DNA of 64,000 bases from Escherichia phage vB_EcoM_EP57, in sequence record OR544956; one strand, written 5' to 3'. Positions 1 to 64,000 of the stretch are shown here, one piece after another; within the stretch, counting starts at the first letter, position 1, and each line of letters begins with the position of its first letter. The position numbers and the translations under genes are program-made. The notes below the pieces were generated by a model. That model saw nothing but the letters and a program-made list of their open reading frames with translations, was not told where the DNA came from and ran no database searches.

Positions 1-47
1 TTTGTCGGTAGATAACTTGGTAGTATTTGTAGCAGTATTCGCAAGTT

Positions 48-686
48 TTGGTATTAAAAGCACACACTTGCAGCACAATAGGCACTTACTTGTTAAGTTT
101 GGGCTGGTATGTTAATATCTTCTTCGGTGCGGTCATCCTTTTCTGTGCAGCTAAAATGGTATTTGCTGGAGATAATGACGCAGAAGTTGATTACTCTAAA
201 CACTGGGCTACCCGTATTGTTCGTAAACTGTTCCCTGTATCTAATAAAATGGATGGGGAGAAGTTCTTCACAATCGAAAATGGTGTTCGTGTAGCAACTC
301 CAGCTTTGGTTTGCGTATTCGTGATGGAAATGGTGGATGTAATCTTTGCAGTAGATTCGGTTCCAGCGGTGATCGCAGTGACACAAGAACCCCTGCTTGT
401 ATTCTCTTCGATGTTATGTGCAATCTTAGGTCTACGTGCTCTGTTCTTTGTTCTTAGTGTCGCACTGAAGTATCTGGTTCACTTGGAGAAAGCAGTTATT
501 GTGGTTCTGGTGTTTGTAGGCGTTAAACTGATGTATCACCCGTTTGCAGAAACATTGCATGAGAAAATGAGTTTCCTGCCAGCACATATTGATCCAACTA
601 TTAGTATGTATATCGTGCTTGGTACTTTGGCCCTTGGTGTTATTGCAAGCTTTATCTTCCCTGAAAAAGAAGAAGCTACTGTTTAA
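48..686 (+). CDS. terC: TerC-family integral membrane protein, C-terminal part; the N-terminal part (LSVDNL motif) reads in another frame from position 2 and the gene starts upstream of the window
   Basis: Translation contains the second TerC signature VDVIFAVDSVPAVIAVT...FSSMLCAILGLRALFF; frame 2 at positions 2-112 reads LSVDNLVVFVAVFASFGIK; the two frames overlap at 48-115. Confidence 0.6.
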   Translation: MVLKAHTCSTIGTYLLSLGWYVNIFFGAVILFCAAKMVFAGDNDAEVDYSKHWATRIVRKLFPVSNKMDGEKFFTIENGVRVATPALVCVFVMEMVDVIFAVDSVPAVIAVTQEPLLVFSSMLCAILGLRALFFVLSVALKYLVHLEKAVIVVLVFVGVKLMYHPFAETLHEKMSFLPAHIDPTISMYIVLGTLALGVIASFIFPEKEEATV

Positions 687-692
687 TAAATG

Positions 693-717
693 AGCCTCCT
701 TCGGGAGGCTATTTTAT
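693..717 (+). terminator. Intrinsic terminator after terC
   Basis: agcctcc-ttcg-ggaggct hairpin followed by attttat. Confidence 0.5.
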
Positions 718-728
718 AGGAGAGACTT

Positions 729-1079
729 ATGAGTAATTTTGATGAAATTCAAGAACTTGTTTGGGATTTATCTGGTGATGTGGATTACATTTCAGATTAT
801 CTTTCAAAAGTTTACCCTGGGGTAAGCGTTATGATTGTGACCAAAGATCCAATTAATTTGCCTCCTAATGTTGTAGCTTGTTGTGGAAGTGGTTCAGGAG
901 AAGTAGAGCCTGTATCTCGTTGGGAATTAACTAAAGCTGTTTCAAAACGAAACGGTGAAGTTTTGAATATTGATATTGAGCAAATATGGACTTCTCCAGC
1001 AGCCAAATGGAATGATCCAAATGGTTGGGATTTGTTCTTCTGGGATAATGAGACTGATGATGAGGTGTTTTTAAAATGA
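729..1079 (+). CDS. Hypothetical protein
   Basis: ORF with ATG start preceded by ggagag; no recognisable motif. Confidence 0.4.
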   Translation: MSNFDEIQELVWDLSGDVDYISDYLSKVYPGVSVMIVTKDPINLPPNVVACCGSGSGEVEPVSRWELTKAVSKRNGEVLNIDIEQIWTSPAAKWNDPNGWDLFFWDNETDDEVFLK

Positions 1080-1146
1080 AATACTTGTTGGTTGTGTTTG
1101 AAAATATCTGTTTTGCAATAGGGTTGTTTGTTGTAATTTTTGTATT

Positions 1147-1175
1147 GACAAGCGTAATCAACGGCAGTAAAGTGA
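1147..1175 (+). promoter_or_regulatory. Candidate sigma70-like promoter (TTGACA-17-TAAAGT)
   Basis: TTGACA at 1147-1152 and TAAAGT 17 nt downstream, upstream of the lipoprotein gene. Confidence 0.3.
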
Positions 1176-1262
1176 GTTTATACCGAGATGGAGAGCAACT
1201 TTATTGCTTCTCTGGAGATTTCAAACACAGATGTATTAATAGCCAAAACGAGGAAAGCAAAT

Positions 1263-1700
1263 ATGAAAAAACTAGCCCTGATTTTAATTGGTTGTATCTT
1301 TTTAACAGCTTGCGAGGATGAAACAAATCCTGCACAATACCAACAACCTCCTCAACAATACGCTCAACAAGGATCTGACGGAGATACAACTATTATCAAC
1401 AATGGTGGCGGTTCTAGTAGTAGCGGTGTTGGTGAGTTTGCTACAGGTATGTTGTTAGGGCATATGATGAGTGGCGGTAGTAATCGTAGCAGTGGGGATT
1501 ATAACGATAACAGAACGATTATTAATAAGCATTATAATACACCTAAACCGAAAACTAATTTTTATGGTAAGCCTAAACAAGAGATAAAAACTTATGAAAA
1601 GCCGAGACAAACTTTTAAAACAAATAGTAGCTATACAACTCGTAAATCTTACAATAGCCCTTTAAGTAAAAAGAGTTCATCTCGTAGCAAGCGACGTTAA
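1263..1700 (+). CDS. Putative lipoprotein (signal peptide with lipobox LTAC, Gly/Ser-rich, basic C-terminus)
   Basis: Internal ATG at 1263 preceded by gaggaaag; MKKLALILIGCIFLTAC; the track ORF 1188..1700 is the same frame with an earlier start. Confidence 0.5.
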   Translation: MKKLALILIGCIFLTACEDETNPAQYQQPPQQYAQQGSDGDTTIINNGGGSSSSGVGEFATGMLLGHMMSGGSNRSSGDYNDNRTIINKHYNTPKPKTNFYGKPKQEIKTYEKPRQTFKTNSSYTTRKSYNSPLSKKSSSRSKRR

Positions 1701-1714
1701 TAAGGAGAAAAACA

Positions 1715-2308
1715 ATGACAATTTCTATTCGTACTTCCATCGTAGGTGTTAAAAGGTTGCCTAATGCTTTGCAAATCACACGCGCTTTGAGGGATACATT
1801 CTCTGCTGTGGACGAGCATAAGATGCTTGATAATCTTTCAAATTGGCCCTATTTCCATTATTTTAAAAATGAAGATGACGAGTTTATAGACGCTGTTTCT
1901 TATGGTTATGATTTCGGTAAGGAGGTTTCTGCTGAAGAATTTGTAGCTATGGTGTTCCCAAACGGTTTGCCTACTCGCAGTAAACGTAAAAAAGGACCAA
2001 AAAACAAGAAACGTGCTACTAATAAAGCTACCATTTTCTTTACTGATGGCACACAATATACGATTAAAGATTTTGAAGAGGTATCTTATACAGCAGGTGG
2101 GAATCTTTCTTTCTACACCATCAAAAAACAAAACTCTACGTTCAGCCATGTTTCTAACATGATTGAAATGTTAGTAGAAGATATTGAAAGCGTAGCTGTG
2201 TTAGGTATGCATAAAAGCTTTTTAATTACAAATATTTCAGATTTCAGTGCAAGTTTATCTGGCCCTGATTTTGAAGCCACGACCACGCATTTCGCTTTTA
2301 AGGTGTAA
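1715..2308 (+). CDS. Hypothetical protein
   Basis: ORF with aggagaaaaacaATG ribosome-binding context. Confidence 0.45.
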   Translation: MTISIRTSIVGVKRLPNALQITRALRDTFSAVDEHKMLDNLSNWPYFHYFKNEDDEFIDAVSYGYDFGKEVSAEEFVAMVFPNGLPTRSKRKKGPKNKKRATNKATIFFTDGTQYTIKDFEEVSYTAGGNLSFYTIKKQNSTFSHVSNMIEMLVEDIESVAVLGMHKSFLITNISDFSASLSGPDFEATTTHFAFKV

Positions 2309-2311
2309 GTT

Positions 2312-2902
2312 ATGCATACCGAGAGAGACTTGCAACTCTTGTGGTGGGAAGTGATGCAGGAAATAAAAGAAGATTTTCCTGTTTACTACAACATGTTACG
2401 TGAAGCAGGATATAAAGCTTGTGTTAGAAACAAAGTGAATAACTCTTTCGGTTGGTGCAACTACCGAGATAAAATTGTTGTTGTAAATTGGCACTTGCAT
2501 AAGAACTCCACAAGAGATATGATCGTGGATACAATGAAGCACGAAATTGCTCATGCTATTGATGGTTGTATGGGTAAGTTTAGTAGGCACGGTGCTCATT
2601 GGCAAAAACTGGCAGCAGAATTAGGGGCTAATCCTAAAGCCACTTCCAAAGAGCCGTTGAACCACGAATATAAATATGTTCTTGTTCTGGTAGATAGGTT
2701 TGCGACAAGATGTGTTAGAGGTTATAATCGTAAACCTAATCGCATGTACCCAGGTAAGCAACCTAATATGTGGTTGAAATCAGATAAAGAAGGGACCGAA
2801 GGAAAATTATGGTTGTATAAATGGGACGATTGGGTTAAAGTAGCTAAAGAGTACGGTGTTTCACCATATATAAGAGATGCAGAAGAGGAGAATGAAGAAT
2901 GA
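2312..2902 (+). CDS. SprT-like zinc metallopeptidase domain protein (putative)
   Basis: HEIAH motif in a context (KHEIAHAIDGCMGKFSRHGAHW) resembling SprT-family proteins. Confidence 0.4.
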   Translation: MHTERDLQLLWWEVMQEIKEDFPVYYNMLREAGYKACVRNKVNNSFGWCNYRDKIVVVNWHLHKNSTRDMIVDTMKHEIAHAIDGCMGKFSRHGAHWQKLAAELGANPKATSKEPLNHEYKYVLVLVDRFATRCVRGYNRKPNRMYPGKQPNMWLKSDKEGTEGKLWLYKWDDWVKVAKEYGVSPYIRDAEEENEE

Positions 2903-4011
2903 CAAGTCCATTTTTAAAAGCAGCTACTGGTGGTCAGAAGAAGCCTGAAATGAGCGTATTTGCTGCAACAACAGATGCAAGTAAATCTGTATTCGCTCCA
3001 AGCGTGTTAGATGCCAGTCCTGTTTATGCACCAGCGGCACCGCAAGAAGTTCCAGTTTTGCCTTCTATGACCCGACAAGAGATCGAAGAGATTGGGGCAG
3101 AGGCAGGAACAACCTTGCGTTCCTTGAATGCCGAGGTATTAAAACATCAACGTAGTAATCAAGGCGATCAGATGAGTGAACGACTCACAGCTTTGATTAA
3201 ACAGGCAAAACAACTTGATCCAAACTCTATTAAACAAAGCAAGGGTATTACTAAACTCATTAAAAAAGTTATGGGTATGAAAGAAGACCTGTTTGGGGAG
3301 TTTGATAATGTTAATAACCGTATTGAAGAGTTGGTAAAGAACCTTCAAATGGATATTCGCAAAGAAGAAGATTCCTTGGTATATCTTGAAAAGCTACATC
3401 AAGCTATTGGACAATATGCTGCAAGTTTGAACCGAGATATGCAGCTTCTAACAGCAACCTATGAAAAAGAAGAACAAGCTTTGGCTGCTCTTCCAGAAGA
3501 TGCAGTAGAACAGCGACAAGTGATCCGAGATACTTTGGATCTTCTGGAGATTCGTATTGCAGATTTAAAAGCATTGCGCCTACTGTGTGTCCAAATGGGA
3601 CCGCGTGTACAAGGTATGCAAAAAGTTTCTGCAAGCTTAATGCGATCTGCGCGTAACATAGTAAATAATGTTATTCCTGCTTACTCTGCTAACTTCTCAA
3701 TGTATATAGAGAGCTTACGTCAAATGAAAGCAGCAGAGACGCAGAATAACGTTCTTGATGAATTTAACCTGGCAATTAAACTGGGTAGCGATCTTGCCAC
3801 ACAGAATCAGATCGAAGCAGCAGCACTGGCTAACCGTCAAGTGTTGGATATTGAAACTCTGCGTCACGATCAGGAAAACTTGGTTAAGATGTTGGAAGAA
3901 ACTAACCGCATCAATACGGAAGCCCGTGCTGCTCGTGTTGATTATATTAATGAAGTTCAATCTCTGGAAGACGGGATGGTAGCTGCTGTGAAACGAGGGC
4001 TTGGTAAATGA
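2899..4011 (+). CDS. TelA-like coiled-coil protein (putative toxic-anion-resistance family)
   Basis: 370 aa, coiled-coil rich; pattern LKALRLLCVQMGPRVQGMQKV ... LDIETLRHDQENLVKMLEE resembles TelA/KlaA family; sits inside a Ter-like gene cluster. Confidence 0.4.
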   Translation: MTSPFLKAATGGQKKPEMSVFAATTDASKSVFAPSVLDASPVYAPAAPQEVPVLPSMTRQEIEEIGAEAGTTLRSLNAEVLKHQRSNQGDQMSERLTALIKQAKQLDPNSIKQSKGITKLIKKVMGMKEDLFGEFDNVNNRIEELVKNLQMDIRKEEDSLVYLEKLHQAIGQYAASLNRDMQLLTATYEKEEQALAALPEDAVEQRQVIRDTLDLLEIRIADLKALRLLCVQMGPRVQGMQKVSASLMRSARNIVNNVIPAYSANFSMYIESLRQMKAAETQNNVLDEFNLAIKLGSDLATQNQIEAAALANRQVLDIETLRHDQENLVKMLEETNRINTEARAARVDYINEVQSLEDGMVAAVKRGLGK

Positions 4012-4545
4012 GAATCCGTATCTATATAATTGATGAAGACATTGGTGTCCGTTATGATGACGAAAAACGATTCGCACCGATGGGAGGTATATATCCCCCA
4101 AGTGTTCTAGCAGTTTGTCGTGATTGTTATATTTATGAAGGTTGTCGTAACTTCCGTAAATTCGAACTCCTTGCAGATATTGACTTCAATGAGGAGGAGG
4201 AGTAATGAAAATATTACGAGTGAATATTGAAACTGCTTGGTGTGGATGCAATGAGGTTGTGGATATCGAAATTGAAGATGATATGTCTCAAGAGGATATA
4301 GAAGATCTTGCGCACGAAACCTTTCAGGATTATTGTAATTACGGGTTCCATATTTTAGAGGAGGAAGAAGATGTTTAATTGACTCGACAGGAACTGATCA
4401 CAATCATTGAAGATGCTTTTATTGATGGCTGGAATACACAAGATAATGACTGGGGTGGACCCGAAGCTTTTCTGGAACATCATAAAACTTATGGAGACTC
4501 TTGTGAAACCACTGTAGCTCTTGATAATCTGAAGGAGGGTTTGTA

Positions 4546-5109
4546 ATGGGTTGTTTTAGCTTTTTGTGCAAAGAATCGGGCAAAGCTGCCCTTTCTACTT
4601 CTTTCGACGGATCACCTTGCTACCTCTTTCTTTTGAAGGACGGTGTTGTTATTGAAGAGATGTATGGCAACTATGATAGTTATGGTTGTGTTTTCTCTGG
4701 AAAGGAGGATGAAAACGGCGTTCGTGAACGATTTGAATGGGCTATGGATTGGGGTAAGGTTTGTGATTTGATGCATTCCTCAAATCCAAGGGACGGTATC
4801 GCTATGGTGCTGGAAGAGTACTTTACAGGTGAAATCCCTACAGAACAATCTGACGGAGATCCTAACCAAGGTTGGGGTGATGGTGAAGAAGATCCAGATT
4901 GTTTTTTCAGCACAGAAAAGAATAAGTTTAAACGTGTTGACAACCCTTATCACAAAGTGCATAATACTCTCATTGAAACAGAAGATGACAAGATGGAAAT
5001 TGAAGAAGATGATCCTCTTGTAACACTTCCTGTAAGTGAGTTACAAAAGATCACTAAGGAAGCTTACGATTTGGGCTTCAAAATTGGTAGAGGAGGTATG
5101 CGTGTTTAG
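4546..5109 (+). CDS. Hypothetical acidic protein
   Basis: ORF track; ggagggtttgtaATG context. Confidence 0.35.
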   Translation: MGCFSFLCKESGKAALSTSFDGSPCYLFLLKDGVVIEEMYGNYDSYGCVFSGKEDENGVRERFEWAMDWGKVCDLMHSSNPRDGIAMVLEEYFTGEIPTEQSDGDPNQGWGDGEEDPDCFFSTEKNKFKRVDNPYHKVHNTLIETEDDKMEIEEDDPLVTLPVSELQKITKEAYDLGFKIGRGGMRV

Positions 5110-5380
5110 ATTCAATATTCAAGAAGAAAAAAGTCAGGATTTACCTATTGCTTTCGAAGATCTTGACGTAGGGGCCACATTCATGTATTATGATGCCTAT
5201 GAAGACGCAGGGTTGGATACCTACCGTAACTTGGTGTTCATTAAAAATTCCACAAACAGTGCGATCTGTATTAATGGATCACTAGCACAACGAGGCTATA
5301 CTCATTGCATCCCACCAGATACAAATATGGTGGAAGTAGATTTAGAAGTTACCAATATTACACTTAAGAAGGAGAAATAA
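5102..5380 (+). CDS. Small conserved protein, paralog A (shares DLDVGxTF ... EVxLxVTxITLK with 6402..6671)
   Basis: GTG start at 5102 after ggtagaggaggt; paralogous to 6402..6671. Confidence 0.4.
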   Translation: MFRFNIQEEKSQDLPIAFEDLDVGATFMYYDAYEDAGLDTYRNLVFIKNSTNSAICINGSLAQRGYTHCIPPDTNMVEVDLEVTNITLKKEK

Positions 5381-5381
5381 T

Positions 5382-6176
5382 ATGTCCGAGAAAATCAGCC
5401 TGAAAAAACGTCAAGAAAACCTTGCTTTCTCTCTGAAAAAGAATAAGAACCTGAATGAAGGTAAGATTGTTCTTCGTGTAGCATGTGCTCTAGATATTTC
5501 TGGTAGTATGCATGGTCTATATTCTAGTGGGGTAGTGAGTGATTTTGTAGGTAAACTGCTTCCTTTTGGTATGCTGTTCGACGATAATCAACAAATTGAT
5601 ATGTGGGCCTTCAATACGAGTTCCCAAGAGCTTACTCCAGCAACAGCAGATGTTTACGATGACTATGTTGGTAAATGTATGCGTAATGTTCGTATCGGAG
5701 GTGGAACAAATTACGCCCCTGTAATGGCGGATATCTACGATGAGTATTTTGGCACTGTTACTAAATATATTACCACTAAACAAGTGGTACAAGAGGAGGC
5801 TCCAAAGAAAGGTTTCTTTAATCGTCTACTTGGTAAAACTGAAACAGTATCTGTAGAGCGTGAAAAGGTCGTAGCTGTATCTGAACCAGGTGCTGACGTT
5901 ACCCCTGGTGTTGTATTCTTCCAGACAGACGGTGAGAATGGTGATCCTAGTGCTGTTCGTCGTCTTATCGAAGAGAATAAGAATAAACCTATTTATTGGT
6001 TCATGGTTGGCGTTGGTAATGAGAAGTTTGGCTTCCTGAAAGAACTGGCAAATGCTTATGATAATGTTGGTTTTATTGGCATTAAAGATTTAGACTTGAC
6101 AGATTCAGAGCTTTATGACAAACTCTTATCTGAAGAGTTCGGAGAGTGGGTTGTTAAAGTAGGTGCTAAAAAATGA
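5382..6176 (+). CDS. von Willebrand factor A domain protein (TerY-like)
   Basis: MIDAS-like motif VACALDISGSM near the N-terminus; located next to TerD. Confidence 0.5.
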   Translation: MSEKISLKKRQENLAFSLKKNKNLNEGKIVLRVACALDISGSMHGLYSSGVVSDFVGKLLPFGMLFDDNQQIDMWAFNTSSQELTPATADVYDDYVGKCMRNVRIGGGTNYAPVMADIYDEYFGTVTKYITTKQVVQEEAPKKGFFNRLLGKTETVSVEREKVVAVSEPGADVTPGVVFFQTDGENGDPSAVRRLIEENKNKPIYWFMVGVGNEKFGFLKELANAYDNVGFIGIKDLDLTDSELYDKLLSEEFGEWVVKVGAKK

Positions 6177-6421
6177 TCGACGAGCTTGCCTCTCAAGTCA
6201 TAGAAAATTATTGGCGCGAGAGAGAAGCTTTCATTATGCGCAGTCTCAAAGAGTATTTCATTGGGACTGTGCGAATGGAAGATATTGTAAGTAGAGTAGA
6301 GATTCATGTATGGCCCGATTATGAAGAATGGGTTGACAAAGAAAATGAAAATGCTATAATTCTTCGTATATACAAACCGGAGATAACATTAGGAGGAAGA
6401 AGTGTTAAACTTCGAAATTGA
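6173..6421 (+). CDS. Hypothetical protein
   Basis: ORF overlapping the upstream stop (ATGA). Confidence 0.35.
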   Translation: MIDELASQVIENYWREREAFIMRSLKEYFIGTVRMEDIVSRVEIHVWPDYEEWVDKENENAIILRIYKPEITLGGRSVKLRN

Positions 6422-6671
6422 TGAGCAAAAAGTAAATAAACGATGCCTTACCATTAAAGATTTGGATGTAGGAGATACTTTCGTCTATGAAAATGCATTT
6501 GACGAAAATGGTTTAGACCTTAGTGAAATCATTGTTTATTTAAAAGTAGATGATGGGGAAAATGATTATTCTGCTGTAGAACTAAACCATCATGCACAAT
6601 TAGTATCAATCCAAAACACATCTAAGCTTTTGGAAGTAGAATTGACTGTAACTGGTATTACACTTAAATAA
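6402..6671 (+). CDS. Small conserved protein, paralog B
   Basis: Paralog of 5102..5380; ggaggaagaaGTG context. Confidence 0.4.
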   Translation: MLNFEIDEQKVNKRCLTIKDLDVGDTFVYENAFDENGLDLSEIIVYLKVDDGENDYSAVELNHHAQLVSIQNTSKLLEVELTVTGITLK

Positions 6672-6686
6672 TAGAGGAGACAAAAG

Positions 6687-7289
6687 ATGACTGATAAAAT
6701 TTCCCTGAAAAAAGGCTCTAGCGAAAAAATTTCCCTGAAGAAAGTTGCTCCGGCTCTGAAAGAACTACGCCTGGAATTCTCTTGGAAATCTGATTCTAAA
6801 CTAGATCTGGATGTAAGTGCACTGGTTTGTCGTCACAATGCCGCTGGCAATCCTGAAATGCTGTCTGCACGTCATCTGGTTTGCTATGCTAACAAGTTTG
6901 ATCCTGAACGTTCTACCTTCGCTGGTGACGATGTTCGTGATGGAACTGGCAGCATGGAGCAGATTGATATTACTCTGGCTAAAATCTCTCCTGATGCACA
7001 AGAGATTGCCTTTGTTCTGACCATTGATGATGATACAGGTCTGAAACGTTTTGGTCATGCTTCTGAAGGTATGCTTAAAATCTTCGACTCCGAGCGCAAT
7101 GTGGAAATTCTGGATTTTGACTTCCTGGCTCCTGAAGTAGCTGGCAACACAATCTGCCACGTGGCTTCCTTGGTTCGTGAAGATGGGGAATGGAAGCTGA
7201 AAGCATATGGTGTAGGTAAAGCTGGTCTGGATATTTGTGATGTGGTGATGGCCTTCGGTGGTAAAAAAGAATGGTATGAATGTCCGTAA
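6687..7289 (+). CDS. terD: TerD-family protein (tellurium-resistance TerD/TerZ/TerE-like)
   Basis: ISLKKGSSEKISLKK, DLDVSAL, IAFVLTIDD and EDGEWKLKAYGVGKAGL align with my recollection of E. coli TerD (SLSKGGNVSLSK, DLDASAF, IIFVVTIHD, NGEWKFRAVGQGYAGGL). Confidence 0.8.
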   Translation: MTDKISLKKGSSEKISLKKVAPALKELRLEFSWKSDSKLDLDVSALVCRHNAAGNPEMLSARHLVCYANKFDPERSTFAGDDVRDGTGSMEQIDITLAKISPDAQEIAFVLTIDDDTGLKRFGHASEGMLKIFDSERNVEILDFDFLAPEVAGNTICHVASLVREDGEWKLKAYGVGKAGLDICDVVMAFGGKKEWYECP

Positions 7290-7307
7290 TAATTAACAAA
7301 TGATTTT

Positions 7308-7327
7308 GAGGGGGAGAAATCCCCCTC
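7308..7327 (+). terminator. GC-rich hairpin gaggggg-agaaat-ccccctc after terD (terminator or conserved stem-loop)
   Basis: 7-bp G/C stem; a similar element occurs at 23447-23464. Confidence 0.4.
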
Positions 7328-7388
7328 TTGCAATAAAGCCTCTATCGTGTTATACTAGAAATTCGTTAACTTAAAAAGGAGGCAAAAT

Positions 7389-7910
7389 TTGCTGATAAAA
7401 AACTTTGTAACAGTTGCGTTACTATCCTTAACTGCTTTTACATTTACACCTGTTGTGGCGAAAGCCGAAGCTGCAAACGTAAAAACCGCTAAAGTAGTTC
7501 ACAAATGTACAAAGCAATATAATGATAAAATTCTATTAGCTTGTGCAATTTACGCAGAAGGTCGCGGTCTGGGTAAAAAAGGAATGAATGCCGTTGGGAA
7601 TGTGGTAATCAACAGAAGAAATGATACCTACTTCCCTAACACAGTCAGAGGAGTCTTGTTCCAGAAAGGGCAATTCTCATATGCGAAAACTTTTAACGTA
7701 ACAGAGAAAGATAAGTGGCAGGAAGCAAAAGCAATAGCGGAGCGTTTACTTTATTTAGAGAAACATTTTCCTGAATTGCGGTCTGTTTTAGATGTTACTA
7801 AAGGTGCTCTATACTTCAAGAAACGGAATATAAGAACACACTGGGAACGTGATATGCGTCTTGTTTATCGAGATAAAGTGCATGGTTTCTATCTACCAAA
7901 GGGGAGTTAA
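7389..7910 (+). CDS. Cell-wall hydrolase, SleB/CwlJ-like, with N-terminal signal peptide (candidate endolysin)
   Basis: Signal peptide MLIKNFVTVALLSLTAF; motif LACAIYAEGRGLG...NVVINR typical of Hydrolase_2 family. Confidence 0.5.
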   Translation: MLIKNFVTVALLSLTAFTFTPVVAKAEAANVKTAKVVHKCTKQYNDKILLACAIYAEGRGLGKKGMNAVGNVVINRRNDTYFPNTVRGVLFQKGQFSYAKTFNVTEKDKWQEAKAIAERLLYLEKHFPELRSVLDVTKGALYFKKRNIRTHWERDMRLVYRDKVHGFYLPKGS

Positions 7911-7911
7911 A

Positions 7912-8196
7912 ATGCAAGAAGATAATACTGTTGTTGTAGCAAGTTACCTGGTTGTCGGTCTTACTGAAGAGGATGTATACTACACCCGTAAGCATTTAGA
8001 AGCATACGCTACTTTGTTTATGGAAGATGAAAAGGATGTAGATAAATATAGCATTGACATGATCAACGACAGTATTTATCCTTGTATGGTTCTTAAAGTA
8101 GATGCTGTGTTGTGGGAGCGTTTTGCAAGGACTCATGATGCTGTAGAATGCTCCGCAGTAATGTCTCAAAACAACATTTTAGGGGAGATTCACTGA
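7912..8196 (+). CDS. Hypothetical protein
   Basis: ATG at 7912 after aaggggag; track ORF 7849..8196 is the same frame. Confidence 0.35.
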   Translation: MQEDNTVVVASYLVVGLTEEDVYYTRKHLEAYATLFMEDEKDVDKYSIDMINDSIYPCMVLKVDAVLWERFARTHDAVECSAVMSQNNILGEIH

Positions 8197-8420
8197 TGGG
8201 AGAAGTCATTGAAGTCAATTTTCGCACTAAACAGAAAGTGCAAAAATATGTCGTTATTAAAAACATTTGCGTTGTCTGCTTCAATACAGTAATATACGAC
8301 TCACGACGCGGAGAAAACGAACCTTACATTGAAATTTCTAAGAACAAAGGTCAATGTATTTGTAAGAACTGTGCAGTAGCTATTAAGGAGGTTGTAAATG
8401 AAAACGCTTGGGACCAATGA
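8196..8420 (+). CDS. Small Cys-rich (zinc-ribbon-like) protein
   Basis: CVVCF...CICKNC; ATG overlapping the upstream TGA. Confidence 0.3.
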   Translation: MGEVIEVNFRTKQKVQKYVVIKNICVVCFNTVIYDSRRGENEPYIEISKNKGQCICKNCAVAIKEVVNENAWDQ

Positions 8421-8589
8421 AACTGGCGAGATCTCTCTTCAAGAAGTGACAAACGACAAACTGATTAAACTACGGGACGTAGCCCGTGACCATCTCCAAG
8501 AATCTTTTAAAGAATATATGGAAGCACGAGATCGTGTGATCCAAATCCAACAAGAAATGATTAAACGTGGGATTGTAGCCGACAGTTAA
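8398..8589 (+). CDS. Hypothetical small protein
   Basis: ORF track. Confidence 0.3.
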   Translation: MKTLGTNETGEISLQEVTNDKLIKLRDVARDHLQESFKEYMEARDRVIQIQQEMIKRGIVADS

Positions 8590-8605
8590 TATAACGGAGG
8601 GGAGA

Positions 8606-9169
8606 ATGATTTATTATATTACTCCCTATCTGACAGGAAATATCGGCAAGGCTATCAATGAAGCCATTGCCGTTCTTCCAGATGATAGTTGGGTGTGTTT
8701 AAGAGATACCGATACAATGTTCCTCCTACCTGATCAACCATCTATGCTTGAAGAGCTTGTTATGTCAAACCCGCCTTTTGATGTAATAGGTGCAACTTGT
8801 AACAGGTTAGGCAGTGGTTATCAGCTTTTCTCTAACCAAATTAACGATGATCCAGATATTCTAAACCATATAGAATATGCTAAGATTGCAAGAGAATATC
8901 ATAAAGTAAATGTTGAAGAAGTTCCTTTCGGAACACCTCTGGCAGGTTTCTTTTTGCTTTTTAGAAAATCATTGTGGAATGAAATTCCTTTTGAAGAAAA
9001 ATCTATCCAATTCGACTTAATTTTCTCTCGCACTTTACATGAAAAAGGAAAGAGGTTAGGATTGATGCGGGGAATGTATCTGTTTCACATTTACAGATTA
9101 GGTCAAACAAATCCTCAACGGTCTATACATCATTTATTACACTGTCATGATCACAGTAAAACTATTTAG
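8606..9169 (+). CDS. Putative glycosyltransferase-like protein
   Basis: N-terminal pattern NIGKAINEAIAVLPDDSWVCLRDTDTMF resembles GT-A nucleotide-sugar transferases; first gene of a glycosyltransferase block. Confidence 0.3.
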   Translation: MIYYITPYLTGNIGKAINEAIAVLPDDSWVCLRDTDTMFLLPDQPSMLEELVMSNPPFDVIGATCNRLGSGYQLFSNQINDDPDILNHIEYAKIAREYHKVNVEEVPFGTPLAGFFLLFRKSLWNEIPFEEKSIQFDLIFSRTLHEKGKRLGLMRGMYLFHIYRLGQTNPQRSIHHLLHCHDHSKTI

Positions 9170-9177
9170 GAGAGAAA

Positions 9178-9861
9178 ATGGAAAATATTAAAATCGGAGT
9201 GGGTGTTATCACTGTAGGTGTCCGTCCGCTTAAAGACTACCTTGTAACAGATCCACGTGCAGATTTTCGAGTATTCAACGATCCAGATCGTAAAGGTGTA
9301 GCTTATGCCAGGAATGAACTTATGCACCAGTTTTATGAAGAAGGTTATGATTATTGGTTTATTTTTGACGACGATTGCTACCCAGTCATGGAGGGATGGG
9401 AAACATATTTTGTAGATCAAGCTGTCTCTGGAGGATGGGATTTCTTTGGTATGCCGGAGTACTTCAAAGATAAAGTTGTTGGAAGCAAAGGAGAAGTTAT
9501 TCTCTGGGAACTTGCAATGTGTCAATTTGCAATGTATTCTCGTGCCGTTGTTGAGAAGATGGGTTATTTCCGTCCTTACACTCACGGTTATGGTTTTGAA
9601 GATGCTGAATGGGGACACCGTTTGCAAGCTGCTGGTTTGAATCATGGTATTCAGGCAACACCTTGTCCACTTCGTATCATGGCTTATATCCACCCAGACG
9701 ATGTTTTTGGAAACAATCCTATGCCTTTTGCTAATCTGACAAAAGAAGAGAAAGAAGCTGCTATTGGGATTAACTGGGAAGAATATAAAGCATCTTTAGA
9801 GGATATTAAAAATGGGAAAATCCGAATTTCCTATGAGGAGGCACTAGCACATGTCAAATAA
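9178..9861 (+). CDS. Glycosyltransferase, GT-A fold (family 2-like)
   Basis: GVRPLKDYL...AYARNELM...DYWFIFDDDCYP (DxD-type motif). Confidence 0.5.
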   Translation: MENIKIGVGVITVGVRPLKDYLVTDPRADFRVFNDPDRKGVAYARNELMHQFYEEGYDYWFIFDDDCYPVMEGWETYFVDQAVSGGWDFFGMPEYFKDKVVGSKGEVILWELAMCQFAMYSRAVVEKMGYFRPYTHGYGFEDAEWGHRLQAAGLNHGIQATPCPLRIMAYIHPDDVFGNNPMPFANLTKEEKEAAIGINWEEYKASLEDIKNGKIRISYEEALAHVK

Positions 9862-10798
9862 AAAATGGTCTAAACTAAAAATTGATGCAAAACCTCACAG
9901 CGGTTGTGACTATCATCGTATTGTTATGCCATTTAACAACAATAATATTCAACCTAAGAAAGATGCTGTTGTGTTTAACCGTATCCACTCTAAAGGTGCA
10001 GAATACGTTTTATCTTTGAAACGTCAAGGTGTTAAGATTGTTGTAGATTTAGATGATTTCTACCAACTTAATCCAGAACATTATTTAGCAAGTCTATACG
10101 AGTCAAACACTCATGCTATTGTAGCTATGGTTAAGCTTGCGGATGTGGTTATTGTGACTACGGAATATTTGGCATATAAGATCCGTCACTTAAATAGGAA
10201 TGTTGTTGTGATCCGAAATGCACTTCCTTTTGATAGTGGACAATTCACTTTGTCAAATGATCGTTCATCCGGTACCCCTGTTGTATGGGCTGGCGGTGCT
10301 AGTCACGAACCAGACTTACGACTAGTCTCTAATACTTTCGATGATGAACTTCTTACTATTGCGGGATATGAAACATCACAAAGCATCACGGGACAAGAGT
10401 GGATTAAGATTCGCAGAAATTTACCAAATGCTAAATATAAAGCCGCTGTAAAAGATTTAGATAATTACATGAGTGTTTACGAAAGTCATGCTATTGCTAT
10501 AGCTCCTTTGGTAGATAACGATTTTAATAATTGTAAAAGTAATCTCAAAATCCTGGAAGCTGGAGCAAAAGGTATTCCAATTGTTTGTTCTAAGGTATTA
10601 CCTTATTTTAACCCTGTAGATGCTCGCGCTGTTGCTTACGCAGAGAATAAAGCAGAATGGCATTACGAAATTGTTAAGCTTCTTCGCAATCCAAACTATC
10701 GGGAAGATCGTGGCTTGTTCTTGGCTGAACATGTTCGAACACATTATAATCTGGCAGATGCAAACGAGTTGCGACGCCAGGTTATTGAAAGTTTGTAG
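9851..10798 (+). CDS. Glycosyltransferase, GT-B-like, tandem paralog 1
   Basis: Paralogous to 10806..11750 over the full length; C-terminal NNCKSNLKILEAGAKGIPIVCS resembles the GT-B nucleotide-sugar binding motif. Confidence 0.5.
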   Translation: MSNKKWSKLKIDAKPHSGCDYHRIVMPFNNNNIQPKKDAVVFNRIHSKGAEYVLSLKRQGVKIVVDLDDFYQLNPEHYLASLYESNTHAIVAMVKLADVVIVTTEYLAYKIRHLNRNVVVIRNALPFDSGQFTLSNDRSSGTPVVWAGGASHEPDLRLVSNTFDDELLTIAGYETSQSITGQEWIKIRRNLPNAKYKAAVKDLDNYMSVYESHAIAIAPLVDNDFNNCKSNLKILEAGAKGIPIVCSKVLPYFNPVDARAVAYAENKAEWHYEIVKLLRNPNYREDRGLFLAEHVRTHYNLADANELRRQVIESL

Positions 10799-10805
10799 GT
10801 GAAGT

Positions 10806-11750
10806 ATGGGACAAATAATTCTTGACAATCGTAACGGAATCAATTATAGTGTCTGCGATTTCCATAGGGTAGTGCTGCCTTACTCAAGGCAGTTCTCTTC
10901 ACAACCTAAACACAACGTTTTCGTTTTTAACGGGGTGCCAACAAAAGGTAAAGAGGGCTTTTTAGCCCTTAAAAACCTAGGCTTTAAAATGGTTATGGAT
11001 TTGGATGACTCTTTAGTTATTCCAAAAGGACACATGTTAGAAGGTATTTTTGAATCAGGTATTCGTGAACATTTAAAATGGTTTTTAGAGCACAGCGATC
11101 TTGTTACAACTACGACACCTGCTTTGCAAGTTGAACTTTCACAATACAATGATAATGTGCACATAATCCCTAATGGACTTCCTTACGATGAAGGTCAATT
11201 TGTGTTGACCCGTGATCGCTACTCCAAAACTCCATTAGTCTGGGCTGGAAGTGAAACACATAAACAAGATTTGGCTATCTTGCCCGATTTTGGTAAAGAT
11301 CTTACAATATGTGGTTTTCGTAGGGATTCTGAAGTTTTAAGTAGTCGTGAATGGTCTGTGATCAGAGAAAATGTAGCACCAACTTGTGTTTATGAAGGTG
11401 TAAGACCATATGCCAACTACATGGAATCTTACGATGGTCATCAAATCAGTCTTGCGCCATTGATTGATAACGTGTTTAATAATGCAAAAAGCAATCTTAA
11501 AATTCTTGAGGCAGGTGCTAAGGGTTTACCTTTGATTTGTTCTCCTCGTGAGAATTATCATACACAAGAGTTTAAAGATTTGTTATTCTTTGCTGAAACA
11601 CCTTCCGAGTGGAAAGATATTACGGAATACTTATTAAGTGCTCCCGATGTTTGCATGGAGAAAGGATTAGCATTAGCTAAGTATGTCAGGACTCATTATC
11701 ACATTGATGTGTTGAATGAGCGTCGTAGACTTTTATTTGAGGAGCTATAA
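10806..11750 (+). CDS. Glycosyltransferase, GT-B-like, tandem paralog 2
   Basis: NNAKSNLKILEAGAKGLPLICS; about 35-40 percent identity to paralog 1 by eye. Confidence 0.5.
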   Translation: MGQIILDNRNGINYSVCDFHRVVLPYSRQFSSQPKHNVFVFNGVPTKGKEGFLALKNLGFKMVMDLDDSLVIPKGHMLEGIFESGIREHLKWFLEHSDLVTTTTPALQVELSQYNDNVHIIPNGLPYDEGQFVLTRDRYSKTPLVWAGSETHKQDLAILPDFGKDLTICGFRRDSEVLSSREWSVIRENVAPTCVYEGVRPYANYMESYDGHQISLAPLIDNVFNNAKSNLKILEAGAKGLPLICSPRENYHTQEFKDLLFFAETPSEWKDITEYLLSAPDVCMEKGLALAKYVRTHYHIDVLNERRRLLFEEL

Positions 11751-12028
11751 TGATTAACACTTTTGATTTTGAATACACCACTCGTAACGGGAAAGCTTTA
11801 GTCGTGGAGGTGGATTACTATTATGAAGAGCCTAACCCGCTTTCTCGTGAAAGTGATTGGGATTACCACGGAGGGCTTTTAATCGACGGTATTCGTTTTT
11901 ATGAAGGCTCTACAGAAGTTTTTGAAAAAGATTTAAATGTAACTGTAGCAGAAATTGCTTTCCAATTTAGAAAGCACATGGAAGAACTAGAAGCAGAATA
12001 TATGATGGAGACTAACGAACCATTTTAA
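11750..12028 (+). CDS. Hypothetical protein
   Basis: ATG overlapping the upstream stop. Confidence 0.35.
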   Translation: MINTFDFEYTTRNGKALVVEVDYYYEEPNPLSRESDWDYHGGLLIDGIRFYEGSTEVFEKDLNVTVAEIAFQFRKHMEELEAEYMMETNEPF

Positions 12029-12040
12029 CAGGAGAACAAA

Positions 12041-13561
12041 GTGTCGCACATTATAACTAAATATGGATTTGATGTTGATCTTAGCAAGGAAGGGCATACA
12101 GGTTGTCCGCGCTGCATGAAAAATGGCAAGGATCGCTCTCGTAATAACCTGATGGTTTATGGATTAGATTCTAATGGAGAGCATAAAGGTGCTAAGTGCT
12201 TTGCGTGTGAATACACTATTCCTAGCGTAGAATGGTTACGAGAAAATGGTGAAGTTTTAGAAGAAGAGGAGGAGATTGTGGGTTCGGAATTTAATAAACA
12301 GATTCATCGTAAAATTGTTCAAGAAACATCAACCAACCCACGTGGTTATCGAGGCATTAAAGAAAAAGTTTCATCTTTCTATGGCGTTCGTTATGAATAC
12401 CGTCAGGAAGGGGATCAGATGGTAGTAGAAAGTTGTTTATATCCGACTACCATCGGTAAAGAGTTGGTTGGTTTTAAGCGTCGTATTCATCCTAAAGATT
12501 TCAGTAAACCTATTGGTCAAGTAGGTAAAGATGTAGATCTTTTTGGACAAATTCGTTTTGCAGACCGTTCTCATACTGTGGTAATTACAGGTGGTGAACA
12601 CGATGCTCTGGCAGCTTATCAAATGCTGTCTGAAAACTTGGACAACAAATATGAACTTCCAGCAGTAGTTAGTGGCACAACTGGTGAAACCAGTATGTAT
12701 AAACAAGTTCAGGCACAATATCCTTTCTTTGAAAAATTTAAGAAGATTATTGTTTGCATGGATAATGACAAAGCAGGTAATGAGGCATTTGAAAATATTG
12801 TTAAGGTGCTGCCTCGTAACAAAGTCTACCGTATGCAGATGGATCTAAAGGATGCCAATCAGTATCTGGAAGAAGGCCGTGCAAAAGATTTCGTAAAAGC
12901 TTTTTGGAGTGCTCGTCTATACACCCCAGCAGGTGTTTATGCTTCTAATGTCTTGTATGAAGCTGCATTAGAATGCTTGGAATCCAAGATGATTACCTTG
13001 CCTCCTTTTATGCGTGTTGCTGCAAACATGCTGGGTGGTGGTTTAGTAGAGGAAGAGATTACCGTCATCCTGGCAAAGACCAGTATCGGTAAAACTTTGA
13101 TGGTGAACGAGATCACCAAACATATTATTGTTGCGCACCCAGAACATACCCTAGGTATTCTGTCCTTGGAAGCAACTTATAAGAAATATTCTCGTAACCT
13201 GTTGTCCTCGTTCCTGCATATTCCTCTACACAGGAAAACACCGGAAGAGAAATTTCAAATCTTGGAAGAGAATAAAGAAAAAATCCTAGATTTTTACGAA
13301 AGAGAAGATGGATCACCACGTTTTTATGTGTGTGATGATCGTGGAGCAGATGTGGAGTCTATCAAAGAAAAAGTTTTGGAGATGATCATCTATTTTGGAG
13401 TAACAATTCTTGTTATCGACCCTTATTCTGATTTGCTTTCTGGTATGGATGTTCAAGCCCAGGAAGAGTTAGCAACATGGTTGAAGCGCATCATGAAAGA
13501 GTATGCTATAACCATTATCCACACGTTAAGAAGTCGGCTAATGGTGGCAATGAACACTTAA
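12041..13561 (+). CDS. DNA primase/helicase (T7 gp4-like), N-terminal and central part; reading frame changes near 13520
   Basis: N-terminal Cys4 zinc ribbon (CPRCMKNG...CFACEY), Walker A LAKTSIGKT, beta-strand ITIIH; the C-terminal helicase motifs continue in the -1 frame. Confidence 0.7.
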   Translation: MSHIITKYGFDVDLSKEGHTGCPRCMKNGKDRSRNNLMVYGLDSNGEHKGAKCFACEYTIPSVEWLRENGEVLEEEEEIVGSEFNKQIHRKIVQETSTNPRGYRGIKEKVSSFYGVRYEYRQEGDQMVVESCLYPTTIGKELVGFKRRIHPKDFSKPIGQVGKDVDLFGQIRFADRSHTVVITGGEHDALAAYQMLSENLDNKYELPAVVSGTTGETSMYKQVQAQYPFFEKFKKIIVCMDNDKAGNEAFENIVKVLPRNKVYRMQMDLKDANQYLEEGRAKDFVKAFWSARLYTPAGVYASNVLYEAALECLESKMITLPPFMRVAANMLGGGLVEEEITVILAKTSIGKTLMVNEITKHIIVAHPEHTLGILSLEATYKKYSRNLLSSFLHIPLHRKTPEEKFQILEENKEKILDFYEREDGSPRFYVCDDRGADVESIKEKVLEMIIYFGVTILVIDPYSDLLSGMDVQAQEELATWLKRIMKEYAITIIHTLRSRLMVAMNT

Positions 13562-13812
13562 CAGAGGACGATGCAATGGGTAGTAGTTTCTTGGCTAAAG
13601 GTGCTGGTATTACCTTGGCTTTGGAACGAGATAAAGCCGCTGAAGACCCTGTAGAACGCAATACGACTCATTGCTTTATCCTAAAAAACCGTGAGTTCTC
13701 GGAAACTGGTCCGGCAGGGCAGTTTTACTATGACATTAGAACTGCAACTCTGCATGACAAAGAGCAGTATTTCAACAATCCTGCTAATTTGCCTACGGAT
13801 AGCAACTATTAA
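13477..13812 (+). CDS. C-terminal segment of the primase/helicase in the -1 frame
   Basis: HVKKSANGGNEHLTEDDAMGSSFLAKGAGITLALERDKAAED resembles the T7 gp4 helicase C-terminal motifs (LICHLKNPDKG...[23 protein letters not shown]). Confidence 0.55.
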   Translation: MVEAHHERVCYNHYPHVKKSANGGNEHLTEDDAMGSSFLAKGAGITLALERDKAAEDPVERNTTHCFILKNREFSETGPAGQFYYDIRTATLHDKEQYFNNPANLPTDSNY

Positions 13813-13831
13813 GGGCTTCGGCCCTTTTATT
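13811..13831 (+). terminator. Intrinsic terminator (GGGC-UUCG-GCCC then UUUU)
   Basis: aagggcttcggcccttttatt immediately after the helicase stop. Confidence 0.5.
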
Positions 13832-13842
13832 AAAAATACCTG

Positions 13843-13871
13843 TTGACAACTTTACGGAAGAGATTTATACT
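13843..13871 (+). promoter_or_regulatory. Strong sigma70-type promoter (TTGACA-17-TATACT)
   Basis: Consensus -35 at 13843-13848, 17-nt spacer, TATACT at 13866-13871; gaggagaag then ATG at 13905. Confidence 0.6.
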
Positions 13872-13904
13872 TGTCTCATCAACCAAACAAGAGGAGAAGT
13901 AAAA

Positions 13905-14336
13905 ATGCGTATGACAATCGATCTGAATGCAAAAGTTAAAGCTGCTGGTGCTCTGGGTGCTGGTGTTATTAAACACAAACAAGCGTTGGCATTTGCCATC
14001 CCACATATGATTGTTGAGGATCATCCTGAAGAGTTTGCTGTAAAAGTTGTTGAGAACAATGTCTCTGTTATTGAACATCTTCCAACTGGACGTTCTTACC
14101 GTGTTGTTTCTTCTAAAGGTTTTCGTTTCGATGTAAGCCCTTCTTTCACAAAAGGTGCTGGTCGTAGTAAAGTGGGTATTCTTTCTTACAAATATTATAT
14201 CGATAAAGTTGCAGATGGTGTCGCATTCTGTCGTGTAAGTGAAGGTAAAGTAGATATCATCTTTAAAAATACCAAAAACATGGTTATTTCTGACGATGGT
14301 AAAGTTGACCTCACTATTGAGTTCGCTAACAACTAA
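13905..14336 (+). CDS. Hypothetical protein, first gene behind a strong promoter
   Basis: ORF with strong ribosome-binding site. Confidence 0.45.
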   Translation: MRMTIDLNAKVKAAGALGAGVIKHKQALAFAIPHMIVEDHPEEFAVKVVENNVSVIEHLPTGRSYRVVSSKGFRFDVSPSFTKGAGRSKVGILSYKYYIDKVADGVAFCRVSEGKVDIIFKNTKNMVISDDGKVDLTIEFANN

Positions 14337-14345
14337 GGAGGACTA

Positions 14346-15140
14346 TTGAGCAAGTTGAATACACTTGATCAATATTACACTAACCCCGCTTATGCGGGGT
14401 TCTTATGTGATAAGATCAAAGAAATTTTTGGAGAGGAAGCTAACTACGTAGAACCATCTGCGGGAGAAGGAGCTTTCTCTTTTTGTTTTAAAAACATAAC
14501 TTCTTTTGATATTGATCCTAAGTTTGAAGATTGTATTGAGGCAGATTTTTTAGCTCAATCTGTTGAGTCTGTTGGTAGTGTAACTGCTTTTGTCGGTAAT
14601 CCTCCGTTTGGAAAAAATGCCAGTCTTGCCATTAAGTTCTTTAACCATTGTGCTGAAATGTTGGATAACGAAGGTGGTATTTGTTTTATCTTGCCTCGCA
14701 CATTTCAAAAAATCTTTTTTGCACACAAACTAAATCCCCACATGCATCTTCTTTACGAAGAAGAATGTCCAAAAGGATCTTTTATTCTTCATGGAGAACC
14801 TTGGGATGTTCCTTGTGTATTCCAGATATGGATTAAACGCAACGAGAAGCGTTCTCCCGTTGTTTTAGGAGAAAATCGACTGTTCGTATTAGGTAACAGT
14901 AAAGACTACGACATAGCCGTTAGGAGAGCGGGAGCAAGTGCAGGTAAAGTGTTATCAGAAGAAGATTCTTTATCTGAAGCATCTACCTACTTTTTAAAAG
15001 CCTTGACTTCTGATCTTAAAACACGTATCATTGAGGCTTACCCGTTACTTAAAGCTGAAGCTAGTAAAACTGCGGGAGTAAGAAGTTTAAGTTTAAAAGA
15101 ACTTCAGTGGGTTCTGGAGAACATTAGAAAGGAGGAATAG
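14346..15140 (+). CDS. DNA N6-adenine (amino) methyltransferase
   Basis: Motif I-like EPSAGEGAF and catalytic motif IV GNPPFG (NPPF/Y); TTG start after aaggagga. Confidence 0.6.
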   Translation: MSKLNTLDQYYTNPAYAGFLCDKIKEIFGEEANYVEPSAGEGAFSFCFKNITSFDIDPKFEDCIEADFLAQSVESVGSVTAFVGNPPFGKNASLAIKFFNHCAEMLDNEGGICFILPRTFQKIFFAHKLNPHMHLLYEEECPKGSFILHGEPWDVPCVFQIWIKRNEKRSPVVLGENRLFVLGNSKDYDIAVRRAGASAGKVLSEEDSLSEASTYFLKALTSDLKTRIIEAYPLLKAEASKTAGVRSLSLKELQWVLENIRKEE

Positions 15141-17737
15141 TGAGTAAGTTTACATGGGATATTGAAGCAAACGGATTGTTGAATAATGACACTATTGATT
15201 ATTTAGCTAGTCCTTATCGTCTCAAAGACACATTTCAAATGCACTGTATTGTCTTAGAGAACCATGAAACAGGAGAAATAGTAGCTTTCCACGATGGCCC
15301 TAAATACATCTTTGATGGGCGTCCTTATGAAGAGTCAGATGGTAAATACACATATGTTCTTAAAGAGTATGTGGCGCAAGATTACACACATTTTCAACTA
15401 AAAGATTTCCCAGATTTTATTAATCATGAAGGTTATTTTAAAGATAAGCCTGAATATCTGGTTGAAATGGCTGTGGCTCACAACGGTATCAACTACGACT
15501 GGTTGGCTACAAAACTGTTTTATGGATTAGATTACAGTGTTAAATATAATACGTGGGGCAAAAATAAGGTAAAACTTATTGACTCCTTGATTTTGAGTAA
15601 AGTGTTAAACCCAGATCGAAAGATTGAGGGCAAATCAGGACATAGCTTGGCAGCACTTTCTCGAAAAGCAGGTGGTGATGTAAAAATAGATTTCCGTAAA
15701 GAGATTCCAGAAGAAGATCGATTTAAGACTTTTGCTGCGGATATGCTTTATTACTGTATCTATGACAACAAAGCCAATACGAGCGTATATAATTACCTTA
15801 TGGAAGAATGGGGTGATTATGATAAATGGGAAGGTCCATTTGAACTTGAACAACGTGTAGCAGACATTATTACACGTCAGGAACACCGTGGATTTGCTTT
15901 TAACATGAAACAAGCAGAAGAGAACCTTGCTTTTTTGGATGCAGAAATGGAGCGTCTTCGTTTACTCGTTGAGCCTATTTTGCCACCTAAACCAGCAACA
16001 AAAGGTTATCTTAAGGCTTTTATTCCACCTAAGTTGCAAATTAAAAAGAACTTAGAGCCAACTAACCATATGATCAATTTTGCTAAGAAACATGATGGTC
16101 ATTTGGAAGAGAGGGATGGCGATTGGTGGTTAGTTATGTTGGGGAAAGAGTGGAAACTGCCAGTTGCAGCAGATGAGCCTCTATGTGATCCTAACATCCC
16201 TGCAACATTGAACGATACAACCCATATTAAAAACTGGCTTGTAGGATTAGGTTGGGTACCGTCTGAATATAAAGATAAAGACTTGACGCTTAAATCTGGC
16301 ACCAAAATTAAAAAGAGCGAGGAAGAACTTCAGAAAGGTATTCGAGCTTACGTTGAGCAAACTCTATCTTCTAATTTTTGTCAGGATCGTTGTGATCATC
16401 TGGAGTGCACACCGGAAACCTTGGAAAGGAAGATTCAAGAGCGTATAGCAAAAGGTAAAGGTCGCGGTCTTAAAGTATTGACTAACCCGTGTTTTACCAA
16501 AGGTCAGGAAAAAGAAATTTGTCCTAACCTGCAAGCTTTGGGTGAGAAGTTTCCTTATGCTACACAGATTGTAGAATACTTAACGTATAAGCATCGTAGG
16601 AACTCTATTTTAGGTGGCGGTGCTGATTGGGAAGAAGATGAAGAAGATCAAGAATACGATAAAGGTTTCTTAGCCGCAGTAAGGGCGGATGGTCGTATTC
16701 CTACCCCAGCAGCTACATGTGATGCTGCAACCTCTCGTATGAAGCATAGGTCTGTAGCTAATATTCCTCGTGTCACATCTTTGTTTGGATGGGAGATGCG
16801 TAACTTGTTTGGTGTAGAGGTTCCTAAATACTTCCAGATTGGCTACGACTTCGACTCTTTGGAAGCAAAAATTGAATCACACTACTGTTGGCGGTACGAG
16901 CCGGAGCCACACGAATATTGTAACGCTCTGTTATTAGAGAAACCTAATGATGTTCACACAATGATGGCAAAACGTATCACTGAAACTATCGGACGTAAAT
17001 TTGAACGTAGTCCTGCTAAATCTGTTAAGTATGGTATTACCTATGGTGCACAAGCCGACAAGGTTGCTAAAACAATTGGTAGCGATAAGTTTACAGGTCA
17101 ATTGGTGTTCGATGCTTTCTGGGAAGCTGCATTCCCATTGGCGCGTCTTAAAGAACGTTTAAACGATTTCTGGGTTAAGACTGGTAAACAATATGTTTTG
17201 GGTATTGACGGTCGTAAGGTTCCTACTCGTTCTGCTCACGCGATTCTTAACTCTCTGTTCCAAAGCGGCGGGGTTATCTGTGCTAAACGTGCAATGGTTA
17301 TTTATGACGACATGATCGAAGAAGAAGGGCTAAGTGTTGACTTCTTTAAAGATGACTGGAAGAATAAAGATTTCGTGCAACAAATGATTGCATATCACGA
17401 TGAAGCCCAGCTTGAAGTTTCTCGTAACCTTGTAGAATTTAAATGGTTTTCACCTGAATCATTAGGTTGGAAGAAAGTAGACGATCCTGAAGAACAAAAG
17501 AAAATTGATAAAGAATGCCTTGCTAAAGTTGAAGAATGGAAGCATAATAAGGAAAAAGAGACGGGACAAATTTGGGCTAACATTCATGAATCTCCCAAAG
17601 GTGGATGGTTTACAGCCTATAGTCGGGCAGGTGAACTTGCTGCTTTAGCTGTTACTAAGGCTGGAGAATTTTACAATCTTAACGTTCAGCTTACTGCCGG
17701 ATATGATGTGGGTAACTCTTGGGCGTCCTGTCACTAG
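15140..17737 (+). CDS. DNA polymerase, family A (T7 gp5-like) with N-terminal 3'-5' exonuclease
   Basis: WDIEANGL exonuclease motif; C-terminus RSAHAILNSLFQSGG ... GNSWASCH resembles T7 gp5 (RSPHAALNTLLQSAG ... GPNWAICH); GTG start after aggagg. Confidence 0.85.
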   Translation: MSKFTWDIEANGLLNNDTIDYLASPYRLKDTFQMHCIVLENHETGEIVAFHDGPKYIFDGRPYEESDGKYTYVLKEYVAQDYTHFQLKDFPDFINHEGYFKDKPEYLVEMAVAHNGINYDWLATKLFYGLDYSVKYNTWGKNKVKLIDSLILSKVLNPDRKIEGKSGHSLAALSRKAGGDVKIDFRKEIPEEDRFKTFAADMLYYCIYDNKANTSVYNYLMEEWGDYDKWEGPFELEQRVADIITRQEHRGFAFNMKQAEENLAFLDAEMERLRLLVEPILPPKPATKGYLKAFIPPKLQIKKNLEPTNHMINFAKKHDGHLEERDGDWWLVMLGKEWKLPVAADEPLCDPNIPATLNDTTHIKNWLVGLGWVPSEYKDKDLTLKSGTKIKKSEEELQKGIRAYVEQTLSSNFCQDRCDHLECTPETLERKIQERIAKGKGRGLKVLTNPCFTKGQEKEICPNLQALGEKFPYATQIVEYLTYKHRRNSILGGGADWEEDEEDQEYDKGFLAAVRADGRIPTPAATCDAATSRMKHRSVANIPRVTSLFGWEMRNLFGVEVPKYFQIGYDFDSLEAKIESHYCWRYEPEPHEYCNALLLEKPNDVHTMMAKRITETIGRKFERSPAKSVKYGITYGAQADKVAKTIGSDKFTGQLVFDAFWEAAFPLARLKERLNDFWVKTGKQYVLGIDGRKVPTRSAHAILNSLFQSGGVICAKRAMVIYDDMIEEEGLSVDFFKDDWKNKDFVQQMIAYHDEAQLEVSRNLVEFKWFSPESLGWKKVDDPEEQKKIDKECLAKVEEWKHNKEKETGQIWANIHESPKGGWFTAYSRAGELAALAVTKAGEFYNLNVQLTAGYDVGNSWASCH

Positions 17738-17754
17738 TTAACATATTGTTTTAT

Positions 17755-17776
17755 AAGGGGCTTCTGCCCCTTTATA
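17755..17776 (+). terminator. Intrinsic terminator after the DNA polymerase gene
   Basis: ggggc-ttct-gcccc then tttata. Confidence 0.45.
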
Positions 17777-17785
17777 GGAGGAAAT

Positions 17786-17977
17786 ATGCATTACGATTTA
17801 GATTGTCTTGGTATGCCTTACCTACCAGATGAATTTGAAGGCGAAGAAGAACGTGAATGGGACGATGGGGATATCCGTTGTTGGTCTTGTGGTAAAGATA
17901 TGTCTTATGAACAACATATGCACAATGATGGTTTCTGTATACATTGTTATAATGAAATTGATCTGGAGGAAGATTAA
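17786..17977 (+). CDS. Small Cys-rich protein
   Basis: CWSCG ... CIHC. Confidence 0.35.
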   Translation: MHYDLDCLGMPYLPDEFEGEEEREWDDGDIRCWSCGKDMSYEQHMHNDGFCIHCYNEIDLEED

Positions 17978-18154
17978 TGGGAAATGGTATCATGATTTGC
18001 TATAAAATTGTGCGTATTGTCGGAGACGAAGTTACCACTCGGTATTTTATGATAGAGTCTCAAGCCGATGAGGTTTACAATGACTGGCTTGAAAAAGGTG
18101 GATACGATTTTGTATCTAAAGAAACTTTCCGTTTAGAAGTATAAGGAGAAAACA

Positions 18155-18373
18155 ATGCGTAAACTAGTGAGCTTTAATGTTTCAATTCTTATTGATGAAC
18201 AAAATGAAGATGTTATTAAAGGTCTTGCAAATAAGATTGCAGGTGGAATGACGGAAGCTGAAGTGTGGGAAGAATGTGCTCGACTTTATGAGGAAGGTGT
18301 TATTGAGGTCTTGGGAGATGAGATTAATATGGACGATATTGTTAAAGTAACTGTGGAGCGTATCAATGACTAA
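18155..18373 (+). CDS. Hypothetical small acidic protein
   Basis: ORF track; aaggagaaaacaATG. Confidence 0.3.
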   Translation: MRKLVSFNVSILIDEQNEDVIKGLANKIAGGMTEAEVWEECARLYEEGVIEVLGDEINMDDIVKVTVERIND

Positions 18374-18593
18374 ATCAAAACAAATCAATATTGCCAAAGA
18401 AATTCTTACCGTATTAAAGATCGCTGATCCTAATTCTGTCTTGGCTGGCGGTGCTGTTCGTGATTGGCGTATTCTTGATATTGCTGGACGTGATCTGGAT
18501 TTTTACACATCTCTTCCTGCACATCGGAAGGTGTTACTGGTCTTAAACACGTTTTTGAGTTTGAACGTGATGGTCAGCTTTGCAACCTTATGA
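18366..18593 (+). CDS. Pol-beta-superfamily nucleotidyltransferase (CCA-adding-like head), N-terminal segment; continues in the -1 frame
   Basis: VLAGGAVRDWRILDIAGRDLDFYT (GGxVRD plus DxD). Confidence 0.45.
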   Translation: MTKSKQINIAKEILTVLKIADPNSVLAGGAVRDWRILDIAGRDLDFYTSLPAHRKVLLVLNTFLSLNVMVSFATL

Positions 18594-18868
18594 TTATGGA
18601 ACCAAGCGTAATGACAACCTTTCTAAATGAGTTTGATCTGTCCATCTGTCAAGCTGCATTTGATGGGAAGGATTGTTATTATTCTAAAGATTTTGAAACA
18701 ACCTTGGAAACAGGGATCTGCTTCTTGCACAAAGATGTTAGAGAAGATGCCAAACACGTTATTAAAATTGCTACACGTTTCCCATATCTTCGTTTTGTGA
18801 AAGAGGTTAAGGTTCCACGTCCACCTCAAGTAGATACCAGATTGGAAGAAGATGATATTCCTTGGTAA
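18590..18868 (+). CDS. C-terminal segment of the nucleotidyltransferase (frame -1 relative to 18366..18593)
   Basis: This frame is open upstream of its first Met and reads ...EGVTGLKHVFEFERDGQLCNLMIMEPSV... Confidence 0.4.
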   Translation: MIMEPSVMTTFLNEFDLSICQAAFDGKDCYYSKDFETTLETGICFLHKDVREDAKHVIKIATRFPYLRFVKEVKVPRPPQVDTRLEEDDIPW

Positions 18869-18875
18869 TTAAAGC

Positions 18876-18905
18876 TTGACAATATTAAACATTTTATGAT
18901 AGGAT
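18876..18905 (+). promoter_or_regulatory. Candidate promoter (TTGACA-18-TAGGAT)
   Basis: -35 consensus at 18876-18881; -10 is degenerate. Confidence 0.35.
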
Positions 18906-18913
18906 AGCATTCA

Positions 18914-19306
18914 ATGACTGAACGTTCTAAGATAGCTGTTGAAACTGTTTATGGAAACTATACCAGTTTGACACTAGTTGAGAAAAATGTTGTAGGTCTT
19001 GACAACTCTTTTTATTTTCAAATTTTGGTTATTCAAGGTGGAAACAAGAAGCTAACTGCTCGTGTTGAAACATCTGAAATAATTGAAACCACTGTTACAA
19101 ACAAAGAATTCATTTCACTGCAAGATACAATCCGAAACGTTATAGACGAAGAAGGCAAAGCTGCCACAATTAAACTCGGAGGTTTCCCAGTGCAAATAGT
19201 TCATTTTCCTAATGGTGAAATTGGAGTTGGAATAGGTAAAGGTAAATACCTGTTAGAGCAAGATGATATGGAAAGACTCCGCTCTTTCTGTGCAAAATTA
19301 ATGTAA
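18914..19306 (+). CDS. Hypothetical protein
   Basis: ORF track. Confidence 0.4.
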   Translation: MTERSKIAVETVYGNYTSLTLVEKNVVGLDNSFYFQILVIQGGNKKLTARVETSEIIETTVTNKEFISLQDTIRNVIDEEGKAATIKLGGFPVQIVHFPNGEIGVGIGKGKYLLEQDDMERLRSFCAKLM

Positions 19307-19322
19307 TGTAGAGGAGATAATA

Positions 19323-20210
19323 ATGTCCGTAATTAATACTGAAACTGATCGTAAAGGCAAAACCGTAACTTATGCAACTGGTATCGTAGACTACGTTAAA
19401 CTGGATAAATTCGCTGAACCTAAAACTTTCCATTGGGAAGGAAAAACGATTGTTTCAACTCACCGAGCTTCTCTTGTTCTGAAAGAGAAAGGTGCTAAAC
19501 CAGATGAGAAAGGTGTTTGGATTTCTCTTGGTGACATTGAACTGAAAGAAGGTTATGAAAACCTGCAAGTCAAAGAAGGTGATAACTGGATCACTATTGA
19601 AAAAGGTGTAGAAGTAAGTATTGATATTGATCGCGTTGATAATAAAGGCGGTAAAACTTACTACAATACTAAAAAATCTCGTATTACAGTATTGTCTACC
19701 GAGGGTGTTCAGAAGTCTAACAAATCTTCTGGCAATAAGGGGTCCAACGATGCGGCTCCTAAACAATCCTATAAAAAACGTGATACTGTAGGTCTGGAAA
19801 CTGGTCACGCAGTAAATGGTGCACTGGAACTGATTCGTAATGGTGTTAAAGGCGATGCTTTCGATATTGCTGGGGTTGTTCAATCTGCAACTGTCACGCT
19901 GAAATCTGAAATTGCTGAATCTCGTGGCGTTGATATTAATGATTATGATCTTGGGGCATCTGTTGGTCACGCTATTCTCAATGCTTGTAAAGACCATACT
20001 ATTAAGACTGTCTCTGTAGAAGATCTGATTGATTCTGCTCGTAAAGTTCTGGCTCTGTCTGATAAAGTTGCTGCTGCCATTCGTGGTTCAGCAGAACAGC
20101 CTAAGAAAGAAGAGAAGAAAGAAGTTAAGAAACCTGAACCACAACCAGAACCAACTCCAAGTAATCAAGAAGAACCTCCAATGGACTTCGACGATGATAT
20201 TCCATTCTGA
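19323..20210 (+). CDS. Single-stranded-DNA-binding-like protein with an E. coli SSB-type C-terminal tip
   Basis: C-terminus EEPPMDFDDDIPF is essentially the E. coli SSB interaction tail (MDFDDDIPF), preceded by a Pro/Glu-rich linker. Confidence 0.5.
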   Translation: MSVINTETDRKGKTVTYATGIVDYVKLDKFAEPKTFHWEGKTIVSTHRASLVLKEKGAKPDEKGVWISLGDIELKEGYENLQVKEGDNWITIEKGVEVSIDIDRVDNKGGKTYYNTKKSRITVLSTEGVQKSNKSSGNKGSNDAAPKQSYKKRDTVGLETGHAVNGALELIRNGVKGDAFDIAGVVQSATVTLKSEIAESRGVDINDYDLGASVGHAILNACKDHTIKTVSVEDLIDSARKVLALSDKVAAAIRGSAEQPKKEEKKEVKKPEPQPEPTPSNQEEPPMDFDDDIPF

Positions 20211-20220
20211 TCTTATTGAT

Positions 20221-21849
20221 TTATAAAGAGTTTTTATAAAAGAAAAGATACTCAACAACCATACCAGGTAAGCTTGCTGCCCCTGTTGGCGTTATTTCTG
20301 CTACCATTGTTTGTGTTGTTCCTACATCCATCGCAGATAAGCTAGGAGTGTAAACGCTCAATGTTGAAGCATATCCTCCAGAGGTATCTGATAAAGTTGT
20401 TCCTTCAGCGTTTAAGGCTGTCATACCTGCATCAAAACCACCTTCTGCATGGAAAGTCATTAAACCAGTAGATGATATTGTCATGTTTGCAGGGGCAGAA
20501 GAAGTGTATTTAATATTGAAAAGTTTACCTCCTTCTGGGCTAACAGAATGTGTCAACTGTTTAGTTCCACCTACAATACAAATTCCTAAAGAATCTGTAG
20601 TTAAGCCAGTTGCCAGAATATCACCCGTAATCACGGAGCTTGCTATTGGTGTGAATTTATTATAGTTTAGACCGCTATTGAACAGATACGAGGCTTTCCC
20701 ATCTTTCCAAATACCGGAATAATACATATCTCCATTATAAACGAAAAAGGTTCCTTGATAACCTAATTGGTTAGTAACATCCATATTCAGCGTATGAACG
20801 CTTGTGAGCTTGTTTATATCCCAAGAACCCACTCCTTCAGGTTTAACTGGTTTTCCCACTTGGAGTGGATCTCCGCTCGCAGAATCATACCCCAAACCTA
20901 AGTTTGCAGTGTAGTTCTTACCAATAGCCCACAAGGAATTATTGATCCCAACGAAAAAAGAGTGGCGGCTTGGTGGAAACTTCCATGTTGAGAAACCTGC
21001 TGCAAAGGTATCCAGTTTAGTGTAGGTTGTTTCTGTATTAGACCTAACATATAAGTAGTTTACTGTACCCGAGCCACCGGAGGTATCTCCTACAACTATT
21101 GTCTGGGAAACTGTATTGATGTAATCTTTGACATACACTGTTTCAGTAGCGGATATCTTAGCATTGACAAAAGCTGTTGTTGTGTTATTATTACCTGCTA
21201 AACCTTTACTAGCTCCACAAACACGCAAGGTTCCCACATTGTTGACATAAGAGCATTGGTTGTAACCTGCATCAAAAGCAACTGCTGCACTTGTTATCTG
21301 ACGAGGAGTAGAAACTTCGTTAGTAGTACTTGCACCTAAACTACCTACTGTGTTTTGACCTGATCCATAAAGAACACCACTATTCATTAACCAGAGAGTG
21401 TTGTTATATCCTCCCTTAACCTCTTTAAGATTGGCTAAAGAGATAGTCCCTGTTATTACAGATGGAAAGCTGGTCCAAGTAGTTACACATGCGTCCGTAC
21501 CACCTGCCGCTATAGATCCTACCAATCCTGCTGTCAATCCTGAATATTGCCATCCCCCACTGTTAGTTTTAATAACAAAACAACGATCTGCGGTAAACAC
21601 ATCCGCTACTACAGTAGAAGCTAAGTGGAAATTATTGAATCGTGCACTACGAGTTCCATCTGCAATCTCACCAAAAAGGTTTGCGCCTTGAGTAAACAAT
21701 CTACCATCATTAAGCAAAATTGCTAAACTGCTATTAGAATTACCAGCATTATCTGGGTAATCTAAAGTGATTACTTTTTTAACAATACCTGCTGGCAGAG
21801 GAACGACACCAGTGCTGGTCATAATAGTAAATATTGGAATTGGAAACAT
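20221..21849 (-). CDS. Tail fiber or receptor-binding protein (Gly/Thr/Ser-rich, repetitive)
   Basis: 542 aa, last gene of the late module; repeated G-x-hydrophobic segments. Confidence 0.4.
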   Translation of the reverse strand: MFPIPIFTIMTSTGVVPLPAGIVKKVITLDYPDNAGNSNSSLAILLNDGRLFTQGANLFGEIADGTRSARFNNFHLASTVVADVFTADRCFVIKTNSGGWQYSGLTAGLVGSIAAGGTDACVTTWTSFPSVITGTISLANLKEVKGGYNNTLWLMNSGVLYGSGQNTVGSLGASTTNEVSTPRQITSAAVAFDAGYNQCSYVNNVGTLRVCGASKGLAGNNNTTTAFVNAKISATETVYVKDYINTVSQTIVVGDTSGGSGTVNYLYVRSNTETTYTKLDTFAAGFSTWKFPPSRHSFFVGINNSLWAIGKNYTANLGLGYDSASGDPLQVGKPVKPEGVGSWDINKLTSVHTLNMDVTNQLGYQGTFFVYNGDMYYSGIWKDGKASYLFNSGLNYNKFTPIASSVITGDILATGLTTDSLGICIVGGTKQLTHSVSPEGGKLFNIKYTSSAPANMTISSTGLMTFHAEGGFDAGMTALNAEGTTLSDTSGGYASTLSVYTPSLSAMDVGTTQTMVAEITPTGAASLPGMVVEYLFFYKNSL

Positions 21850-21860
21850 TTAAACCCTCC

Positions 21861-21886
21861 ATAAAAAGAAAGCCCCTTTCGGGGCT
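21861..21886 (-). terminator. Intrinsic terminator (AGCCCC-GAAA-GGGGCU then U-run)
   Basis: Hairpin plus T-run immediately downstream of the 21891..23429 stop on the minus strand. Confidence 0.45.
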
Positions 21887-21890
21887 TCTG

Positions 21891-23429
21891 TTATCGTGTT
21901 ACAACAACCATGTCCACGATATCACCCACACCAGGATACGTTAATTGCAAAATTGTTACTGCGTTAGCAGTAGTTGCTATTTCTGTATCATTTAGTGCTC
22001 CATAAGACGCATCTAGTGTAACCGTGTGTCCCGTTGTATCTTGAATCAAATAAATCATTGCTGAAAACGCTTTAGGTTTTGTAGAGCCAGTGACACCAGG
22101 CCATGCTCCAACTGTCAGAGCGTCAGTTACTGTAACAACATACATATTGGAAGTTCCAGAAGGAGTCCAAGATGCTCCAGAGTTGGCAGTAGTTGTTTCA
22201 AGTTCCATGAAACCTGCTGTAACTCTAGTTGGTGTTATAGCTTCCGTAGGATCTGATCCTGATATTTCGATCCAGTTTCCATCAGAACGACCATACGTCA
22301 AGCCGTCTTGAGGGGCTTCTGGTATACTAGGAAGAGTTCCTATAAGTGTCCACGTAGAAGAATCTGTTTTCTTAAACACTGCTCCAGTGGTAGTATTGAA
22401 GGCGTAATCATTGATAACACCGTCTCCTGCGACTGGATTAGTTGTTGCTACAAACCATTGTGCGCCGTCCTTACCGACAAAATCTACTTCTGTCCCTTCA
22501 TTACCAGCATCCAGCCAACTTTGATATGCAGATTTCCCTTCGTCTCCATCTGTTCCATCTAGACCGTCTTTACCTGCCTCACCTTGTGGACCTTGAGGAC
22601 CAACAATATTACCCATGTTGACCCAAGCTGTCCCATTAGAGACATAAAGATTACCACTGATAGAATAAGCTTGGCTTACGTTTTCAGAGTTAGGTTGTGG
22701 TAAGTTACTTGTAGAAGGCAAATCTCCACGATAATCAAAACCGTTGGCGTTAACACCAGGTGCTCCCTGTGGCCCTGTAGGACCAACATCGCCTTTATCA
22801 CCTTTTATAGAGGTAAGAAAATCATAAACAGACCCTGTATTACCATCTGCCAACCATACCTCGTAAGCTGATTTACCTTCTGGCCCAAGAGAAGAAATAA
22901 GTTTCCAAACAGAACCATCCCAAGCGTAAATCACATCACCTACAATATAACCGTCCCCTGCAACGTTACCTGTGGATGGTAGTTCACTAGTGCTTGCTAA
23001 TGATCCTTTAATATTAAGTTGAGCACCAGTATCCCCTTTCAAAGAGGCAAGCCATTGTGCTTCTGTTCCAACAAAACCATTATCAAGTGCGATCTGATAA
23101 GCCGATTTACCAGCTTCAGGTATTGTTTCCGACAGATCATCAATTTGTTGCTGCACTGCCGTAAACTTGGCATTGATAATTGCTATATCATCAGCGGTCC
23201 CAACACTTTGCCATGCAAGGGAAGAAATACCACCTGTGGTGGCTGGCGTAGAGTTTGCTGGAACTACTTTAGGAAAAGTTCCTTTCCATTGGTAATAATT
23301 CCCTTCTGCTGCTAACAGCAAAACTTCACGGGAATTACGTAATGTAAAACCTGCCTCAAAGCTGCGACGTTTTCGATAAGTAGCTTCTACCAGATCGGCT
23401 ATCGCACTATTAGGTCTTGTTAAATTCAT
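21891..23429 (-). CDS. Tail fiber protein with collagen-like G-X-Y repeats
   Basis: GDKGDVGPTGPQGAPG and GPQGPQGEAGKDGLDGTDGDEGKSAY; repeated KSAYQ/EVWL modules. Confidence 0.6.
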   Translation of the reverse strand: MNLTRPNSAIADLVEATYRKRRSFEAGFTLRNSREVLLLAAEGNYYQWKGTFPKVVPANSTPATTGGISSLAWQSVGTADDIAIINAKFTAVQQQIDDLSETIPEAGKSAYQIALDNGFVGTEAQWLASLKGDTGAQLNIKGSLASTSELPSTGNVAGDGYIVGDVIYAWDGSVWKLISSLGPEGKSAYEVWLADGNTGSVYDFLTSIKGDKGDVGPTGPQGAPGVNANGFDYRGDLPSTSNLPQPNSENVSQAYSISGNLYVSNGTAWVNMGNIVGPQGPQGEAGKDGLDGTDGDEGKSAYQSWLDAGNEGTEVDFVGKDGAQWFVATTNPVAGDGVINDYAFNTTTGAVFKKTDSSTWTLIGTLPSIPEAPQDGLTYGRSDGNWIEISGSDPTEAITPTRVTAGFMELETTTANSGASWTPSGTSNMYVVTVTDALTVGAWPGVTGSTKPKAFSAMIYLIQDTTGHTVTLDASYGALNDTEIATTANAVTILQLTYPGVGDIVDMVVVTR

Positions 23430-23446
23430 TTATCTCTCCTATCATT

Positions 23447-23464
23447 AGACCATTCTATTGGAAG
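23447..23464 (-). other. GC-rich hairpin (GAGGGGGG-AAU-CCCCCUC family), intergenic
   Basis: Similar to the hairpin at 7308-7327. Confidence 0.35.
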
Positions 23465-23491
23465 AAGAGGGGGGAATCCCCCTCTATTCCA

Positions 23492-24940
23492 TTAGGTTGT
23501 TGGCACATCTACTACTGGCGTTGGGCGAATAACCGCAGTATTACCTACAGAAACATTACTGGAATCATTAGGTATGGTTTTAATTCTAACTCCAGCACTT
23601 GTAGGCGTTACAATTGGATCTGCAATGTCTATTTTAACTGGGTTAGTCCACGTATCATTATCTTGATAAGGTGCACGAGTAATAACTGTGTCCAAATCTG
23701 CTCCACCTACGCCAGCACCAGGAATACGGATACGTGTCCCTGCTGACAGAGGGTAATGATACAACCAAGAAGCATTTGTTGCTGTCCCGTTAGGAGTCAA
23801 GTTCTGTGTCAGGAAGGTATCTCCTGCCTGTGTAGCTCGAATACCGAAAGCTGGGATATCTGGAATATATGCCCCACTTGTTGTTACAAGGAAGAACGTA
23901 TTATCCGCCTTGACTATCATATCACCTTTGTCAAACTCTTTCCCTGTTGGGAAATGCATTCCATCAATGTTTCGACTAGGATTAGGCTCTAAGTAATAAA
24001 CTTTGCCCGTTGTCCCTACAATAGCTCCAATACCACCTGCGATATTGGTATACATATTAGCTTCAACATTACAGTTGACACGATGAATATCCGAGTAACG
24101 GCAACGGCTCCACTGTGGACGACCAGTAACCATCGTCTTGCCATCTGGGTAACAGTTTACGTTAACCATTTCAAGAACAGATTTTTCTCTACGGAAGAAT
24201 CCATCATAAAATGTTCCTGGACCAGATTCAGGTTGACCAACACAATCGAAGATATTACAGGTGATGTTAGACATTGAAAGCCAAGAAGCTATACCGAACA
24301 ACTGCAATGCAGCGCAACGAATATTTTCAAAGCTAACTCTGTTTTCATAACCTGGCCCAGCGGAAACTCCCGCAAAAACACGCCCAGTTTTGGTGTGAAT
24401 GTTACGAACAGAATAGTTAAAGCATGGGTTTGAAGGTCTACCCTGTGCCGGAACTACCGGATTACCCTCTTCGTCCAGAACTGCGTTAGTTCCCCACTCC
24501 AAATAAATCATACGGATATTACTTGCAAGTGTGCTACCGTCTGTTTTAGGCTCCCCATAAACACCGTCAATCGTAAAATCTTTACTTCCATACATTACAA
24601 CTGCGCCAGTTGCCAAACCTGTCCCAACAGATACGGTTTGATCTGGATCGCCATGAATGTTTTCGATAGAAATATTACGACCAACTTCTACGTGGACAAT
24701 CTGACGGCAACGTTTTGCAAAAACGTTACGAATTGTAATATTCTTGCAATATTGATCATCAGGGATTCCGTAACCATATGGTCCTTTACCAGCTACACCG
24801 ATACCGATACCCCAGTTGGACAGAGGAATAGGAGCGTTAGTCCCATCGATATTAGACAGGTAAATATTCTCAATCACACAACCATCATCATAATGTTTAT
24901 TGATGACGTTCAGTTCTATCGCATCACCTTGCATGTCCAT
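23492..24940 (-). CDS. Tailspike or tail fiber C-terminal segment with a parallel beta-helix (pectate-lyase-like) region
   Basis: NITIRNV...ISIENIHG...NIRMIYLEWG repeats; its frame is open upstream of the first Met and overlaps the end of 24970..25704 in the -1 frame. Confidence 0.5.
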   Translation of the reverse strand: MDMQGDAIELNVINKHYDDGCVIENIYLSNIDGTNAPIPLSNWGIGIGVAGKGPYGYGIPDDQYCKNITIRNVFAKRCRQIVHVEVGRNISIENIHGDPDQTVSVGTGLATGAVVMYGSKDFTIDGVYGEPKTDGSTLASNIRMIYLEWGTNAVLDEEGNPVVPAQGRPSNPCFNYSVRNIHTKTGRVFAGVSAGPGYENRVSFENIRCAALQLFGIASWLSMSNITCNIFDCVGQPESGPGTFYDGFFRREKSVLEMVNVNCYPDGKTMVTGRPQWSRCRYSDIHRVNCNVEANMYTNIAGGIGAIVGTTGKVYYLEPNPSRNIDGMHFPTGKEFDKGDMIVKADNTFFLVTTSGAYIPDIPAFGIRATQAGDTFLTQNLTPNGTATNASWLYHYPLSAGTRIRIPGAGVGGADLDTVITRAPYQDNDTWTNPVKIDIADPIVTPTSAGVRIKTIPNDSSNVSVGNTAVIRPTPVVDVPTT

Positions 24941-24969
24941 GAAGGTAAGGTTACGGAAGACACCACGTG

Positions 24970-25704
24970 TTACTGGTTCCCCTGTCCCTTGTTGAAGCCA
25001 TATAACCCGTTTTTAAAAGTACAGTTATCAATTTCAAAAGTACCTGATATTGGGTTGCCTTGGAATACCAAGCTACCAACTTGACCTGCGCGAGGAGCAC
25101 CGTCCCACAAACAATCGAACATGCGCACAGCACCACCCCAATACATAACACGAGAGTTACGGAAAGTTGTGCCTTCTACTGTAGCATTTTGCACACGATA
25201 GTCGCGTTGACCACGGAACACACCCCCACGCAAAGTGATATCTTGAATATCAAAAGAGCTTGTCGTGAAAGTCATATCGCAACCGTAAGCATCGAGAATC
25301 TTGCTTTTCGAAGCTTTTGCTGCTAACAGTGCCGCCTGGAAAGCTGCTTCTGGTGTGGTATAGGTAGTTGTATTGTTAGCAAATTCTGACAAGTAGACAA
25401 CATCGAATAAATCGTTGTATGTTCCACCACGAGGGGTTAACAGTCCTTCCGTATTAGTTAGAACCCATGCGTTTGGACCTAATCCACCGCTTGTCTCTAA
25501 TGTGTCAGAGGCCAAAATACTTTTTGGTAAACTTCCAGCCCAACGATAACGACCAGCACCACGTCCAATCGTCTGATTTTTAGCTGTCAGGGTTACGTTA
25601 TTACCAAAGCTTGTAGGCAAATGGACAAATTGTCCACGTTCAACAGCCAGTGCAGAAAGATCTACAGATCCCCCAGAATAAGTCATTACTCCAGAAACAG
25701 ACAA
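24970..25704 (-). CDS. Tailspike middle segment, probably the same gene as 23492..24940
   Basis: This frame is open upstream of its TTG start; junction to the downstream ORF lies at a TTTTAAAAA run near 25010. Confidence 0.4.
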   Translation of the reverse strand: MSVSGVMTYSGGSVDLSALAVERGQFVHLPTSFGNNVTLTAKNQTIGRGAGRYRWAGSLPKSILASDTLETSGGLGPNAWVLTNTEGLLTPRGGTYNDLFDVVYLSEFANNTTTYTTPEAAFQAALLAAKASKSKILDAYGCDMTFTTSSFDIQDITLRGGVFRGQRDYRVQNATVEGTTFRNSRVMYWGGAVRMFDCLWDGAPRAGQVGSLVFQGNPISGTFEIDNCTFKNGLYGFNKGQGNQ

Positions 25705-25709
25705 AGATG

Positions 25710-26261
25710 TTAAAGTTCCTGTAATGTTAGGAGGTAGTGTGTAGGAAGACTGTGACTATCTTCTATGCGGAAAGCTTCCCCCAGAACCTGAATAACACCA
25801 TTGATCGTAACAATAGCACTATCAAAGATGTAAGGAGGACTAATTACTGTTTCATAACCAGTTGCACCAGAATATACCCAAGGGGTGACTTCTGTTGCCA
25901 ATTGTTCTGTCTTCAGTCCCCACAATACCCAGTTGTTATCTCCTACTGGAGTCCCTTGCATAGGGATAGGGTTAACCAATGTAGCGTTAGGAGCATAGTA
26001 ATAACCGCTCAATACTCCATTCTGGAAATAACGAAGTTGGTTAAAAACTGTTTCGTTTGTGCCTTGCGCCCAATCCAATGGGCTTTTAAAGAAAAAGTTG
26101 TCAACAAGGGCTTTTCTCAGGGTTGGTATCAACCCTGATTCTGTTTCAATACTCTCTGTAGCACTTCCATTAATAACATCATGGAGTTGGTTAGATGAGA
26201 AAATAACCAGGTCTACGCCCTGTTCGAGAGACGTTGCTGGATATGTTGGGAATGTTGCCAT
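25710..26261 (-). CDS. Tailspike N-terminal segment or separate tail-associated protein
   Basis: Ends 5 nt upstream of the next ORF; both frames are open across the junction. Confidence 0.35.
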   Translation of the reverse strand: MATFPTYPATSLEQGVDLVIFSSNQLHDVINGSATESIETESGLIPTLRKALVDNFFFKSPLDWAQGTNETVFNQLRYFQNGVLSGYYYAPNATLVNPIPMQGTPVGDNNWVLWGLKTEQLATEVTPWVYSGATGYETVISPPYIFDSAIVTINGVIQVLGEAFRIEDSHSLPTHYLLTLQEL

Positions 26262-26264
26262 TAA

Positions 26265-26516
26265 TTACCCCTTATTCTGTGTACGTTTAACTATGTCATC
26301 TAGCATCATTTGGATAGTCGCATTCTTGAGGTCCATAATCTTTTCAATTTTTTGCTCAAGGGTGTTGTTATTTGCCATTAATGTAGAGTTAATTTGATTT
26401 AGCATCTGGGTAAGTTCGGCTTTAGTTGCGTAAGTTGATTCAACAAAGACCAACTTCTTCTCTAGCTCTCGACTTTTCTCCTCCATTTCCTCAAGATCAG
26501 AGCCGAATTTATCCAT
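26265..26516 (-). CDS. Hypothetical coiled-coil protein
   Basis: ORF track. Confidence 0.3.
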   Translation of the reverse strand: MDKFGSDLEEMEEKSRELEKKLVFVESTYATKAELTQMLNQINSTLMANNNTLEQKIEKIMDLKNATIQMMLDDIVKRTQNKG

Positions 26517-26557
26517 TTTTTGTTTGAAAAAGAACCAGATGACTCCGATTAAAGGGA

Positions 26558-26950
26558 TTATTGCATCCTTTGCAAGTCCCCATGCGTAGCATCTGTAATA
26601 TTTGCCGACAAGTGATTATGACTGTTATCTAGAACTTGAATAGATAAAGTAACTTCTTTATTACCATTCCAAGTAGCCTCACCAGTAGCATCACCTGCCA
26701 TTGTAATCTTAGTTCCAACTAAAGGCAAGTAAGTATCAGGTAAAGTTGGAAGAAAGTCATCCACCAAATAGCGAATCCATAAACCGATATTATTAAGAAT
26801 CCAGTTCATTTCTTCGCAAGTCATGATTTGACCATAATCCATACCAACTGTGCGGATGGTTTCTTTAGGTCTAATTTTGTTTGTGTTTAAAGTTCCTGGG
26901 AGCGTTACAGTTTGTGTAGCCCAGTCAGGATAATATATTGGCTTCGCCAT
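26558..26950 (-). CDS. Hypothetical tail or baseplate protein
   Basis: ORF track; position in the tail module. Confidence 0.35.
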   Translation of the reverse strand: MAKPIYYPDWATQTVTLPGTLNTNKIRPKETIRTVGMDYGQIMTCEEMNWILNNIGLWIRYLVDDFLPTLPDTYLPLVGTKITMAGDATGEATWNGNKEVTLSIQVLDNSHNHLSANITDATHGDLQRMQ

Positions 26951-26959
26951 TTAAACTCC

Positions 26960-27589
26960 TTAATCTATTTGCTTGAGAAGCGTACACATGCGTCCTGTTT
27001 CATCCCCAGTAGATTCCATGTACAGGGAACCTAAACCACCAATACCATGAGGCGGTTTGGTAGCATAATAAGAACTAAAACCAAAAGCTGATCCTGCTTT
27101 TGCTCCAAGACGGTAGCTACTAATGATAGGGAAAACACTTAGCAACTGTTCTAAAGCTTGATCAGATTGAAGACACAGGTTGTAGAAAAACACATCAAAG
27201 GTTTTATTCAAACCTACGTAAGTATTAAGCGTTTCACGCTCTGTTCCTGTGAAACGGGCGAAGATATCAATTATGTCACCACGAGTCCCCGATGAGGCTA
27301 CGCGGTAAGCCCTGATTTTTAATATTGTTCTATACTCTTCATCATCAGAGCCATTACGTTCGATCCCCATTTCTTCTCCTAAGATATCTAGGTATTTGCC
27401 TGTGGCTGTGGAGATCAAGCGGTGTTTAGCAAGATAGATCATTGCCTGATCTATCTTTTGCTTTTCACTGGATACGATGTAGAGGAGCTTGACAATGTTA
27501 GGAGAAGATTTAAAATCTTCAATCAGAAGGTTTTTAACGTCTTCATTGATACTGGCCCAAGTTGTTACATGGTCAACACTCACTGCCAT
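26960..27589 (-). CDS. Hypothetical baseplate-associated protein
   Basis: ORF track; position. Confidence 0.35.
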   Translation of the reverse strand: MAVSVDHVTTWASINEDVKNLLIEDFKSSPNIVKLLYIVSSEKQKIDQAMIYLAKHRLISTATGKYLDILGEEMGIERNGSDDEEYRTILKIRAYRVASSGTRGDIIDIFARFTGTERETLNTYVGLNKTFDVFFYNLCLQSDQALEQLLSVFPIISSYRLGAKAGSAFGFSSYYATKPPHGIGGLGSLYMESTGDETGRMCTLLKQID

Positions 27590-27591
27590 TT

Positions 27592-27933
27592 TTACACTCC
27601 ATACTCGTAAGAAATGTTATCAAGGTCAAAAGAAGGGACAACATTATAAGCAGGAACTATATTATTCTCTGTATATTTACTGTCATCCTCAGTATTAAGT
27701 TTAACATAAACACGAAGAGAAGTCAAGCGTCCAAAAGCAAGTGCTGCATAAATAACCCCTTTGATTTGATCGTTCGTTACTGAAGAACCTAATTCAAAGT
27801 AAGCTTGCAGGTTTTGTAAAGCTTCTACGATGTTTTGTTTTTCTGTTCCACTTAAAGTTGTTCCGTTGACAGTTTGATAAACAAGTTTTACAGAATACAT
27901 AGCAGAAGCACCTTTCTTCAGCACTCCCTCCAT
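27592..27933 (-). CDS. C-terminal segment of the baseplate J-like protein (different frame from 27794..28969)
   Basis: Overlaps 27794..27933 with the upstream ORF, whose last ~40 residues look out-of-frame. Confidence 0.35.
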   Translation of the reverse strand: MEGVLKKGASAMYSVKLVYQTVNGTTLSGTEKQNIVEALQNLQAYFELGSSVTNDQIKGVIYAALAFGRLTSLRVYVKLNTEDDSKYTENNIVPAYNVVPSFDLDNISYEYGV

Positions 27934-28969
27934 AAACTATAGTCTGGAAAGTCATAGCTGGAGCATGTTCTTGATCATGTAACGTAGGGTTATCATAAAT
28001 CTTCACCTTAGTAACACCATCTGTAAGTAACAGAGCTTTCACAATAGCTGCTCGTGTCCCTGCGTTAGCTTCGTCAACGTTGTCATTGAAACGAGAGCGG
28101 AATTCTGCGTCTGTCTCAACATCTCGACCAGGGGAAAATGAATAGAAGTTACCACTATCAAGATAACCTGTAAAGGTAGAAGATATCCCTGTAATAGACT
28201 CCACACCAACAGGATTGTATCCTTTCTCTGCTGCAACTACCGGAATCTCACTCCACTTGGTTCCAACCGGAACACTAGCATAAAATTTAATAGGAGTTAC
28301 CAGTCCCACTGGAGTATCACTGGTTAAAGAAGTAAAACCAATTGATAAGTTACCTGAATCAGAAAATACAAGACTACGATCAGCTTCTGTTAAATTTGCC
28401 TTGATAAAAGTTTCAAGATCGGTTATAAATGTAGAAGAACCAGGTGCAAGTGTTTTACTGTTTAGTCCTCCATCGACCGCACTTTGTGCATAAAAAGTAA
28501 TATTTGGAACACCTGTAGCAGTTGCATTAGCACGAGAGATTTGATAAGCTGCAATCTTAGCATTCAACATGGTTGGTGTGCTAACATAATAGTTCATATC
28601 ACTATCAGAGTTGAAGTAAATATCCGTGCCTAACTCATAAGTCCAAGCTGCTTTGTTATTACTCTTAACATATGCATAACCTGTACTTGCTGCTGCCCCT
28701 GCTCGATAGAAACCGCGTTTAGAAAAAATTTCGTCAAGATAAATACCTTCTGCGCCATCTAGTGTTTGAGTATTATAAACACCTTGCATACCTTCCCACA
28801 ATGTGTAATCTGTGTATGCAATTATTCTAAACAGTTGTCCGATCACAGTATCTTCAGAAGTGGCTGCATCTGCACCAAATGTGTTTTTTACTGCTGTCAT
28901 ATAATTGTTTAGAACATCGTCAAAAGTCGGGATTACAAATCCCGCATCTGTTAAACCATATTCGTCCAT
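27794..28969 (-). CDS. Baseplate J-like (gp6/gpJ-like) wedge protein, frame-disrupted near its C-terminus
   Basis: N-terminus MDEYGLTDAGFVIPTFDDVLNNYMTAVKN... resembles Baseplate_J family; C-terminus ERCFCYVFCKTCLSNCQRNN looks like frame noise. Confidence 0.45.
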   Translation of the reverse strand: MDEYGLTDAGFVIPTFDDVLNNYMTAVKNTFGADAATSEDTVIGQLFRIIAYTDYTLWEGMQGVYNTQTLDGAEGIYLDEIFSKRGFYRAGAAASTGYAYVKSNNKAAWTYELGTDIYFNSDSDMNYYVSTPTMLNAKIAAYQISRANATATGVPNITFYAQSAVDGGLNSKTLAPGSSTFITDLETFIKANLTEADRSLVFSDSGNLSIGFTSLTSDTPVGLVTPIKFYASVPVGTKWSEIPVVAAEKGYNPVGVESITGISSTFTGYLDSGNFYSFSPGRDVETDAEFRSRFNDNVDEANAGTRAAIVKALLLTDGVTKVKIYDNPTLHDQEHAPAMTFQTIVYGGSAEERCFCYVFCKTCLSNCQRNNFKWNRKTKHRRSFTKPASLL

Positions 28970-29151
28970 TAGTCATCCTCTTTGGTAGATTGTGATCTGC
29001 CCCAACGTAAATCAATAAGATTTTTCATGAGGCGAGAAGGGGTTATCATGAAAACAAAAGCCCAACCCATCCATTCAGGAATTTCTTTTTCTATTCCTAA
29101 AAAGATAAACATGCCTGTCATAACAGACATGCCTACAGCGTTCCAGACCAT
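28969..29151 (-). CDS. Small two-TM membrane protein
   Basis: Two hydrophobic segments in 60 aa. Confidence 0.3.
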   Translation of the reverse strand: MVWNAVGMSVMTGMFIFLGIEKEIPEWMGWAFVFMITPSRLMKNLIDLRWGRSQSTKEDD

Positions 29152-29202
29152 TAACTTTTGATGTTTCGGGTAAATTAGTAATTGTAGTTGACATTTTTAC
29201 TC

Positions 29203-29517
29203 CTATATATAAAATTTTTGTGTTGTTACTAAATCTTCTCCAGATTTAGTGGCTAATGTAATTCCACTTATGGTGGCAATCTCAACATTTACCTGTTTAA
29301 GAGTGATATCCTGTAAATAAACGTTCAAAGGCACGTTACCCATATAGAAAACTTGGGATTGAGAATTAACTACCGTGATAGAATCGTGCATTATTTGAGG
29401 ATAGGCCCATATATATTGTGTAAGTCCGTCAAACTTATTGGCGTTCAACACTATGTTACCTATAATCATCTTCCAAAGATACGTGCGGTAGTTTGATTTA
29501 GGATCAAAGCCATACAA
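29203..29517 (-). CDS. C-terminal segment of the Calx-beta tail protein (-1 frame)
   Basis: Overlaps 29466..29517 with 29466..31283. Confidence 0.35.
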   Translation of the reverse strand: MYGFDPKSNYRTYLWKMIIGNIVLNANKFDGLTQYIWAYPQIMHDSITVVNSQSQVFYMGNVPLNVYLQDITLKQVNVEIATISGITLATKSGEDLVTTQKFYI

Positions 29518-31283
29518 AGGTGCAAGAGTAGCATCTGGAACAAAACCTGCATCTTACCTTCCAACAACCAGTCATAACACTCTGAACAGTAAAAATCAAA
29601 AGCTTCAGGAATGTAGTAATCAGACGGGAAGTTAACTTTCTCCATCAAACCGTTGCCGATAATTGATGGCAAGAACGGAAGCAATGTTACCTTGGCTCCT
29701 GGGTAAGTTGCTCTAGTATCTGTTGCAAACTTTGTAACTCTTAATCCTAGTTTACGAGACAAAAATGCATAGTATTCGTCAAACGGCGTTCCTGTTTTAT
29801 AATTATCTATTGTTCCTGCATCTTGTGCAAATAAACCTGTTTCTGTGTTGAATGCCAGTTTGGTAGTGTAATCATATATGCAAGGCATTTTACTTGCTGT
29901 ATTATACCACCACCAAGGCTCACCAATTTGAATGACAACTGGAATATTATTAGCTTGCGAAATAGATGCTATTTTATTAATAACATTTTGCAAATATTCC
30001 ATACCTTCGTCAATAGTTGGAGACAACACATAACTAGGAGGTTTATACCCTGTTGCTGCAAGAGCATCGTTCCAATCATGCTGGACCCATTCTACAGGAC
30101 AAACTGTGCTCATCAATTCAAAACTTAAAGAGTTCATTATTGTGTAGCCCTTCTCGTTTGCTATAGAATGGAAGCTGTTAAGCCAAGCTTCTGTAGCCGG
30201 ATTCAGGAAAACAGATTTATTTAAAGCCCAAGATGTTCCATTCCATGAGAACTCATAATAGTGAGACATTCCGTTATAATGGTTAATCATCCCACGATAA
30301 CCTAGTGCATATGTATTATAAATAACTCTCTCTGGAGTCAGGTTATACATATCATCATAAGATGTGCACATGCGAATATCATGTTCAGGCTGGACAAGGT
30401 TGCTGACTTTCATCATACTGTAACCAGAAGTAGGTTCAAGAAGAGTGAAAGTAAACCAAGCCTCTTGACTGGCAATAGGTACAATCTCTTCTATTTCTTC
30501 GTACCTTGCTGTAATCAAAGAGAAGAAAATATTATCTACAGCACTCATATCCAAAGGAATATCATTATTAGGGCCAGAAAAGATATTACCAAAATCTAAC
30601 TTGATTGTAGCTGTTTTACCATCTTCTGAAATATCTAAAGCGTAGAATCCTAAACTGACATAATGAACACTTTTATCCAGGAGAGTTACAGTCAAAGTCG
30701 GCACCAAAGGTTCTTCTTTAAAACCTGGCATGTTTTGACTAATTTCCATTTTAAACCAAAGTTTCTCTGAACTTAAATCTGTGTGGGGTAAATACCCAAC
30801 ACCTTTATGGTCATATTTGTCAACTGTGCTCCAGATAACCCCTGCCAAACCTGCTGTTGTTCTGTTTACAAATCTTGCAGTAAAAGAGTCTCCATGAGAT
30901 ACAATAGAACAACTTTCCGTTGCTTGAGAATCTATTGTCCAATACATAGGAGAGAACATTTTAACGTCTTTTGTAGTCCAAGTTATTGGAGTAGTATTTT
31001 CTTGGATAGTAGTTATAATACAATTGATGGTTGTTTCAACCATCATATTATTTTGACTAATCCCTGAAACTTGGAGGGAGAAGTTAAGATCTATTGAGTT
31101 CTTTGGTCGTTCAAATACTTCAACCACAATAGTAGCAGAATCAGCATCATCAGGGAACACAAGTGTTCCCGATTTTGCAATATAATCTCTACCAGCGACT
31201 GCTGTTCCGTCAACAGTCGTGTAGTTAAATGAACTCGCATTTACTCTCTTGTCTCGCGTGACAGTAAATATAGCTTGTTTCAT
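29466..31283 (-). CDS. Tail-associated protein with N-terminal Calx-beta domain and a probable glycoside-hydrolase-like domain
   Basis: TVDGTAVAGRDYIAKSGTLVFPDDADSATIVVEVFER matches the Calx-beta signature; C-terminal ~30 aa look out-of-frame. Confidence 0.5.
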   Translation of the reverse strand: MKQAIFTVTRDKRVNASSFNYTTVDGTAVAGRDYIAKSGTLVFPDDADSATIVVEVFERPKNSIDLNFSLQVSGISQNNMMVETTINCIITTIQENTTPITWTTKDVKMFSPMYWTIDSQATESCSIVSHGDSFTARFVNRTTAGLAGVIWSTVDKYDHKGVGYLPHTDLSSEKLWFKMEISQNMPGFKEEPLVPTLTVTLLDKSVHYVSLGFYALDISEDGKTATIKLDFGNIFSGPNNDIPLDMSAVDNIFFSLITARYEEIEEIVPIASQEAWFTFTLLEPTSGYSMMKVSNLVQPEHDIRMCTSYDDMYNLTPERVIYNTYALGYRGMINHYNGMSHYYEFSWNGTSWALNKSVFLNPATEAWLNSFHSIANEKGYTIMNSLSFELMSTVCPVEWVQHDWNDALAATGYKPPSYVLSPTIDEGMEYLQNVINKIASISQANNIPVVIQIGEPWWWYNTASKMPCIYDYTTKLAFNTETGLFAQDAGTIDNYKTGTPFDEYYAFLSRKLGLRVTKFATDTRATYPGAKVTLLPFLPSIIGNGLMEKVNFPSDYYIPEAFDFYCSECYDWLLEGKMQVLFQMLLLHLCMALILNQTTARIFGR

Positions 31284-31291
31284 TTTACCCC

Positions 31292-31885
31292 TTACTCAGT
31301 AACGTCCACACTAATGTTTGCCATTGTCAAAACAGTAAGTGCAGGAATATTGCTCGAATCCAAAACAGGTAATGCATTTTGGGGATTAAGTTTTTTGTAT
31401 AAGGCATACAACCCAAAACCACGTAACAACTCTCCAGCGTGGAAGCCAAAGAAAACTCCGTTATCACTGTCTGGTCTAGGGGCAGCACTCCAACAACCAT
31501 TCATAACGTGATTAGGACCAAGAACAATATAATTTTCCTGAATAAGTTCAAAACAGCGGTCTGCTACTATTTTAATGTTAGGAATTTCTGAATCATATCC
31601 AGCCATCCCCATTATAGCACATCCCGCCATAAAGAGCGCAGACATGTGACTTGTAAAGTCATCTACAGGCGCAGCCACTTCTCCGTTGGGATAAAATATT
31701 GTTGGTGTTCTTCCTTCGTTGTTATCTTGGAACCACTTCAGATAGTTGATCCAGTTTTTACAAACTGTTAAAAGTTTTTCAGGAACTTCTGCTCCTCGTC
31801 GCTTTAGTTCGTATACCGTATGACACGCACAGAAGAATGCTCGTGCTTCATAACCATCCCAAGCTTTATCGTTCCAATGATACAT
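31292..31885 (-). CDS. Tail fiber or depolymerase segment 4 of 4
   Basis: Overlaps the upstream ORF in the -1 frame. Confidence 0.35.
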   Translation of the reverse strand: MYHWNDKAWDGYEARAFFCACHTVYELKRRGAEVPEKLLTVCKNWINYLKWFQDNNEGRTPTIFYPNGEVAAPVDDFTSHMSALFMAGCAIMGMAGYDSEIPNIKIVADRCFELIQENYIVLGPNHVMNGCWSAAPRPDSDNGVFFGFHAGELLRGFGLYALYKKLNPQNALPVLDSSNIPALTVLTMANISVDVTE

Positions 31886-32340
31886 TGTGAACTCATTTTT
31901 GTTTCCATAACATAAGCTTGTGCCATTGGCCCAGGCATTACAGGGGCAAACTTATTATAAAACCACATTTGTGAATCATATAAAAAGTCTATACTGTTGT
32001 TCATACGAACCCAGTCAATATCTCTCCCTTTAAAACAATATAAGGATGGGTATTGATAACCTGGGTAAGGAATACCACGCCAACCGTCATATAATGCTGT
32101 GTTAGGATCACTAATATTGGAAAATGGAATGATTCCTGGAGTATAATTCAAACTATCAAGTTTGTAGTCCAGTATTGTACAATCTCCAAGTTTTGCTGTA
32201 TAAGGATTTTCAGATGAAACTGTAACCCTGAAATACATTGTGTAATCATCGCCAGCGGCTGAAGAATACAAAGATGGGATATCGTTAACGCAATAAAAGT
32301 CGATTGCCCCTGTCAAGCCATTTGCAGGTTCAGAATCCAA
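31804..32340 (-). CDS. Tail fiber or depolymerase segment 3 of 4
   Basis: Frame open upstream of its TTG start, reading ...TAVDQINIALDSEPANG. Confidence 0.35.
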   Translation of the reverse strand: MDSEPANGLTGAIDFYCVNDIPSLYSSAAGDDYTMYFRVTVSSENPYTAKLGDCTILDYKLDSLNYTPGIIPFSNISDPNTALYDGWRGIPYPGYQYPSLYCFKGRDIDWVRMNNSIDFLYDSQMWFYNKFAPVMPGPMAQAYVMETKMSSQCIIGTIKLGMVMKHEHSSVRVIRYTN

Positions 32341-32356
32341 TGCAATATTGATCTGA

Positions 32357-33406
32357 TCAACAGCAGTCAGGTTTATTGACGAAGGTTTTGCCTCGTTGCC
32401 AAGTACTTAATTTGAAATCGGCAGGACTTAAAGCTTTAGTAACCCATGCAGAATTTGTTTTTTCTAACATGGCCCACCATCTCCAACCTGCGGAATCCGT
32501 AATAGTGATGTTAAAATCATCTGCGTATGAACGATATGTAATAGATTTTAAATTGGCTGTTTTAGTTGGTGTTAACCAAAACCCAACAGTAAAACCACCA
32601 TCTGAATCCATATTAGCAGAAACTATCTGATCACTATTTGTCCCAGCAATACCAGTTGCATATTTATATTGTATCACAGTATTGCTTCCCCAGTCAACAA
32701 TAATTCTGGGTTCAGCAATAATATATACACCCCCTCCAGGAGGTTCAGTGCGCATAAAACTGGATAAAGGTATATCCATCTTAGTCATATTAGCTGCACC
32801 AAGAGGTAAGCCACAACGATATGTCACTGTGTCTGTTTCACTCTTAGTCTTGCTTAATTCTAACTCTGGACGGAAAAGAACACCTTCCCCTGCATCATCT
32901 ACACCTTGAAACTCAATACGCAGTTTTGAATTCTGATCCACTCTGAACCAAACTGCTTGTTGTTCTAGAGTTGTTTGTGCTGCAACATCTTGGCGAATTA
33001 CTGTGTATCCTAACTCGTCACGAGAATATTTAGGTATTGCTGTAGATGGGTATGAGTAATCATACGAGATACCATCTGTAAAAGGAATTATTGCTGTCGT
33101 AGATCTACGGAAGAATTTATCAAACATATCGATGTTTGAGTAGTCTTGACACAGCAATAAAGAAGATTGCCAGCAAAGCCAGTATTTTCTCTCTCCTGTG
33201 ATCTGATACATCAGGTAGTTTGCATCACACCACCACGTTTCAGCATCGGAAGCATTATCTTGATAACCTAACTCTACCGGAACGTTTACAGGACGGTTAT
33301 GCCACATCTCATTACGCTTAAGCAGATATCCACCGTGTTCTACAGGGTTGCATGTAGCGTAGTTGAATTTATAGTCACCGTTCACAGAAGCATTTTTAAG
33401 TTGCAC
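32357..33406 (-). CDS. Tail fiber or depolymerase segment 2 of 4
   Basis: Frame is open upstream into 33481..34107 (reads ...ADKAWFAFNGNLGWNSVNATVYAINPDG...). Confidence 0.4.
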   Translation of the reverse strand: MQLKNASVNGDYKFNYATCNPVEHGGYLLKRNEMWHNRPVNVPVELGYQDNASDAETWWCDANYLMYQITGERKYWLCWQSSLLLCQDYSNIDMFDKFFRRSTTAIIPFTDGISYDYSYPSTAIPKYSRDELGYTVIRQDVAAQTTLEQQAVWFRVDQNSKLRIEFQGVDDAGEGVLFRPELELSKTKSETDTVTYRCGLPLGAANMTKMDIPLSSFMRTEPPGGGVYIIAEPRIIVDWGSNTVIQYKYATGIAGTNSDQIVSANMDSDGGFTVGFWLTPTKTANLKSITYRSYADDFNITITDSAGWRWWAMLEKTNSAWVTKALSPADFKLSTWQRGKTFVNKPDCC

Positions 33407-33480
33407 TGTTCCATATTCTGCAAAGCTGTGACCTGTAGATAAAATGTTACCGTCCCAATCAACTTTACGTCCTAGACGAT

Positions 33481-34107
33481 CTATAATCCATTCAACGTCC
33501 CACTGATCTCCATATTCTTTCCAGTTGGTTGAACCGTCTGGGTTAATTGCATAAACTGTTGCGTTAACGGAGTTCCAACCAAGATTACCATTGAAAGCAA
33601 ACCAAGCTTTATCTGCGCACCTTTAGGAATAATAGTCCTTCCGTTAATCCAAGTCATCATGCTACCTTTGAACCCACCGTGCGTAGGATACCCATCATCT
33701 GTGAGAGGATAGTGTGCTAAACGTGGTTCTTTACCATTGATGATCCAGTTGGGACGATATTTAGCTGGAGGATCAGGAATAGGTTGGCCCCCGAAGAAGT
33801 GATCTATATAGGCTTGCCAATACTTCTCGGCAGATTCAAGATATTTTTTATCCCCTGTAGCCAAATATGCATAAGCAAAACCAGTGATAAGCACAGATTG
33901 ACCTTCGGTAGTAGCGTCACCGTTTGGTTGCCCTTCCTGCGCTGTCCAGTTAATAAAGTGTCTGTTGTTCGCCAATACGTTTTGTGGGTTGATAATGTAA
34001 TGCTGAACCGTAGGATCTATGGTAAGCCCAGTATTTCTTTCCAAAAACTGAACCAACCCTTCAATCAACTGAAACGTGTTGTCAATATTGTGCTTAACTC
34101 TTGACAT
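33481..34107 (-). CDS. Tail fiber or depolymerase segment 1 of 4 with a glycosidase-like (alpha/alpha-toroid-like) motif
   Basis: VLITGFAYAYLATGDKKYLESAEKYWQAYIDHF; C-terminal ~35 aa look out-of-frame. Confidence 0.4.
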   Translation of the reverse strand: MSRVKHNIDNTFQLIEGLVQFLERNTGLTIDPTVQHYIINPQNVLANNRHFINWTAQEGQPNGDATTEGQSVLITGFAYAYLATGDKKYLESAEKYWQAYIDHFFGGQPIPDPPAKYRPNWIINGKEPRLAHYPLTDDGYPTHGGFKGSMMTWINGRTIIPKGAQIKLGLLSMVILVGTPLTQQFMQLTQTVQPTGKNMEISGTLNGL

Positions 34108-34400
34108 TAAATAACTCCTGCTAAAACTAAGCTACCTGTCCAAGTTGCACCATTATCATAACTGATAAACTCAAAAGTGTCTGTTGCACCTTGACGATAA
34201 CTCAAAACTGGGGAACGACCAAAACTCCATTTTACAGAAGAAGGCCATACGACTTTATTTGCACCACTTCCTTGACGCAAAGCTAAAGTAAAGTTTAAAA
34301 CTGCATTTGTTGCTACTGGAATATTAGTAAAACTAATTGTGCACGTTGCAGAAGATAAAGTTGCAGAAAAATATTCTGCTGAACTAATATCTAATGCCAA
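34107..34400 (-). CDS. Small tail or baseplate protein
   Basis: ORF track. Confidence 0.3.
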   Translation of the reverse strand: MALDISSAEYFSATLSSATCTISFTNIPVATNAVLNFTLALRQGSGANKVVWPSSVKWSFGRSPVLSYRQGATDTFEFISYDNGATWTGSLVLAGVI

Positions 34401-34578
34401 GGCTGGTTACTGTTCCCCGTGCATTCAGACGGTTTCTAGTTACCCCTGCACCACTCAACAACACTTTCAAAGAAGTTTTCTTTGTTATTCCAGCCTGATC
34501 TGTTACAAAGAAATCTGTATCAGACACAGAGGTTGTTTGTGTAAGATCAGAAATTTTGATCGTAGTTAAATCTGCCAT
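34384..34578 (-). CDS. Small tail or baseplate protein
   Basis: ATG with ggag ribosome-binding site. Confidence 0.3.
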   Translation of the reverse strand: MADLTTIKISDLTQTTSVSDTDFFVTDQAGITKKTSLKVLLSGAGVTRNRLNARGTVTSLGIRY

Positions 34579-35204
34579 TACTCTTCTACTCCTGTCATAG
34601 CTGTTATACCGAAATTATTGTTTGTAGTTAATGCATCACCTTTTTCGTTAACCATGATTCTTTCCACTGCTGACTCTGTAGACCATTCATTCCACCAAGT
34701 AGAGTAGGTATCACGTGGCAAACCAACAAAGTTGATAAAGCGATAAAGTCTATTCGAATTCTCAACAATACTGTAAGCTTCACAAATGATCGCTGCATTG
34801 TCTTCACCAGCTTCAGGGTAAATAAACTCTTCAGAAGGTTGAGTATTGAATATAGATGTTACTGTATCTGCTCCTACTGTGACCATAACTGTCATTGAGT
34901 AATAACGTTGATCCATGTCATAAGCAGATTTATAACTGTTTATTGTATCTATGTAAACGTTTTTGGCAATCTCTGCTAAAAATATTCTGTCTACAATATC
35001 TTTCTTTCTAGCAACACCAATAATCTCTTGTAAGTAAGGAACACCGAAGTTAGTATTTAAAAACCACTCCCCACGATACGTGTTCAGAGTTATCCCAAGA
35101 GTTTGTGCTGCAATTTCTGTTCTGGTTGTAGTGAGGACCAAATCCCCATCATCCATGATGAGGTCGTTGTTTGGTCCAAGTTTTAAGTCAAAAGGGATTC
35201 CCAT
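34578..35204 (-). CDS. Baseplate wedge protein (gpW/gp25-like, putative)
   Basis: Position next to the spike; LKLGPNNDLIMDDGDLVLT motif. Confidence 0.35.
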   Translation of the reverse strand: MGIPFDLKLGPNNDLIMDDGDLVLTTTRTEIAAQTLGITLNTYRGEWFLNTNFGVPYLQEIIGVARKKDIVDRIFLAEIAKNVYIDTINSYKSAYDMDQRYYSMTVMVTVGADTVTSIFNTQPSEEFIYPEAGEDNAAIICEAYSIVENSNRLYRFINFVGLPRDTYSTWWNEWSTESAVERIMVNEKGDALTTNNNFGITAMTGVEE

Positions 35205-35205
35205 G

Positions 35206-35940
35206 TTAGGCTCCTGTTGGTTTTAAGGACTCGGCACTTGAGTTACCGCTCTGAATGTTACGAACCGTGTGCGTGTGAGTATGGAATCCGATGCCATTAC
35301 CATCTGTCATCAAACCGTTCTGGTCTATTTTAAGACCATTGATATCTGCCACGCCGCCTTTGAAAGTTAAATTACCACCTTTTAGATCCAAAGTCCCTGT
35401 GCCATCTGTAATAGTAATACCAGAGGTGGTAATATCTATTTTCATCCCTTGACTATTCCATATTGAAATATTACCTGTAGGGTCGAAAGAAGCGTACGTG
35501 TTTTTGTTATTAGAAATAACTACCTTTTCAGAATCTACAGCTTCTGTTGAATCTGTTCCTGTAGCTATTTTGGGAATAAAACAAATAGGGTATAATCCAC
35601 AAGGCTGCATAAAAGTGGATGATGAAGAGGTTTCTCCACTAGTTTGCAGTGCATTAGAAGGATCTCTTTCAGAAAATATAACAGTTCCTAAATCGCCAGC
35701 TTTAATAGGGAATGAGATTCTTCCTGTCCCACCACCATTAACCATAAAAGGAACATCTTCAAAAGTAGGGTAATCTATTTCATCTTCGCTAGATCGTGTG
35801 TTTTTAACAATAGATTCTAAGGTGACAGTCTTAGCACCATAATTAACGCCAGTCACACGGACTGGCAGGGCTGTATGGACTTCTGCTAATTGTTCTGTCA
35901 TTAAGCCACGCATTGCTGTGACAAAATTTAATGCATCCAT
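35206..35940 (-). CDS. Baseplate central spike protein (gpV/gp5-like)
   Basis: C-terminal tip with HTHTHT motif of the kind seen in metal-binding spike apexes. Confidence 0.5.
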   Translation of the reverse strand: MDALNFVTAMRGLMTEQLAEVHTALPVRVTGVNYGAKTVTLESIVKNTRSSEDEIDYPTFEDVPFMVNGGGTGRISFPIKAGDLGTVIFSERDPSNALQTSGETSSSSTFMQPCGLYPICFIPKIATGTDSTEAVDSEKVVISNNKNTYASFDPTGNISIWNSQGMKIDITTSGITITDGTGTLDLKGGNLTFKGGVADINGLKIDQNGLMTDGNGIGFHTHTHTVRNIQSGNSSAESLKPTGA

Positions 35941-36950
35941 TATTTCTCCTTAGTCATTATTTCAGACACAGATACACACTCCACTTCAGTAACCCACTCT
36001 TTACCCTCTTTATCACCATTGTGAGAAACAGAAACAACTTTAAACGGACCATCATAATCTCGGCTTTTTAACCAGATTGTTTTTTCTGGTAATATTGCAC
36101 CATTCATTTGGCATTTGAATTTAACACCATCTGTAGGTTTCTTTGCCTTCTTAGAGGACTTGGTAACTTTTTTAGTAGGTTTTATATCGTTGTGGAATGG
36201 TTCTGGACTTCCTATCAGACCAGTTTCAGGGCTAATGTAGGCGCTACGTGCACTAGACATTTGTGAACGAGGAGTGACATAAACAGATCCATCTTGTATT
36301 GACACATTGTGATCAATACTTTTACAAATATGTTCTAGGTAATGTGAAGTGTTTCCACACATAGCTGTTGCTGAAGATAAGGTTTGATCATTATCTACGT
36401 GTATATTACCTTCTGTAGTTCCTAAATCCTTTACCAAATCTGTCACAACACGTTTGATTTTAGTTCCTTTTGGATAACTGCGGCTTGTTCTTGCTTCTGC
36501 AATGTTAATACCGCCATCCAAACAGTGTAAAGTGGTTTTCCTGTCTACCGAGTCAAAAGTATCACTAACCCACTGGATAGTTCCTTTGAAAATCATAACC
36601 AACTCTTCACCTTCGTATCCTACCGCTAAAGCAACAGCCAAGTTATTTCGGATACCACGGTTTATATAGTTAACAGTATCATCCGAAAGGTTATAAACTA
36701 CAATCTCTGCTTGGTTAGGATCTTTGTTATTATCTTTCTTAATACTGAAGGTTATTTGATGGTCTTGCAACAAATACAAATTAGAAGAGGATTTTTCTGT
36801 TGTTCCTAACTTGGTATCCAAATCTACTGTAGATTTAAATGCCGAGTTCTTAGTTCTCTTCTGTATTGTGTTTGTGGCAGAACCAATTAATAGTTTGTAT
36901 GCCCTGTTTAAATTAGGGGCAGGAGCTTTTGTATACTCTCTTTCTGCCAT
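35940..36950 (-). CDS. Baseplate hub or tail protein (putative)
   Basis: Position between the distal tail protein and the spike. Confidence 0.35.
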   Translation of the reverse strand: MAEREYTKAPAPNLNRAYKLLIGSATNTIQKRTKNSAFKSTVDLDTKLGTTEKSSSNLYLLQDHQITFSIKKDNNKDPNQAEIVVYNLSDDTVNYINRGIRNNLAVALAVGYEGEELVMIFKGTIQWVSDTFDSVDRKTTLHCLDGGINIAEARTSRSYPKGTKIKRVVTDLVKDLGTTEGNIHVDNDQTLSSATAMCGNTSHYLEHICKSIDHNVSIQDGSVYVTPRSQMSSARSAYISPETGLIGSPEPFHNDIKPTKKVTKSSKKAKKPTDGVKFKCQMNGAILPEKTIWLKSRDYDGPFKVVSVSHNGDKEGKEWVTEVECVSVSEIMTKEK

Positions 36951-36959
36951 ATTATCTCC

Positions 36960-37373
36960 TTACGCCTGATTAGGTTTGTTATCAATATAAACCAATACAA
37001 AACGTTTATCTCGACCTGTAGTTGTATACCCAGGACGACCATTAATCTTGACTGTATCTACTATATATAATTGACCATCTGGCACACTTTCAAGATATTT
37101 ATAAGGTTTAAGAAGATCTAAACCATTTGTAACTTTGAAACTTATACTCGGATCATCCCCAGATAATCCCATCTGACATTGCCAAGATTCGTCCCTAGTG
37201 TTCCACCTTAAACGAATGTCATAATCAACCCCATCCAATGTAACTGTATATGTTTGATCAGGGTACTCTTCAGTTTTCAGATACCATGCAAAATAAGTAG
37301 AATGGTCCTCCAGATAAACTGCACTGTAGCCTGTATTACTTGTAGACCTTGTTGTTTTAGAATAAGTTGTCAC
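36960..37373 (-). CDS. Tail or baseplate protein (hypothetical)
   Basis: ORF track. Confidence 0.3.
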   Translation of the reverse strand: MTTYSKTTRSTSNTGYSAVYLEDHSTYFAWYLKTEEYPDQTYTVTLDGVDYDIRLRWNTRDESWQCQMGLSGDDPSISFKVTNGLDLLKPYKYLESVPDGQLYIVDTVKINGRPGYTTTGRDKRFVLVYIDNKPNQA

Positions 37374-37375
37374 TA

Positions 37376-38077
37376 TTAACCTCCGTTGTTTGTTGGGGTA
37401 TTAGTAGCTTTGGCAGTTCTTACTGTAATATCTGACTTAGGACCATCCGAAGAAACTTGACCTTTCACATCACCACCAGTCGATTTATTTGGTGCTGTTT
37501 TTACAGCAATAGCATTAGTAGTGGCCTTAGAAACGAGACGGATTTGTTCGAACTCTAAATCAAATTGCATAGCAAATTCAGATTTATAATCATAAGAGTA
37601 GCCTTTGAGAATAACATTTTCAAAAGTTCTGTGTTCTGTCAAAAGAACTATTGGTTGTCTTGACTCAAATATTTGATCTAGATATTCTATTGCTTGAGAA
37701 ATCCTTGCACCATTTACACCTGCACTGTATAATTGATCTCGCATAAGCCGAATTGGTGTTTCGGTAATTATACCTGAAAGTTTAAATCTGTTGTTTTTTA
37801 TTTGAACGTGGTCACTTACATCCGATCCTGATTCTACTGGAAAACTTGTAACATCTGCCTCACGAGTTACACCTATTTCAGGGACTGAATCGAAAGTAAT
37901 TGCTTTAAAGTTTTGAATGTATTGATCACTTGAACTATTATAAACACTTGCTAAAATGCAGAAACCATTATCACCCTTTACAGTAGATGCCGAGGTATTT
38001 TTATTCTCGGTAGAGTTGATTTCCTGTTCTGCCTTATAGACGGCTCTCACCGACTGTTGTGGAGTCATTGCTGCCAT
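37376..38077 (-). CDS. Distal tail or baseplate protein (hypothetical)
   Basis: First gene after the tape-measure terminator/promoter. Confidence 0.35.
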   Translation of the reverse strand: MAAMTPQQSVRAVYKAEQEINSTENKNTSASTVKGDNGFCILASVYNSSSDQYIQNFKAITFDSVPEIGVTREADVTSFPVESGSDVSDHVQIKNNRFKLSGIITETPIRLMRDQLYSAGVNGARISQAIEYLDQIFESRQPIVLLTEHRTFENVILKGYSYDYKSEFAMQFDLEFEQIRLVSKATTNAIAVKTAPNKSTGGDVKGQVSSDGPKSDITVRTAKATNTPTNNGG

Positions 38078-38136
38078 GATAACCTCGTAGTAATGATAAT
38101 GCCAAAAGGAAGATGCAAGATCTTCCCATATTGATT

Positions 38137-38166
38137 ATTGTAACACATATAGAAACTTCGTGTCAA
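38137..38166 (-). promoter_or_regulatory. Sigma70-like promoter on the minus strand (TTGACA-18-TACAAT)
   Basis: Reverse complement of 38137-38166 reads TTGACAcgaagtttctatatgtgtTACAAT. Confidence 0.45.
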
Positions 38167-38174
38167 GGGAAACG

Positions 38175-38203
38175 AAAAAACCCCGCCGAAGCGAGGTATT
38201 TTA
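38175..38203 (-). terminator. Intrinsic terminator after the tape-measure gene (CCUCGC-UUCG-GCGGGG then UUUUUU)
   Basis: Hairpin with UUCG loop and six U on the minus strand. Confidence 0.55.
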
Positions 38204-40048
38204 TTAACCACCAGTGTTAGATTGTCCACTTAGAGTTGAAAGAGATAAACGTTGGAAAATGCTATTTCCGCTATTTTGAATTCTTGCATCAAGAATATTT
38301 CCAAACTCTGAAGAAGGGCTGATCGTAACTTTGATAAGATCACTTGGTATTGCTACCGTATTCTCAACAACAGGTTGATTACGAGCCAAACTTACATTAG
38401 GTGTATATGCCGACTGACGTAAATCTTCCAGAGGATTACCAAATCCAAAAGCACGTGTCCTTGTTTGTTCTCCTCTCCACATACGACCAATATCTTGTGT
38501 ATCAATACCTGTTAAATTGTACAACCAATCTGCTACAGGATTGCTGTCTCCACTTTGCGTTGCCTCGTATGCTTTTTGTGCTAAAGATTTATTAGGATCT
38601 GTGTCTTTAACGTTATCCAACCAAGAATCATCTTTAGGTAAGGCTTTCACAAAACCCTCTAAGAAGTGGTTCTGCATACCTTGACCTACAAGCTGAACTG
38701 TTGCAGCAAAACGAGTAAACTCTTTAGAAGCATCTATTTGTTCTTGAGTTAATGTTGCACCTGTTCTTTGAAGCATTTTCAATACTTCATTATACCCTTC
38801 GCCGTTTTTACTAAACATACGTTGGTAGTGCATAAGGTCATCACCAAGGTTTTCAAGAAGTCGCCCGATTTGAGCAGAGTTCATACCTCGACGCTCACCT
38901 TCATTAACAGTAGCCTGAATAAAAGCTAAAGGATCGTTCTGTAAAGGTTTAAGCTGTTCTGGATTCCATCCAAACAAGTTCATAATGTCATTTATGCCAT
39001 TATCACCGCCTTTCCACTTCCCTTCTTTCTCATTCCATTTTGAGGCTAAAACTGTATTACCAAGACGTTCACGAACGTCTTTAATATTATCTATTGACTT
39101 AATAATATTTGCAGAGTCTACACCGTTCTGTTCACCCCAAGCTGTCATCGCTAAAATAGAGTTGGCGTTTGTCTGAACGTTTTCAGCGCCACGACTTACA
39201 AGTTTAATTCTTTCGTTAGTATTCATCAACGTGTTACCAACTACAGAACCACCTGCAAACAGCCCAGCACCTATTAAAGAGGATGCAATCATGCGTGGAT
39301 TAAGACCTGCTGCACCTTCTTTTAATTGTCCATATCGACGATCACGATCACGTTTTTGTTGAGCTAATTCACGCTTACGGTTGCGTTCTATATCTCTAAG
39401 TTCACGATTTCGCATACGTATACGCATTTTAGCTTCTGCTTCTAGCTCTCTACGAATACGGCGACGACCGCGAACCTCGTCTTCTATTTCAGCATTCTTT
39501 TCACGATGAGATCTGCGTAAGGCATCTAACTGGTGAGCAAGAGCTTGGTTCATACGTTGAAGAGTTATTTCACCCTTTTTGTATTGCTCTACAGCTTTAC
39601 CCATAACGTCCCTAGCTTCTTGCATAGCCCCAGGACTGGCTTTACTAAATGCTCTTGCTCTGTAGTTAAAGTTCTGCAAACGAAGATTACCTAAATCTTC
39701 CCTACGTGCTGCTGCTTTAGCTTCGCGTTCAGCAGCTTTACGAGCTTTTTCTTCTTCTCTTCCTTGCGGGGTTTTAGGAGTTCTAGGTCTACCAGATCCG
39801 CCTACAGGAGCACCCGCTCCAGCGGGAGTAGGTGCTCGCATAGGTTTTTGACTTTGAGTTTGAGCTTTCTTAAGTTCACGCTCAATCTCTTTCATTTGTT
39901 GTCTAAACTTGGTCATGTTCATAGTGGGTTGCATTTTATTTGCAAACTTCTGAACACTCAACACGGCATCTTTTGCTTCCTTGAGACTGTTCTTGTCCAC
40001 CTTAAACGTAACCACGTTACTAATTTTGGAGGCGTTAATTTCTAACAA
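38204..40048 (-). CDS. Tail tape measure protein
   Basis: 614 aa, highly charged coiled-coil (RRELEAEAKMRIRMRNRELRDIERNRKRELAQQKRDRDRR), located after the tube and chaperone genes. Confidence 0.7.
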   Translation of the reverse strand: MLEINASKISNVVTFKVDKNSLKEAKDAVLSVQKFANKMQPTMNMTKFRQQMKEIERELKKAQTQSQKPMRAPTPAGAGAPVGGSGRPRTPKTPQGREEEKARKAAEREAKAAARREDLGNLRLQNFNYRARAFSKASPGAMQEARDVMGKAVEQYKKGEITLQRMNQALAHQLDALRRSHREKNAEIEDEVRGRRRIRRELEAEAKMRIRMRNRELRDIERNRKRELAQQKRDRDRRYGQLKEGAAGLNPRMIASSLIGAGLFAGGSVVGNTLMNTNERIKLVSRGAENVQTNANSILAMTAWGEQNGVDSANIIKSIDNIKDVRERLGNTVLASKWNEKEGKWKGGDNGINDIMNLFGWNPEQLKPLQNDPLAFIQATVNEGERRGMNSAQIGRLLENLGDDLMHYQRMFSKNGEGYNEVLKMLQRTGATLTQEQIDASKEFTRFAATVQLVGQGMQNHFLEGFVKALPKDDSWLDNVKDTDPNKSLAQKAYEATQSGDSNPVADWLYNLTGIDTQDIGRMWRGEQTRTRAFGFGNPLEDLRQSAYTPNVSLARNQPVVENTVAIPSDLIKVTISPSSEFGNILDARIQNSGNSIFQRLSLSTLSGQSNTGG

Positions 40049-40068
40049 AGTATGTTCCTCGTGTTGGA

Positions 40069-40404
40069 TTAAACAAGTTTCTTAAACAAATCTGACATTT
40101 TATTTGTCTGGTTTTGATGTTTTCTCTTTATTGAAGTGTCTTTAACATACATGGCTTCAACATACTCTTCGTATGTTAAATACTCATATAGTTTTAAAAG
40201 ATAATCTACACCGTAGTTATCCAATGTTTTCAGTGTTTCCGAGGTATCTTTAACGACTTTGCAAAGAATAACCTCATACCACTTCAAAGTAAGGGTTTTC
40301 GTTGCTGTGTCGATAGCATGTTCAATCGCAGGTGTTAATTTGCTGCTAAACTCGTCATCGCCTGAAGCTGTGTGAACAGTTTTCCGAAACCTCGTTTGAA
40401 AAAA
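40069..40404 (-). CDS. Tail assembly chaperone frameshift extension (GT-like product made by -1 frameshifting from 40335..40817)
   Basis: The -1 frame is open from 40428 to the stop at 40069; slippery site on minus-strand codons occupies plus 40398-40404. Confidence 0.5.
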   Translation of the reverse strand, partial: FFQTRFRKTVHTASGDDEFSSKLTPAIEHAIDTATKTLTLKWYEVILCKVVKDTSETLKTLDNYGVDYLLKLYEYLTYEEYVEAMYVKDTSIKRKHQNQTNKMSDLFKKLV

Positions 40405-40817
40405 GGGCCGTAGTTTACCTCCAGAACTTTAGCAGTAAGATCTAACACTAGTTCTGGGTGAGCCATAAATAATTCATCAAAATTTTCTGCAACGTTATAA
40501 CCGTCTTGAGTATAAACCTCATCTAAAATTTTACGCAAAAATACAGTTAAATTCTTTTCTTCCAAACCTGCAAAAAGTTGGATCAGTGCCATAGCAATAC
40601 GTGACTCAAGGTCTTCGTCTGCGGACATTGTTGCTGTGCTATACATAGTCATAGGAACAACCAGAACACTACCCAATTCTGGAATCCTGTCAAACACTTT
40701 AGATGGACTCCACTTCATAATACGGAAAGTAACAGATCTGTTTCCATCTAACGGAATCTCAACTACTTCTTCTGGTCGAGCATATTTTTGAATCGTGTTA
40801 TCTTGTTCTTGTGACAT
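40335..40817 (-). CDS. Tail assembly chaperone (G-like short product)
   Basis: Sits between tube and tape measure; carries the slippery heptamer T_TTT_TTC 21 codons before its stop. Confidence 0.55.
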   Translation of the reverse strand: MSQEQDNTIQKYARPEEVVEIPLDGNRSVTFRIMKWSPSKVFDRIPELGSVLVVPMTMYSTATMSADEDLESRIAMALIQLFAGLEEKNLTVFLRKILDEVYTQDGYNVAENFDELFMAHPELVLDLTAKVLEVNYGPFFKRGFGKLFTQLQAMTSLAAN

Positions 40818-40862
40818 ATTTTCCTCTCTAATGATAAAAAGGGCATTTCTGCCCTTTATTTA

Positions 40863-41111
40863 TTATTGAATTGTCAGAGCAGAGATTGAGTTAAGGGTGC
40901 TCAAACCTACACCAACTTCATTACGCAGAAGACTTGCATCTTTAAGACCAATAACCCATTGGTTCTCTGTAATCATTTCGCCAATAGTATCTTCAGGCTG
41001 ACTTTGAATCCATCCAATCGTGCTAATGTAATAGCCACGTGGGTCTTCCAAGTAAACACTGAACGCTACTTGACGAGTAGAATACATTGTTTGTGCATAT
41101 GTTGCAAGCAA
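40863..41111 (-). CDS. Tail tube protein, C-terminal segment (frame -1 relative to 41066..41314)
   Basis: Frame is open upstream to a TAA at about 41135; together with 41066..41314 gives about 150 aa. Confidence 0.45.
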   Translation of the reverse strand: MLATYAQTMYSTRQVAFSVYLEDPRGYYISTIGWIQSQPEDTIGEMITENQWVIGLKDASLLRNEVGVGLSTLNSISALTIQ

Positions 41112-41314
41112 GACATTGTGAGTGTTCCCAAACGGTTACGACTCAAAGCTAGTGAAACGTCGCCATCAGTCCCTGAATAAGGGTTGATAATATCGTTAGA
41201 TTTAGCAATAACGATTTTAGTATCAGCCGCAAAACCCCACGGTTCCCAACCACCTAATGAAAGGATAACTTGAGATGGGTCGTAGGCCATTACGCCAGTA
41301 AGCATTTTATCCAT
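41066..41314 (-). CDS. Tail tube protein, N-terminal segment
   Basis: Immediately downstream of the sheath gene. Confidence 0.45.
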   Translation of the reverse strand: MDKMLTGVMAYDPSQVILSLGGWEPWGFAADTKIVIAKSNDIINPYSGTDGDVSLALSRNRLGTLTMSCLQHMHKQCILLVK

Positions 41315-41338
41315 TATAGATCCTCTTTATTTTGATAA

Positions 41339-41355
41339 CGGGGGCTTAACCCCCG
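41339..41355 (-). other. Sheath-tube intergenic hairpin (CGGGGG-UUAAG-CCCCCG)
   Basis: Stable stem-loop between sheath stop and tube ribosome-binding site. Confidence 0.35.
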
Positions 41356-41360
41356 CCGTA

Positions 41361-42734
41361 TTAGTTTGCAGTACGGTTAGTCAGGACGTTGACCTGAACT
41401 TTAACGTAATGGAAGAAGCCAGCGTAAACATATTCAATCTTCATCCCATCGACCAGACGAGCATTGATTTGCGCATCAGTCATATCGGCACGAGAAGGAA
41501 TATAAACAATAGGTTTCAGATCGACACGCAAACCAGTCTCTTCAGAAGTAACAACTTCATTAGCGATGGAACCGTTGAGGATACCTACTTGGATTGGGTT
41601 AGCCAGAACAGCTTGTCGAATCAAAGCCAGACCGTTTGAAGTAGCACGAACACCACCACCCAGCATAGACTGTTGTTTAAACAGTGTAAACAGTGATTCT
41701 TCTGTGCGAGCTTTAAACCACAAAGCATGAACAACATAGTCAACAAAGAAACCGCTAACCATCAATCCATCACGATAGAACAGAGTTCCATGCTCTTTAC
41801 GATAGATGTTACCGTTCTGTTGAACAATATTGTTTTCCGAAGTCTGATCCAGTTTCTCGATCTCTACACCTACCAGTGTTTTACCGTGAAGAGTAGTTAA
41901 ACCAGGTTGACGAGAACAGATTGCACCAACAACTGCTGCTTCTGGGAATACAGAATCTGCATCGGTCATCCACAAAGCAAAGCAAGTGTTATTATAACCG
42001 AGGTCATTCAGTCGTTCCAGAACGTTATCTTCTGCTTTCGTTTTAATTCCAGGTTCAGAACTAGAGAAGAAGTAAACTTTATCATTCTCTTCTACCCATG
42101 CAGCCAAAGCTAGAACATCTTCTGTTTCATGGGAATCTGAAAGGGTCCAGAACCAGCTACTATCAATATCATGCAGAGCAGCGATATCTTCCGTAATAGC
42201 ATTAGCATAGACAGTTTCTTGAGTGAAACCTGTGCTGTCAATAGAACCAAACTTACCTTCTACTGGAGTGAAAGTCATTGCAGCGCCGTTGTTAGCTACT
42301 GTAAACAGTGGGCCATAAACAAGATCTGCATTGATCATTTCAGTCAGACCAACTACAATCTCTTGTGCAGTTGCAGTGTCATCAGCAATGAATTTAAATT
42401 CTTTTTTCTTGGTACCATTTTTGATGGTAATTGTGTAAGTTGCACTATCTTCTACGATTGGAGTTAGAGTAAAGTTTGTAACTTCACGCTTACCAACCAT
42501 GACTTGATCTGGTGGGAACAAACCGTTAAACAGTTTGACTGCCATAATATACGCTGGATCATTTAATCCATAACCTGCTTCCAAAAGTGCATCGGAAGAA
42601 GAGTAATATTGAATCGCTTCGCCAGTTACGTTCTGACCTGTAAGGATCAGGGGAATATCGAACTGGGTTTCACGAATTGATGTAGCACCATACAGTAAAG
42701 TTACGGTTGCTACCTTTTCACGAAAAGTTGCCAT
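41361..42734 (-). CDS. Tail sheath protein
   Basis: 457 aa, directly upstream of tube, chaperone and tape measure. Confidence 0.65.
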   Translation of the reverse strand: MATFREKVATVTLLYGATSIRETQFDIPLILTGQNVTGEAIQYYSSSDALLEAGYGLNDPAYIMAVKLFNGLFPPDQVMVGKREVTNFTLTPIVEDSATYTITIKNGTKKKEFKFIADDTATAQEIVVGLTEMINADLVYGPLFTVANNGAAMTFTPVEGKFGSIDSTGFTQETVYANAITEDIAALHDIDSSWFWTLSDSHETEDVLALAAWVEENDKVYFFSSSEPGIKTKAEDNVLERLNDLGYNNTCFALWMTDADSVFPEAAVVGAICSRQPGLTTLHGKTLVGVEIEKLDQTSENNIVQQNGNIYRKEHGTLFYRDGLMVSGFFVDYVVHALWFKARTEESLFTLFKQQSMLGGGVRATSNGLALIRQAVLANPIQVGILNGSIANEVVTSEETGLRVDLKPIVYIPSRADMTDAQINARLVDGMKIEYVYAGFFHYVKVQVNVLTNRTAN

Positions 42735-42768
42735 TTATGCTCCTGTTAGAAACTTAATTCCAATGAGT

Positions 42769-43407
42769 TTATTCGGTAGGGTTGTTAAATAATGATCCAT
42801 TTTGATTGACTGACGAGTATTCGCCTGGAACCAAAGTAATTGCATAAACCCTGTTTAGAATTAAATCTAAAGGGATAGGATCATTGTAACTATCTCTGAA
42901 TGAACGGATGTGCATGTTGATTGCTTCTATTGGTGTAGTAGCAATATCTTCAATACTCATACGAGTGTTGAACGTCATAACCATACGCGCTCTTAATTCA
43001 GTCTTATCTCCGTCTACAATTGTATTGGCTTGAGCTATATTGGAGGCTCCTAAAAAACCAAGACCTTTAGAATAGAGATGTTTGTATTTTAATTCCTCTG
43101 CACCACGGAGAGCAGCCAGAACATAGCTCATCAAAGTGGTAGGTCTTCCACGATAGGCTACAAGTTCAATCTCGTAGGTATTATCCATCTCGTAGGAATA
43201 CATATCATTTTGAATAGAGCTTCGGTAAGACCAACCTCCAGAATCGCTGGAAGTGATAATATGTAGTGCTAGGTAAGGAGTATCCGGTTTAATGAATGGC
43301 TTATCCATAACATAGACTGGCAACCCCACTAATTCTTGAAGGAAGCCACCTATATTTAAGTAGATGGCATTTTCGTATGCTTCTATTTGTTGGTAAATAT
43401 TAGCCAC
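42769..43407 (-). CDS. Virion structural protein (tail completion or neck, hypothetical)
   Basis: Position between head and tail modules. Confidence 0.3.
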   Translation of the reverse strand: MANIYQQIEAYENAIYLNIGGFLQELVGLPVYVMDKPFIKPDTPYLALHIITSSDSGGWSYRSSIQNDMYSYEMDNTYEIELVAYRGRPTTLMSYVLAALRGAEELKYKHLYSKGLGFLGASNIAQANTIVDGDKTELRARMVMTFNTRMSIEDIATTPIEAINMHIRSFRDSYNDPIPLDLILNRVYAITLVPGEYSSVNQNGSLFNNPTE

Positions 43408-43503
43408 TGTTCTGTTCCTTGTTGTAACCCCTTCATTTCTGTTTTAGTCCAGAAACTATATTGAGCCTTAGATCTGTAACCTTCAGGTAGTGCATTCAGT
43501 GTT

Positions 43504-43695
43504 TTACCAGATATCGGTTGTAAGCTTGCCTTCAATGGTAAATGGTTCATATTCTACACTACTTTCTAAGTTAGCAATAACTGAACCAACAGCCTCTTTG
43601 TAGACTCGTCTACGACCTTGGTATTCAGTTAGATCAAGGAGAGTAAATTGATCTAGTAACACTTGTATCTCCTTTTTAGTATACATCAAAAACAA
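43504..43695 (-). CDS. Hypothetical small protein
   Basis: ORF track. Confidence 0.25.
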   Translation of the reverse strand: MFLMYTKKEIQVLLDQFTLLDLTEYQGRRRVYKEAVGSVIANLESSVEYEPFTIEGKLTTDIW

Positions 43696-43707
43696 AGTTT
43701 ATGCAAG

Positions 43708-44196
43708 TTATTTTTTAGACTTGCTTTTTGTGATTTTTGTTTCGATTGCATTTATCATGTGTGCCGTATCTATTAAGATATGATTAGAATAGTTTCCTTT
43801 ATCTTGTCGTATCTTAATTGTCACAGGAGACAAAGGACGATAACGTTGCATTGCAATCGCTTGAGCTATTCCTTCTCTAGAGGCTCTCGCTATAGGCTCA
43901 AAAACAGCTAACCCGACATTATTCATTAAGTAATTTGCAAACACCTGCTTCATCTTTTTAGCGATATCGTTCTGTGAGATAACAGCACCATCTGTTATAA
44001 AAGGGCGAGCAGGTATGTTATTTGTTTCATTACCATATTGTTGAATAGCTGCTATTGCAGGAATAGTGAGATCTGATTCAGGATGCCTTTTGTTTGTTAA
44101 AAAACCAGCTTCGATTTGAACTTGTTCAAGGTCCATCATCTTTTTGATAATGGTTTCCCAATCTGTATCGTCACCTGGTAAGATCTCACTTTCCAT
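43708..44196 (-). CDS. Head-tail joining protein (hypothetical)
   Basis: Position. Confidence 0.3.
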   Translation of the reverse strand: MESEILPGDDTDWETIIKKMMDLEQVQIEAGFLTNKRHPESDLTIPAIAAIQQYGNETNNIPARPFITDGAVISQNDIAKKMKQVFANYLMNNVGLAVFEPIARASREGIAQAIAMQRYRPLSPVTIKIRQDKGNYSNHILIDTAHMINAIETKITKSKSKK

Positions 44197-44744
44197 TATT
44201 TGTCCCTACGATAAAAAGAAACAGGTCCGTAATTTCGCAAATAATTAACGTTGCGTGTATTCCGATCAACACTTGCAACATTACCAAGACCATTTACAGA
44301 GTTAGGATCGCTGTTTACTCGATCAATCTCACGAGCATCCACACCACCAATAAGAACTTTACTGGTTGCTCCTCGTCCTGCCGTGCACCCAGGGATCACC
44401 ATAAGACCATTTAAATAGTTATGATAGATATCTTCCCACGGAGATTTATAAGTGACTTGACCGTTGTTAAATTTAACTTCAACTTCGACTTCACCCATCT
44501 TTTCTCTGCGGGACATAGCCCCTCCTGTTTGAGTACTGTTGTTAAGAACATCGTTGTTCCATAAATACTCTAAAACAGAAATCAAGCTGTTCCACAATAC
44601 TGCACACTTATCCTTATCTTCATTCCCTATAATATCAATCCAAGTTTGGATGATCTGAATCAGCATTGCGTCTGGCAATACTTCTTGAGAAGGGTTATAA
44701 ACAAGGATTCGGATCAGTGGTGCCAACTCTACCGCATTCAGCAT
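44196..44744 (-). CDS. Head-tail adaptor or head completion protein (hypothetical)
   Basis: Position. Confidence 0.3.
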   Translation of the reverse strand: MLNAVELAPLIRILVYNPSQEVLPDAMLIQIIQTWIDIIGNEDKDKCAVLWNSLISVLEYLWNNDVLNNSTQTGGAMSRREKMGEVEVEVKFNNGQVTYKSPWEDIYHNYLNGLMVIPGCTAGRGATSKVLIGGVDAREIDRVNSDPNSVNGLGNVASVDRNTRNVNYLRNYGPVSFYRRDK

Positions 44745-44753
44745 AAGCCCACC

Positions 44754-45152
44754 TTATTTTTTACGAAGGGAACGTTTTTTAGCTGGAGTGTCTACCGCTT
44801 CTACTTTTAAAACTTCTTCTTTGATTTTTACAGGCGAATAGTCTTCATAACTTACAAGATAGTAACCCATGTGTTCTTCACTTGCAAAAGGATGCACAAG
44901 AATACCTGTTTCTTCTCTCAAACGCGTGAGGAAGTGAATGAAGTTTCCACCTAATGCAATACGACCATCTTTCAGATAGAAAGACATTGGTGGCGCAGAT
45001 ACTAATGTTTTATCAGCATCAATCAGTGGTGAAAGCGATTCGAAATCACGAATCATTTCGTGATAACTAAAGTAACGTTTCAATTCTGGGTTTGACATAT
45101 CAATCTCCTCATTGTAAACTCTTATTGTAAACAGAAAAGGCTCGCCCATCAC
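44754..45152 (-). CDS. Hypothetical structural protein
   Basis: Position downstream of the capsid gene. Confidence 0.3.
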   Translation of the reverse strand: MMGEPFLFTIRVYNEEIDMSNPELKRYFSYHEMIRDFESLSPLIDADKTLVSAPPMSFYLKDGRIALGGNFIHFLTRLREETGILVHPFASEEHMGYYLVSYEDYSPVKIKEEVLKVEAVDTPAKKRSLRKK

Positions 45153-45161
45153 GGACGAGCC
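45129..45161 (-). terminator. Intrinsic terminator after the major capsid gene (GGCUCG...CGAGCC then UUUUCUGUUU)
   Basis: Hairpin plus U-rich tract on the minus strand; overlaps the start of the next gene. Confidence 0.4.
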
Positions 45162-45182
45162 TCTAATATTAACAGAGTTCTA

Positions 45183-46184
45183 TTAAGCCGTAGTCAGTTT
45201 AACTACCAGTTCTGGACGGGTGTTAACTGCGAGCAGCGAGAATTCAGACTGAAGCTGAATAGTGCGGTGCTGGCTGATCATGAAGGTATACAGTTCACGA
45301 GCCTGGGTGTTAGCCAGTTCTGGAGTATCCGCAGGAGCGTAGTGCGCCTGGAACATACCTTCGATACCCATAGGCAGAACATATGCTTCACCAGCAGGGA
45401 TGTTACCGTGGATATCTTCAATGTAAGTTACACCGTTCCATTCGAACACCTGAACATCCATGTTACCGCTAAGGCGGTCACGCAGAAGGTTAGGAGTTCC
45501 CTGGAAATACTGATATGCCTGGCGAACAAATGGAGAGTTAACCAGAGATGCGAAAAACTCACGAGAACACAGAGCTACGATACGGGTAGCGGTAGAGCCA
45601 TCTTGTTTAGTATCGATGATGTAAGCACGAGCTTCTTGTTCGATAGTGGCTGCTGGAGAAACAGTGGTAGAAGCAAAGTCTACAGCAACAGATTTCTGGG
45701 TAGCACCCCATTCGGTATACCAGTTGTATGCAGAGTTAGCTGCACCACCTACGCCGTTATAGGCACGACCCATAACTGCTTCTGCAAAGATTTTCTCTTT
45801 GGTTTTTGCTACGTCACGCAGAATCTGGGACATATAGCGGTTAACAACTTCAGCGTCTGTGCGCAGAGAGTCATTGATTCCTGCCATTGCAAAGCTACGG
45901 AAAGATTGAATATCTTGAGCTTTGATGTTTTTATCCAGAGGGAAGAACGGAATGCGGAACGCTTTCAGTTCTGGATTTTTCATGGTCAGGAAGTTACGCT
46001 CACCACCACGCTCACGAGCGGAGATCAGAGCATCTTCAGCTTTTTCTTTACCGATTTCAATAGCGGTAGTTGAATGATAGTCAACACTGAACAGATTCAG
46101 GCTGGCAATCAGTGTATCAGGGGAATCCTGAAGTTCGATCATAGGGCTGAAATCTACAACCTGATCTAAAATTACTGCTGGCAT
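45183..46184 (-). CDS. Major capsid protein (lambda gpE-like)
   Basis: 333 aa; C-terminal region LPMGIEGMFQAHYAPADTPELANTQARELYTF resembles lambda gpE (LGNTQARGLRTY); follows a decoration-like gene. Confidence 0.65.
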   Translation of the reverse strand: MPAVILDQVVDFSPMIELQDSPDTLIASLNLFSVDYHSTTAIEIGKEKAEDALISARERGGERNFLTMKNPELKAFRIPFFPLDKNIKAQDIQSFRSFAMAGINDSLRTDAEVVNRYMSQILRDVAKTKEKIFAEAVMGRAYNGVGGAANSAYNWYTEWGATQKSVAVDFASTTVSPAATIEQEARAYIIDTKQDGSTATRIVALCSREFFASLVNSPFVRQAYQYFQGTPNLLRDRLSGNMDVQVFEWNGVTYIEDIHGNIPAGEAYVLPMGIEGMFQAHYAPADTPELANTQARELYTFMISQHRTIQLQSEFSLLAVNTRPELVVKLTTA

Positions 46185-46205
46185 TATATTAATCTCCTAT
46201 TAAAA

Positions 46206-46604
46206 TTAAGAAGTGAAAACGACTTTTTCGGTCAGTTTCAGATCATGTGTTTCCAGTGCTGCTACGCCAGCGTCATCTACCAGGGAGCCATCTTTGTAGT
46301 ATACTGCAAAGCGGTTCAGAGTAAGATCACGTACGCCAACAACTGCGGTGAAAGTGTCACCTACTGCTACATCGTCAATACCGAACAGAGCATCAGTCCA
46401 AAGCAGAACTTTAGCAGCATCGGCAGCTTCAGCTTTAGCAGCTTCAGTGTTGTCAGCTTTCAGGATAGAACCAATTTTCATGGTTGCTGTTTTAACCAGG
46501 TTAACTTCACGTACACAGTGTCCAAGGTCAGAGCTAAACACTCCACCCAGAACCAGGTGTCCGAATTCCTGGCGAGAGTTAGATAAAGTAATTCCTTTAG
46601 CCAT
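46206..46604 (-). CDS. Head decoration protein (gpD-like, putative)
   Basis: 132 aa immediately upstream of the capsid gene. Confidence 0.4.
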   Translation of the reverse strand: MAKGITLSNSRQEFGHLVLGGVFSSDLGHCVREVNLVKTATMKIGSILKADNTEAAKAEAADAAKVLLWTDALFGIDDVAVGDTFTAVVGVRDLTLNRFAVYYKDGSLVDDAGVAALETHDLKLTEKVVFTS

Positions 46605-46623
46605 TTAATTTAATCTCCTAAGA

Positions 46624-47739
46624 TTATTGTTTCTGGGCTTTTTTAAGTTCAGCAGCTTTCTGACTAATCAGTTCAGAAGAAGATTTAGCTACAGGTTGAG
46701 TATTGATCACATCAACACCACGTTCTGTTCCAAATTCTTTCTTAACTGCGTCCACTTCTGCACGTGCTTTTTCGAATGCTTTGACGATAGTTTCAGCGAT
46801 ATCTTTATTGTCTACCAGATATTTAACGAGAGCTTCAACTTTGTCTTCTTCTACGAAAGAATAGGATTTAACAACAGTTGTATATTCTTCTTCGATACGA
46901 GCTTGTTCAGCTTTACGAAGTTCTTCTGCTTCCTGTTCTGCCTTAGCGATTTTTTCCTGTGCTTCAAGTTCTGCGGCTGCACGTGCATCTGCTGCTGCTT
47001 TTTCTACAGCTTCAGCGATCTGTGCTTTCATCAGTTCTTGGAATTCAGCAGATTTCAGGAATTCTTCTTTGTTGATATTTTCCAAAGGGGTTTCTCCTTT
47101 ATTGATTCCAGTTGTGTTTGCAGATTTATCACCTGCGGGGTTAGCCTCTGCATCCACAGAGTTTGTATTAGCTTTAGCGTGAGCTTTCACTAAATAATCT
47201 TTAACTTGACTTTGTTTCAAGGAACTCTTAACGAGATTACTCAAAGCATCGTCTAAAACGTCCTCAAAGAAATCAATGGAGATCATTACATCACCATCAA
47301 CAACTTGATAATCAGTAACACGAACAACAGGTTTAGCAACCTCTTCAACTTCAACATTCAGTCCGTCAACTTTAAAGCCAACAGAGAACATACCGTTATC
47401 TGAACAGAAAATTGCAACGTTCGCATCGAAGTCAGCATCAATAACGTAAACCCAATCCCAACCAGCTTCAAATTTTTCACGCACTTTTTCAGAAATGCGA
47501 TCCATCACTTGTTGAATATAGCTTTTACGTAACTCTGTAACATCTTCTCCCATTTTAGTGAGAGCTTCTAACTTTTCAAAAGTTATGTCTGGAGATCCGT
47601 CTGACTTAAATAAAAGGGGGGTATTATAACCAGATGCCGCTCCACCTTGAAAATCAAAAGTGTAAGCAATATGAGCACCTAGTGACTCTTCCGTAGCTTT
47701 TCCAGAAAAGTCTACGTTAGTTAAATATGTATTTGCCAC
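46624..47739 (-). CDS. Head scaffolding protein (possibly with protease domain)
   Basis: Ala/Glu/Lys-rich coiled-coil AAADARAAAELEAQEKIAKAEQEAEELRKAEQARIEEE; position between portal and capsid. Confidence 0.4.
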   Translation of the reverse strand: MANTYLTNVDFSGKATEESLGAHIAYTFDFQGGAASGYNTPLLFKSDGSPDITFEKLEALTKMGEDVTELRKSYIQQVMDRISEKVREKFEAGWDWVYVIDADFDANVAIFCSDNGMFSVGFKVDGLNVEVEEVAKPVVRVTDYQVVDGDVMISIDFFEDVLDDALSNLVKSSLKQSQVKDYLVKAHAKANTNSVDAEANPAGDKSANTTGINKGETPLENINKEEFLKSAEFQELMKAQIAEAVEKAAADARAAAELEAQEKIAKAEQEAEELRKAEQARIEEEYTTVVKSYSFVEEDKVEALVKYLVDNKDIAETIVKAFEKARAEVDAVKKEFGTERGVDVINTQPVAKSSSELISQKAAELKKAQKQ

Positions 47740-47741
47740 GA

Positions 47742-48221
47742 TTAGTCCTTCTTGACTTTAACGCCCATTGCGCCTATACTCAAACCTTTAAGAACGCCGT
47801 CTTTACGAGCTTGATATAATTCAGGGTCGTTGAATTGGATTTTAACGAGGGGAGTTCCTTCCACAACGAGTTCGTCACCAATGTAACAATCGACTTCATT
47901 TACCCAAGCTTTAATTGGAGAAAACTTATCGGTGTTCTTCATGTGACCAAGATTACCACTAATGTTGGTAATATTCTCATTGAAGTTGTCAACCATCTTC
48001 CTGATTTCCAAATCAGACATGCGCTCTCCGTGGAGATCGTCTTCTTCAGGTGGACAATACAAGACCTCAATAACCTGCATCTTTTCTTCATCAAATTTAT
48101 TTTGTTTGACTAGAGTTTCAGGTTTTTGAGATGGTATAGAATCTTGTTGGGATTCAGAATTCTCTTTAAAACCAGCGAAGGTTTTGAAGAGTTCCCACAG
48201 TGTATCTTTATTGAGTTCCAT
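47742..48221 (-). CDS. Head morphogenesis protein (hypothetical)
   Basis: Position after the portal. Confidence 0.3.
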   Translation of the reverse strand: MELNKDTLWELFKTFAGFKENSESQQDSIPSQKPETLVKQNKFDEEKMQVIEVLYCPPEEDDLHGERMSDLEIRKMVDNFNENITNISGNLGHMKNTDKFSPIKAWVNEVDCYIGDELVVEGTPLVKIQFNDPELYQARKDGVLKGLSIGAMGVKVKKD

Positions 48222-48257
48222 TTGAAACCTCTTAAAAACAGATATCCCATAAATCTT

Positions 48258-48286
48258 AGTCTACAGGATATTTGTTGTTTTGTCAA
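48258..48286 (-). promoter_or_regulatory. Promoter on the minus strand with CTATTGACAA -35 context (TTGACA-17-TAGACT)
   Basis: Same extended -35 motif as the three promoters in the tRNA locus. Confidence 0.4.
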
Positions 48287-48314
48287 TAGAAAAATTAAAA
48301 AATATTAAATATTT

Positions 48315-49880
48315 TTAATTCGACAGGTTTTGTGCTGAAGGATCTAAAGCAGAAACAGTATCAGACGTTCCAGTTCCCGCTGTAGCTAAACCGTCTCCTG
48401 ATCGTGAAGTTTTGTCAGGCATATAGTTATCCATGAATTCAAAGAATTTCTCTTTATTGGCAACAATATCGTCAGGGATACGATATTCAAAACCAATTTT
48501 TTCAAGGAACTCGTTAATAACTTCTGGGGTTAAAGGTATTGCACCAGAGGCTACCAACTGCTGAATAGCTTTAGCATTTACTTCAATATCAGGATCACCC
48601 ATTTCACCACTGACAAACTTAGGCATATCTTCATCAGAAAGGAAGATATTGTTTAGTCGTAGTGTTTGAGGGATCAGTTGAGAGTTTATAGCTTCTACAA
48701 CAATATCTACATCTCGCTCAATAAAATGAGACAATAGTGTTTGTTTGTTGTCAGAAAGCGCAAAACTTCCTGCATCACCATCACCCATAATCAACACACC
48801 CGCACCAAAACGGTTATAAATATCTAGCTTGCGTTGTTTGATTAGTGCTTGAGTGTCAAACTGTTTACCCGTGCCATCAACACCTTGGAATACAAGATCG
48901 TATTGACGCATCACTGTGCCTTCATAAACGTCTGAAGGCAATACCATGTAGGCTTGCTCCCCAGAGTGCAGGTTAGCGATGTTGGCTTGAAGAACTCGAA
49001 GAGATTGTGCTTCATCCCCAGCAGGATCTAAAGATGCCCTGTTTAGAATGTCACTTGGAACCTTAAGAACTGGCATACCACCTAAATCTTTAGATACCCC
49101 AATAACCTCAAATTCCTGAATAAGAGATTTTTCACGCCAGCTACGATATACAGCTAAAAGCGGACTAACTCCTAGTGGGTTATTCTCTGTAATGTTGCTA
49201 CCAACAAATAAAACTTTACTGAAAGGAATTTCTTTAATACCAGTTTCTAAAGTTGTATTACCTGGAGCTAACATCGTATTGGTGATATTCTGGTTAACAG
49301 ATAGAATAGAACGTCCGTCTGCCGAATATGTAAAAGGTTGAGCCATGTGAAGAGTGTCTTGTGGTCTAAAAGCCAGTTTGGTTAATCGCCAATACCCAAA
49401 GTAAGGACTTTTAGGATCTTCATCCAACTCATAAACTTTCTCTGCGAATGCAAAACCATATTGCTTATATGTCAAAAGTGATCTAACATATTGACGTAGA
49501 GGGGCTTGCATATTGCGTAACATGTAATCAATAAACTTAGCAGCTTTTCTTGACTTTGCCGAGTTTACATTGTATTTTATCTTGAAATCAAAGAATGCTC
49601 TATCTACAAAGATATATGTAGCGTCAAGAGCAGTAGCTACATCAGGGTCTTCACCCATCTCTTTAAAAGTGCGAATACATTCTGGGAAACGAGTCTCATA
49701 AGGTTGCATGAAATTCGTAAATGCTTTGATTGAGTTTAATCCGATCGTTCCTATTTCAGGTGACAGGAGTAACGTTTTCTCTTTCTCTGCCTCTTTTGTT
49801 GGAGAGAGAGCAGCTTTATTTGCAGCACCTTTGTCCCAGTATTCTGACTTTTTAGTGTACGTTCTTTTTCCTGTTGACAC
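48315..49880 (-). CDS. Portal protein
   Basis: 521 aa, immediately downstream of the large terminase. Confidence 0.55.
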   Translation of the reverse strand: MSTGKRTYTKKSEYWDKGAANKAALSPTKEAEKEKTLLLSPEIGTIGLNSIKAFTNFMQPYETRFPECIRTFKEMGEDPDVATALDATYIFVDRAFFDFKIKYNVNSAKSRKAAKFIDYMLRNMQAPLRQYVRSLLTYKQYGFAFAEKVYELDEDPKSPYFGYWRLTKLAFRPQDTLHMAQPFTYSADGRSILSVNQNITNTMLAPGNTTLETGIKEIPFSKVLFVGSNITENNPLGVSPLLAVYRSWREKSLIQEFEVIGVSKDLGGMPVLKVPSDILNRASLDPAGDEAQSLRVLQANIANLHSGEQAYMVLPSDVYEGTVMRQYDLVFQGVDGTGKQFDTQALIKQRKLDIYNRFGAGVLIMGDGDAGSFALSDNKQTLLSHFIERDVDIVVEAINSQLIPQTLRLNNIFLSDEDMPKFVSGEMGDPDIEVNAKAIQQLVASGAIPLTPEVINEFLEKIGFEYRIPDDIVANKEKFFEFMDNYMPDKTSRSGDGLATAGTGTSDTVSALDPSAQNLSN

Positions 49881-49981
49881 TTGTTCCTCCAGTCAGGTAT
49901 AAAATCGTTAAGGCAAGGCTGTATTATATACAACCTCACCTATCTAGTTATAATACACTTTAAAGTGACTTTTGTCAACAA

Positions 49982-52057
49982 TTATCTTTTACGGACACTA
50001 TACGGTTGGTGAAATCCGCTGTTCATTCTACTGTATCCTGTAGGAGCATTTGTTGTTGTAGGGATAGCTACTGCTTTGAAAGTATTCTCTTTTGACAGAG
50101 TATTAAAACAAGAGGCAGCAGCATCGGGAATGTCATCTTTAATAGTGGCTGTAGATCTTTCACCATTGAAAGATTCCAATTCTTTATAAAAGTGGGTTAA
50201 AGTCTCCACATTAGGGAAAGAATCTTCAACAATATAAACAAAACCGTTTTGACACGCACTACTAAAAGGCATGAAACGCTGAAGCTTTTTCTTGTTACCT
50301 GGCATAGCATCTGGTTTAACAACAAAACCCTCTAGAATAAGTTTCTTTGCAGACTCTGTGTATTCTATTGTCCCAGCACCAGATGGGTCTTTAGGAAGCA
50401 CTACTGTAACTTCTGGTCCATCAATCTTACATTGATTTAGAATCAGGTTATCCCTTTCCCCAGGTAGTCTTCGAAACCTTCCGAAAATTTTACTTTTCTC
50501 ATCCACAGCATCATAATCATAGTCGCCAAAGATGTAGATATTACCATCTTGGTCTTTACCCATTTTGACAGATGTTGTATAGTCTGGATAACGGTAAGTT
50601 TCTGTAGGAACTGAAACAGCTTTATCCCATGCTCGCATTAGTTTAAGATTGTTAGGAACATCTTTATAAGATATTTTATGTAACCATTCACGTTGAAAGA
50701 AAGATTCTTTCTGGATACGTGCAAACCAACAACCGTCCAGAAGCTGTGCTCTTTTGATCGCTGTTTGTGATTTAAGCTGTGCTAAGTAATTAGGGTTAAG
50801 CCTAATGAGTTCTGGGTTATCAAATATTGTCCCACCAATAAATACGAAAGTTTGTGGTTCAATAACAACTGTCTCCCCTGTATTAGGGTTTTCCATGAAA
50901 CAGTTTTCTGGATATTTTTCTTTCAGTTCTTCAGGTGTGTCAGCAAAAACAGGTTCATCGTTAACAATGATGAAATATTTTTGTTTACCACACATATCTT
51001 CTCTAGGATAACCACCCTCATCAAGATAAGGTAACACCCAATTCAAAACCCAACTATCTGCGTCAGGGTTACATGTGCACAACATGAAACTTGTTTCTGA
51101 CTCTGAACGCATACGTCCCAGAAGATAGAGCATTTCATATTGTGTGAAGTGGGTTAACTCGTCAAAACCTACCATTGAATACTGTGTACCCTGATGGTTT
51201 GTTTCTGCTGTTACGTTATCATTTTCCAAATGGTCAAATTTGAGGGTTCCGCCACCAGTGGCTTCAAAAATGATATCCATTGTACTTTCTTTTACGTGTG
51301 GTTGTAAAGGAAGATACAAACGTTTTGCTTCTGTAAACAGACCACCTGGTTTACGGTGAGCAGTGGTGTTCTTACGGAAAAGTATTCCACCAAACAAAGG
51401 GTCTTTGTAGGCGTATTTTAAAGCTTTCAGCAATAGCAGACGAGACTTGCCGCTATTCCCAGTAACGAAGCAGTGATCGCCACGTCTAAAGACAATATAG
51501 CTGCTTGGAGTCTCAAAACAATATTTCTTATCATCTGTTGAAATAACCTCGTGTATTTTTAAGTAAGTGCTCTTTTTACCAGGTATGTTAAAAGGAACAC
51601 GTTTACCGAATGGATTTTCTACATAACCTTGCAGGGGTTTTCCTATTTGCTGTAATGCAATAAGATCTCCTACAAGAATCTCGAAATGTTTCTTTGATTT
51701 CTTTTTCTTATAGAATACAAAACGGTGTTCCATACTAAGTTCTTGGAATAATCCTACACCATTTGTTATTCTGTATAGGTTATCTCCATTTAAATCGTAT
51801 TCTACAAAATAAGGTGTTACCAATTCTAAACGCTTATTCTTAGGATTGTATTGGTAAATATCCTCTCCCGAATATTCACTAATCTGCCTCCAACCATCTT
51901 TTGTAAGATATTCCGTTTCAGCAGAAACACATCCAGCGGCACCACCATAAATCATAACCTCTGGCATTAAATCCATTGCAAGAGTCTGTTTACCTGGTTG
52001 AGCCTTTACTTCAATATCTACTCCAGCTAAACTACCTGCTGCCTTTTTCTTTGCCAC
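49982..52057 (-). CDS. Terminase large subunit, intein-containing
   Basis: Walker A split as GGAAG / SGKS by an insertion; C-terminal nuclease region; 691 aa including a 159-aa intein. Confidence 0.8.
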   Translation of the reverse strand: MAKKKAAGSLAGVDIEVKAQPGKQTLAMDLMPEVMIYGGAAGCVSAETEYLTKDGWRQISEYSGEDIYQYNPKNKRLELVTPYFVEYDLNGDNLYRITNGVGLFQELSMEHRFVFYKKKKSKKHFEILVGDLIALQQIGKPLQGYVENPFGKRVPFNIPGKKSTYLKIHEVISTDDKKYCFETPSSYIVFRRGDHCFVTGNSGKSRLLLLKALKYAYKDPLFGGILFRKNTTAHRKPGGLFTEAKRLYLPLQPHVKESTMDIIFEATGGGTLKFDHLENDNVTAETNHQGTQYSMVGFDELTHFTQYEMLYLLGRMRSESETSFMLCTCNPDADSWVLNWVLPYLDEGGYPREDMCGKQKYFIIVNDEPVFADTPEELKEKYPENCFMENPNTGETVVIEPQTFVFIGGTIFDNPELIRLNPNYLAQLKSQTAIKRAQLLDGCWFARIQKESFFQREWLHKISYKDVPNNLKLMRAWDKAVSVPTETYRYPDYTTSVKMGKDQDGNIYIFGDYDYDAVDEKSKIFGRFRRLPGERDNLILNQCKIDGPEVTVVLPKDPSGAGTIEYTESAKKLILEGFVVKPDAMPGNKKKLQRFMPFSSACQNGFVYIVEDSFPNVETLTHFYKELESFNGERSTATIKDDIPDAAASCFNTLSKENTFKAVAIPTTTNAPTGYSRMNSGFHQPYSVRKR
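51455..51931 (-). other. Mini-intein (Hint domain without homing endonuclease) inserted in the terminase P-loop
   Basis: Begins with Cys (CVSAETEYL) right after GGAAG and ends ...DHCFVTGN followed by SGKS; removing it restores a GGAAGSGKS-type P-loop. Confidence 0.6.
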
Positions 52058-52060
52058 TCC

Positions 52061-52405
52061 TTATTCAGCAATAATACCTTTTTCTTGCAGTGTTTTAATA
52101 TATGTTTGTAAACCTAGAACCTTTCGTCTATCTTGCTCCCAAAGAGCATTGTTTTGAGTTTGGTTGTTAACAACTTCAGATCTACTAACCCCTTTTGCAA
52201 TTTGATTTTTAGTGTATGGCACAGGTGTCGATACTTTATCCATCAAGTCCGAATCTGGACCTTTAACCTTTTCTATGGCTACAGCCTTACACTCATCAAT
52301 AAGAACTGGGGAAACTTTTGTTGATGATGAACAACCCGTCATCATTAGGGGCAAAGCAAGACATACTGCCAGAATTAGTTTTTGCATAATTCGTTGTATC
52401 CTCAT
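52061..52405 (-). CDS. Outer-membrane spanin (o-spanin, Rz1-like lipoprotein)
   Basis: Lipobox LMMTGC; overlaps the 3' end of the i-spanin gene in another frame. Confidence 0.45.
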   Translation of the reverse strand: MRIQRIMQKLILAVCLALPLMMTGCSSSTKVSPVLIDECKAVAIEKVKGPDSDLMDKVSTPVPYTKNQIAKGVSRSEVVNNQTQNNALWEQDRRKVLGLQTYIKTLQEKGIIAE

Positions 52406-52688
52406 TGATCGTTTGTTTCTTCTTCTCTAAATCTGCTTTTAATTGTGCATTGTTTTTAGACAAGTTGTTTATTTGAGTATTTAATAATGCTCTTTCTTCA
52501 TCTGCTCTTTTTTGAAGAACATCAAAATCTTGTTTTGCTTTTGCTTGGGCTGCTTGATATACTTGCGTTTGATAGGCAACACCATCTTTGTAGCCAGACT
52601 CACGTATCTTGTTATAAGCAAACATTCCGGCAAGAATAAGAACAACAATTAAAACAAAACTTAATACAGTTTTAGTCTTTAGATTCAT
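52296..52688 (-). CDS. Inner-membrane spanin (i-spanin, Rz-like)
   Basis: N-terminal TM (VLSFVLIVVLILAGMFAY) followed by coiled-coil. Confidence 0.5.
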   Translation of the reverse strand: MNLKTKTVLSFVLIVVLILAGMFAYNKIRESGYKDGVAYQTQVYQAAQAKAKQDFDVLQKRADEERALLNTQINNLSKNNAQLKADLEKKKQTINEDTTNYAKTNSGSMSCFAPNDDGLFIINKSFPSSY

Positions 52689-52738
52689 TATCTTCTACTT
52701 CCTCATAAAATTTTATTTTAGGAAGAGAAGGGGCGTTG

Positions 52739-52909
52739 TTAACTATCTTCTTCACTTCCATTGGTTGAGCCTCCGCTAGGATCTCTTCCCAAGTCTTCTC
52801 TGTCATCATAAAGTTCTTCCTCCAAGTTCCAAGCCCGTGTGTAATCATTCTTTTTATCTTTATGATAAGAAGAACGGTTAAAATCATTTTTAACTACAAA
52901 ATTGCGCAT
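52739..52909 (-). CDS. Small acidic protein (56 aa) with strong ribosome-binding site; overlaps track ORF 52672..52887 in another frame
   Basis: gaggagga then ATG at 52909; reads MRNFVVKNDFNRSSYHKDKK... Confidence 0.3.
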   Translation of the reverse strand: MRNFVVKNDFNRSSYHKDKKNDYTRAWNLEEELYDDREDLGRDPSGGSTNGSEEDS

Positions 52910-52930
52910 ATTTTATCCTCCTCATATCTG

Positions 52931-52960
52931 ATCTTATCACAAAATGATATATAATTGCAA
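52931..52960 (-). promoter_or_regulatory. Sigma70-like promoter on the minus strand (TTGCAA-18-TAAGAT)
   Basis: Upstream of the small gene and spanin/terminase block. Confidence 0.4.
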
Positions 52961-52964
52961 GCAT

Positions 52965-53002
52965 TAAAAATAAAAAAGCCCCTAACCTTTCGGAGAGGGG
53001 TG
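52965..53002 (-). terminator. Intrinsic terminator (second of a tandem pair) on the minus strand
   Basis: CCCCUCUCC-GAAA-GGUUAGGGG then CUUUUUUAUUUUU; a first hairpin GGGGCUUUGCCCC lies at 53021-53034. Confidence 0.45.
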
Positions 53003-53049
53003 TTAAAAATAACAAGGAGGAGGGGCAAAGCCCCAAGAGAGGAGAGGGA

Positions 53050-53346
53050 TTAGATTACGATCTTTTTAGGAACGTCATCTGTATTCTGCACGGCAGGGGT
53101 TTCTTCTTCCATAGCTTCATAATGTTCTTCTAACCATTCTTCTACTTGCTCTTTAATAGCTTTAGCTGCTTGGAAGCGGAGAGGTTTTGCTGCATCCTTA
53201 TCATTAACAAGTTCAACAATATACCGCATAGCTTCTAAATAATGCTCTGCAAATAATTCTTTTACACTTGCTTGCGCCGCATCCATTGCGTAAATCTGTT
53301 GCATTTCGGCTGTTGGTCTTCCACGACCACGTTTTAGTTTAGGCAT
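53050..53346 (-). CDS. Small DNA-binding protein with AT-hook-like KRGRGRP motif (terminase small subunit candidate)
   Basis: 98 aa; its own promoter and tandem terminators. Confidence 0.3.
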   Translation of the reverse strand: MPKLKRGRGRPTAEMQQIYAMDAAQASVKELFAEHYLEAMRYIVELVNDKDAAKPLRFQAAKAIKEQVEEWLEEHYEAMEEETPAVQNTDDVPKKIVI

Positions 53347-53367
53347 AATAAAATCCTCCTAAACTTT

Positions 53368-53396
53368 ATCTTAACATATAAAAAATAATAAGTCAA
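53368..53396 (-). promoter_or_regulatory. Sigma70-like promoter on the minus strand (TTGACT-17-TAAGAT)
   Basis: Followed by AGGAGG and the ATG of 53050..53346. Confidence 0.45.
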
Positions 53397-53553
53397 GTTT
53401 TATTCAATAGATAGCAAAAAGCCTCCAATAAGGAGGCTAATAAATACTGTTAAGTTGAAATGCTTTATTATAATTGTGCGTTAAGGAGTCGCACCCCTCC
53501 ATCTTAGAAGGAACCAGGCAAGGTCTTCAAAGATACCGCTGGCAAGCGATATT

Positions 53554-53632
53554 TGGAGGCGGGAATTGGATTTGAACCAATGATCTCCAGCATATGAAAC
53601 TGGCGAGGACGACCAGACTCCTCTATCCCGCT
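53554..53632 (-). tRNA. tRNA with anticodon CAT (Met or Ile2)
   Basis: Manual fold: T-arm ATTGG-TTCAAAT-CCAAT, anticodon loop TTCATAT, CCA encoded; 1-72 is an A-C mismatch. Confidence 0.55.
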
Positions 53633-53638
53633 ATTATG

Positions 53639-53708
53639 TATCCCGTGCTGGATTCGAACCAGCATCACAATAAGCTGTGGAACTCTTATCCTGTAAGTCT
53701 AACGGGAA
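53639..53708 (-). tRNA. tRNA-like element, unassigned (anticodon arm cannot be folded; possibly degenerate)
   Basis: Good T-arm GCTGG-TTCGAAT-CCAGC and acceptor pairing, but only about 70 nt. Confidence 0.3.
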
Positions 53709-53710
53709 AC

Positions 53711-53784
53711 TGGTTGTTTCGACAAGAATCGAACTTGTGTCTCACGATTATCAGTCGTGGGTTCTACCATTGAACTACGAAACA
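53711..53784 (-). tRNA. tRNA-Ile (anticodon GAT)
   Basis: Perfect acceptor, T-arm and anticodon stem; loop CTGATAA; CCA encoded. Confidence 0.7.
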
Positions 53785-53790
53785 TTAAAT

Positions 53791-53867
53791 TGGTCGGAAT
53801 TGCAGGATTCGAACCTGCGACCCTACGCTCCCAAAGCGTATGCTCTACCAAACTGAGCTAAATTCCG
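53791..53867 (-). tRNA. tRNA-Pro (anticodon TGG)
   Basis: Perfect cloverleaf; anticodon loop TTTGGGA; CCA encoded. Confidence 0.7.
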
Positions 53868-53960
53868 TCATAACATTCTAAAGGTACACCGCAAAAGAAA
53901 GTGTTCGGCGGCTCCTCGTTTTTAACTTCACACTTGAGGTAGTGACTCACCTTTGTTATA

Positions 53961-54036
53961 TGGCTGGTCTGTCTGGATTTGAACCAAACCTACGACAGTC
54001 AAAGTGTCGTGTGCTACCGGACTACACTACAAACCA
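53961..54036 (-). tRNA. tRNA-Gln (anticodon TTG)
   Basis: Cloverleaf with anticodon loop CTTTGAC; CCA encoded. Confidence 0.65.
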
Positions 54037-54134
54037 ATAAATCATTTAATGAAGGGCAACCAGAAGAGGTGTGAGAGAAGGAGAAAACCATGAGTAAAAG
54101 AGAAAGTTTTCTGGCAACCCTTTATTAAATAATT

Positions 54135-54208
54135 TGGAGCGTTCTACGAGGATCGAACTCGTGCCGCCGACTTGGAAGGACGGAATGCTACCGCTACACC
54201 AAGAACGC
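54135..54208 (-). tRNA. tRNA-Gly (anticodon TCC)
   Basis: Acceptor GCGTTCT/AGAACGC, anticodon loop CTTCCAA; one mismatch in the anticodon stem. Confidence 0.55.
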
Positions 54209-54219
54209 CCTACATCTTT

Positions 54220-54249
54220 ACTATACTACATTTTACTATTGGTTGTCAA
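54220..54249 (-). promoter_or_regulatory. tRNA-operon promoter 1 (CTATTGACAA-18-TATAGT)
   Basis: Minus strand; -10 ends about 11 nt before the tRNA-Gly 5' end. Confidence 0.55.
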
Positions 54250-54524
54250 TAGTTTTATTGAGTGGGACAGTGACGAGTATCCCGTTGGGTGACTAGCCCT
54301 ACGTTCGGTAAGCTAACTTAAAATAATACAAAACCAAAGTCAAATATTATTCTTCGTTGCTGTCGATGGGAGAGCCGCTTCTCATTTTGCCCCATCCAAC
54401 CCTACTCCGGTCAAGTTTCGGGTAACTCTTTTTGTGTGATCAACACAATACTAAGAACACTGTCTTTCGAACAGACCTTGTGCACAGGATACGACGATCA
54501 ATCACAGTGCTCTTAATGTTGTGT

Positions 54525-54599
54525 TGGTGCTCCCACACTGAATCGAACAGAGATCCACGGATTACAAAACCGTTGTAATAGCCATTATACTATAGGAGC
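54525..54599 (-). tRNA. tRNA-Thr (anticodon TGT)
   Basis: Anticodon loop TTTGTAA; minor stem mismatches. Confidence 0.5.
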
Positions 54600-54605
54600 A
54601 AAGCT

Positions 54606-54682
54606 GGGACTCGGCAGGATTCGATACCTGCAATTCCAGAAGCCTCTTGGCGACTGGGGGTTTACCTTAACTCTACAAGTCC
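54606..54682 (-). tRNA. tRNA-like element, unassigned (T-arm near-identical to tRNA-Pro but with an 8-nt loop; no foldable anticodon arm)
   Basis: gcaggattcgatacctgc versus gcaggattcgaacctgc in tRNA-Pro. Confidence 0.3.
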
Positions 54683-54689
54683 ATAATTC

Positions 54690-54775
54690 TGGCGATGAGT
54701 ATAGGATTTGAACCTATATCGTTCTTTCGAACACGGATTAACAGTCCGCCGCTTAAACCATTCAGCCAACTCATC
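54690..54775 (-). tRNA. Class II (long variable arm) tRNA with anticodon GTT
   Basis: Perfect acceptor GATGAGT/ACTCATC, T-arm ATAGG-TTCAAAT-CCTAT, extra arm GTTC-GAAA-GAAC, anticodon loop CTGTTAA. Confidence 0.45.
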
Positions 54776-54781
54776 TTAATT

Positions 54782-54869
54782 TGGTGGTGAGTGATGGAGT
54801 TGAACCACCCGAATCGCAATGATAACAGATTTACAGTCTGCCCCGCTACCCCTACGGAATTAACTCACC
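54782..54869 (-). tRNA. tRNA-Tyr (anticodon GTA), class II
   Basis: Anticodon arm CAGA-CTGTAAA-TCTG as in E. coli tRNA-Tyr; 88 nt. Confidence 0.6.
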
Positions 54870-54947
54870 TAAATACTAATATTTAAATTCTTTTTAAAAT
54901 AGCCAGTGTTCACACCACTAACTATGTAAGCCATATTAAAAAGAACT

Positions 54948-55033
54948 TGGCGGTAGATGTAGGACTCGAACCTACACGCCGTTTCCGACTACAGTTTAGC
55001 AAACTGTCGTGGCTACCATTTCACCAATCTACC
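54948..55033 (-). tRNA. tRNA-Ser (anticodon GCT), class II
   Basis: Anticodon arm ACAGT-TTGCTAA-ACTGT; long variable arm. Confidence 0.65.
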
Positions 55034-55038
55034 TAATC

Positions 55039-55129
55039 TGGCGGAAGGAGGGAGAGTCGAACTCCCAAGGCTCTTTCAAGCTCGGCGGTTTTCAAGACCG
55101 TTTTCGTCGCCACGTCGATTTGCCCTTCC
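55039..55129 (-). tRNA. tRNA-Ser (anticodon TGA), class II
   Basis: Anticodon loop CTTGAAA; long variable arm; 91 nt. Confidence 0.55.
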
Positions 55130-55137
55130 ATACTTAT

Positions 55138-55167
55138 AATCTAACATAAAATAATGTTTGTTGTCAA
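55138..55167 (-). promoter_or_regulatory. tRNA-operon promoter 2 (CTATTGACAA-18-TAGATT)
   Basis: Minus strand; -10 ends about 9 nt before the tRNA-Ser(TGA) 5' end. Confidence 0.5.
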
Positions 55168-55363
55168 TAGTTTTTTAAAACATTTTACCATGAATGGTGA
55201 CTCCACCAACCCCCGTTCTCCACGAACGGTGCTCTTCGAGCATTTATGTCTTCTAATATAACCGTGGCCTTTGTTTATAATGTCTGACATACTTGCCTCA
55301 TTCTCTGCCACCATGATCAGTAGTGGGTTCAAATTACTTGAGCTAATTCATGTTAAAATGTTC

Positions 55364-55438
55364 TGGTGTCTTTACAAGGAATCGAACCTTGACTAAGAGT
55401 TTAGAAGACTCCTGTGCTATCCATTACACCATAAAGAC
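55364..55438 (-). tRNA. tRNA-Arg (anticodon TCT)
   Basis: Anticodon loop CTTCTAA; acceptor GTCTTTA/TAAAGAC. Confidence 0.6.
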
Positions 55439-55440
55439 GT

Positions 55441-55515
55441 TGGTGGCCCTGGCTGGTTTCGATCCAGCTACCTATCGGTTATGAGCCGACAGCTCTCCCA
55501 TTGAGCTACAGGGCC
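55441..55515 (-). tRNA. tRNA with anticodon CAT (Met or Ile2), second copy
   Basis: Acceptor GGCCCTG/CAGGGCC, D-stem GCTC/GAGC, anticodon loop CTCATAA. Confidence 0.6.
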
Positions 55516-55519
55516 ATAA

Positions 55520-55713
55520 ATGTGGTAACAGAGACGCTGACGATTGTAGAGAACCGCTACATTCTCTAAGACCAAGCCCAACTTTCAGCGTAAAAGTTCT
55601 TGAGCCGAGACTGTTCCTTTTCCTCTTTGGTAGCTAACCTCTGAAGAAGTAGTCTCTAACACTACCGCAGTGCAAGCCCCTCTTAACAAAAGTCAACGAC
55701 ACTGTTACCACAC
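55520..55713 (-). ncRNA. Candidate structured small RNA (about 190 nt) closed by a perfect 10-bp terminal stem, first transcript unit behind promoter 3
   Basis: Plus 55522-55531 gtggtaacag is the exact reverse complement of plus 55702-55711; lies between a promoter and the first tRNA; no ORF. Confidence 0.35.
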
Positions 55714-55724
55714 TTGATGAACGT

Positions 55725-55754
55725 ATCCTAACATATGAAGGATACGTTTGTCAA
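55725..55754 (-). promoter_or_regulatory. tRNA-locus promoter 3 (CTATTGACAA-18-TAGGAT)
   Basis: Minus strand, directly downstream of the 55762..56010 stop. Confidence 0.5.
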
Positions 55755-55761
55755 TAGTTAT

Positions 55762-56010
55762 TTAAGCATATTCTGCTACTTCTTCACTATCTTTCTTTTC
55801 CAGAAGAGCAACAACCAAAGCTTCTGCGTTAAAAGTATTAATTTCAAGATCCATCTCTCGCATCAGAGCCAAGAAATCAATAACTTTAACATCTTTAGTG
55901 ATTACAATAGAAGTTGTACCATTGTTTTCAGATGTGTATTTTTCTGGATGGAAAAGAAAAACTGCATTGCCGTTACCATCTTCAAACACGTGTTTTTCTA
56001 ATAGAGACAT
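55762..56010 (-). CDS. Hypothetical protein
   Basis: Strong ribosome-binding site tAGGAGGaacaATG. Confidence 0.45.
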   Translation of the reverse strand: MSLLEKHVFEDGNGNAVFLFHPEKYTSENNGTTSIVITKDVKVIDFLALMREMDLEINTFNAEALVVALLEKKDSEEVAEYA

Positions 56011-56018
56011 TGTTCCTC

Positions 56019-56270
56019 CTAATCTGTTAGTTGTTCGTCCTCTACCAAGTTTGACACGAGAACGTCTGTTATATATTGATGCTGATAAACCCTTTCGGGA
56101 CTATCATCAAAAGCCAAACCTGTGCAAATAGAACAGAGGTCTGATTCCTTGATGACTCCATTTTTATCACGTCTGGAGTGGTTTGTCAAATGCCTATTAC
56201 AAGCACGGCACCTAAAATAAAAGCTATTTTGCATATATCCTTCGAACCCCAAATGGGGAGTGATCGGCAT
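56019..56270 (-). CDS. Small Cys-rich protein
   Basis: CRACN ... CSIC. Confidence 0.35.
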   Translation of the reverse strand: MPITPHLGFEGYMQNSFYFRCRACNRHLTNHSRRDKNGVIKESDLCSICTGLAFDDSPERVYQHQYITDVLVSNLVEDEQLTD

Positions 56271-56307
56271 CTCCTCACTTCTAGTTTAGCACGAAGGATA
56301 TCTTAAG

Positions 56308-56505
56308 TCAACTAGGAATAATTTTATCCCTTTTGGTTTCATAACCAGTCCAATCTAAATCCTCCCAGCCTTCATCATCGTCTAACACATTGTCATCATC
56401 ATAAGATGCAATGTTATAAATAGAACGTGGATTACAAGACATACAATCTTTAATAGGCACATGATGCCATTTGCACGGATTCTCACTAATCATTGCACAC
56501 CTCAT
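56308..56505 (-). CDS. Small Cys-containing acidic protein
   Basis: ORF track. Confidence 0.3.
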   Translation of the reverse strand: MRCAMISENPCKWHHVPIKDCMSCNPRSIYNIASYDDDNVLDDDEGWEDLDWTGYETKRDKIIPS

Positions 56506-56514
56506 CTATAGATC

Positions 56515-56700
56515 AAGTATTATTTATAATAATTTATTATTTTATTTTTAATTGATAGAAGTTGATCTGTACGTACCAGTTCTGATACACTGTACCTGTT
56601 TGTTAGATCTAATAATTATTTATTATTAATATTTAATAATTATTAATCTAGTACGGAGTACAGTACTTGAGTACAGAGTACTACATCAACGACCTAAAAC
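56515..56700. repeat. AT-rich repeat region at the switch between divergent gene blocks (candidate origin or divergent promoter region)
   Basis: Direct repeat TAATAATTATT at 56601 and 56626, imperfect palindrome around 56596-56650, and clustered GTACAG/GTACGG repeats at 56650-56690. Confidence 0.35.
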
Positions 56701-56915
56701 CTTAACTCGCTGCGCTCGTTAATAGATTTCTAGGGTAACATACTTCGAACACAAAAGTCAAGAGTTTTATTAAAAATTATTTTCTGTGTGCAAAAACCTT
56801 GCTTAAACAGGTAGCAATAGTATTAAGAGGCTGTAGAGCAAGTTTACTTACTAGGTAAGGTGATTTATCATCTTATATATAAAAAGTGCGTCAGAGACGC
56901 GTTTAGGAGGCTAGA

Positions 56916-57332
56916 ATGAGATTTACAAGACAAGAGGTAGTTGTACTTGACGAAGCAATGACAATGATCGTCTTTTACTATGAGGATATCTTCTGTGCAG
57001 CATATCATTTAAATGATATTCAGATTGAATGGAAGCAGATAGCATTCCTGTTGGACAAGAGTAATCATTTGGATGGCTTTGAGTATTTGGAGTGGGATGG
57101 TGCAAAGGAAGTTAAAATTGTAGGGTTAAATCACGATCAGATTGTTGACATGCAATGTAAGTTGTGTCATTATCAGTTCTCAAACAATCCTGGCAACAAT
57201 TGTTCTGATTTTTGCCATGTGTGTGGTTCACGATGTTCTGGTAAGCTACTTTTGAAGACACAAGATGTGTCCTACAGCCGTGTTACGCTTACTGGCGACC
57301 ATACCCCAATCATGGAGTACGTAAAGAAATGA
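56916..57332 (+). CDS. Cys-rich hypothetical protein
   Basis: CKLCHY ... CHVCGSRC; taggaggctagaATG. Confidence 0.4.
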   Translation: MRFTRQEVVVLDEAMTMIVFYYEDIFCAAYHLNDIQIEWKQIAFLLDKSNHLDGFEYLEWDGAKEVKIVGLNHDQIVDMQCKLCHYQFSNNPGNNCSDFCHVCGSRCSGKLLLKTQDVSYSRVTLTGDHTPIMEYVKK

Positions 57333-58132
57333 GCAACTATCCAATTACAGGCGTAACCTATTCTTGTGTAGCAAAAGGTGGTTTATATACAGTAGTGGAA
57401 TTTCCAAAACCTGCCGGAATATCTAAAGTGTTTGATCCTGTGGTTATCTATGAAGATCTTAGAACAGGTCAACGTTACTGGAGATTTGTGAATGACTTTT
57501 TAGATCGTATGGAGGTAGTAAGTGGCGAAAACACCGAAGAAGTTATCAAAGCCAACGTTACTAAGAAACCGAAAAACGAGGTTCTCAAAGTAGCCAAATC
57601 AGTTCCTAAGAAAGATAAATTTGATACGGAGGCATTCGTCTTTGACACACCAATCGAGAAGATTGAAGAAGCGTTGCAACGTCTTGAGGAGCAGGAGGCA
57701 GATCCAATGGCTGAACCACTCGCTGAAGCAAAAAACATTGGTCGTTCCAATGAAACAACACCAGAAGAACAAGCTGAACTTGAAGCTTTTGCCAAATGGA
57801 CAAAACAGTTAAAGAATGGCTATTATAAAACAAAAGAAGAAGCTGAAAACCATGTTCCTTCCACACCAATGAAATGCCAGGATTATAAAGATTATCCTGA
57901 AAGGGTTGTGTTCCCTGGTTATGCACAATACAAACTGAACGGGTTACGTTCTATGATTAACATGAAAGGAGAGTGTTTATCAAAAGCTGGGGAAGTGTAC
58001 AACCTGCCACCTCATTGGAAAGGTATTCCAAACTTTATTAGTGAAGTTGTTGGTCATCCTCTTGATGGTGAAGTGTTTGCTGGGTTAGGTGTCCTTAGTC
58101 TGCAACAAATTAACAGTGCTTGCAGTAGTTGA
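57329..58132 (+). CDS. ATP-dependent DNA ligase-like protein, N-terminal and adenylation part; frame changes near 58090-58130
   Basis: Motif I-like YKLNGLR (KxDG-type with N in place of D) and motif III-like LDGEVFA. Confidence 0.45.
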   Translation: MSNYPITGVTYSCVAKGGLYTVVEFPKPAGISKVFDPVVIYEDLRTGQRYWRFVNDFLDRMEVVSGENTEEVIKANVTKKPKNEVLKVAKSVPKKDKFDTEAFVFDTPIEKIEEALQRLEEQEADPMAEPLAEAKNIGRSNETTPEEQAELEAFAKWTKQLKNGYYKTKEEAENHVPSTPMKCQDYKDYPERVVFPGYAQYKLNGLRSMINMKGECLSKAGEVYNLPPHWKGIPNFISEVVGHPLDGEVFAGLGVLSLQQINSACSS

Positions 58133-58592
58133 AGATTATGGTCTTGATGAGCTTATTTGTGTAGTTCATACAGAGTATATTGAAAACCAAGAACAGTTTG
58201 ATGCTTTCTATGAAAAAGCTTTACTTGAGAAAGCTGAAGGTGTAGTATATCGTAATGCTCACGGAGTTTACGAATTTGATAAACGTTCTTATGACGTTAT
58301 TAAACGTAAGCCTCGCCATACGCTTGAAGTTAAAGTAATAAATTCAAAAAGTGATAAAAATGGCGATGGAGTGTTGACAGGTGAGATGGAAAATGGTAAA
58401 GTAGTCGAATTCTTAATGCGTAAAGATGCTCATGAGACTATCAATTATCGTAAAGCAGAGAATGCTTCTACCTTGATTAATCAGTTCGTTGAAATAGAGT
58501 ATGAAGAATTTTCAGATGAAGGTATTCCAACAAAACCTGTTGGTGTTCGTATTCGAGAAATGATCCCAGGCACTTGGGAACCAGCAGAATAA
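58089..58592 (+). CDS. DNA ligase C-terminal part (motif IV/V and OB-fold region), +1 frame relative to 57329..58132
   Basis: EGVVYRN ... KPRHTLEVKV pattern typical of ligase motifs IV-VI. Confidence 0.45.
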   Translation: MSLVCNKLTVLAVVEDYGLDELICVVHTEYIENQEQFDAFYEKALLEKAEGVVYRNAHGVYEFDKRSYDVIKRKPRHTLEVKVINSKSDKNGDGVLTGEMENGKVVEFLMRKDAHETINYRKAENASTLINQFVEIEYEEFSDEGIPTKPVGVRIREMIPGTWEPAE

Positions 58593-58645
58593 GGAGGAAA
58601 AATGTTCTTAGCTTATCATTGTGCAAAATACCTGGAGGCATTTTT

Positions 58646-58828
58646 ATGATAATTTTAGCAACAATTCTTATGATGTTGATAGCAATTGCTATTATAATTC
58701 TGGCATCTTTTCCGGCGGATAAATGGTATTTCAATATTCCACGTATGCTTGTTTTCGGTTTCGCAGGGATTTACATGGGTGAGTCTGTAGTAAATATTAG
58801 CAACTTTCTAGAAAGCTATTTTAAATAA
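58646..58828 (+). CDS. Small two-TM membrane protein (holin-like candidate)
   Basis: Internal ATG at 58646 after ggaggca; MIILATILMMLIAIAIIILA and MLVFGFAGIYMG hydrophobic segments. Confidence 0.3.
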   Translation: MIILATILMMLIAIAIIILASFPADKWYFNIPRMLVFGFAGIYMGESVVNISNFLESYFK

Positions 58829-58837
58829 GGAGTTATA

Positions 58838-59551
58838 ATGATCGAGAATTTTTTTAAAGATATTAAATTCGATACTGAATTTTTCAAAAATGCAGCAAAG
58901 CACGTAATTGATTGGAATGCCAAAGCACGAGGTGGTGAACAACCTGAATTCACTCAAGAGCTATTTATGTCCCAAATCGGGTTCGTTCGTGAAGAGCTTA
59001 AAGAGTATGAAACAGCCGCGAAAGTAAACGATCATGTAGAACTCTTGGATGCAGCAGCGGATATTTTTGTAGTATCCAGTTATCTTACTTACATGTTCTT
59101 TGGTGAAGAACATACGATGAATTTCTTGGACTATGCTGTAGGCGATGTTTTTACTCCAACTGTGTATACTGATTTTGATGCTTTGGAACAAACATTTACA
59201 GAGCCAGTTCAAATGGCACTAATGGCTGCTGGTATTATGCGTATGTCTCGTGACACTCTAATCCGTTCAAAATATCCAGAAAAGAAAGTTATTAAAGAGG
59301 TATTGAAAAGTAATGATTCCAAGTATCCAACTAAACAACAGTTGCTGAAAACTTGGAAAACTTCGGATATCGATTCAGCCATTGCACAAGAATGCGCTGC
59401 AATTGAAGAACGAAATGCCAATCGTCCAGAAGGGGCATACACTGGTGTTCATGCTGTTTATAATGAAAAACAGAAAGTGTATGTGTTCTTTGATGATAAA
59501 GGTAAGATCATGAAACCATCGACCTTTGTCAAACCTAATATTAATAAGTAA
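58838..59551 (+). CDS. Hypothetical protein (possibly MazG-like nucleotide pyrophosphohydrolase)
   Basis: EELKEYETAAKVNDHVELLDAAADIFVV resembles the EExxE...D motif of all-alpha NTP pyrophosphatases. Confidence 0.3.
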   Translation: MIENFFKDIKFDTEFFKNAAKHVIDWNAKARGGEQPEFTQELFMSQIGFVREELKEYETAAKVNDHVELLDAAADIFVVSSYLTYMFFGEEHTMNFLDYAVGDVFTPTVYTDFDALEQTFTEPVQMALMAAGIMRMSRDTLIRSKYPEKKVIKEVLKSNDSKYPTKQQLLKTWKTSDIDSAIAQECAAIEERNANRPEGAYTGVHAVYNEKQKVYVFFDDKGKIMKPSTFVKPNINK

Positions 59552-59607
59552 TGTTGTAAGCCGCCCTTTATGGGCGGTAATGTGAGATGTATTAAATAGG
59601 AGGAAAC

Positions 59608-60486
59608 ATGTTTGTAAAATCTTTTAAATCCGCTCTGCCTATGGTTGTTGGTGACAATGCTTCTGTAGCATCCCTTAACAGCATTACAGATATTCCTCTG
59701 GAATTTGTAACAGCAGAAGGCTCCCAGTCACACACTATTGGTCTTGTTCGTTTTGAAGATGACTCTAAATTTGTAAAAGAGTTCTCAGATCTTGAACTGC
59801 TTAATGTAGGTCAATCTGTGAAGAAGGTAGATAAAAAGAAAGTTAAACGTATTCTGAATGAACGTCTAGAAGAAATGCGTCAGGACATGGAGAGCGAAGG
59901 TAAAGAGTTTTATGTCGATAAAGAAGTAGTCAAAGCAATGAAGGAAGATATTGAATTTGCACTATTGCCTGAAACAGAACCTGAAGATTTCTTTAACTAT
60001 GTTGTCTTGGATAAAACTACGAATCTTCTTTATGTTCTTAATGGAAGTAAAAAGGTTGCAGAAGAGATTACTTCTTTCCTCCGTTCCGTTCTGGGGACTT
60101 TCCCTTCGGTAGGTTTTAGTGTGCATGAAGAAGCTATTGTAAAAGGTTTTGGTGAATTGCTGGAGAATCACGAAGCAGATCGTATTACTCTCGGAAATTA
60201 TATCAAAATGGAGGATAGCGAGGGCGTTGTTGTTTGGAGTAAAGAATCCCTATACGAGTCTAAAGCTGTCGAACTAAAAGAAGATGGTAAAGATGTTGTT
60301 GCAATCGGTCTTGAATATGACGGTGTTGTAGATTTTGTAGTGGATAAAGAGTTTAAACTTTCTAAACTACGTTTTCCGAAATATTTTGCAGACGAAGAAG
60401 GTAGTATTGAAGCTTCAGTCCTTCTGTGCTTCAATGAGATTCGAGGTCTGATGGAAGATTTAACCAAAGCAACAATCCTTAAATAA
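59608..60486 (+). CDS. RdgC-like recombination-associated protein
   Basis: About 290 aa; pattern resembling E. coli RdgC in the C-terminal half. Confidence 0.4.
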   Translation: MFVKSFKSALPMVVGDNASVASLNSITDIPLEFVTAEGSQSHTIGLVRFEDDSKFVKEFSDLELLNVGQSVKKVDKKKVKRILNERLEEMRQDMESEGKEFYVDKEVVKAMKEDIEFALLPETEPEDFFNYVVLDKTTNLLYVLNGSKKVAEEITSFLRSVLGTFPSVGFSVHEEAIVKGFGELLENHEADRITLGNYIKMEDSEGVVVWSKESLYESKAVELKEDGKDVVAIGLEYDGVVDFVVDKEFKLSKLRFPKYFADEEGSIEASVLLCFNEIRGLMEDLTKATILK

Positions 60487-60490
60487 GTTC

Positions 60491-60519
60491 TTGACTTGCG
60501 GGATTAGTTATGATATTAT
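60491..60519 (+). promoter_or_regulatory. Sigma70-type promoter (TTGACT-17-TATTAT)
   Basis: Near-consensus boxes, then aggagg and the ATG at 60559. Confidence 0.5.
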
Positions 60520-60548
60520 GCCTACCTACTTAATGAGGTAGGCTTTTT
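60520..60548 (+). terminator. Intrinsic terminator overlapping the promoter-proximal region (GCCTACCT ... AGGTAGGC then TTTTT)
   Basis: 8-bp stem followed by a T-run. Confidence 0.45.
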
Positions 60549-60558
60549 AGGAGGCGTT

Positions 60559-60768
60559 ATGAAAAAGATTCTGACAGTCGTTCTTTTAGCTTTTAGTTTC
60601 ACAGTAGCAGCAGGTCAAATTACTTTAATCTTGTCTGATTCTGAAGTTAATGGCAATACAAAATATTGCTACTATTCTAACGCTAACCAAGATGAAGTTA
60701 TAGCAATCCCGAAAAGTCGTCAATGTCCGTATACTAAAACATTCTCAACAGAGGATGACGATGAATAA
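60559..60768 (+). CDS. Small secreted protein (signal peptide, two Cys, acidic tail)
   Basis: MKKILTVVLLAFSFTVAAGQ signal peptide. Confidence 0.45.
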   Translation: MKKILTVVLLAFSFTVAAGQITLILSDSEVNGNTKYCYYSNANQDEVIAIPKSRQCPYTKTFSTEDDDE

Positions 60769-61209
60769 TTAGGGGGAAATATTAGCGGTTATATTTTAAT
60801 TAAGCCTGAAGATCTTCATTTATATGTCAACGAAGAAACAATAGCTGCAATTGATTATGATCAGATCGCTTTCCAAGCAGCGTCTGCATTAGAGAAAAGA
60901 ACAATCATTGCAAAGCACATCCCTTCAGGTGCTCAAAAGGAATTTAAAAATAAGACAGAGTTTTGGGGTAAAAGCAAGACTAAGATTGGAGGTTGGCTAG
61001 GAGATACAAATGCAGAAAGAGCCTCCAAAAACAAACGTCCCTTCACAAAGGAAGAGTTCGAAATCATTGATAAGCAATACCCGCCAGAAGATATCGGACA
61101 CACCTTCCAAGCAGCTAAAACAAAAGTCTTAGGTATTCTAAAACATCTACGTTTAGAAAAATATTGCGGAGTTATTGGCGTAGGAAAAACTTTCAGACAC
61201 GCCTTCAAA

Positions 61210-61899
61210 ATGCCTGTAGAATATAAATCTGAACGATTAGATATCAAACCACTTCAGCTTTCAGAAACCAAAGATTATCTTGTGGAGTTCCACAATGGTG
61301 ATGTTGTTACTGTAATAGAAGCTGATGATGAGTTAGAGAAGTATGGTTTCCAAGGTTATAAAGATTATAAAAGGACGGGTAAATTTTCTTATATCGTTGT
61401 ATCTATAGATAAAGATAGTTTACATACTCCTAGTATCCTTTTTAATTTCTACAAAGAGGATGGAGTATTTAAAAATCCAGATATAATTCTTATTGACGAG
61501 TCTATTGGCGATATATGGATCGTAGATAAAGGTAAAAAGAAAGAAGTTAAAGGTTGGGGCAGTTACTGGTTAGCATATCAGATGCTAATGGGAGATAAAA
61601 CAGATAGTATCCGACCTTATCAAGATTTTGATATTAAGTTCGGAGATATTACTTGTTTTAATCTTCTTTCAGCTTGTAAAACTCAAGCAGAACTTTTCCA
61701 AACAGTTAAAGACACTTACTACTCATGGTTCCCAGAGGGTGTTAATTTTACTTCTTGGGATGGAGAAGAAGTCCATATGACAACAGATGAATGGATAGAA
61801 ACAATTTTCCAGTTGGTATACATGAAACGCTGGGATAATGACGATACAACATTTGAGAGTATGCTTCAGTCATACATCTCGCAACAGGAGGCAGAGTGA
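61210..61899 (+). CDS. Hypothetical protein; the reading frame is open from 60769 with no canonical start before 61210
   Basis: Same frame as 60559..60768, separated only by the TAA at 60766-60768. Confidence 0.35.
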   Translation: MPVEYKSERLDIKPLQLSETKDYLVEFHNGDVVTVIEADDELEKYGFQGYKDYKRTGKFSYIVVSIDKDSLHTPSILFNFYKEDGVFKNPDIILIDESIGDIWIVDKGKKKEVKGWGSYWLAYQMLMGDKTDSIRPYQDFDIKFGDITCFNLLSACKTQAELFQTVKDTYYSWFPEGVNFTSWDGEEVHMTTDEWIETIFQLVYMKRWDNDDTTFESMLQSYISQQEAE

Positions 61900-62849
61900 G
61901 CAGATTAACAGAAGAGCAGAAAGCAGATATCCTTAGTATGAGTGCAGAGGGTATGTCTTCTCGTAATATTGCAGCAATTGTTTTAGGTAGTCCAACAAGA
62001 AAAAGCACAGTGAACGATTTCCTTGCACGATTAAGTAAACAAGAGCCAGTTAAAAAGAAACAACCCGTTATTAAAATTATTGATGTTGAAACTGCACCAG
62101 AGATTGCATATACTTTCCGTCGATTCAAAGCCTTCATTTCTCCAGATCAAGTAATTCGTAGGGGTTATTTGTTATCTTACTCTTCTGCTGACCTATATAC
62201 TGGTGAAGTGGAAGGTAAGAACTTGTCTTCTTATCCTCTTTTTGATATTGATCATACAGATGATTGGGAGCTTTGCCAAGATCTTTGGAACCTTCTGAAC
62301 GAGGCAGATGTAGTTGTGGCACACAACGGGTATAAGTTTGACCGTGCATACATTAACCAACGATTTGCATATCACGATATGGCTCCTCCTTCTAATTATG
62401 TAGTTGTTGATACATTGAAGGCAGCTAAGAAACAATTTGCACTTCCTTCCAACTCCCTTAAAGAAATGGGAGCATATTTCGAAACAGAAAGTGAAAAACT
62501 GGATAACGAGGGGTTCCCTTTATGGAAAGCATGTTGTGAAGGTGATCGTGATGCTTTTGAACGTATGCAGATTTACAATGATGGTGATGTTGTTTCACTC
62601 CGTGATTTGTATATGAAAATCCTTCCGTGGATTCCACAGCATCCTAACTTATCCGCTTATTACCCAGATGAGAAAGTCCGTTGTTCTCGTTGTGGCAGTG
62701 ATCACGTTCACGTTGTTACTGGTAAGCAATACCACACTGCGGTAAGTTCTTTCGATATCATTCGTTGTGAATCTTGCGGCGGTTTGTCACGTAGTAGAGC
62801 AAACACCAGATCCAAGGATAAACGAGCAGCAACTATCATTGGAATCTAA
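61896..62849 (+). CDS. DnaQ-like 3'-5' exonuclease (DEDD family) with N-terminal HTH and C-terminal zinc-finger
   Basis: Exo I IIDVETAP, Exo II VVVAHNGYKFDRAYI, Exo III YNDGDVVSLRDLY; C-terminal CSRCG ... CESCGG. Confidence 0.55.
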   Translation: MSRLTEEQKADILSMSAEGMSSRNIAAIVLGSPTRKSTVNDFLARLSKQEPVKKKQPVIKIIDVETAPEIAYTFRRFKAFISPDQVIRRGYLLSYSSADLYTGEVEGKNLSSYPLFDIDHTDDWELCQDLWNLLNEADVVVAHNGYKFDRAYINQRFAYHDMAPPSNYVVVDTLKAAKKQFALPSNSLKEMGAYFETESEKLDNEGFPLWKACCEGDRDAFERMQIYNDGDVVSLRDLYMKILPWIPQHPNLSAYYPDEKVRCSRCGSDHVHVVTGKQYHTAVSSFDIIRCESCGGLSRSRANTRSKDKRAATIIGI

Positions 62850-62855
62850 TAATCA

Positions 62856-62878
62856 GGGAGCTTATTGCTCCCTTTTTT
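62856..62878 (+). terminator. Intrinsic terminator (GGGAGC-UUAUU-GCUCCC then UUUUUU)
   Basis: Hairpin plus T6 right after the exonuclease stop. Confidence 0.55.
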
Positions 62879-62879
62879 A

Positions 62880-62908
62880 TTGACAAAAATTTTATATTAG
62901 TGTATACT
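62880..62908 (+). promoter_or_regulatory. Strong sigma70-type promoter (TTGACA-17-TATACT)
   Basis: Same boxes as the promoter at 13843; followed by aaggagg and the ATG at 62936. Confidence 0.6.
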
Positions 62909-62935
62909 CTGCTAACCACAATAAAAGGAGGAAAT

Positions 62936-63090
62936 ATGAGCATTACATTAACAGGTAACGAAATTTTCGAACTGTTTGAAATGTTAGGTTTGAACTATAC
63001 CATCCGATGGTGATATTATCTATCAAGGTAGGGTAGCTTATTATGCAGACTACCCAGAAGAAGGCGCAGTAGGAATTCAGGAGGAAAATT
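62936..63090 (+). CDS. Small protein (about 50 aa) split by a frame change near 63005-63013
   Basis: MSITLTGNEIFELFEMLGLNYTIRW stop, continuing in another frame as GDIIYQGRVAYYADYPEEGAVGIQEENYV. Confidence 0.3.
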
Positions 63091-63492
63091 ATGTCTAATG
63101 CTTTTGATAATCAGGTTGACGGTGATCACTACACAAAGATGGCAATGCAACCTATTGAACTAGCTTATTTGGTTGGTGGCACACCTTGTTTTTGCAAATT
63201 GGCAAAATATGCAACACGTATTAAAGGTGAACGTCAGATTAACCTAGATAAAGCTATTCATTGTATTGAACTAGAAAGAACCCTTATGCAAAATAACACG
63301 TATATGGTTCGTGAAAATTATCCCTCTATGACAAATGCAGCTAAACATGATCAAGCTATGCTTCTTATTGATTTCTTCACAAAAGATCCTTTAATACGAG
63401 TAGCACTGAAACACATGTATAACTCTTCTTATGTAGATGCAATCGAAGCTATTAAACAACTTAAGGAACGTATTAGTGGCGAGCAATACTAA
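63091..63492 (+). CDS. Hypothetical protein
   Basis: caggaggaaaattATG. Confidence 0.45.
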   Translation: MSNAFDNQVDGDHYTKMAMQPIELAYLVGGTPCFCKLAKYATRIKGERQINLDKAIHCIELERTLMQNNTYMVRENYPSMTNAAKHDQAMLLIDFFTKDPLIRVALKHMYNSSYVDAIEAIKQLKERISGEQY

Positions 63493-63580
63493 ACAATATG
63501 GAGCAGGAGAAGTTTATAAAATATTCAACCGAAAAGGTGATAAACTTTTACTAACTTTGACTATTCCAGAAACAATGTGC

Positions 63581-63610
63581 AAGGCGGGGTTAGACCGCCT
63601 TTTGTTTTTT
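63581..63610 (+). terminator. Intrinsic terminator (AAGGCGG-GGUUAGA-CCGCCUU then UUUGUUUUUU)
   Basis: Strong hairpin plus T-run; it lies inside track ORF 63437..63670, which argues against that ORF being fully coding. Confidence 0.5.
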
Positions 63611-63680
63611 AAACATAATATCCCACCAGGGGAATATACAGCTAAAAAGGTGAGCAATATTGGCAGGTGAACCAAAAATA

Positions 63681-64000
63681 ATGTGGGGTGAAGGAACACC
63701 CTGGAAAACACAAGCTGAATTTTATACTTATCTTAGGGGATGTTTTAGAAAAGCATGGATGAGACACCCTAATAAAATTAAGGTTATCAATGCAAGGCGT
63801 TTTAAAGTTGATCGTGTAGATAAAGACGGCAATGTAATGATAGACAAGAAAACTGGAAAACCAAAACAAGTTTGGAATTGTGAGTGCGAAATATGTGGAC
63901 ACAGAGGAGGAATGAAAGACTTCCAAGTGGATCATATTCACGCAGCAAAACAACTTCAATGTTTTGAGGATATTCCCCTTTTTGTTTTCCGTTTAATCTA
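63681..64000 (+). CDS. HNH/endonuclease VII-like nuclease, 5' partial (runs off the window end)
   Basis: CECEICGHRGGMKDFQVDHIHAAKQ resembles the T4 endonuclease VII CxxC ... HLDHDH zinc/catalytic region; no stop before 64000. Confidence 0.4.
   Translation, partial: MWGEGTPWKTQAEFYTYLRGCFRKAWMRHPNKIKVINARRFKVDRVDKDGNVMIDKKTGKPKQVWNCECEICGHRGGMKDFQVDHIHAAKQLQCFEDIPLFVFRLI

Follow-up and report, generated by a model that had tools for sequence, protein, structure and literature searches.

The SSB-like gene at the end of the replication module in the analyzed stretch of phage DNA (the window, 64 kb in full) probably encodes the phage's own replication and recombination SSB, which would dock host and/or phage partners via its C-terminal tip; we assign this reading a probability of about 0.72. 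It is supported by the 12/12 identity of the tip with that of E. coli SSB, the SSB-like layout of the protein, the position of the gene in the module, its standing as the sole SSB candidate found in a composite genome, the pairing of the OB domain with the tip across the family, the homology to Bas52_0087, and two existing SSB annotations. Against it count the OB domain, which neither sequence nor profile searches could connect with PF00436 or a solved structure, an allele of the phage nieznany that is capped by 15 residues after IPF, and the harmlessness of Bas52_0087 expressed alone. The family to which the protein belongs, PHROG 4477, is most likely a non-canonical, phage-restricted SSB family. 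The features of the locus are presented in Table 1.

Table 1. Features of the SSB-like gene, its surroundings, and the related loci (positions refer to the window unless a locus is named)
Feature	Position	Strand	Remarks
Family A DNA polymerase	15140-17737	+	PF00476; part of the replication module
Nucleotidyltransferase-like gene, split in two ORFs	18366-18593 and 18590-18868	+	PHROG 10174
Stop codon of the upstream ORF	19304-19306		16-nt gap to the SSB-like gene start
Ribosome-binding site	19311..19316	+	GAGGAG, 6 nt upstream of the SSB-like ATG; read from the sequence
SSB-like CDS	19323..20210	+	ATG start, TGA stop, 295 aa, ends EEPPMDFDDDIPF; PHROG 4477; from the ORF list and the sequence
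Predicted OB-fold domain, residues 1 to ~128	19323..19706	+	all-beta; pLDDT about 80-91
Basic disordered linker, residues ~129-152	19707..19778	+	pI 10.1, pLDDT about 42
Four-helix domain, residues ~153-255	19779..20087	+	motifs G-H-A-V-N-G-A (161-167) and G-H-A-I-L-N-A (215-221)
Disordered K/E/P-rich linker, residues 256-283	20088..20171	+	SAEQPKKEEKKEVKKPEPQPEPTPSNQE
Acidic tip, residues 284-295	20172..20207	+	EPPMDFDDDIPF, the last 12 residues of E. coli SSB; TGA directly after (20208-20210)
RCC1-repeat tail-fibre-like gene	20221-21849	-	convergent
Junction of the ~1.09-kb absence	~20241-20247		missing segment is L001 12927-14020
Polymerase region of SRR26961125	L002 1-2364		longer polymerase product, extra ORF
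Post-tip extension/HNH loci in relatives	L002 4889-5399; L010 2425-2896; L011 2377-2761; L012 2617-3213
Post-tip extension/HNH loci in relatives	L014 (phage nieznany, MN850598.1) 2385-2899; L013 1120-1167; L015 4460-4507
HNH endonuclease with a tip-like end	L012 2671-3213		ends ...EIKIPF

Genomic setting and domain layout

The SSB-like gene is the final gene of the plus-strand replication module, and the short gap that separates it from the upstream ORF suggests that it is probably co-transcribed with this module. In phAPEC8_ev052, the gene likewise ends a same-strand block with the primase/helicase and family A DNA polymerase genes, and the tail-fibre genes lie convergent to this block. Orthologues of the gene in 64 Phapecoctavirus genomes (phAPEC8-like E. 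coli myoviruses of ~150 kb) are 98-99% identical to it; nearly all are annotated as hypothetical, and two GenBank records name an SSB. The window as a whole is 98-99% identical to E. coli Phapecoctavirus isolates, in agreement with the enterobacterial host that the preliminary description had deduced from the tip. A composite genome was assembled from the window and the remaining parts of phAPEC8_ev052. Neither the annotations nor a phmmer search with the OB domain of E. coli SSB (residues 1-116, 100% identical to the database entry P0269), which matched nothing in the phage, revealed a second SSB in it; a gp32-like or gp2.5-like protein could escape a search of this limited kind.

Several differences from relatives were observed in the vicinity of the gene. 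Compared to phAPEC8_ev052, approximately 1.09 kb are absent from the window just 3' of the SSB-like gene. In relatives, the SSB gene is followed by a G+C-rich terminator hairpin, which is missing along with this segment; also missing are ~350 codons from the C-terminal part of the convergent RCC1-repeat tail-fibre-like gene, the product of which has 542 aa in the window compared to 846-891 aa in relatives. Either a true deletion or an artefact of the assembly could account for this absence. Another difference from phAPEC8_ev052, an out-of-frame deletion of 91 bp, is located two genes upstream of the SSB-like gene and divides a 197-aa nucleotidyltransferase-like gene, annotated as tRNA nucleotidyltransferase/poly(A) polymerase; the product of this gene ends in ...RLEEDDIPW and thus also has an acidic C-terminus similar to the SSB tip. 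The DNA polymerase product of the metagenomic relative SRR26961125 is 1189 aa long compared to 865 aa in the window and is followed by an extra 198-aa ORF, which suggests that the replication module of some Phapecoctavirus genomes has received a further mobile insertion (an intein or a homing-endonuclease gene).

The AlphaFold2 model of the protein (47 homologues, mean pLDDT 81) comprises an all-beta domain (residues 1-125), a basic disordered linker (132-149), four long helices (156-253), and a disordered tail (254-295). The preliminary description had made its SSB proposal dependent on an OB fold and ssDNA binding, and the structure prediction confidently assigned the OB fold to the N-terminal 125 residues. 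The best structural matches of the predicted domain were ssDNA-binding OB domains, with further matches to MCM10, RecO, Pot1, and Teb1, and the matches obtained with Foldseek in BFVD were uncharacterised phage proteins only. Aromatic or basic character is kept at positions H47, W66, K75, K84, W89, K111, and Y114 in a broad 60-sequence alignment, a pattern that is compatible with an ssDNA-binding surface but is no proof of it.

At the sequence level, the N-terminal region had been described as unlike that of host SSB, and the Pfam, phmmer, and hhalign comparisons all agreed with this in finding no link between the two. The Pfam search gave no match for the SSB-like protein, including PF00436; two chance hits below the threshold fell in stretches of low complexity or helical character. 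The alignment of the family OB profile with an E. coli-type SSB OB alignment by hhalign had a probability of 0.3%, which is a weak negative given the low diversity of the latter (all of its SSBs share at least 92% identity with that of E. coli). Searches of all PDB sequences with profile HMMs of either domain, OB or helical, retrieved nothing below an E-value of 0.39. The T7 gp2.5/Enc34-type SSB (PF10991) gave no family-model sequence match and was absent from the top structural matches.

The conserved four-helix domain, on which the preliminary description was silent, carries the only experimentally selected mutations in the PHROG 4477 family. Modelled alone, it reached a pLDDT of 95 and a pTM of 0.87, and its structural matches were generic bundles only. 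Residue D154 of this domain is conserved in at least 90% of the family. We propose that the domain is an oligomerisation or partner-binding module. Residues ~254-295 are of low confidence or disordered in the model; they form the final linker and the acidic tip ending in ...DDDIPF, as in the SSB family.

The C-terminus of the protein reads ...SNQEEPPMDFDDDIPF, and that of the E. coli SSB database entry P0269 reads ...SNEPPMDFDDDIPF. The phmmer search against PDB sequences aligned residues 269-295 only; the hits were E. coli SSB (1eqq/4mz9) and a 180-aa SSB (7f2n), and EPPMDFDDDIPF was identical in 12 of 12 positions in both. The exact E. coli SSB tip claimed in the preliminary description is thus corroborated by both the PDB sequences and P0269. 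Judged by the sequences, 12 consecutive identities to host SSB cannot be attributed to chance. Among the 663 ORFs of at least 50 aa in the composite genome, an acidic C-terminus with a hydrophobic-P-aromatic end was present in two, the SSB-like protein and the EEDDIPW protein described above. The tip-coding DNA was only 78-86% identical to E. coli, plasmid, and prophage ssb genes over ~45 nt (E-values of 0.03 or worse). A recent capture of the tip from host ssb DNA was rejected on these grounds; the identity thus reflects conservation of the protein rather than recently transferred DNA.

The protein shares with bacterial SSBs (PF00436) the predicted OB fold, the disordered linker, and the acidic tip, whereas its four-helix domain is an addition and its OB domain has no detectable sequence or profile similarity to theirs. 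The final linker is K/E/P-rich, in contrast to the G/Q/P-rich linker of E. coli SSB, a protein that forms tetramers via its OB domains. Phage OB-fold ssDNA binders that are sequence-unrelated to PF00436 include T7 gp2.5, T4 gp32, and Enc34 ORF6, the acidic C-terminal tails of which mediate protein contacts and regulate DNA binding; the window protein resembles them as a putative non-canonical phage SSB with an acidic C-terminal tail.

The PHROG 4477 family and its relatives with extended tips

The SSB-like protein matched phrog_4477 (annotated as "unknown function") with an E-value of 2.4e-97, and the SSB PHROGs matched its tail only. A total of 136 homologues were found among 5.8 billion proteins, and nearly all of the 120 homologues listed end in an acidic, D-rich ...IPF. 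In the homologues of 370-425 aa, the OB and helical domains are separated by an additional beta domain of ~60 aa; this domain is lacking in the window protein and in its relatives of 275-320 aa, making the window protein a short-form member of the family. No Pfam domain, including PF00436, was detected in 60 diverse family members. As judged from the models and sequences, the family is tied to canonical SSB by its predicted fold and its tail only.

The pairing of the OB domain with the tip was further assessed with an OB-domain profile from which the tail was excluded. In 1.84 billion representatives, this profile matched 180 proteins, of which 139 were new; 95 of these new proteins have an acidic ...[ILV]PF end, and the others are mostly fragments or carry near variants such as PFN, SPF, and ELF. 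The recovery of the tip by a tail-blind search indicates that the OB domain and the tip are a conserved, functional, and ancestral pair. The tip sequences of the distant members vary (DDLPF, DCPF, DSIPF, and DDVPF), and PPMDFDDDIPF is kept in E. coli, Serratia, and metagenomic members. The family-wide occurrence of the tip indicates that it is ancestral to PHROG 4477 rather than recently captured. Since an acidic ...IPF tip of this kind is also common to bacterial and many phage SSBs, its ancestral presence points to an ordinary SSB design rather than to a special mimicry.

The one experimentally studied homologue, Bas52_0087, is required for triggering DRT10 (UG17), an ssDNA-linked reverse-transcriptase defence, and the phage Bas52 mutants that escape this defence carry D252V or Y351C in Bas52_0087 (bioRxiv 10.64898/2026.04.29.721553). 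The AlphaFold2 and Phold predictions gave it an "SSB-like architecture", comprising two OB folds as well as a disordered C-terminus that ends in FDDDIPF, and the authors regarded the helical domain as a putative oligomerisation interface (bioRxiv 10.64898/2026.04.29.721553). Expressed alone, Bas52_0087 was neither toxic to E. coli nor sufficient for DRT10 triggering, and the dosage of host ExoI (SbcB) modulated the defence (bioRxiv 10.64898/2026.04.29.721553). The protein corresponds to QXV84166.1 of Escherichia phage RudolfGeigy (Bas52, Vequintavirus), which was also the tblastn target of the family member P0080, and one and the same protein search retrieves it and the window protein. By BLASTP, the window protein matched Bas52_0087 in the OB domain (E-value of 8e-13) and in the helical domain with the tail (8e-16). 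Both are encoded by large E. coli myoviruses and share the order of the N-terminal OB domain, the helical domain, and the disordered tail ending in FDDDIPF; the window protein is a short-form Bas52_0087/PHROG 4477 member with an SSB-like layout. In contrast to the window protein, Bas52_0087 is 408 aa long, has a second, small beta domain inserted after the OB domain and ahead of the helical one (the preprint speaks of 'two OB-fold domains'), and ends in QYSFDDDIPF where the window protein has EPPMDFDDDIPF; the identity between the two is only about 33-35%. In the alignment, the counterpart of the escape site D252 is the conserved D154, and that of Y351 is A250 in the last helix, so that this tyrosine is not conserved; both escape sites are thereby placed in the helical domain.

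Some relatives extend beyond the tip. Approximately 17 of the 120 homologues listed, and several more from the OB-profile search, carry a conserved peptide of 14-17 aa after IPF, which reads A[PSY][ILV]GL[QP]Y followed by 7-10 residues (APIGLQYGRNFLHCF, APVGLQYARHAISALYA, and SPLGLQYPNHSMYALYA are examples); the window protein itself stops right after IPF. A search with a 40-aa extension query returned five fragments only. A similar extension was observed after canonical PF00436 SSBs, as in ...DDDIPFAPVTLPFPRHAIHAI of the Citrobacter P22-like erf-ssb prophage module. A homologous HNH endonuclease gene (PHROG 2340) is often the next gene after the extended SSB-like gene, and one of these endonucleases, encoded in a metagenomic contig, itself has a tip-like end. 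The extension was rejected as a by-product of a frame overlap with the HNH gene, because the HNH start offsets vary and some extended loci have no HNH gene; a read-through into a group I intron was likewise discarded, the Rfam search having given nothing above noise. The extension could be a tip mask, a degron, or the scar of a homing cassette. In SSB-Ct complexes, the binding pockets read the terminal carboxylate, and residues after the Phe should block recognition. The allele of phage nieznany, which was isolated on and forms plaques on K-12, has the 15 residues APIGLQYGRNFLHCF after IPF, and the viability of this phage suggests that it may do without a free C-terminal Phe under laboratory conditions.

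Functional interpretation

In the preferred reading, the N-terminal OB domain would bind the ssDNA that the primase-helicase and the family A polymerase of the phage expose, and the four-helix domain would join subunits or contact a partner, so that several tails could be displayed on the coated DNA. The disordered linker would then present the host-identical tip, and the phage-coated ssDNA may resemble host-SSB-coated ssDNA to tip-binding proteins; ExoI, RecJ, RecQ, PriA, RecO, Ung, and DnaG are the candidate host partners, and the tip may likewise serve replisome or recombination proteins of the phage. The ORF, the tip identity, the predicted fold, the pairing of domain and tip, the gene position, and the homology to Bas52_0087 are results of the analysis, and the ssDNA binding, the oligomerisation, and the identity of the tip partners are inferred. 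The hijacking of host SSB-interacting proteins, proposed in the preliminary description, is suggested by the 12/12 identity. The genetics of the homologue (Bas52_0087, DRT10, and SbcB/ExoI) provides the only further support for it, and this support is indirect.

An unlikely extension of this scheme gives more weight to the four-helix domain, which might be a new oligomerisation and partner module, making the protein more than a passively coating SSB, and the surface that DRT10-type systems have evolved to sense. Its multivalent host-identical tips would actively redirect or block ExoI and other host ssDNA nucleases during infection. In that case, the phage would use the family to counter host ssDNA processing, with the tip as the weapon, and the post-tip extension alleles of the relatives would be natural off-switches.

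The SSB might instead use its tip mainly for phage partners. These would be the polymerase, the primase-helicase, the DprA-like and RdgC-like proteins, and the exonucleases, all of which are encoded in the composite genome together with a UvrD-type helicase, and the identity with the host tip would reflect shared ancestry or the constraint of the tip pocket rather than hijacking. The tails of T7 gp2.5 and T4 gp32 serve phage partners, and in PHROG 4477 the tip is ancestral but variable in the distant members. HK620 SSB, a tetrameric distant homologue of bacterial SSB with the tip NDYPPF, requires its last six residues to load the phage's own Sak4 onto coated ssDNA (PMC5928155). It resembles the window protein as a mobile-element SSB with a partner-recruiting tip, differing in the tip sequence and in that its demonstrated partner is the phage Sak4, and this precedent qualifies the host-hijacking reading. 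However, the exact match of the additional EPPM residues to the host would be needless for phage partners alone, with PPMDFDDDIPF kept in several family members, and the genetic link of the homologue to host ExoI points to host partners too. A tip devoted mainly to phage proteins therefore appears quite unlikely, while being compatible with the main reading.

It is similarly improbable that the protein acts chiefly as a decoy, with ssDNA binding not its main job. An oligomer formed by the helical domains would in that case display several host-identical tips and titrate or relocate ExoI, RecJ, RecQ, and other proteins, and the outcome would be either the protection of phage DNA ends and ssDNA or the shutdown of host repair and restart. 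The 12/12 identity exceeds what most phage SSBs keep, and both Bas52_0087 escape mutations fall in the helical rather than the OB domain; both points favour a decoy. In contrast, the family-wide pairing of the tip with a conserved OB domain, including its aromatic and basic positions, is the pattern of a true SSB, and something must coat the phage ssDNA in a phage where annotation and similarity to E. coli SSB revealed no other SSB candidate. The capped tip of phage nieznany also argues against a decoy, as does the absence of toxicity of Bas52_0087 alone, which makes strong competition for essential host SSB partners unlikely. That the protein is no SSB at all, its OB-like barrel binding protein, RNA, or oligosaccharide and its tail being a chance or vestigial resemblance, is very improbable, even though no sequence-level link to any SSB family was found, OB folds serve many different functions, and the annotation of PHROG 4477 reads "unknown function".

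Significance for the Phapecoctavirus group

Phage and plasmid SSBs with host-like tips are already well known, and the current understanding of SSBs is thus unchanged by the identification of another one. The gene itself is called an SSB in the two records mentioned above, and the architecture and the tip of its homologue were described in the preprint (bioRxiv 10.64898/2026.04.29.721553). With the results presented here, PHROG 4477 gains a supported functional assignment as a putative SSB that combines a predicted OB fold with a helical module and a tip of the host type. Phage therapy and defence-system screens both employ large E. coli myoviruses of the phAPEC8 and rV5 groups, the replication proteins of which are mostly annotated as hypothetical. 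The Phapecoctavirus gene is now linked to Bas52_0087, and this homology predicts that DRT10-type systems may sense Phapecoctavirus phages. Should the tip indeed dock the partners of host SSB, the protein would be a compact natural tool for studying how host and virus share the SSB interactome.

Follow-up and report, generated by a model that had tools for sequence, protein, structure and literature searches.

The 64,000-nucleotide stretch from the genome of phage vB_EcoM_EP57 of Escherichia analyzed here (record OR544956; hereafter, the window) contains, at positions 21891–23429, an open reading frame (ORF) that a preliminary description, made from the sequence, presented as a tail fiber with a modular, triple-helical shaft in which collagen-like Gly-X-Y tracts are interspersed with repeated KSAY modules. 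The locus raises the questions of what kind of protein is encoded, how much of the shaft is likely to be collagen, and whether a product of 512 amino acids represents the fiber of this phage at its full length. We assign a probability of roughly 80% to the reading in which the ORF is a Phapecoctavirus lateral fiber of the gp087/TfpM2 type with a trimeric beaded shaft, 486 bp of which have been lost as a gap in the record. The orthology and synteny of the gene, its Tail_spike_N domain, repeat architecture and candidate foldon-like motif, and the conserved C-terminal domain are each supported directly.

Gene and locus

The boundaries given in the preliminary description are exact, but the strand was missed. 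The gene lies on the minus strand, as do all the features located below unless stated otherwise; in the ORF list, it extends from an ATG at 23429 to a stop codon at 21891–21893 and encodes 512 aa, whereas the plus-strand reading of the same interval was rejected, its translation being full of stops. The sequence preceding the gene includes a Shine-Dalgarno motif, AGGAG (23436–23440), 6 nt 5' of the ATG, and an intrinsic terminator, GAAGCCCC-GAAA-GGGGCTTT followed by a T-run (21863–21888), begins 2 nt past the stop codon, at a place equivalent to that of an annotated terminator in phAPEC8. The ORF is intact from start to stop, with both of these signals in place.

The tail fiber assignment is borne out by orthology and by synteny. 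In PHROGs, the protein matches phrog_15437, 'tail fiber protein', with an E-value of 2e-299, in two stretches. At the DNA level, 64 records match at ≥90%, 60 of which were listed; identity is 98–99.5% across ~60 deposited phages and 98.4–99.5% for the 30 listed Phapecoctavirus records, including phAPEC8, nieznany, tuntematon and ESCO5. The product itself is entered as a hypothetical protein of vB_EcoM_EP57 (P0001), with 100% identity over 512 aa. In the relatives, the gene is annotated as tail fiber or tail spike and, in one case, as 'collagen triple helix repeat protein'; in the related 'Wecvirus' phages, the ortholog, 681 aa in length, was named TfpM2 (PMC12695924). The gene resides in the lateral-fiber locus, with the same gene order as in phAPEC8 and tuntematon, between a colanic-acid-degrading tailspike on one side, a fragment of which also carries Tail_spike_N, and an RCC1/Ig-like tail protein on the other. 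On this sequence evidence, we identify the ORF as the ortholog of phAPEC8 gp087 and TfpM2, that is, as a lateral tail fiber of Phapecoctavirus (Stephanstirmvirinae). The gene family is already known, being annotated in dozens of genomes, and holds little biological news; the presence of collagen-like sequence in tail fibers of phages is likewise well established. Membership in this well-populated, annotated family and the absence of 162 central residues, discussed below, are points that the preliminary description did not include.

Domain architecture

The protein begins with a Tail_spike_N (PF18668) anchor at aa 12–77 (23199–23396), which scores 69.8 bits in Pfam against a cut-off of 25 and has sequence matches in the PDB to the tailspike N-domains 9vvr, 9occ, 5w6h, 4oj5, 6nw9 and 4qnl. 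When the whole AlphaFold2 (AF2) model was compared with the PDB, Foldseek was informative for the N-domain only, retrieving CBA120 TSP1/3/4 and G7C gp63.1; a weak match to the Pa223 capsid spike (9ny6_C) had an E-value of 4e-4 and a TM-score of 0.16–0.26.

The anchor is followed by a single long helix in the AF2 model, aa 82–102 (23124–23186), a putative trimeric coiled-coil neck, and then by the shaft, which in the model consists mostly of 26-aa helix-loop-helix repeats (K) and small beta domains of ~50 aa (B). The first GKSAY repeat, K1, occupies aa 107–132 (23034–23111; helices 110–116 and 123–131), and the consensus of the 26-residue repeat is GKSAYxxAVxxGFxGTExxWLxSLxG. Next comes B1, a small 4-stranded beta module at aa 133–184 (22878–23033), delineated by repeat z-scores and by AF2 strands within 139–178 (pLDDT >90), and then K2 at aa 185–210 (22800–22877), recognized by its motif, the AF2 model and module alignment. 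Collagen-like tract 1, GDKGDVGPTGPQGAPG, at aa 210–225 (22755–22802) leads into the B2 beta module at aa 226–276 (22602–22754; pLDDT 93–96 and repeat z-scores), and collagen-like tract 2, GPQGPQGEAGKDGLDGTDGDEG, at aa 277–298 (22536–22601), detected by a Gly-X-Y regular expression and as the best stretch for Pfam Collagen, leads into K3 at aa 298–318 (22476–22538), which, in the alignment with the 674-aa orthologs, stops after 21 of the 26 residues. The module that follows, B5, at aa 319–367 (22329–22475), has AF2 strands within 325–365 (pLDDT ~90) and resembles B1 only weakly (z 5.7).

C-terminal to the shaft lies a foldon-like hairpin, IPEAPQDGLTYGRSDGNWIEISG, at aa 368–390 (22260–22328), modeled as strands 378–382 and 385–389. 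It has phmmer matches to T4 fibritin/foldon chains in the PDB (E 0.002–0.02); Pfam reports no Fibritin_C (PF07921) match in the 512-aa protein, but at the orthologous position in one ortholog (P0016) that family scores 37.2 bits, the cut-off being 21. The protein ends in a beta-sandwich tip, presumably the receptor-binding domain, at aa 396–512 (21894–22244; AF2 strands within 410–511), which matches the C-terminus of phrog_4549 at 4e-41. This succession of K, collagen-like and beta modules agrees with the earlier characterization of the protein as modular.

Repeats and collagen-like tracts

Both Gly-X-Y strings quoted in the preliminary description are present at the positions given above, and the repeats persist on re-translation of the minus-strand ORF. 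By regular expression, the runs comprise 6 triplets at aa 210–227 and 8 triplets at aa 277–300, and KSAY occurs three times, at aa 108 (GKSAYQIAL), 186 (GKSAYEVWL) and 299 (GKSAYQSWL). Repeat detection places the Gly-X-Y runs and the three GKSAY modules far above the level of shuffled sequences: at least one run of at least 5 triplets arose in 214 of 20,000 composition-preserving shuffles (~1%) and at least one KSAY in 88 of 20,000. In pairwise module alignments, the three K modules reached z-scores of 9–11 and the beta modules between them 4–13, scores equaled in 0–2 of 500 shuffles for either kind of module. Little of this repetition can be seen in the DNA, the sole tandem repeat in the gene being 9 nt x 2.3 and GGTAAATCAGCTTA, which encodes GKSAY, recurring once; the modules are, therefore, old, protein-level repeats.

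How far these tracts make the shaft triple-helical is a separate matter. The Gly-X-Y periodicity is real, but the description of the shaft as triple-helical was overstated, given that the tracts account for ~40 of the 512 residues, that Pfam Collagen (PF01391) stays below its cut-off, and that most of the shaft is of the helix-loop-helix or beta type. The Pfam score is 22.9 bits (best stretch, aa 277–299) against a gathering cut-off of 27.2 bits, whereas a full-length ortholog (P0002) passes with 46.2 bits over 4 stretches; the sub-threshold score of the 512-aa copy therefore follows from the loss of the central segment. Against NCBIfam models of the streptococcal and Legionella collagen-like adhesins (Scl1, Scl2, Lcl), the protein scored 19–20 bits, with cut-offs of 325–500, a match that reflects nothing beyond Gly-X-Y composition.

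Alternatively, the tracts could be not triple helices but glycine-rich hinges or flexible linkers that connect trimeric modules, and the low Pfam and NCBIfam scores are compatible with such a role, as are the brevity of the tracts (5–8 triplets) and their low proline content (5 Pro in 13 triplets). The same applies to the pLDDT below 50 at the tracts in the monomer AF2 model, which is, however, also expected of a segment that would fold only as a trimer. A linker would hardly account for the strict occurrence of Gly at every third residue across four tracts in the orthologs, with tract lengths differing by multiples of three, or for the passing Pfam score of the full-length ortholog. The composition, charged and free of hydroxyproline, likewise speaks against linkers, being typical of bacterial and phage collagens. 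Furthermore, the tracts have as their neighbors candidate trimerization modules and the foldon-like unit, an arrangement that stabilizes short triple helices (PMC3368898); the collagen-foldon chimera 1nay is among the PDB sequence matches, and collagen-like domains in phage side tail fibers form triple helices (PMC3368898). We consider the linker interpretation unlikely and infer collagen-type folding of the tracts.

Outside this protein, the K repeat proved to be widespread, with 569 occurrences in 120 retrieved homologs and up to 13 per protein. With a 107-aa K1-B1-K2 query, 7,498 representatives of protein clusters were matched at E ≤1e-3 and 2,250 at ≤1e-10; in a single protein of 2,782 aa, the number of matched stretches reached 38. 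Pfam scans of the repeat-rich proteins gave no match in those with 13 or 38 copies and faint matches to DUF2934 only in the others; single-sequence and profile searches of the K and B modules against PDB sequences found no relative, matches to DARPin and HincII (E ~0.1 or more) being dismissed as noise; and a literature search with the repeat motif strings returned nothing relevant. The GKSAY repeat is, then, a very common fiber module that has neither a Pfam family model nor a solved structure, a point of mild interest. The K repeat and the ~50-aa beta module might together form an undescribed trimeric 'clamp' system that keeps very short collagen segments in register, a tentative proposal that we hold with low confidence.

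A 486-bp gap in the fiber gene

The orthologs in phAPEC8, nieznany and tuntematon are 674 aa long, and the proteins of the 60 listed relatives span 665–681 aa, the full-length form having four collagen-like tracts, compared to 512 aa and two tracts in EP57. The 512-aa protein is 99–100% identical to the 674-aa orthologs in the shared columns, yet beyond aa 318 it lacks a stretch of 162 residues. These residues, aa 319–480 of the orthologs, consist, in order, of 'ASLKG', the 10-triplet collagen tract 3, the modules B3 and B4, and the 11-triplet tract 4; with them, both of the longest collagen tracts and a pair of beta modules are absent. Comparison with phAPEC8 and tuntematon by blastn, together with the protein alignment, places the junction of the 486-bp gap at 22476/22477 (no strand assigned); the span around it measures 301 bp in EP57, as opposed to 769–787 bp, matched in two pieces, in all 60 listed relatives (of 64). 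The gap coincides with the sole lineage-divergent part of the gene, which is 73.9% identical between lineages, compared to 98.5% and 99.3% in the flanks. It preserves the reading frame and corresponds approximately to boundaries between modules, so that a protein with a genuine deletion at this place would probably still fold. The junction shows neither direct repeats nor microhomology; given this result and the negligible DNA-level repeats in the gene, repeat-mediated deletion was rejected. The junction sequence had no match in 5,426 complete E. coli genomes and therefore does not derive from a prophage or contaminant replicon in those genomes.

The gap in the fiber gene is far from solitary. 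Compared with tuntematon, the window shows ~31 gaps of 2–4,044 bp, ~10.8 kb in total, along with a single insertion of 3 bp, and the gaps reappear in the comparison with phAPEC8. They break a baseplate wedge gene (495 aa) into ORFs of 391 and 113 aa, a 958-aa tail protein into four ORFs and the colanidase tailspike into three, and remove the spacer between the Shine-Dalgarno sequence and the start codon of the gene for the large terminase, TerL. Apart from four non-homologous replacement cassettes, tuntematon and phAPEC8 are collinear, and the window is devoid of all four. The EP57 record as a whole comprises 130,723 bp, compared to ~150 kb in relatives, so that ~14% is apparently missing; the authors of the EP57 report noted a genome ~20 kb shorter than those of relatives and 'no TerL found', and reported plaque formation and a burst (PMC11657129). 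The substitutions, in contrast, look natural: 38/12/271 of them fall on codon positions 1/2/3, and 80% are transitions. This third-position and transition bias led us to reject, as their source, a window that had been mutated throughout at random or by simulation; therefore, a genuine genome underlies the gaps.

Because the gaps fragment essential genes of a plaque-forming phage and remove every hypervariable cassette, the 486-bp gap, as judged by sequence comparison, is most probably an assembly or consensus artifact. Small random dropouts combined with the loss of every divergent cassette are the pattern that would arise if regions without coverage, or too divergent to be mapped, had been taken out of a consensus and the gaps closed up. 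The stated assembly procedure was de novo, with SPAdes (PMC11657129), which does not by itself yield closed-up gaps; this point counts against an artifact, the route to which we infer.

If, on the contrary, the deletion were genuine, EP57 would make a shortened 512-aa fiber, the modular shaft tolerating the loss. Such an origin would fit the preserved frame and the intact ORF with its ribosome-binding site and terminator, the passage from K repeat to beta module at the junction, which resembles that from K1 to B1 in nature, and the identity of the lost part as a variable cassette, the kind of segment that recombination reshuffles. Yet about one third of gaps would be in frame by chance, and 9 of the 31 in the window have lengths divisible by 3; the remaining gaps disable genes essential to a phage that is viable; no homology at the junction points to a recombination mechanism; and the deletion is seen in 0 of the 60 listed relatives. 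We regard a genuine deletion as quite improbable, and the length of 512 aa as most probably not the biological form of the fiber, the 486-bp gap being one of many in the record. Inferences on EP57 gene content, such as host range or 'safety', are accordingly unreliable, with ~14% apparently missing, every hypervariable receptor-binding cassette included, and analysis of the repeats or length of the EP57 fiber is unreliable likewise.

A model of the fiber

The anchor domain could also suggest that the protein is an enzymatic tailspike (depolymerase), since Tail_spike_N is shared with the CBA120 tailspikes and the neighboring colanidase and the ortholog is annotated as 'tail spike protein' in some records, but this is highly improbable: Pfam, PHROGs and the AF2 model contain no beta-helix or glycosidase domain, the body consists of repeats and the tip is a beta-sandwich of ~115 aa, and in Foldseek, the similarity to tailspikes covers the N-domain alone (~77 aligned columns).

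For a lateral fiber of the gp087/TfpM2 type, we propose the following organization. Three chains would assemble into one homotrimeric fiber, which the N-domain would dock onto an adsorption apparatus that is branched and multivalent, beside the colanidase tailspike with the same N-domain; a multivalent 'Swiss-army-knife' adsorption apparatus has been described for phi92-like phages. The helical neck would continue into a beaded shaft, in which the 26-aa GKSAY repeats and ~50-aa beta modules would act as trimer clamps holding the short Gly-X-Y segments in register. These segments, charged and poor in proline, would form mini collagen triple helices of ~5–10 nm each; taking 2.9 Å for each residue (PMC3368898), rod lengths would be ~5 and 6.5 nm for the pair of tracts retained in EP57 and ~9 and 10 nm for the pair that is missing. 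C-terminal to the shaft, the foldon-like hairpin would nucleate the trimer and lock its register, and the beta-sandwich tip would contact a surface glycan or LPS. The BASEL paper describes the assignment of genes to fibers in this phage group as 'far from clear'.

Comparison with known systems

Within its family, the EP57 protein compares directly to phAPEC8 gp087 (YP_007348547.1, 674 aa), with ~99% identity over the 512 shared residues, the same locus position and the same terminator, and differs from it in the absence of gp087 aa 319–480. At the N-terminus, aa 12–79 show a clear sequence and fold match to the N-domains (PF18668) of CBA120 TSP1/3/4 and G7C gp63.1/gp66. By analogy with CBA120 and G7C, Tail_spike_N presumably serves in docking on a branched receptor-binding-protein complex. 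The CBA120 and G7C proteins, however, continue into beta-helix enzymes, whereas the EP57 fiber continues into a repeat shaft.

At the opposite end, the tip matches residues 684–790 of the phiTE fiber protein (PDB 9CUY/9MJN chain g, 793 aa) with an E-value of 1.5e-10, and a homologous C-terminal tip of ~110 aa, with ~51% identity, is found in the lateral tail fibers of Vequintavirus (AlexBoehm, naswa). Outside the tip, the phiTE and Vequintavirus fibers are unrelated to the EP57 fiber. In the phiTE paper, the modeling of the fibers in density was restricted to N-terminal parts, and the tip domain may thus be experimentally unresolved. The EP57 hairpin resembles the T4 fibritin foldon (Fibritin_C, PF07921) in the motif IPEAPxDGxxYxRxDGxW and in its position C-terminal to a shaft that would likewise be triple-stranded; unlike that of T4, it is internal, and Fibritin_C, below Pfam detection in the EP57 protein, reaches significance in distant orthologs only, which carry two copies of it.

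For the collagen-like tracts, the comparison is with EPclA and EPclB from prophages of E. coli O157:H7, which likewise are fiber proteins with a Gly-X-Y domain between trimerizing non-collagen domains (PMC3368898). They possess PfN, PCoil, Pf2 and PfC domains, whereas in Pfam scans of the EP57 fiber at E up to 0.1–1, PfN (PF08400), Pf2 (PF03406) and PfC (PF06820) were all absent. In EPclA and EPclB, the triple helix was demonstrated experimentally, whereas in the EP57 fiber it is predicted from sequence; the collagen domain of EPclA melts cooperatively, with a Tm of 42 C, and its refolding is nucleated by the adjacent trimerization domain (PMC3368898). EPclA and EPclB contain one or two long collagen domains of ~110 residues, whereas fibers of the EP57 type distribute their Gly-X-Y sequence over many short tracts.

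Gaps relative to related phages and interrupted structural genes

Compared with tuntematon and phAPEC8, two Phapecoctavirus relatives, window 1-64000 contains approximately 31 closed-up gaps, which range in size from 2 to 4,044 bp and sum to ~10.8 kb, with no reading-frame preference among them and essentially no insertions. The junctions lie at ~4379, 18527, 20246, 22476, 25756, 26585, 27912, 29148 and 29549 in the first half and at ~38604, 43406, 54926, 57186-57252, 57721, 58122 and 63004 in the rest, with 15 further small gaps. The vB_EcoM_EP57 record measures 130.7 kb, as against ~150 kb in relatives. These gaps are probably an assembly or consensus artefact that extends to the entire record.

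Two structural genes bear directly on viability. The baseplate wedge gene (window 27592-28969, minus strand), which encodes 495 aa in relatives, falls here into two ORFs of 391 and 113 aa, and the gene for a 958-aa tail protein (31292-34400, minus strand) is split into four, with gaps of 25, 17 and 19 bp. Neither break is compatible with a viable virion.

The genes on either side of the fibre are also affected. The colanic-acid-degrading tailspike (23492-26261, minus strand), 1,017 aa in relatives, is present as three ORFs of 183, 244 and 482 aa, broken by one 281-bp gap and one 4-bp gap; its middle ORF and the fibre have a Tail_spike_N domain in common. Downstream of the fibre, a 1,090-bp gap leaves the TfpM1 tail protein (20221-21849, minus strand) ~350 residues short at its C-terminus. 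TfpM1 combines an RCC1-like beta-propeller with a Big_2 Ig-like domain, an unusual pairing for a phage receptor-binding protein.

All four cassettes that are mutually non-homologous between tuntematon and phAPEC8 are missing from the window, at ~20246, 26585, 29148 and 57721. They comprise the TfpM1 C-terminus, the short-fibre tip together with its assembly chaperone, a tailspike or endo-N-acetylneuraminidase gene, and a small-gene block of 2.3-3.8 kb.

The large terminase (TerL) ORF (49982..52057, minus strand; 691 aa, GTG start) is intact; the spacer from its Shine-Dalgarno site to the start codon (52052-52062, minus strand) is 6 bp shorter than in tuntematon, lacking GGAAAT. TerL was reported as not found in the source paper (PMC11657129).

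Fibre repeats and the foldon-like unit in homologs

In a protein-cluster search, the 107-aa K1-B1-K2 segment of the fibre (two 26-aa GKSAY repeats flanking one beta module) hit 7,498 cluster representatives, and a single protein could contain as many as 38 matching stretches. The spread of the GKSAY repeat beyond the window is extreme, including P0121, P0027 and other homologs. The repeat has no Pfam-A model, giving just faint DUF2934 matches, and no relative in the PDB. In four distant fibre orthologs (P0016, P0017, P0022 and P0025), the foldon-like unit (E/D)APxDGxxYxRxxGxW, which aligns to aa 368-390 of the window fibre, occurs as a tandem duplication, and in these orthologs the unit scores as Fibritin_C.

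Follow-up and report, generated by a model that had tools for sequence, protein, structure and literature searches.

A predicted colanidase tailspike gene split by two deletions of probable assembly origin in the deposited genome of Escherichia phage vB_EcoM_EP57

Three consecutive open reading frames occupy positions 23492..26261 in the 64,000-nt stretch from record OR544956 (Escherichia phage vB_EcoM_EP57) that was analysed here and is referred to as the window. Their arrangement raises the question of whether they are separate genes, parts of one protein joined by ribosomal frameshifting, or the remains of one tailspike gene, and in the last case whether the gene was broken in the phage or in the record.

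Three reading frames and their counterpart in relatives

An ORF scan together with three-frame translation of the minus strand identified ORFs A, B and C, separated by 5 nt (A/B) and 29 nt (B/C). GenBank annotates them as separate hypothetical proteins (found for WPK29293 and WPK29291).

26261..25710, minus strand: ORF A, 183 aa, ATG start (WPK29293.1)
25704..24970, minus strand: ORF B, 244 aa, TTG start
24940..23492, minus strand: ORF C, 482 aa, ATG start (WPK29291.1)

Both changes of frame are steps to the -1 frame and neighbouring frames overlap by 43–46 nt. The second frame is open upstream as far as 25755 and the third as far as 25012, which confirms the description in an earlier note, drawn from the letters of the DNA, of three consecutive ORFs with successive -1 steps and with downstream frames that extend beyond their annotated starts.

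Megablast comparison with 50,697 phage records showed 98–99% nucleotide identity of the region to more than 60 Phapecoctavirus genomes (phAPEC8-like E. coli myoviruses), and in every one of these relatives the matching stretch was approximately 284 nt longer. Ro121lw, TSP7_1 and phAPEC8_ev052 carry here one CDS of 3054 nt (1017 aa) labelled 'putative colanic acid-degrading protein'. A 961-nt query laid over both lesion sites matched 64 phage records, 52 of which aligned on both sides of the joint, and all 52 spanned 1244–1245 nt (961 + 284) within a single annotated CDS. Among the remaining 12 records, the 8 listed ones aligned only to the right of the 280-nt joint described below, as their N-terminal part is more divergent. 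Neither deletion was shared by any relative among the 64 matching records. The corresponding protein cluster at 90% identity has 169 members. Among the 15 listed, 12 have the full length of 1017 aa, and the remaining three comprise the pair of EP57 fragments and an incomplete protein encoded on a 1.3-kb contig. The phage itself belongs to the genus Phapecoctavirus (Stephanstirmvirinae), with 98.4% identity over approximately 60 kb to phAPEC8_ev052 and Ro121lw and the same gene order. No match to the window was obtained in the E. coli complete genomes searched, so the window is not a prophage remnant. Comparison with these relatives showed that the region is one gene, which by homology encodes the putative Phapecoctavirus colanidase tailspike, an ortholog of phAPEC8 gp178 and a homolog of phi92 gp150. 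A literature search for phAPEC8 together with colanic acid found no paper.

Pairwise alignment with an intact relative placed two lesions within the gene and divided it as follows.

23492..26261, minus strand: tailspike gene remnant, 2770 nt (3054 nt, 1017 aa, in relatives)
25755..26261, minus strand: segment 1, codons 1–169, N-terminal anchor; ORF A adds 14 out-of-frame codons past the joint
25754..25755, minus strand: joint of a 280-nt deletion; Ro121lw bases 2047..2326 (L001 numbering) absent, microhomology 0–1 nt
24997..25754, minus strand: segment 2, codons 264–515, tailspike N-domains and start of the catalytic domain; ORF B adds 8 out-of-frame codons
25010..25018, minus strand: TTTTAAAAA run (T4A5), identical in the intact relative and not the lesion
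24996..24997, minus strand: joint of a 4-nt deletion (CATC/ATCC) in the catalytic domain, placed by pairwise alignment
23492..24996, minus strand: segment 3, codons 517–1017 and stop, most of the catalytic and C-terminal part of the colanidase; ORF C begins at internal Met536 (24940)

The codons missing at 25755|25754 are 170–263 (94 codons), corresponding to a coiled linker and the start of a CBA120-type tailspike N-domain, and at the smaller joint the relative reads TATGGCATCCTTCAAC where the window has TATGGC----TTCAAC. As the losses of 280 and 4 nt both equal 1 mod 3, they account for the two -1 frame steps. When the window was padded with 280 + 4 N, one frame of 1017 codons with zero internal stops was obtained, in which 920 of 922 comparable residues match Ro121lw; the tailspike genes of the two phages differ at 35 nucleotides, only 2 of which change an amino acid. 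The three frames correspond, at 99.8% identity, to successive stretches of a single 1017-aa protein, and on this comparison the three-frame arrangement is no chance pattern.

The earlier suggestion of one tailspike broken by indels was correct with respect to the single gene, which is a 3054-nt CDS in relatives, but the first junction is no small indel and consists of the 280-nt deletion. Similarly, the intact protein measures 1017 aa and not approximately 900 aa as had been supposed, and the second junction, formerly assigned to the TTTTAAAAA run, does not lie there, as the run is the same in intact relatives and the 4-nt deletion sits 13 nt downstream. A homopolymer sequencing error was considered and rejected, since neither lesion falls in a homopolymer and the sizes are 280 and 4 nt. 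The right edge of the 280-nt deletion was also considered as a natural mosaic boundary, as the match to 12 phages begins only at query position 103; this was rejected, since no alignment can continue unbroken through the joint and the left piece of the query (106 nt) is too divergent in these 12 phages.

Domain anatomy and translation signals

Profile and structure comparisons indicate a protein of three parts. The N-terminal anchor matched phrog_4549 and phrog_2710 (tail fiber N-terminus) and PDB 9cuy_g (E 2e-19). In the intact protein PF18668 (Tail_spike_N; E 3e-10 for segment 2) was located at aa 302–361, and PDB 4oj5/5w6f matched over aa 226–399 (E 1e-26 to 1e-30); ORF B aligned to residues 54–172 of the PDB 4oj5/4qnl tailspike N-domain. 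Colanidase-family homology, in both phrog_6117 and 6e0v, extends across the whole catalytic region: phrog_6117 ('colanic acid degradation') covers aa 186–997 of the intact relative (E 8e-283), and phi92 gp150 (PDB 6e0v) covers aa 426–1000 (E 1e-79) and aligns with ORF C at its residues 184–623 (E 9e-71). ORF B occupies phrog_6117 profile positions 57–269 and ORF C positions 270–708, exactly contiguous at 269|270. The Pfam Beta_helix model gave a sub-threshold match (E 0.0095, 16 bits against a cut-off of 25.9), and we infer from homology to 6e0v that the tailspike probably adopts a right-handed beta-helix fold.

By analogy with these matches, the anchor domain would fix the tailspike to the baseplate fibre network, the CBA120-type tailspike N-domains would come next, and the C-terminal catalytic domain is predicted to cut colanic acid exopolysaccharide, through which the phage may reach the cell surface. 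A single continuous polypeptide from anchor to enzyme is lacking in the record as deposited, where the frame is broken twice, and is recovered after restoring 280 + 4 nt. We attribute its loss to a fault of the record and not of the phage.

The domain alignments of ORFs B and C place both breaks inside folded domains, the 280-nt loss in the tailspike N-domain and the 4-nt loss in the catalytic domain. This bears directly on the view that the three ORFs are independent genes, with anchor, adaptor and enzyme as naturally separate modules, which would be in keeping with the separate hypothetical proteins listed in GenBank (WPK29293 and WPK29291 found). Against this view, the breaks do not fall between modules, no relative is split at either site, and the one further split copy found (L007) is due to a nonsense codon elsewhere in the gene. 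Translation signals also argue against it: a Shine-Dalgarno-like AAGGGG precedes the ATG of ORF A, the AGGA upstream of the TTG of ORF B is weak and distant, and no Shine-Dalgarno sequence or ribosome-binding site was found upstream of the ORF C start at internal Met536. The genuine multi-gene arrangement that had been offered as the alternative to a broken tailspike is thereby given up, as a ribosome-binding site precedes ORF A alone, and we regard the independent-genes reading as effectively refuted, with hardly any probability left to it. Two programmed -1 ribosomal frameshifts, which would join the ORFs into a protein of approximately 900 aa, are equally improbable. The direction of both steps, the overlap between frames and a TTTAAAA heptamer close to the second junction are compatible with such a mechanism, but the relatives encode the protein in one frame with identical flanks, including the T4A5 run, and the first frame change coincides exactly with the 280-nt deletion. 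No X_XXY_YYZ slippery heptamer in the zero frame was found in either overlap; junction 1 lacks any such heptamer, and the sole one, TTTAAAA at 25017..25011 within the TTTTAAAAA run, is in the wrong frame. The two-frame arrangement was not conserved, with a single frame in every relative examined, and programmed frameshifting is likewise effectively refuted.

Deletions across the window and the origin of the breaks

The whole window was compared with two relatives, Ro121lw and phAPEC8_ev052, which differ from each other by 0.65% and by approximately 15 tiny, mostly intergenic indels. Approximately 35 deletions of 1 nt to 4.9 kb were private to the window; their net lengths were divided evenly among the classes 0, 1 and 2 mod 3 and added up to approximately 9.3 kb (13% of the stretch); most of the larger joints showed 0–1 nt of microhomology. 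The deposited EP57 genome of 130,723 bp, compared with 145–153 kb in relatives, has the same shortfall of 13%. The homologous stretch has 94 annotated CDS, of which 53 kept their length, approximately 19 were frameshifted, 15 were lost and 7 had in-frame indels. This classification is approximate, as is seen from the tail fibre gene, whose loss of 486 nt is in frame. Tblastn located the tail tube, head closure, baseplate J and primase/helicase genes each in two frames with 97–100% amino acid identity on both sides, and found TerL, portal, major capsid, sheath and DNA polymerase intact; a frame-breaking deletion is also present in the tail completion gene. Two further joints lie close to the tailspike gene.

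26585..26589, minus strand: joint of a 1270-nt deletion, placed by comparison with relatives
27912..27913, minus strand: joint of a 110-nt deletion of the same lesion class, which frameshifts a baseplate J/gp47-family gene

The 1270-nt deletion takes most of a gpH-domain gene, the whole tail-fiber-assembly gene and the beginning of the small gene that comes next, and the baseplate J/gp47-family gene shows 100% amino acid identity before its break and 97% after it, in different frames. A 158-nt piece of approximately read length at 29149..29306 replaces 87 nt and is 100% identical to a site approximately 2 kb away in tuntematon-type phages, and such a displaced piece points to a misjoin.

Window-private substitutions were distributed 68/20/438 over the codon positions and comprised 457 synonymous, 68 nonsynonymous and 1 stop change (87% synonymous), proportions near those of natural relatives. 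As the substitutions are mostly synonymous and the deletions are blind to frame, the point differences look as though selection had filtered them, and the deletions do not. The decay of a pseudogene within a host genome was also considered as a candidate and rejected, as the whole window is phage, the substitutions are synonymous in this high proportion and 97–100% amino acid identity is kept beside the checked breaks.

vB_EcoM_EP57 forms plaques, with efficiency-of-plating and burst-size data, and was sequenced with Illumina 2x150 reads and assembled with SPAdes 3.13 (PMC11657129). Frameshifts in the tube, baseplate and primase genes are incompatible with plaque formation, and the occurrence of the same kind of lesion throughout the window therefore points to a faulty assembly and to nothing specific to the tailspike gene. 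We infer that the tailspike split is most probably an assembly or finishing artefact and not biological. The 280-nt and 4-nt deletions would then belong to genome-wide dropouts from assembly or finishing, which could have arisen if fragmented contigs were strung together in the order of a reference with no gap markers, or if bases lacking coverage were omitted from the consensus, and the real EP57 would carry an intact tailspike gene of 1017 codons. The artefact reading assumes an unreported finishing step, such as contig joining or a base-dropping consensus, and it has to contend with the fact that a de Bruijn assembler alone does not delete 280 nt without a repeat. Two other points count against it: laboratory hosts may not require the phage to have the colanidase, in which case a real deletion in this one gene would be tolerated, and an independent Logan contig (SRR29980973) that contains the exact 482-aa ORF C sequence, within a full-length gene carrying S499*, shows that disrupted copies of the tailspike gene can occur elsewhere. 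The S499* change is a lesion unrelated to the EP57 deletions.

Alternatively, both deletions may be real EP57 mutations and the colanidase tailspike a recently inactivated pseudogene, of which no more would be left than an N-terminal stub attached to the virion and a C-terminal fragment made separately. The deletions are indeed present in the sequence as deposited, colanic acid is unneeded as a receptor on many hosts, the nonsense allele in the Logan sample offers a precedent, and the 486-nt loss in the neighbouring tail fibre could, being in frame, be natural. Nevertheless, we consider this unlikely, as the tube, head closure, tail completion, baseplate J and primase/helicase genes show equivalent breaks, which are impossible in a plaque-former, nonsynonymous change is not in excess in the gene (2/35 differences), none of the 64 relatives carries either deletion, and neither the metagenome nor the genome collection contains the junction sequence. 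The 280-nt junction gave 0 matches in these collections, for which the control was weak, the intact boundary itself being present in 2 metagenome contigs and 0 genome contigs; scans of IMG/VR for the two deletion junctions and the intact 4-nt site were all without match and are uninformative, as that collection seemingly holds no close Phapecoctavirus. Still more improbable is a version in which the deletions are real and either a population of multiply deleted genomes in EP57 stocks would be kept by complementation, or the truncated tailspike would yield a virion with an N-terminal stub and a free soluble colanidase fragment from Met536.

The artefact reading has consequences for the use of this record. 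The tailspike gene is ordinary and already known, and what EP57 lists here as three 'hypothetical proteins' are pieces of a single known colanidase tailspike. At 130.7 kb, the EP57 record deserves a quality flag and is unfit as evidence for split tailspikes, frameshifting or gene loss in Phapecoctavirus. Were the deletions true, they would represent merely the routine loss of an accessory depolymerase.

Relation to known tailspikes

The closest known systems are phAPEC8 gp178, Ro121lw AXA27980.1 and ESCO13 YP_009786629.1, with 98–99% nucleotide identity to the window copy. The Phapecoctavirus colanic acid-degrading gene and the window copy lie at the same position, between a small hypothetical gene and a collagen-like tail fibre gene, but the window copy is without codons 170–263 plus one base and without 4 nt at codon 516, and is consequently read as three ORFs. 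According to PMC12210895, a colanidase spike is conserved across Justusliebigvirus, Phapecoctavirus and Seunavirus, and the Justusliebigvirus-type spike (phage BME3, phi92-like) has approximately 74% similarity to that of Phapecoctavirus. According to a passage of PMC13450770 that cites Xu et al. 2025, phi92 gp150 hydrolyses the beta-1,4 Glc-Fuc bond of colanic acid. The Phapecoctavirus protein appears homologous to gp150 (PDB 6e0v/6e0w) in its catalytic and C-terminal part, with the activity being that reported for gp150 only; phi92 belongs to another genus and the N-terminal anchor of gp150 is unlike that of the Phapecoctavirus protein. CBA120-type tailspike N-domains (PDB 4oj5, 5w6f, 5w6h; PF18668) are matched by residues 226–399 of the intact protein, whereas the catalytic domains of CBA120-type tailspikes are unrelated, and it is the first approximately 30 residues of this N-module that the 280-nt deletion removes from the window copy.

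Deletions private to the window

Comparison of the window with two close relatives, Ro121lw and phAPEC8_ev052, identified about 35 deletions between positions 187 and 60535 that were private to the window and ranged in size from 1 nt to 4.9 kb. Approximately 34 of the 94 genes were frameshifted or removed by these deletions, including genes for the tail tube, head closure, tail completion, baseplate J, DNA ligase and primase/helicase, and the EP57 genome as deposited is 13% below its relatives in length. The largest deletion and the shortened tail fibre gene downstream of the tailspike were located as follows:

57721..57725, site of the biggest missing piece, about 4.9 kb that is present in the relatives and absent here
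21891..23429, minus strand, collagen-repeat tail fibre gene, downstream of the tailspike

The 4.9-kb gap takes in part of the DNA ligase gene together with an RNA ligase/tail attachment gene, a metallophosphatase, an anti-restriction nuclease and about 10 small genes. The collagen-repeat tail fibre is 512 aa in the window in comparison to 674 aa in the relatives, a shortfall that corresponds to 486 nt lost in frame (joint 22479|22476), and the window protein forms a single-member cluster. Unlike most other deletions in the window, this loss could represent natural repeat variation. Additionally, a deletion of about 1100 nt at 20241..20247 truncates a protein of 891 aa in the relatives to its N-terminal part, a 542-aa ORF (20221..21849).

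Replaced segment and irregularities in other records

At 29149..29306, where two baseplate-region genes meet, a segment of 158 nt (roughly read-length) stands in place of 87 nt. At 100% identity it matches a site about 2 kb away in phages of the tuntematon/ESCO5 type, where 'tail protein I' ends and the spike gene that follows begins. The segment is probably the product of a misjoin; alternatively, it points to a mixed sample.

Irregularities were also observed in two other records. An independent Logan contig (SRR29980973_1001, L007) carries the tailspike gene at full length (688..3741), and an apparent TCA>TAG change at codon 499 (S499*) in the contig sequence caused it to be called as two genes of 498 and 482 aa. 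The Ro121lw record (MH160766.1) possesses a tandem duplication of 127 nt at about position 93936, missing from both phAPEC8_ev052 and the window; it interrupts a gene of 2676 nt, which is annotated there as two separate CDS. As 127 is a common SPAdes k-mer, the length of this duplication suggests an assembly artefact in the Ro121lw record too.

Large terminase and the published description of EP57

The large terminase gene is found in the window:

49985..52057, minus strand, large terminase (TerL), intact, 691 aa

The encoded protein is 99.7% identical to TerL of phAPEC8_ev052, whereas the paper describing EP57 stated that TerL was not found (PMC11657129). The same paper assigned the phage to Autographiviridae; judged by its sequence, however, EP57 is a Phapecoctavirus.

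Follow-up and report, generated by a model that had tools for sequence, protein, structure and literature searches.

Baseplate and tail fibre module of the phage

The window, that is, the whole 64-kb stretch of DNA analysed here (64,000 nucleotides of Escherichia phage vB_EcoM_EP57, record OR544956), represents a Phapecoctavirus, a phAPEC8-like E. coli myovirus, with phages tuntematon and nieznany, ~99% identical to it, as the nearest relatives. The region between positions 27,592 and 34,107, flagged in a first-pass annotation, carries genes for a baseplate J-like wedge protein, a small membrane protein, a Calx-beta domain protein and a large tail protein, all on the minus strand (Table 1), and belongs to a baseplate/tail fibre module that displays 97%–99% nucleotide identity to phAPEC8-like genomes. 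The gene order is the same as in the corresponding module of Phapecoctavirus (phAPEC8, tuntematon, nieznany; Stephanstirmvirinae), namely, gpH-like fibre, baseplate protein, baseplate J-like wedge, membrane protein, tailspike slot, Calx-beta/NCTSP-like protein, 958-aa tail protein, 157-aa fibre, sheath-initiator-like protein, spike and hub. Co-expression of several fibres and tailspikes is a known trait of the subfamily Stephanstirmvirinae (PMC12695924, PMC11984140).

In the relatives, the J-like, Calx-beta, tail protein and fibre genes are invariant in length (1488, 2154, 2877 and 474 nt, respectively), whereas in the window private deletions break the frame of all four, truncate the membrane protein gene at the 5′ end and leave an empty tailspike slot. 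Instead of intact ORFs of 495, 717, 958 and 157 aa, the window contains 2, 2, 4 and 2 fragments. The first-pass annotation had correctly described the split of the baseplate J, Calx-beta and fibre genes into 2, 2 and 4 ORFs, and its assertion that the frame changes in both directions is borne out by the missing lengths, which are 2, 1, 1, 2 and 1 modulo 3.

Table 1. Coordinates of genes, gene remnants and deletion junctions in and next to the flagged region; a slash separates the two positions that flank a junction.
Feature	Position in the window	Strand	Remark
Baseplate J-like ORFs	27794..28969 (391 aa); 27592..27933 (113 aa)	−	single 495-aa ORF in relatives
Baseplate wedge (Baseplate J-like) gene, 3′ part	27592..27912	−	C-terminal ~107 codons, out of frame with 5′ part
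110-bp deletion junction, baseplate J-like gene	27912/27913		length mod 3 = 2
Baseplate J-like gene, 5′ part	27913..28969	−	352 codons
Small membrane protein gene, 3′ remnant	28969..29148	−	start codon and ~21 codons gone
Hole of 2,227 bp (versus tuntematon)	29146..29149 (junction)		hypervariable tailspike slot
Tailspike gene, 5′ remnant	29149..29196	−	48 nt; maps to tuntematon 74546-74593
Calx-beta ORFs	29466..31283 (605 aa); 29203..29517 (104 aa)	−	717 aa in relatives
Calx-beta/NCTSP_N/TIM-barrel_NCTSP gene, 3′ part	29203..29549	−	
73-bp deletion junction, Calx-beta/NCTSP-like gene	29549/29550		length mod 3 = 1
Calx-beta/NCTSP-like gene, 5′ part	29550..31283	−	
958-aa tail protein gene (phrog_2871)	31292..34107	−	four ORFs in the window
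Tail protein ORFs 1 and 2	33481..34107 (208 aa); 32357..33406 (349 aa)	−	
Tail protein ORFs 3 and 4	31804..32340 (178 aa); 31292..31885 (197 aa)	−	
Tail protein gene deletions	33614/33615; 32394/32395; 31908/31909		19, 17 and 25 bp, respectively
157-aa tail fibre gene (phrog_9017)	34107..34578	−	64 + 97 aa after 2-bp deletion at 34401/34402

The baseplate J-like gene, whose intact 495-aa homologue matches Pfam Baseplate_J and phrog_6, lacks exactly 110 bp compared with each tested relative that covers the site, with no microhomology at the junction. The 391-aa ORF is the 5′ part of the gene running on into an out-of-frame tail, and the 3′ part matches tuntematon 70654-70974 at 99.5%. Compared with tuntematon, the gene contains 13 synonymous and no nonsynonymous differences.

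In the Calx-beta/NCTSP-like gene, exactly 73 bp are missing at the junction relative to all relatives tested, and the 605-aa ORF is likewise the 5′ part extended into an out-of-frame tail. The remaining differences (7 synonymous, 2 nonsynonymous) include no stops in the ancestral frame. The intact 717-aa homologue contains the Pfam domains Calx-beta (E = 8e-11), NCTSP_N (6e-16) and TIM-barrel_NCTSP (4e-79), and also matches Gp64 of PDB entry 9lc0 (3.5e-30), in which the non-contractile tail sheath protein family is represented by chains I and M. A corresponding function of the NCTSP-like protein in Phapecoctavirus would be putative. In the window copy, 578 in-frame codons precede the 73-bp hole, at which the gene is truncated. 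The exact product of the truncated 605-aa ORF, or of a 512-aa fibre with a 486-bp deletion, is not on record according to exact look-ups.

The membrane protein is 80–87 aa long in the relatives, and its intact homologue matches phrog_1322. In the window, the 2,227-bp hole has taken away the 5′ end of its gene, and also a gene for a tail protein/adaptor, a pair of small ORFs and almost all of the tailspike gene. Measured against other relatives, the hole in this slot spans 2,050–2,955 bp, and a tailspike of 540–921 aa occupies the slot in every relative. The first-pass annotation had missed this hole as well as the 2-bp deletion in the 157-aa tail fibre gene, which lies just outside the flagged interval and shows the same phenomenon.

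In the 958-aa tail protein gene, 28 of the differences are synonymous and 2 nonsynonymous, and stops are absent. The full-length protein has no sequence match in Pfam, NCBIfam or PDB, and a protein search yielded 14 distant or partial homologues, none of them both close and full-length. Its N-terminal fragment produced hits to GH76 (17.5 bits versus a cut-off of 25.9), GH127 and GH88, all below the threshold and over about 50 residues. Among the domains proposed in the first-pass annotation, Baseplate_J and Calx-beta were confirmed by Pfam, but no significant glycoside hydrolase match backs the glycosidase-like one. A pattern search recovered the form with the 25-bp deletion from the window only, the same pattern having worked on the loci of relatives and in metagenome and genome collections. 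Neither the intact nor the deleted junction form was returned by two scans of IMG/VR, a collection without a close relative carrying those flanks.

Distribution of deletions along the window

The window is colinear with the genomes of 10 phages and with about 11 assemblies from metagenomes or the SRA; tuntematon (NC_052660.1; ~61 kb compared) served as the main reference for deletion calls. The window differs from tuntematon by 31 deletions of 2–4,044 bp and two insertions (3 bp and 1 bp), with no isolated 1-nt indels relative to the closest relative over 61 kb. In tuntematon, the blocks absent from the flagged region and the adjacent fibre gene lie at 70975-71084, 72319-74545, 74949-75021, 77381-77405, 77892-77908, 79129-79147 and 79935-79936. 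Comparisons with phAPEC8 and Ro121c4YLVW place the holes at the same window positions, blocks of exactly 110, 73, 25, 17, 19 and 2 bp are present at all 13 loci tested, and no phage collection record shares the holes. The best database relatives are 0.6%–1.4% diverged from the window and a closer intact parent genome was not found among them. The ten assemblies (ENA, Logan, NCBI) that encode an identical baseplate hub protein are 1.1%–2.3% diverged from the window, and all ten have an occupied tailspike slot as well as genes of 495, 717, 958 and 157 aa. The comparison with related phage genomes, proposed in the first-pass annotation as a check, has accordingly revealed intact genes with the missing blocks in place.

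The deletions also affect the genes for the primase/helicase (7 bp, at 13519/13520), the conserved virion structural protein gp151 (28 bp) and the DNA ligase, minor head and tail terminator region genes and the ribosome-binding site of the terminase gene, in the spacer between the Shine–Dalgarno sequence and the start codon. Of the 31 deletions, 20 have lengths not divisible by 3, in agreement with an absence of selection on the reading frame (random expectation 2/3, P = 0.85), and the positions are uniform/Poisson-like (KS P = 0.16, spacing CV 0.97). Six deletions fall within the flagged region, against 3.3 expected (binomial P = 0.10), so that the special density of frame changes claimed for this cluster is not significant; the tail fibre/baseplate block at 20.2–34.6 kb is mildly enriched (12 versus 7.3 expected, P = 0.04). 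Microhomology at the junctions is at chance level (mean 0.84 nt versus null 0.72 ± 0.18, P = 0.27), and slippage or microhomology-mediated deletion was rejected on this basis. Outside the holes, the differences across 25 genes comprise 187 synonymous and 18 nonsynonymous changes; the ancestral frames are free of stops, and 3′ of each break the ORF is still perfectly conserved in its ancestral frame.

The sizes of the ~26 small holes (2–281 bp) do not depart significantly from an exponential distribution (KS P = 0.21), and a log-uniform distribution fits the size spectrum about as well (KS P = 0.13). The number and mean of the small holes agree with a coverage of about 3.6x by reads of ~230 nt, but 31% of the events are ≤7 bp versus 11% expected under a simple zero-coverage model. 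A pure Lander–Waterman zero-coverage model, which reproduces the number and mean but predicts too few of these short events, was therefore rejected.

The five largest holes lie on the hypervariable modules of the genus, four or five in number (88% variable or unaligned sequence versus null 14%, P < 0.0002). Lost with them are the tail fibre tips, the region of tail fibre assembly and the gpH-like fibre, the contents of the tailspike slot and an accessory gene island with a gene for an HNH endonuclease. The small holes show a 2.3-fold enrichment at locally variable sites (P = 0.005), which is purely statistical, given that tight coincidence of the deletion edges with divergent patches was not seen by eye. 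Among natural relatives, the modules differ by replacement, each phage having 5.5–7.2 kb unshared with the other two; private sequence of the window amounts to a single base between positions 354 and 64000, and nothing replaces the lost modules.

Origin of the deletions

The deletions are private to the window, genome-wide, frame-blind, devoid of microhomology and located at variable sequence in otherwise pristine genes. Given their occurrence throughout the window and in essential genes, and their absence from about 20 relatives, they are most likely assembly holes rather than biology, and we assign a probability of roughly 80% to the reading that the broken frames reflect holes in the record and do not exist in a living phage. 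What the window contains is the conserved backbone of a genuine strain of Phapecoctavirus, with about 1% divergence from tuntematon and nieznany; some 31–32 segments of the genome would have been left out and the flanks joined without Ns. As the most likely step behind the holes, we infer a reconstruction guided by a reference or stitched from contigs at modest read depth, whereby positions with zero coverage or unmappable reads would have been dropped from the consensus rather than written as N; divergent modules would vanish as a result and random coverage gaps would turn into short frame-shifting deletions.

Collapse of coverage gaps (Lander–Waterman gaps) shares with the window the private, deletion-only differences, Poisson-like positions, roughly exponential sizes, indifference to reading frame, lack of microhomology, loss of divergent modules without retention of private sequence and high base quality elsewhere, and differs from it in that very short events (≤7 bp) are more numerous in the window than the simplest model predicts. 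Because of this excess and the comparable log-uniform fit, the holes may include some that arose by another non-biological process, or a few in-frame indels (6, 6, 6 and 12 bp) that are genuine to the strain. The high base-level quality of the record is not the first expectation for a low-depth reconstruction and counts against the artefact reading. The suggestion of sequence indels in the first-pass annotation was right in locating the error in the record but not in its kind, the lesions being block deletions rather than 1-nt or homopolymer indels.

Non-biological deletions could also have arisen by another route, such as degapping of a masked or trimmed multiple alignment, faulty gap closing or scaffolding, or deliberate or simulated deletion. 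Such an origin would agree with the size spectrum and its excess of short events, the clean-cut junctions with chance-level microhomology and the otherwise excellent base calls. We nevertheless consider it unlikely: random simulated deletions would not fall on all the hypervariable modules and would not be enriched at locally variable sites, whereas trimming of an alignment would strip ordinary SNP columns too, and no 1-nt gaps were found.

Less probable still is the possibility that the deletions are real and belong to a defective or decaying population (a laboratory stock, helper-dependent genomes or degraded environmental DNA), with the fibre genes being pseudogenes. Frame-disrupted fibre genes are known in laboratory phages, the stf frameshift of lambda PaPa being the classic case of laboratory loss of a phage host-range gene, and the split tail fibre ORFs, the mild excess of deletions in the tail fibre/baseplate block and substitutions that clearly stem from a real strain would all be in line with such decay. 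The likeness to lambda PaPa does not extend further, because the lesions in the window are genome-wide, multi-base and found in essential replication and virion genes rather than confined to dispensable ones, and no other sign of relaxed selection or any microhomology or repeat context accompanies them. Without intact primase/helicase, baseplate J, gp151 and ligase, the phage cannot replicate alone. The spectrum itself is unnatural, consisting of 31 multi-base deletions with neither nonsense nor 1-nt changes and no selection on frame; every variable module is absent without replacement, and the junctions are shared by none of the roughly 20 relatives or any database record. The decay of host-range genes in a laboratory-propagated phage, as envisaged in the first-pass annotation, is not supported by these window-wide, frame-blind lesions in genes whose other changes are almost all synonymous. 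A related reading, to which we give little credence, is that the record faithfully copies a real replication-incompetent Phapecoctavirus that lost every hypervariable module and sustained about 25 short deletions free of microhomology; such a defective genome might stem from a helper-dependent population or from a nuclease-and-rejoining activity on phage DNA.

Single-base sequencing errors, such as the homopolymer indels of 454, Ion Torrent or Nanopore data, would account for frame changes both ways but are very improbable in view of the lack of isolated 1-nt indels over 61 kb and the loss of 2–2,227-bp blocks outside homopolymers. Although phage tail genes do use programmed recoding, as in the frameshifts of tail assembly chaperones and the bypass in T4 gene 60, there is next to no chance that frameshifting or bypassing still yields full-length proteins here, considering that each protein is an uninterrupted ORF of invariant length in the relatives, that 6–37 codons are absent per site, so that the protein is not restorable, and that there is no conserved slippery site, the junctions being private to the window.

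Implications

The main value of recognizing the holes in the sequence record lies in quality control. Taken at face value, the record would lead to the annotation of over a dozen false pseudogenes, to a phage without a tailspike and to wrong inferences on host range and decay. Because the genome-wide, deletion-only pattern strips the variable modules, the record is unreliable for analyses of gene content or receptor-binding proteins. The underlying genes are ordinary, well-conserved baseplate and fibre genes of Phapecoctavirus.

Results

Judged against related genomes, the cluster of frame-disrupted fibre genes at 27592-34107 is most probably no real biological feature but one part of a defect of the record that is genome-wide and deletion-only. 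Among 50,697 phage records searched by megablast, 95 cover at least 80% of window positions 27000-35300. The top matches, Escherichia phages nieznany and tuntematon at 98.6% and phAPEC8 at 97.7%, are all members of Phapecoctavirus (Stephanstirmvirinae). The flagged genes are encoded by the minus strand and belong to the baseplate/tail-fibre block. In annotated relatives this block runs from the baseplate protein gene through a J-like baseplate wedge gene of 1488 nt, a small membrane-protein gene of 243-264 nt, the variable tailspike slot, a 2154-nt gene annotated as 'hypothetical' or 'non-contractile tail sheath', a 2877-nt tail-protein gene and a 474-nt tail-fibre gene to the genes for a sheath-initiator-like protein, spike and hub. 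The intact homologue of the J-like wedge matches Baseplate_J, and that of the 717-aa protein matches Calx-beta, NCTSP_N and TIM-barrel_NCTSP (Pfam) as well as PDB 9lc0. The third protein belongs to phrog_2871 'tail protein'; the only matches that bear on its description as a glycosidase-like fibre in the first-pass annotation are sub-threshold ones to GH76, GH127 and GH88 over ~50 residues of the N-terminal fragment, and the intact 958-aa homologue has no Pfam match. The genes themselves are unremarkable components of the Phapecoctavirus baseplate/tail-fibre module, in a group known for several co-expressed fibres and tailspikes (PMC12695924, PMC11984140). Homologues of ~590 aa to the central part of the tail protein (39-55% identity; protein-search matches P0003 and P0004) occur in Klebsiella pneumoniae and Serratia plymuthica sequences, where they are presumably prophage or tailocin genes. 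All flagged genes are intact in 'UNVERIFIED: Campylobacter phage B15' (MG065650.1), a Phapecoctavirus with 97.7% identity to the window; this phage probably infects E. coli, its host having been assigned in error.

The frame-disrupted layout was borne out by the ORF map, in which fragments stand where relatives have single ORFs (see table). The breaks, for which sequence indels were one of the readings offered earlier, are not of the single-base type: the alignments show missing blocks of 2-2,227 bp, and the translated fragments correspond residue by residue to the intact protein, except for the missing codons. In the locus-by-locus test, all 13 relatives' loci covering the sites carry exactly 110, 73, 25, 17, 19 and 2 extra bases there, and 2,050-2,955 extra bases in the tailspike slot. 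A pattern search for either state of the 25-bp site recovered the deleted form in the window only; all phage loci have the intact form, as do two metagenome contigs and one MAG. A further ten assemblies from ENA, Logan and NCBI, which encode the identical baseplate-hub protein, all contain the segments absent from the window and encode the 495-, 717-, 958- and 157-aa products plus a tailspike of 540-921 aa. In total, none of ~21 independent relatives (two duplicates removed) has any window junction. The tailspike slot, between the membrane-protein and NCTSP-like genes, is empty in the window, and every relative has a different tailspike there: phAPEC8 and several metagenome contigs have an endosialidase-type protein, SKA64 a G7C-like one and others beta-helix types.

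Frame-broken genes and missing blocks in the window relative to related phages (a/b, junction between window positions)
Gene or site	Window position	Missing (bp)	Window product	Intact product
J-like gene			391 + 113 aa	495 aa
Calx-beta/NCTSP-like gene			605 + 104 aa	717 aa
Tail-protein gene			208 + 349 + 178 + 197 aa	958 aa
Flagged region	27912/27913	110		
Tailspike slot	29146-29149	2,227		
Flagged region	29549/29550	73		
Flagged region	31908/31909	25		
Flagged region	32394/32395	17		
Flagged region	33614/33615	19		
Next gene	34401/34402	2	64 + 97 aa	157 aa
Primase/helicase (inside DnaB-like helicase domain)	13519/13520	7	506 aa	592 aa
Nucleotidyltransferase		91		
Three other fibre genes		1,092, 486, 4, 281		
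Lipoprotein/tail fibre assembly/gpH-like fibre block	26585/26586	1,247		
Tape measure gene		144		
Conserved virion structural protein gp151		28		
hyp153/minor-head pair		152 and 2		
Large terminase (AAGGAG Shine-Dalgarno to GTG start spacer)	52056/52057	6		
DNA ligase (end of hole)	57721/57722	4,044		
DNA ligase (further inside gene)	58121/58122	107		

Alignment of the whole window to tuntematon 41,000-113,000 yielded 31 deletions of 2 to 4,044 bp versus only two insertions, one of 3 bp (a GAG repeat unit) and one of 1 bp, with no isolated 1-nt indels. Comparisons with phAPEC8 and Ro121c4YLVW gave the same holes at the same window positions, plus one additional 66-bp hole at 63004. Deletion positions are compatible with uniform Poisson placement (KS P = 0.16; CV of spacing 0.97), and 6 fall in the flagged interval versus 3.3 expected (P = 0.10). 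Their lengths are not divisible by three in 20 of 31 cases, exactly the two-thirds expected without selection on reading frame, and junction microhomology (mean 0.84 nt) does not differ from random placement (0.72 +/- 0.18). Neither N nor any ambiguity code occurs in the window. Outside the flagged region, the 1,247-bp hole coincides with a module in which tuntematon and phAPEC8 differ; lost with it are the entire tail fibre assembly gene, the lipoprotein gene's 5' end and, from the gpH-like tail fibre gene, the 3' two-thirds. The 4,044-bp hole takes out 12 small genes, an HNH endonuclease gene and a phosphoesterase gene among them, and the initial 138 nt of the gene for DNA ligase. The 691-aa large terminase ORF is itself intact despite the upstream deletion. 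An array of 10 tRNA genes (53554-55515) is also intact; a 51-bp hole lies in its tRNA-Asn/tRNA-Ser spacer (54925/54926), where phAPEC8 has a tRNA-Tyr.

As a control, the three natural genomes (tuntematon, phAPEC8 and Ro121c4YLVW) were compared pairwise across the same span. Their differences are of three kinds: replaced modules, in which the sequences of the two sides are non-homologous; indels of 3 or 6 bp that keep the frame; and compensated indels, which lie in divergent or intergenic stretches. In none of the three is a coding region frame-broken by a pure deletion. Across 25 window genes, holes excluded, 187 synonymous versus 18 nonsynonymous differences separate the window from tuntematon (13 and 0 in the J gene, 7 and 2 in the NCTSP-like gene, 28 and 2 in the tail protein gene) and no stop codons occur in the ancestral frame, so that the sequence past each 'frameshift' is still a selected ORF.

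Each of the five largest holes (486, 1,092, 1,247, 2,227 and 4,044 bp) covers a segment that is non-homologous or highly diverged among natural Phapecoctavirus genomes; 88% of their bases are variable or unaligned between relatives, as opposed to 14% under the null (P < 0.0002). Small holes show a 2.3-fold excess of locally variable positions over their own neighbourhoods (P = 0.005). Each of the three natural genomes carries 5.5-7.2 kb without counterpart in the other two, whereas between 354 and 64000 the window has a single private base; where natural genomes have alternative modules, the window has nothing. Accordingly, the window represents the conserved backbone with all strain-specific modules gone, plus random short gaps. 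Its edge is naturally divergent: positions 1-353 have no megablast alignment to phAPEC8 or Ro121c4YLVW, and 413-611 align only with many compensating indels. The DNA polymerase I gene of Ro121c4YLVW (locus L007, ~17042-20275; window ~16888) has ~730 extra bp compared with the window, tuntematon and phAPEC8, which could be an intron or homing element.

Discussion

A phage with the window genome could not replicate or assemble, and its mutation spectrum does not resemble natural decay. The most economical explanation for the holes is a reconstruction artefact. As to the particular assembly step, we infer that segments with zero coverage or unmappable reads would have been omitted from a reference-guided consensus or stitched contigs, and their flanks then abutted without Ns. 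In number (26) and mean size (62.5 bp), the small holes match Lander-Waterman gaps at about 3.6x coverage by ~230-nt reads, and their sizes are compatible with an exponential (KS P = 0.21). Agreement is incomplete: 31% of events measure 7 bp or less versus 11% expected, and a log-uniform size spectrum fits about as well (P = 0.13). A different non-biological process is a less likely alternative. Some of the smallest events that keep the frame (6, 6, 6 and 12 bp) may be true strain indels.

A real defective genome, faithfully sequenced, is very improbable. Decay of host-range genes in a lab-propagated phage, the other reading offered initially, is not supported: essential genes are hit too, deletion lengths are blind to frame, selection is not relaxed, microhomology is lacking, the junctions are private and whole modules are missing. 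The alignments refute homopolymer-type sequencing error. Programmed frameshifting or bypassing is excluded, since each protein is a single ORF in relatives and coding sequence is missing from the window at every site. The value of the frame-break cluster is that of a quality flag on the record.
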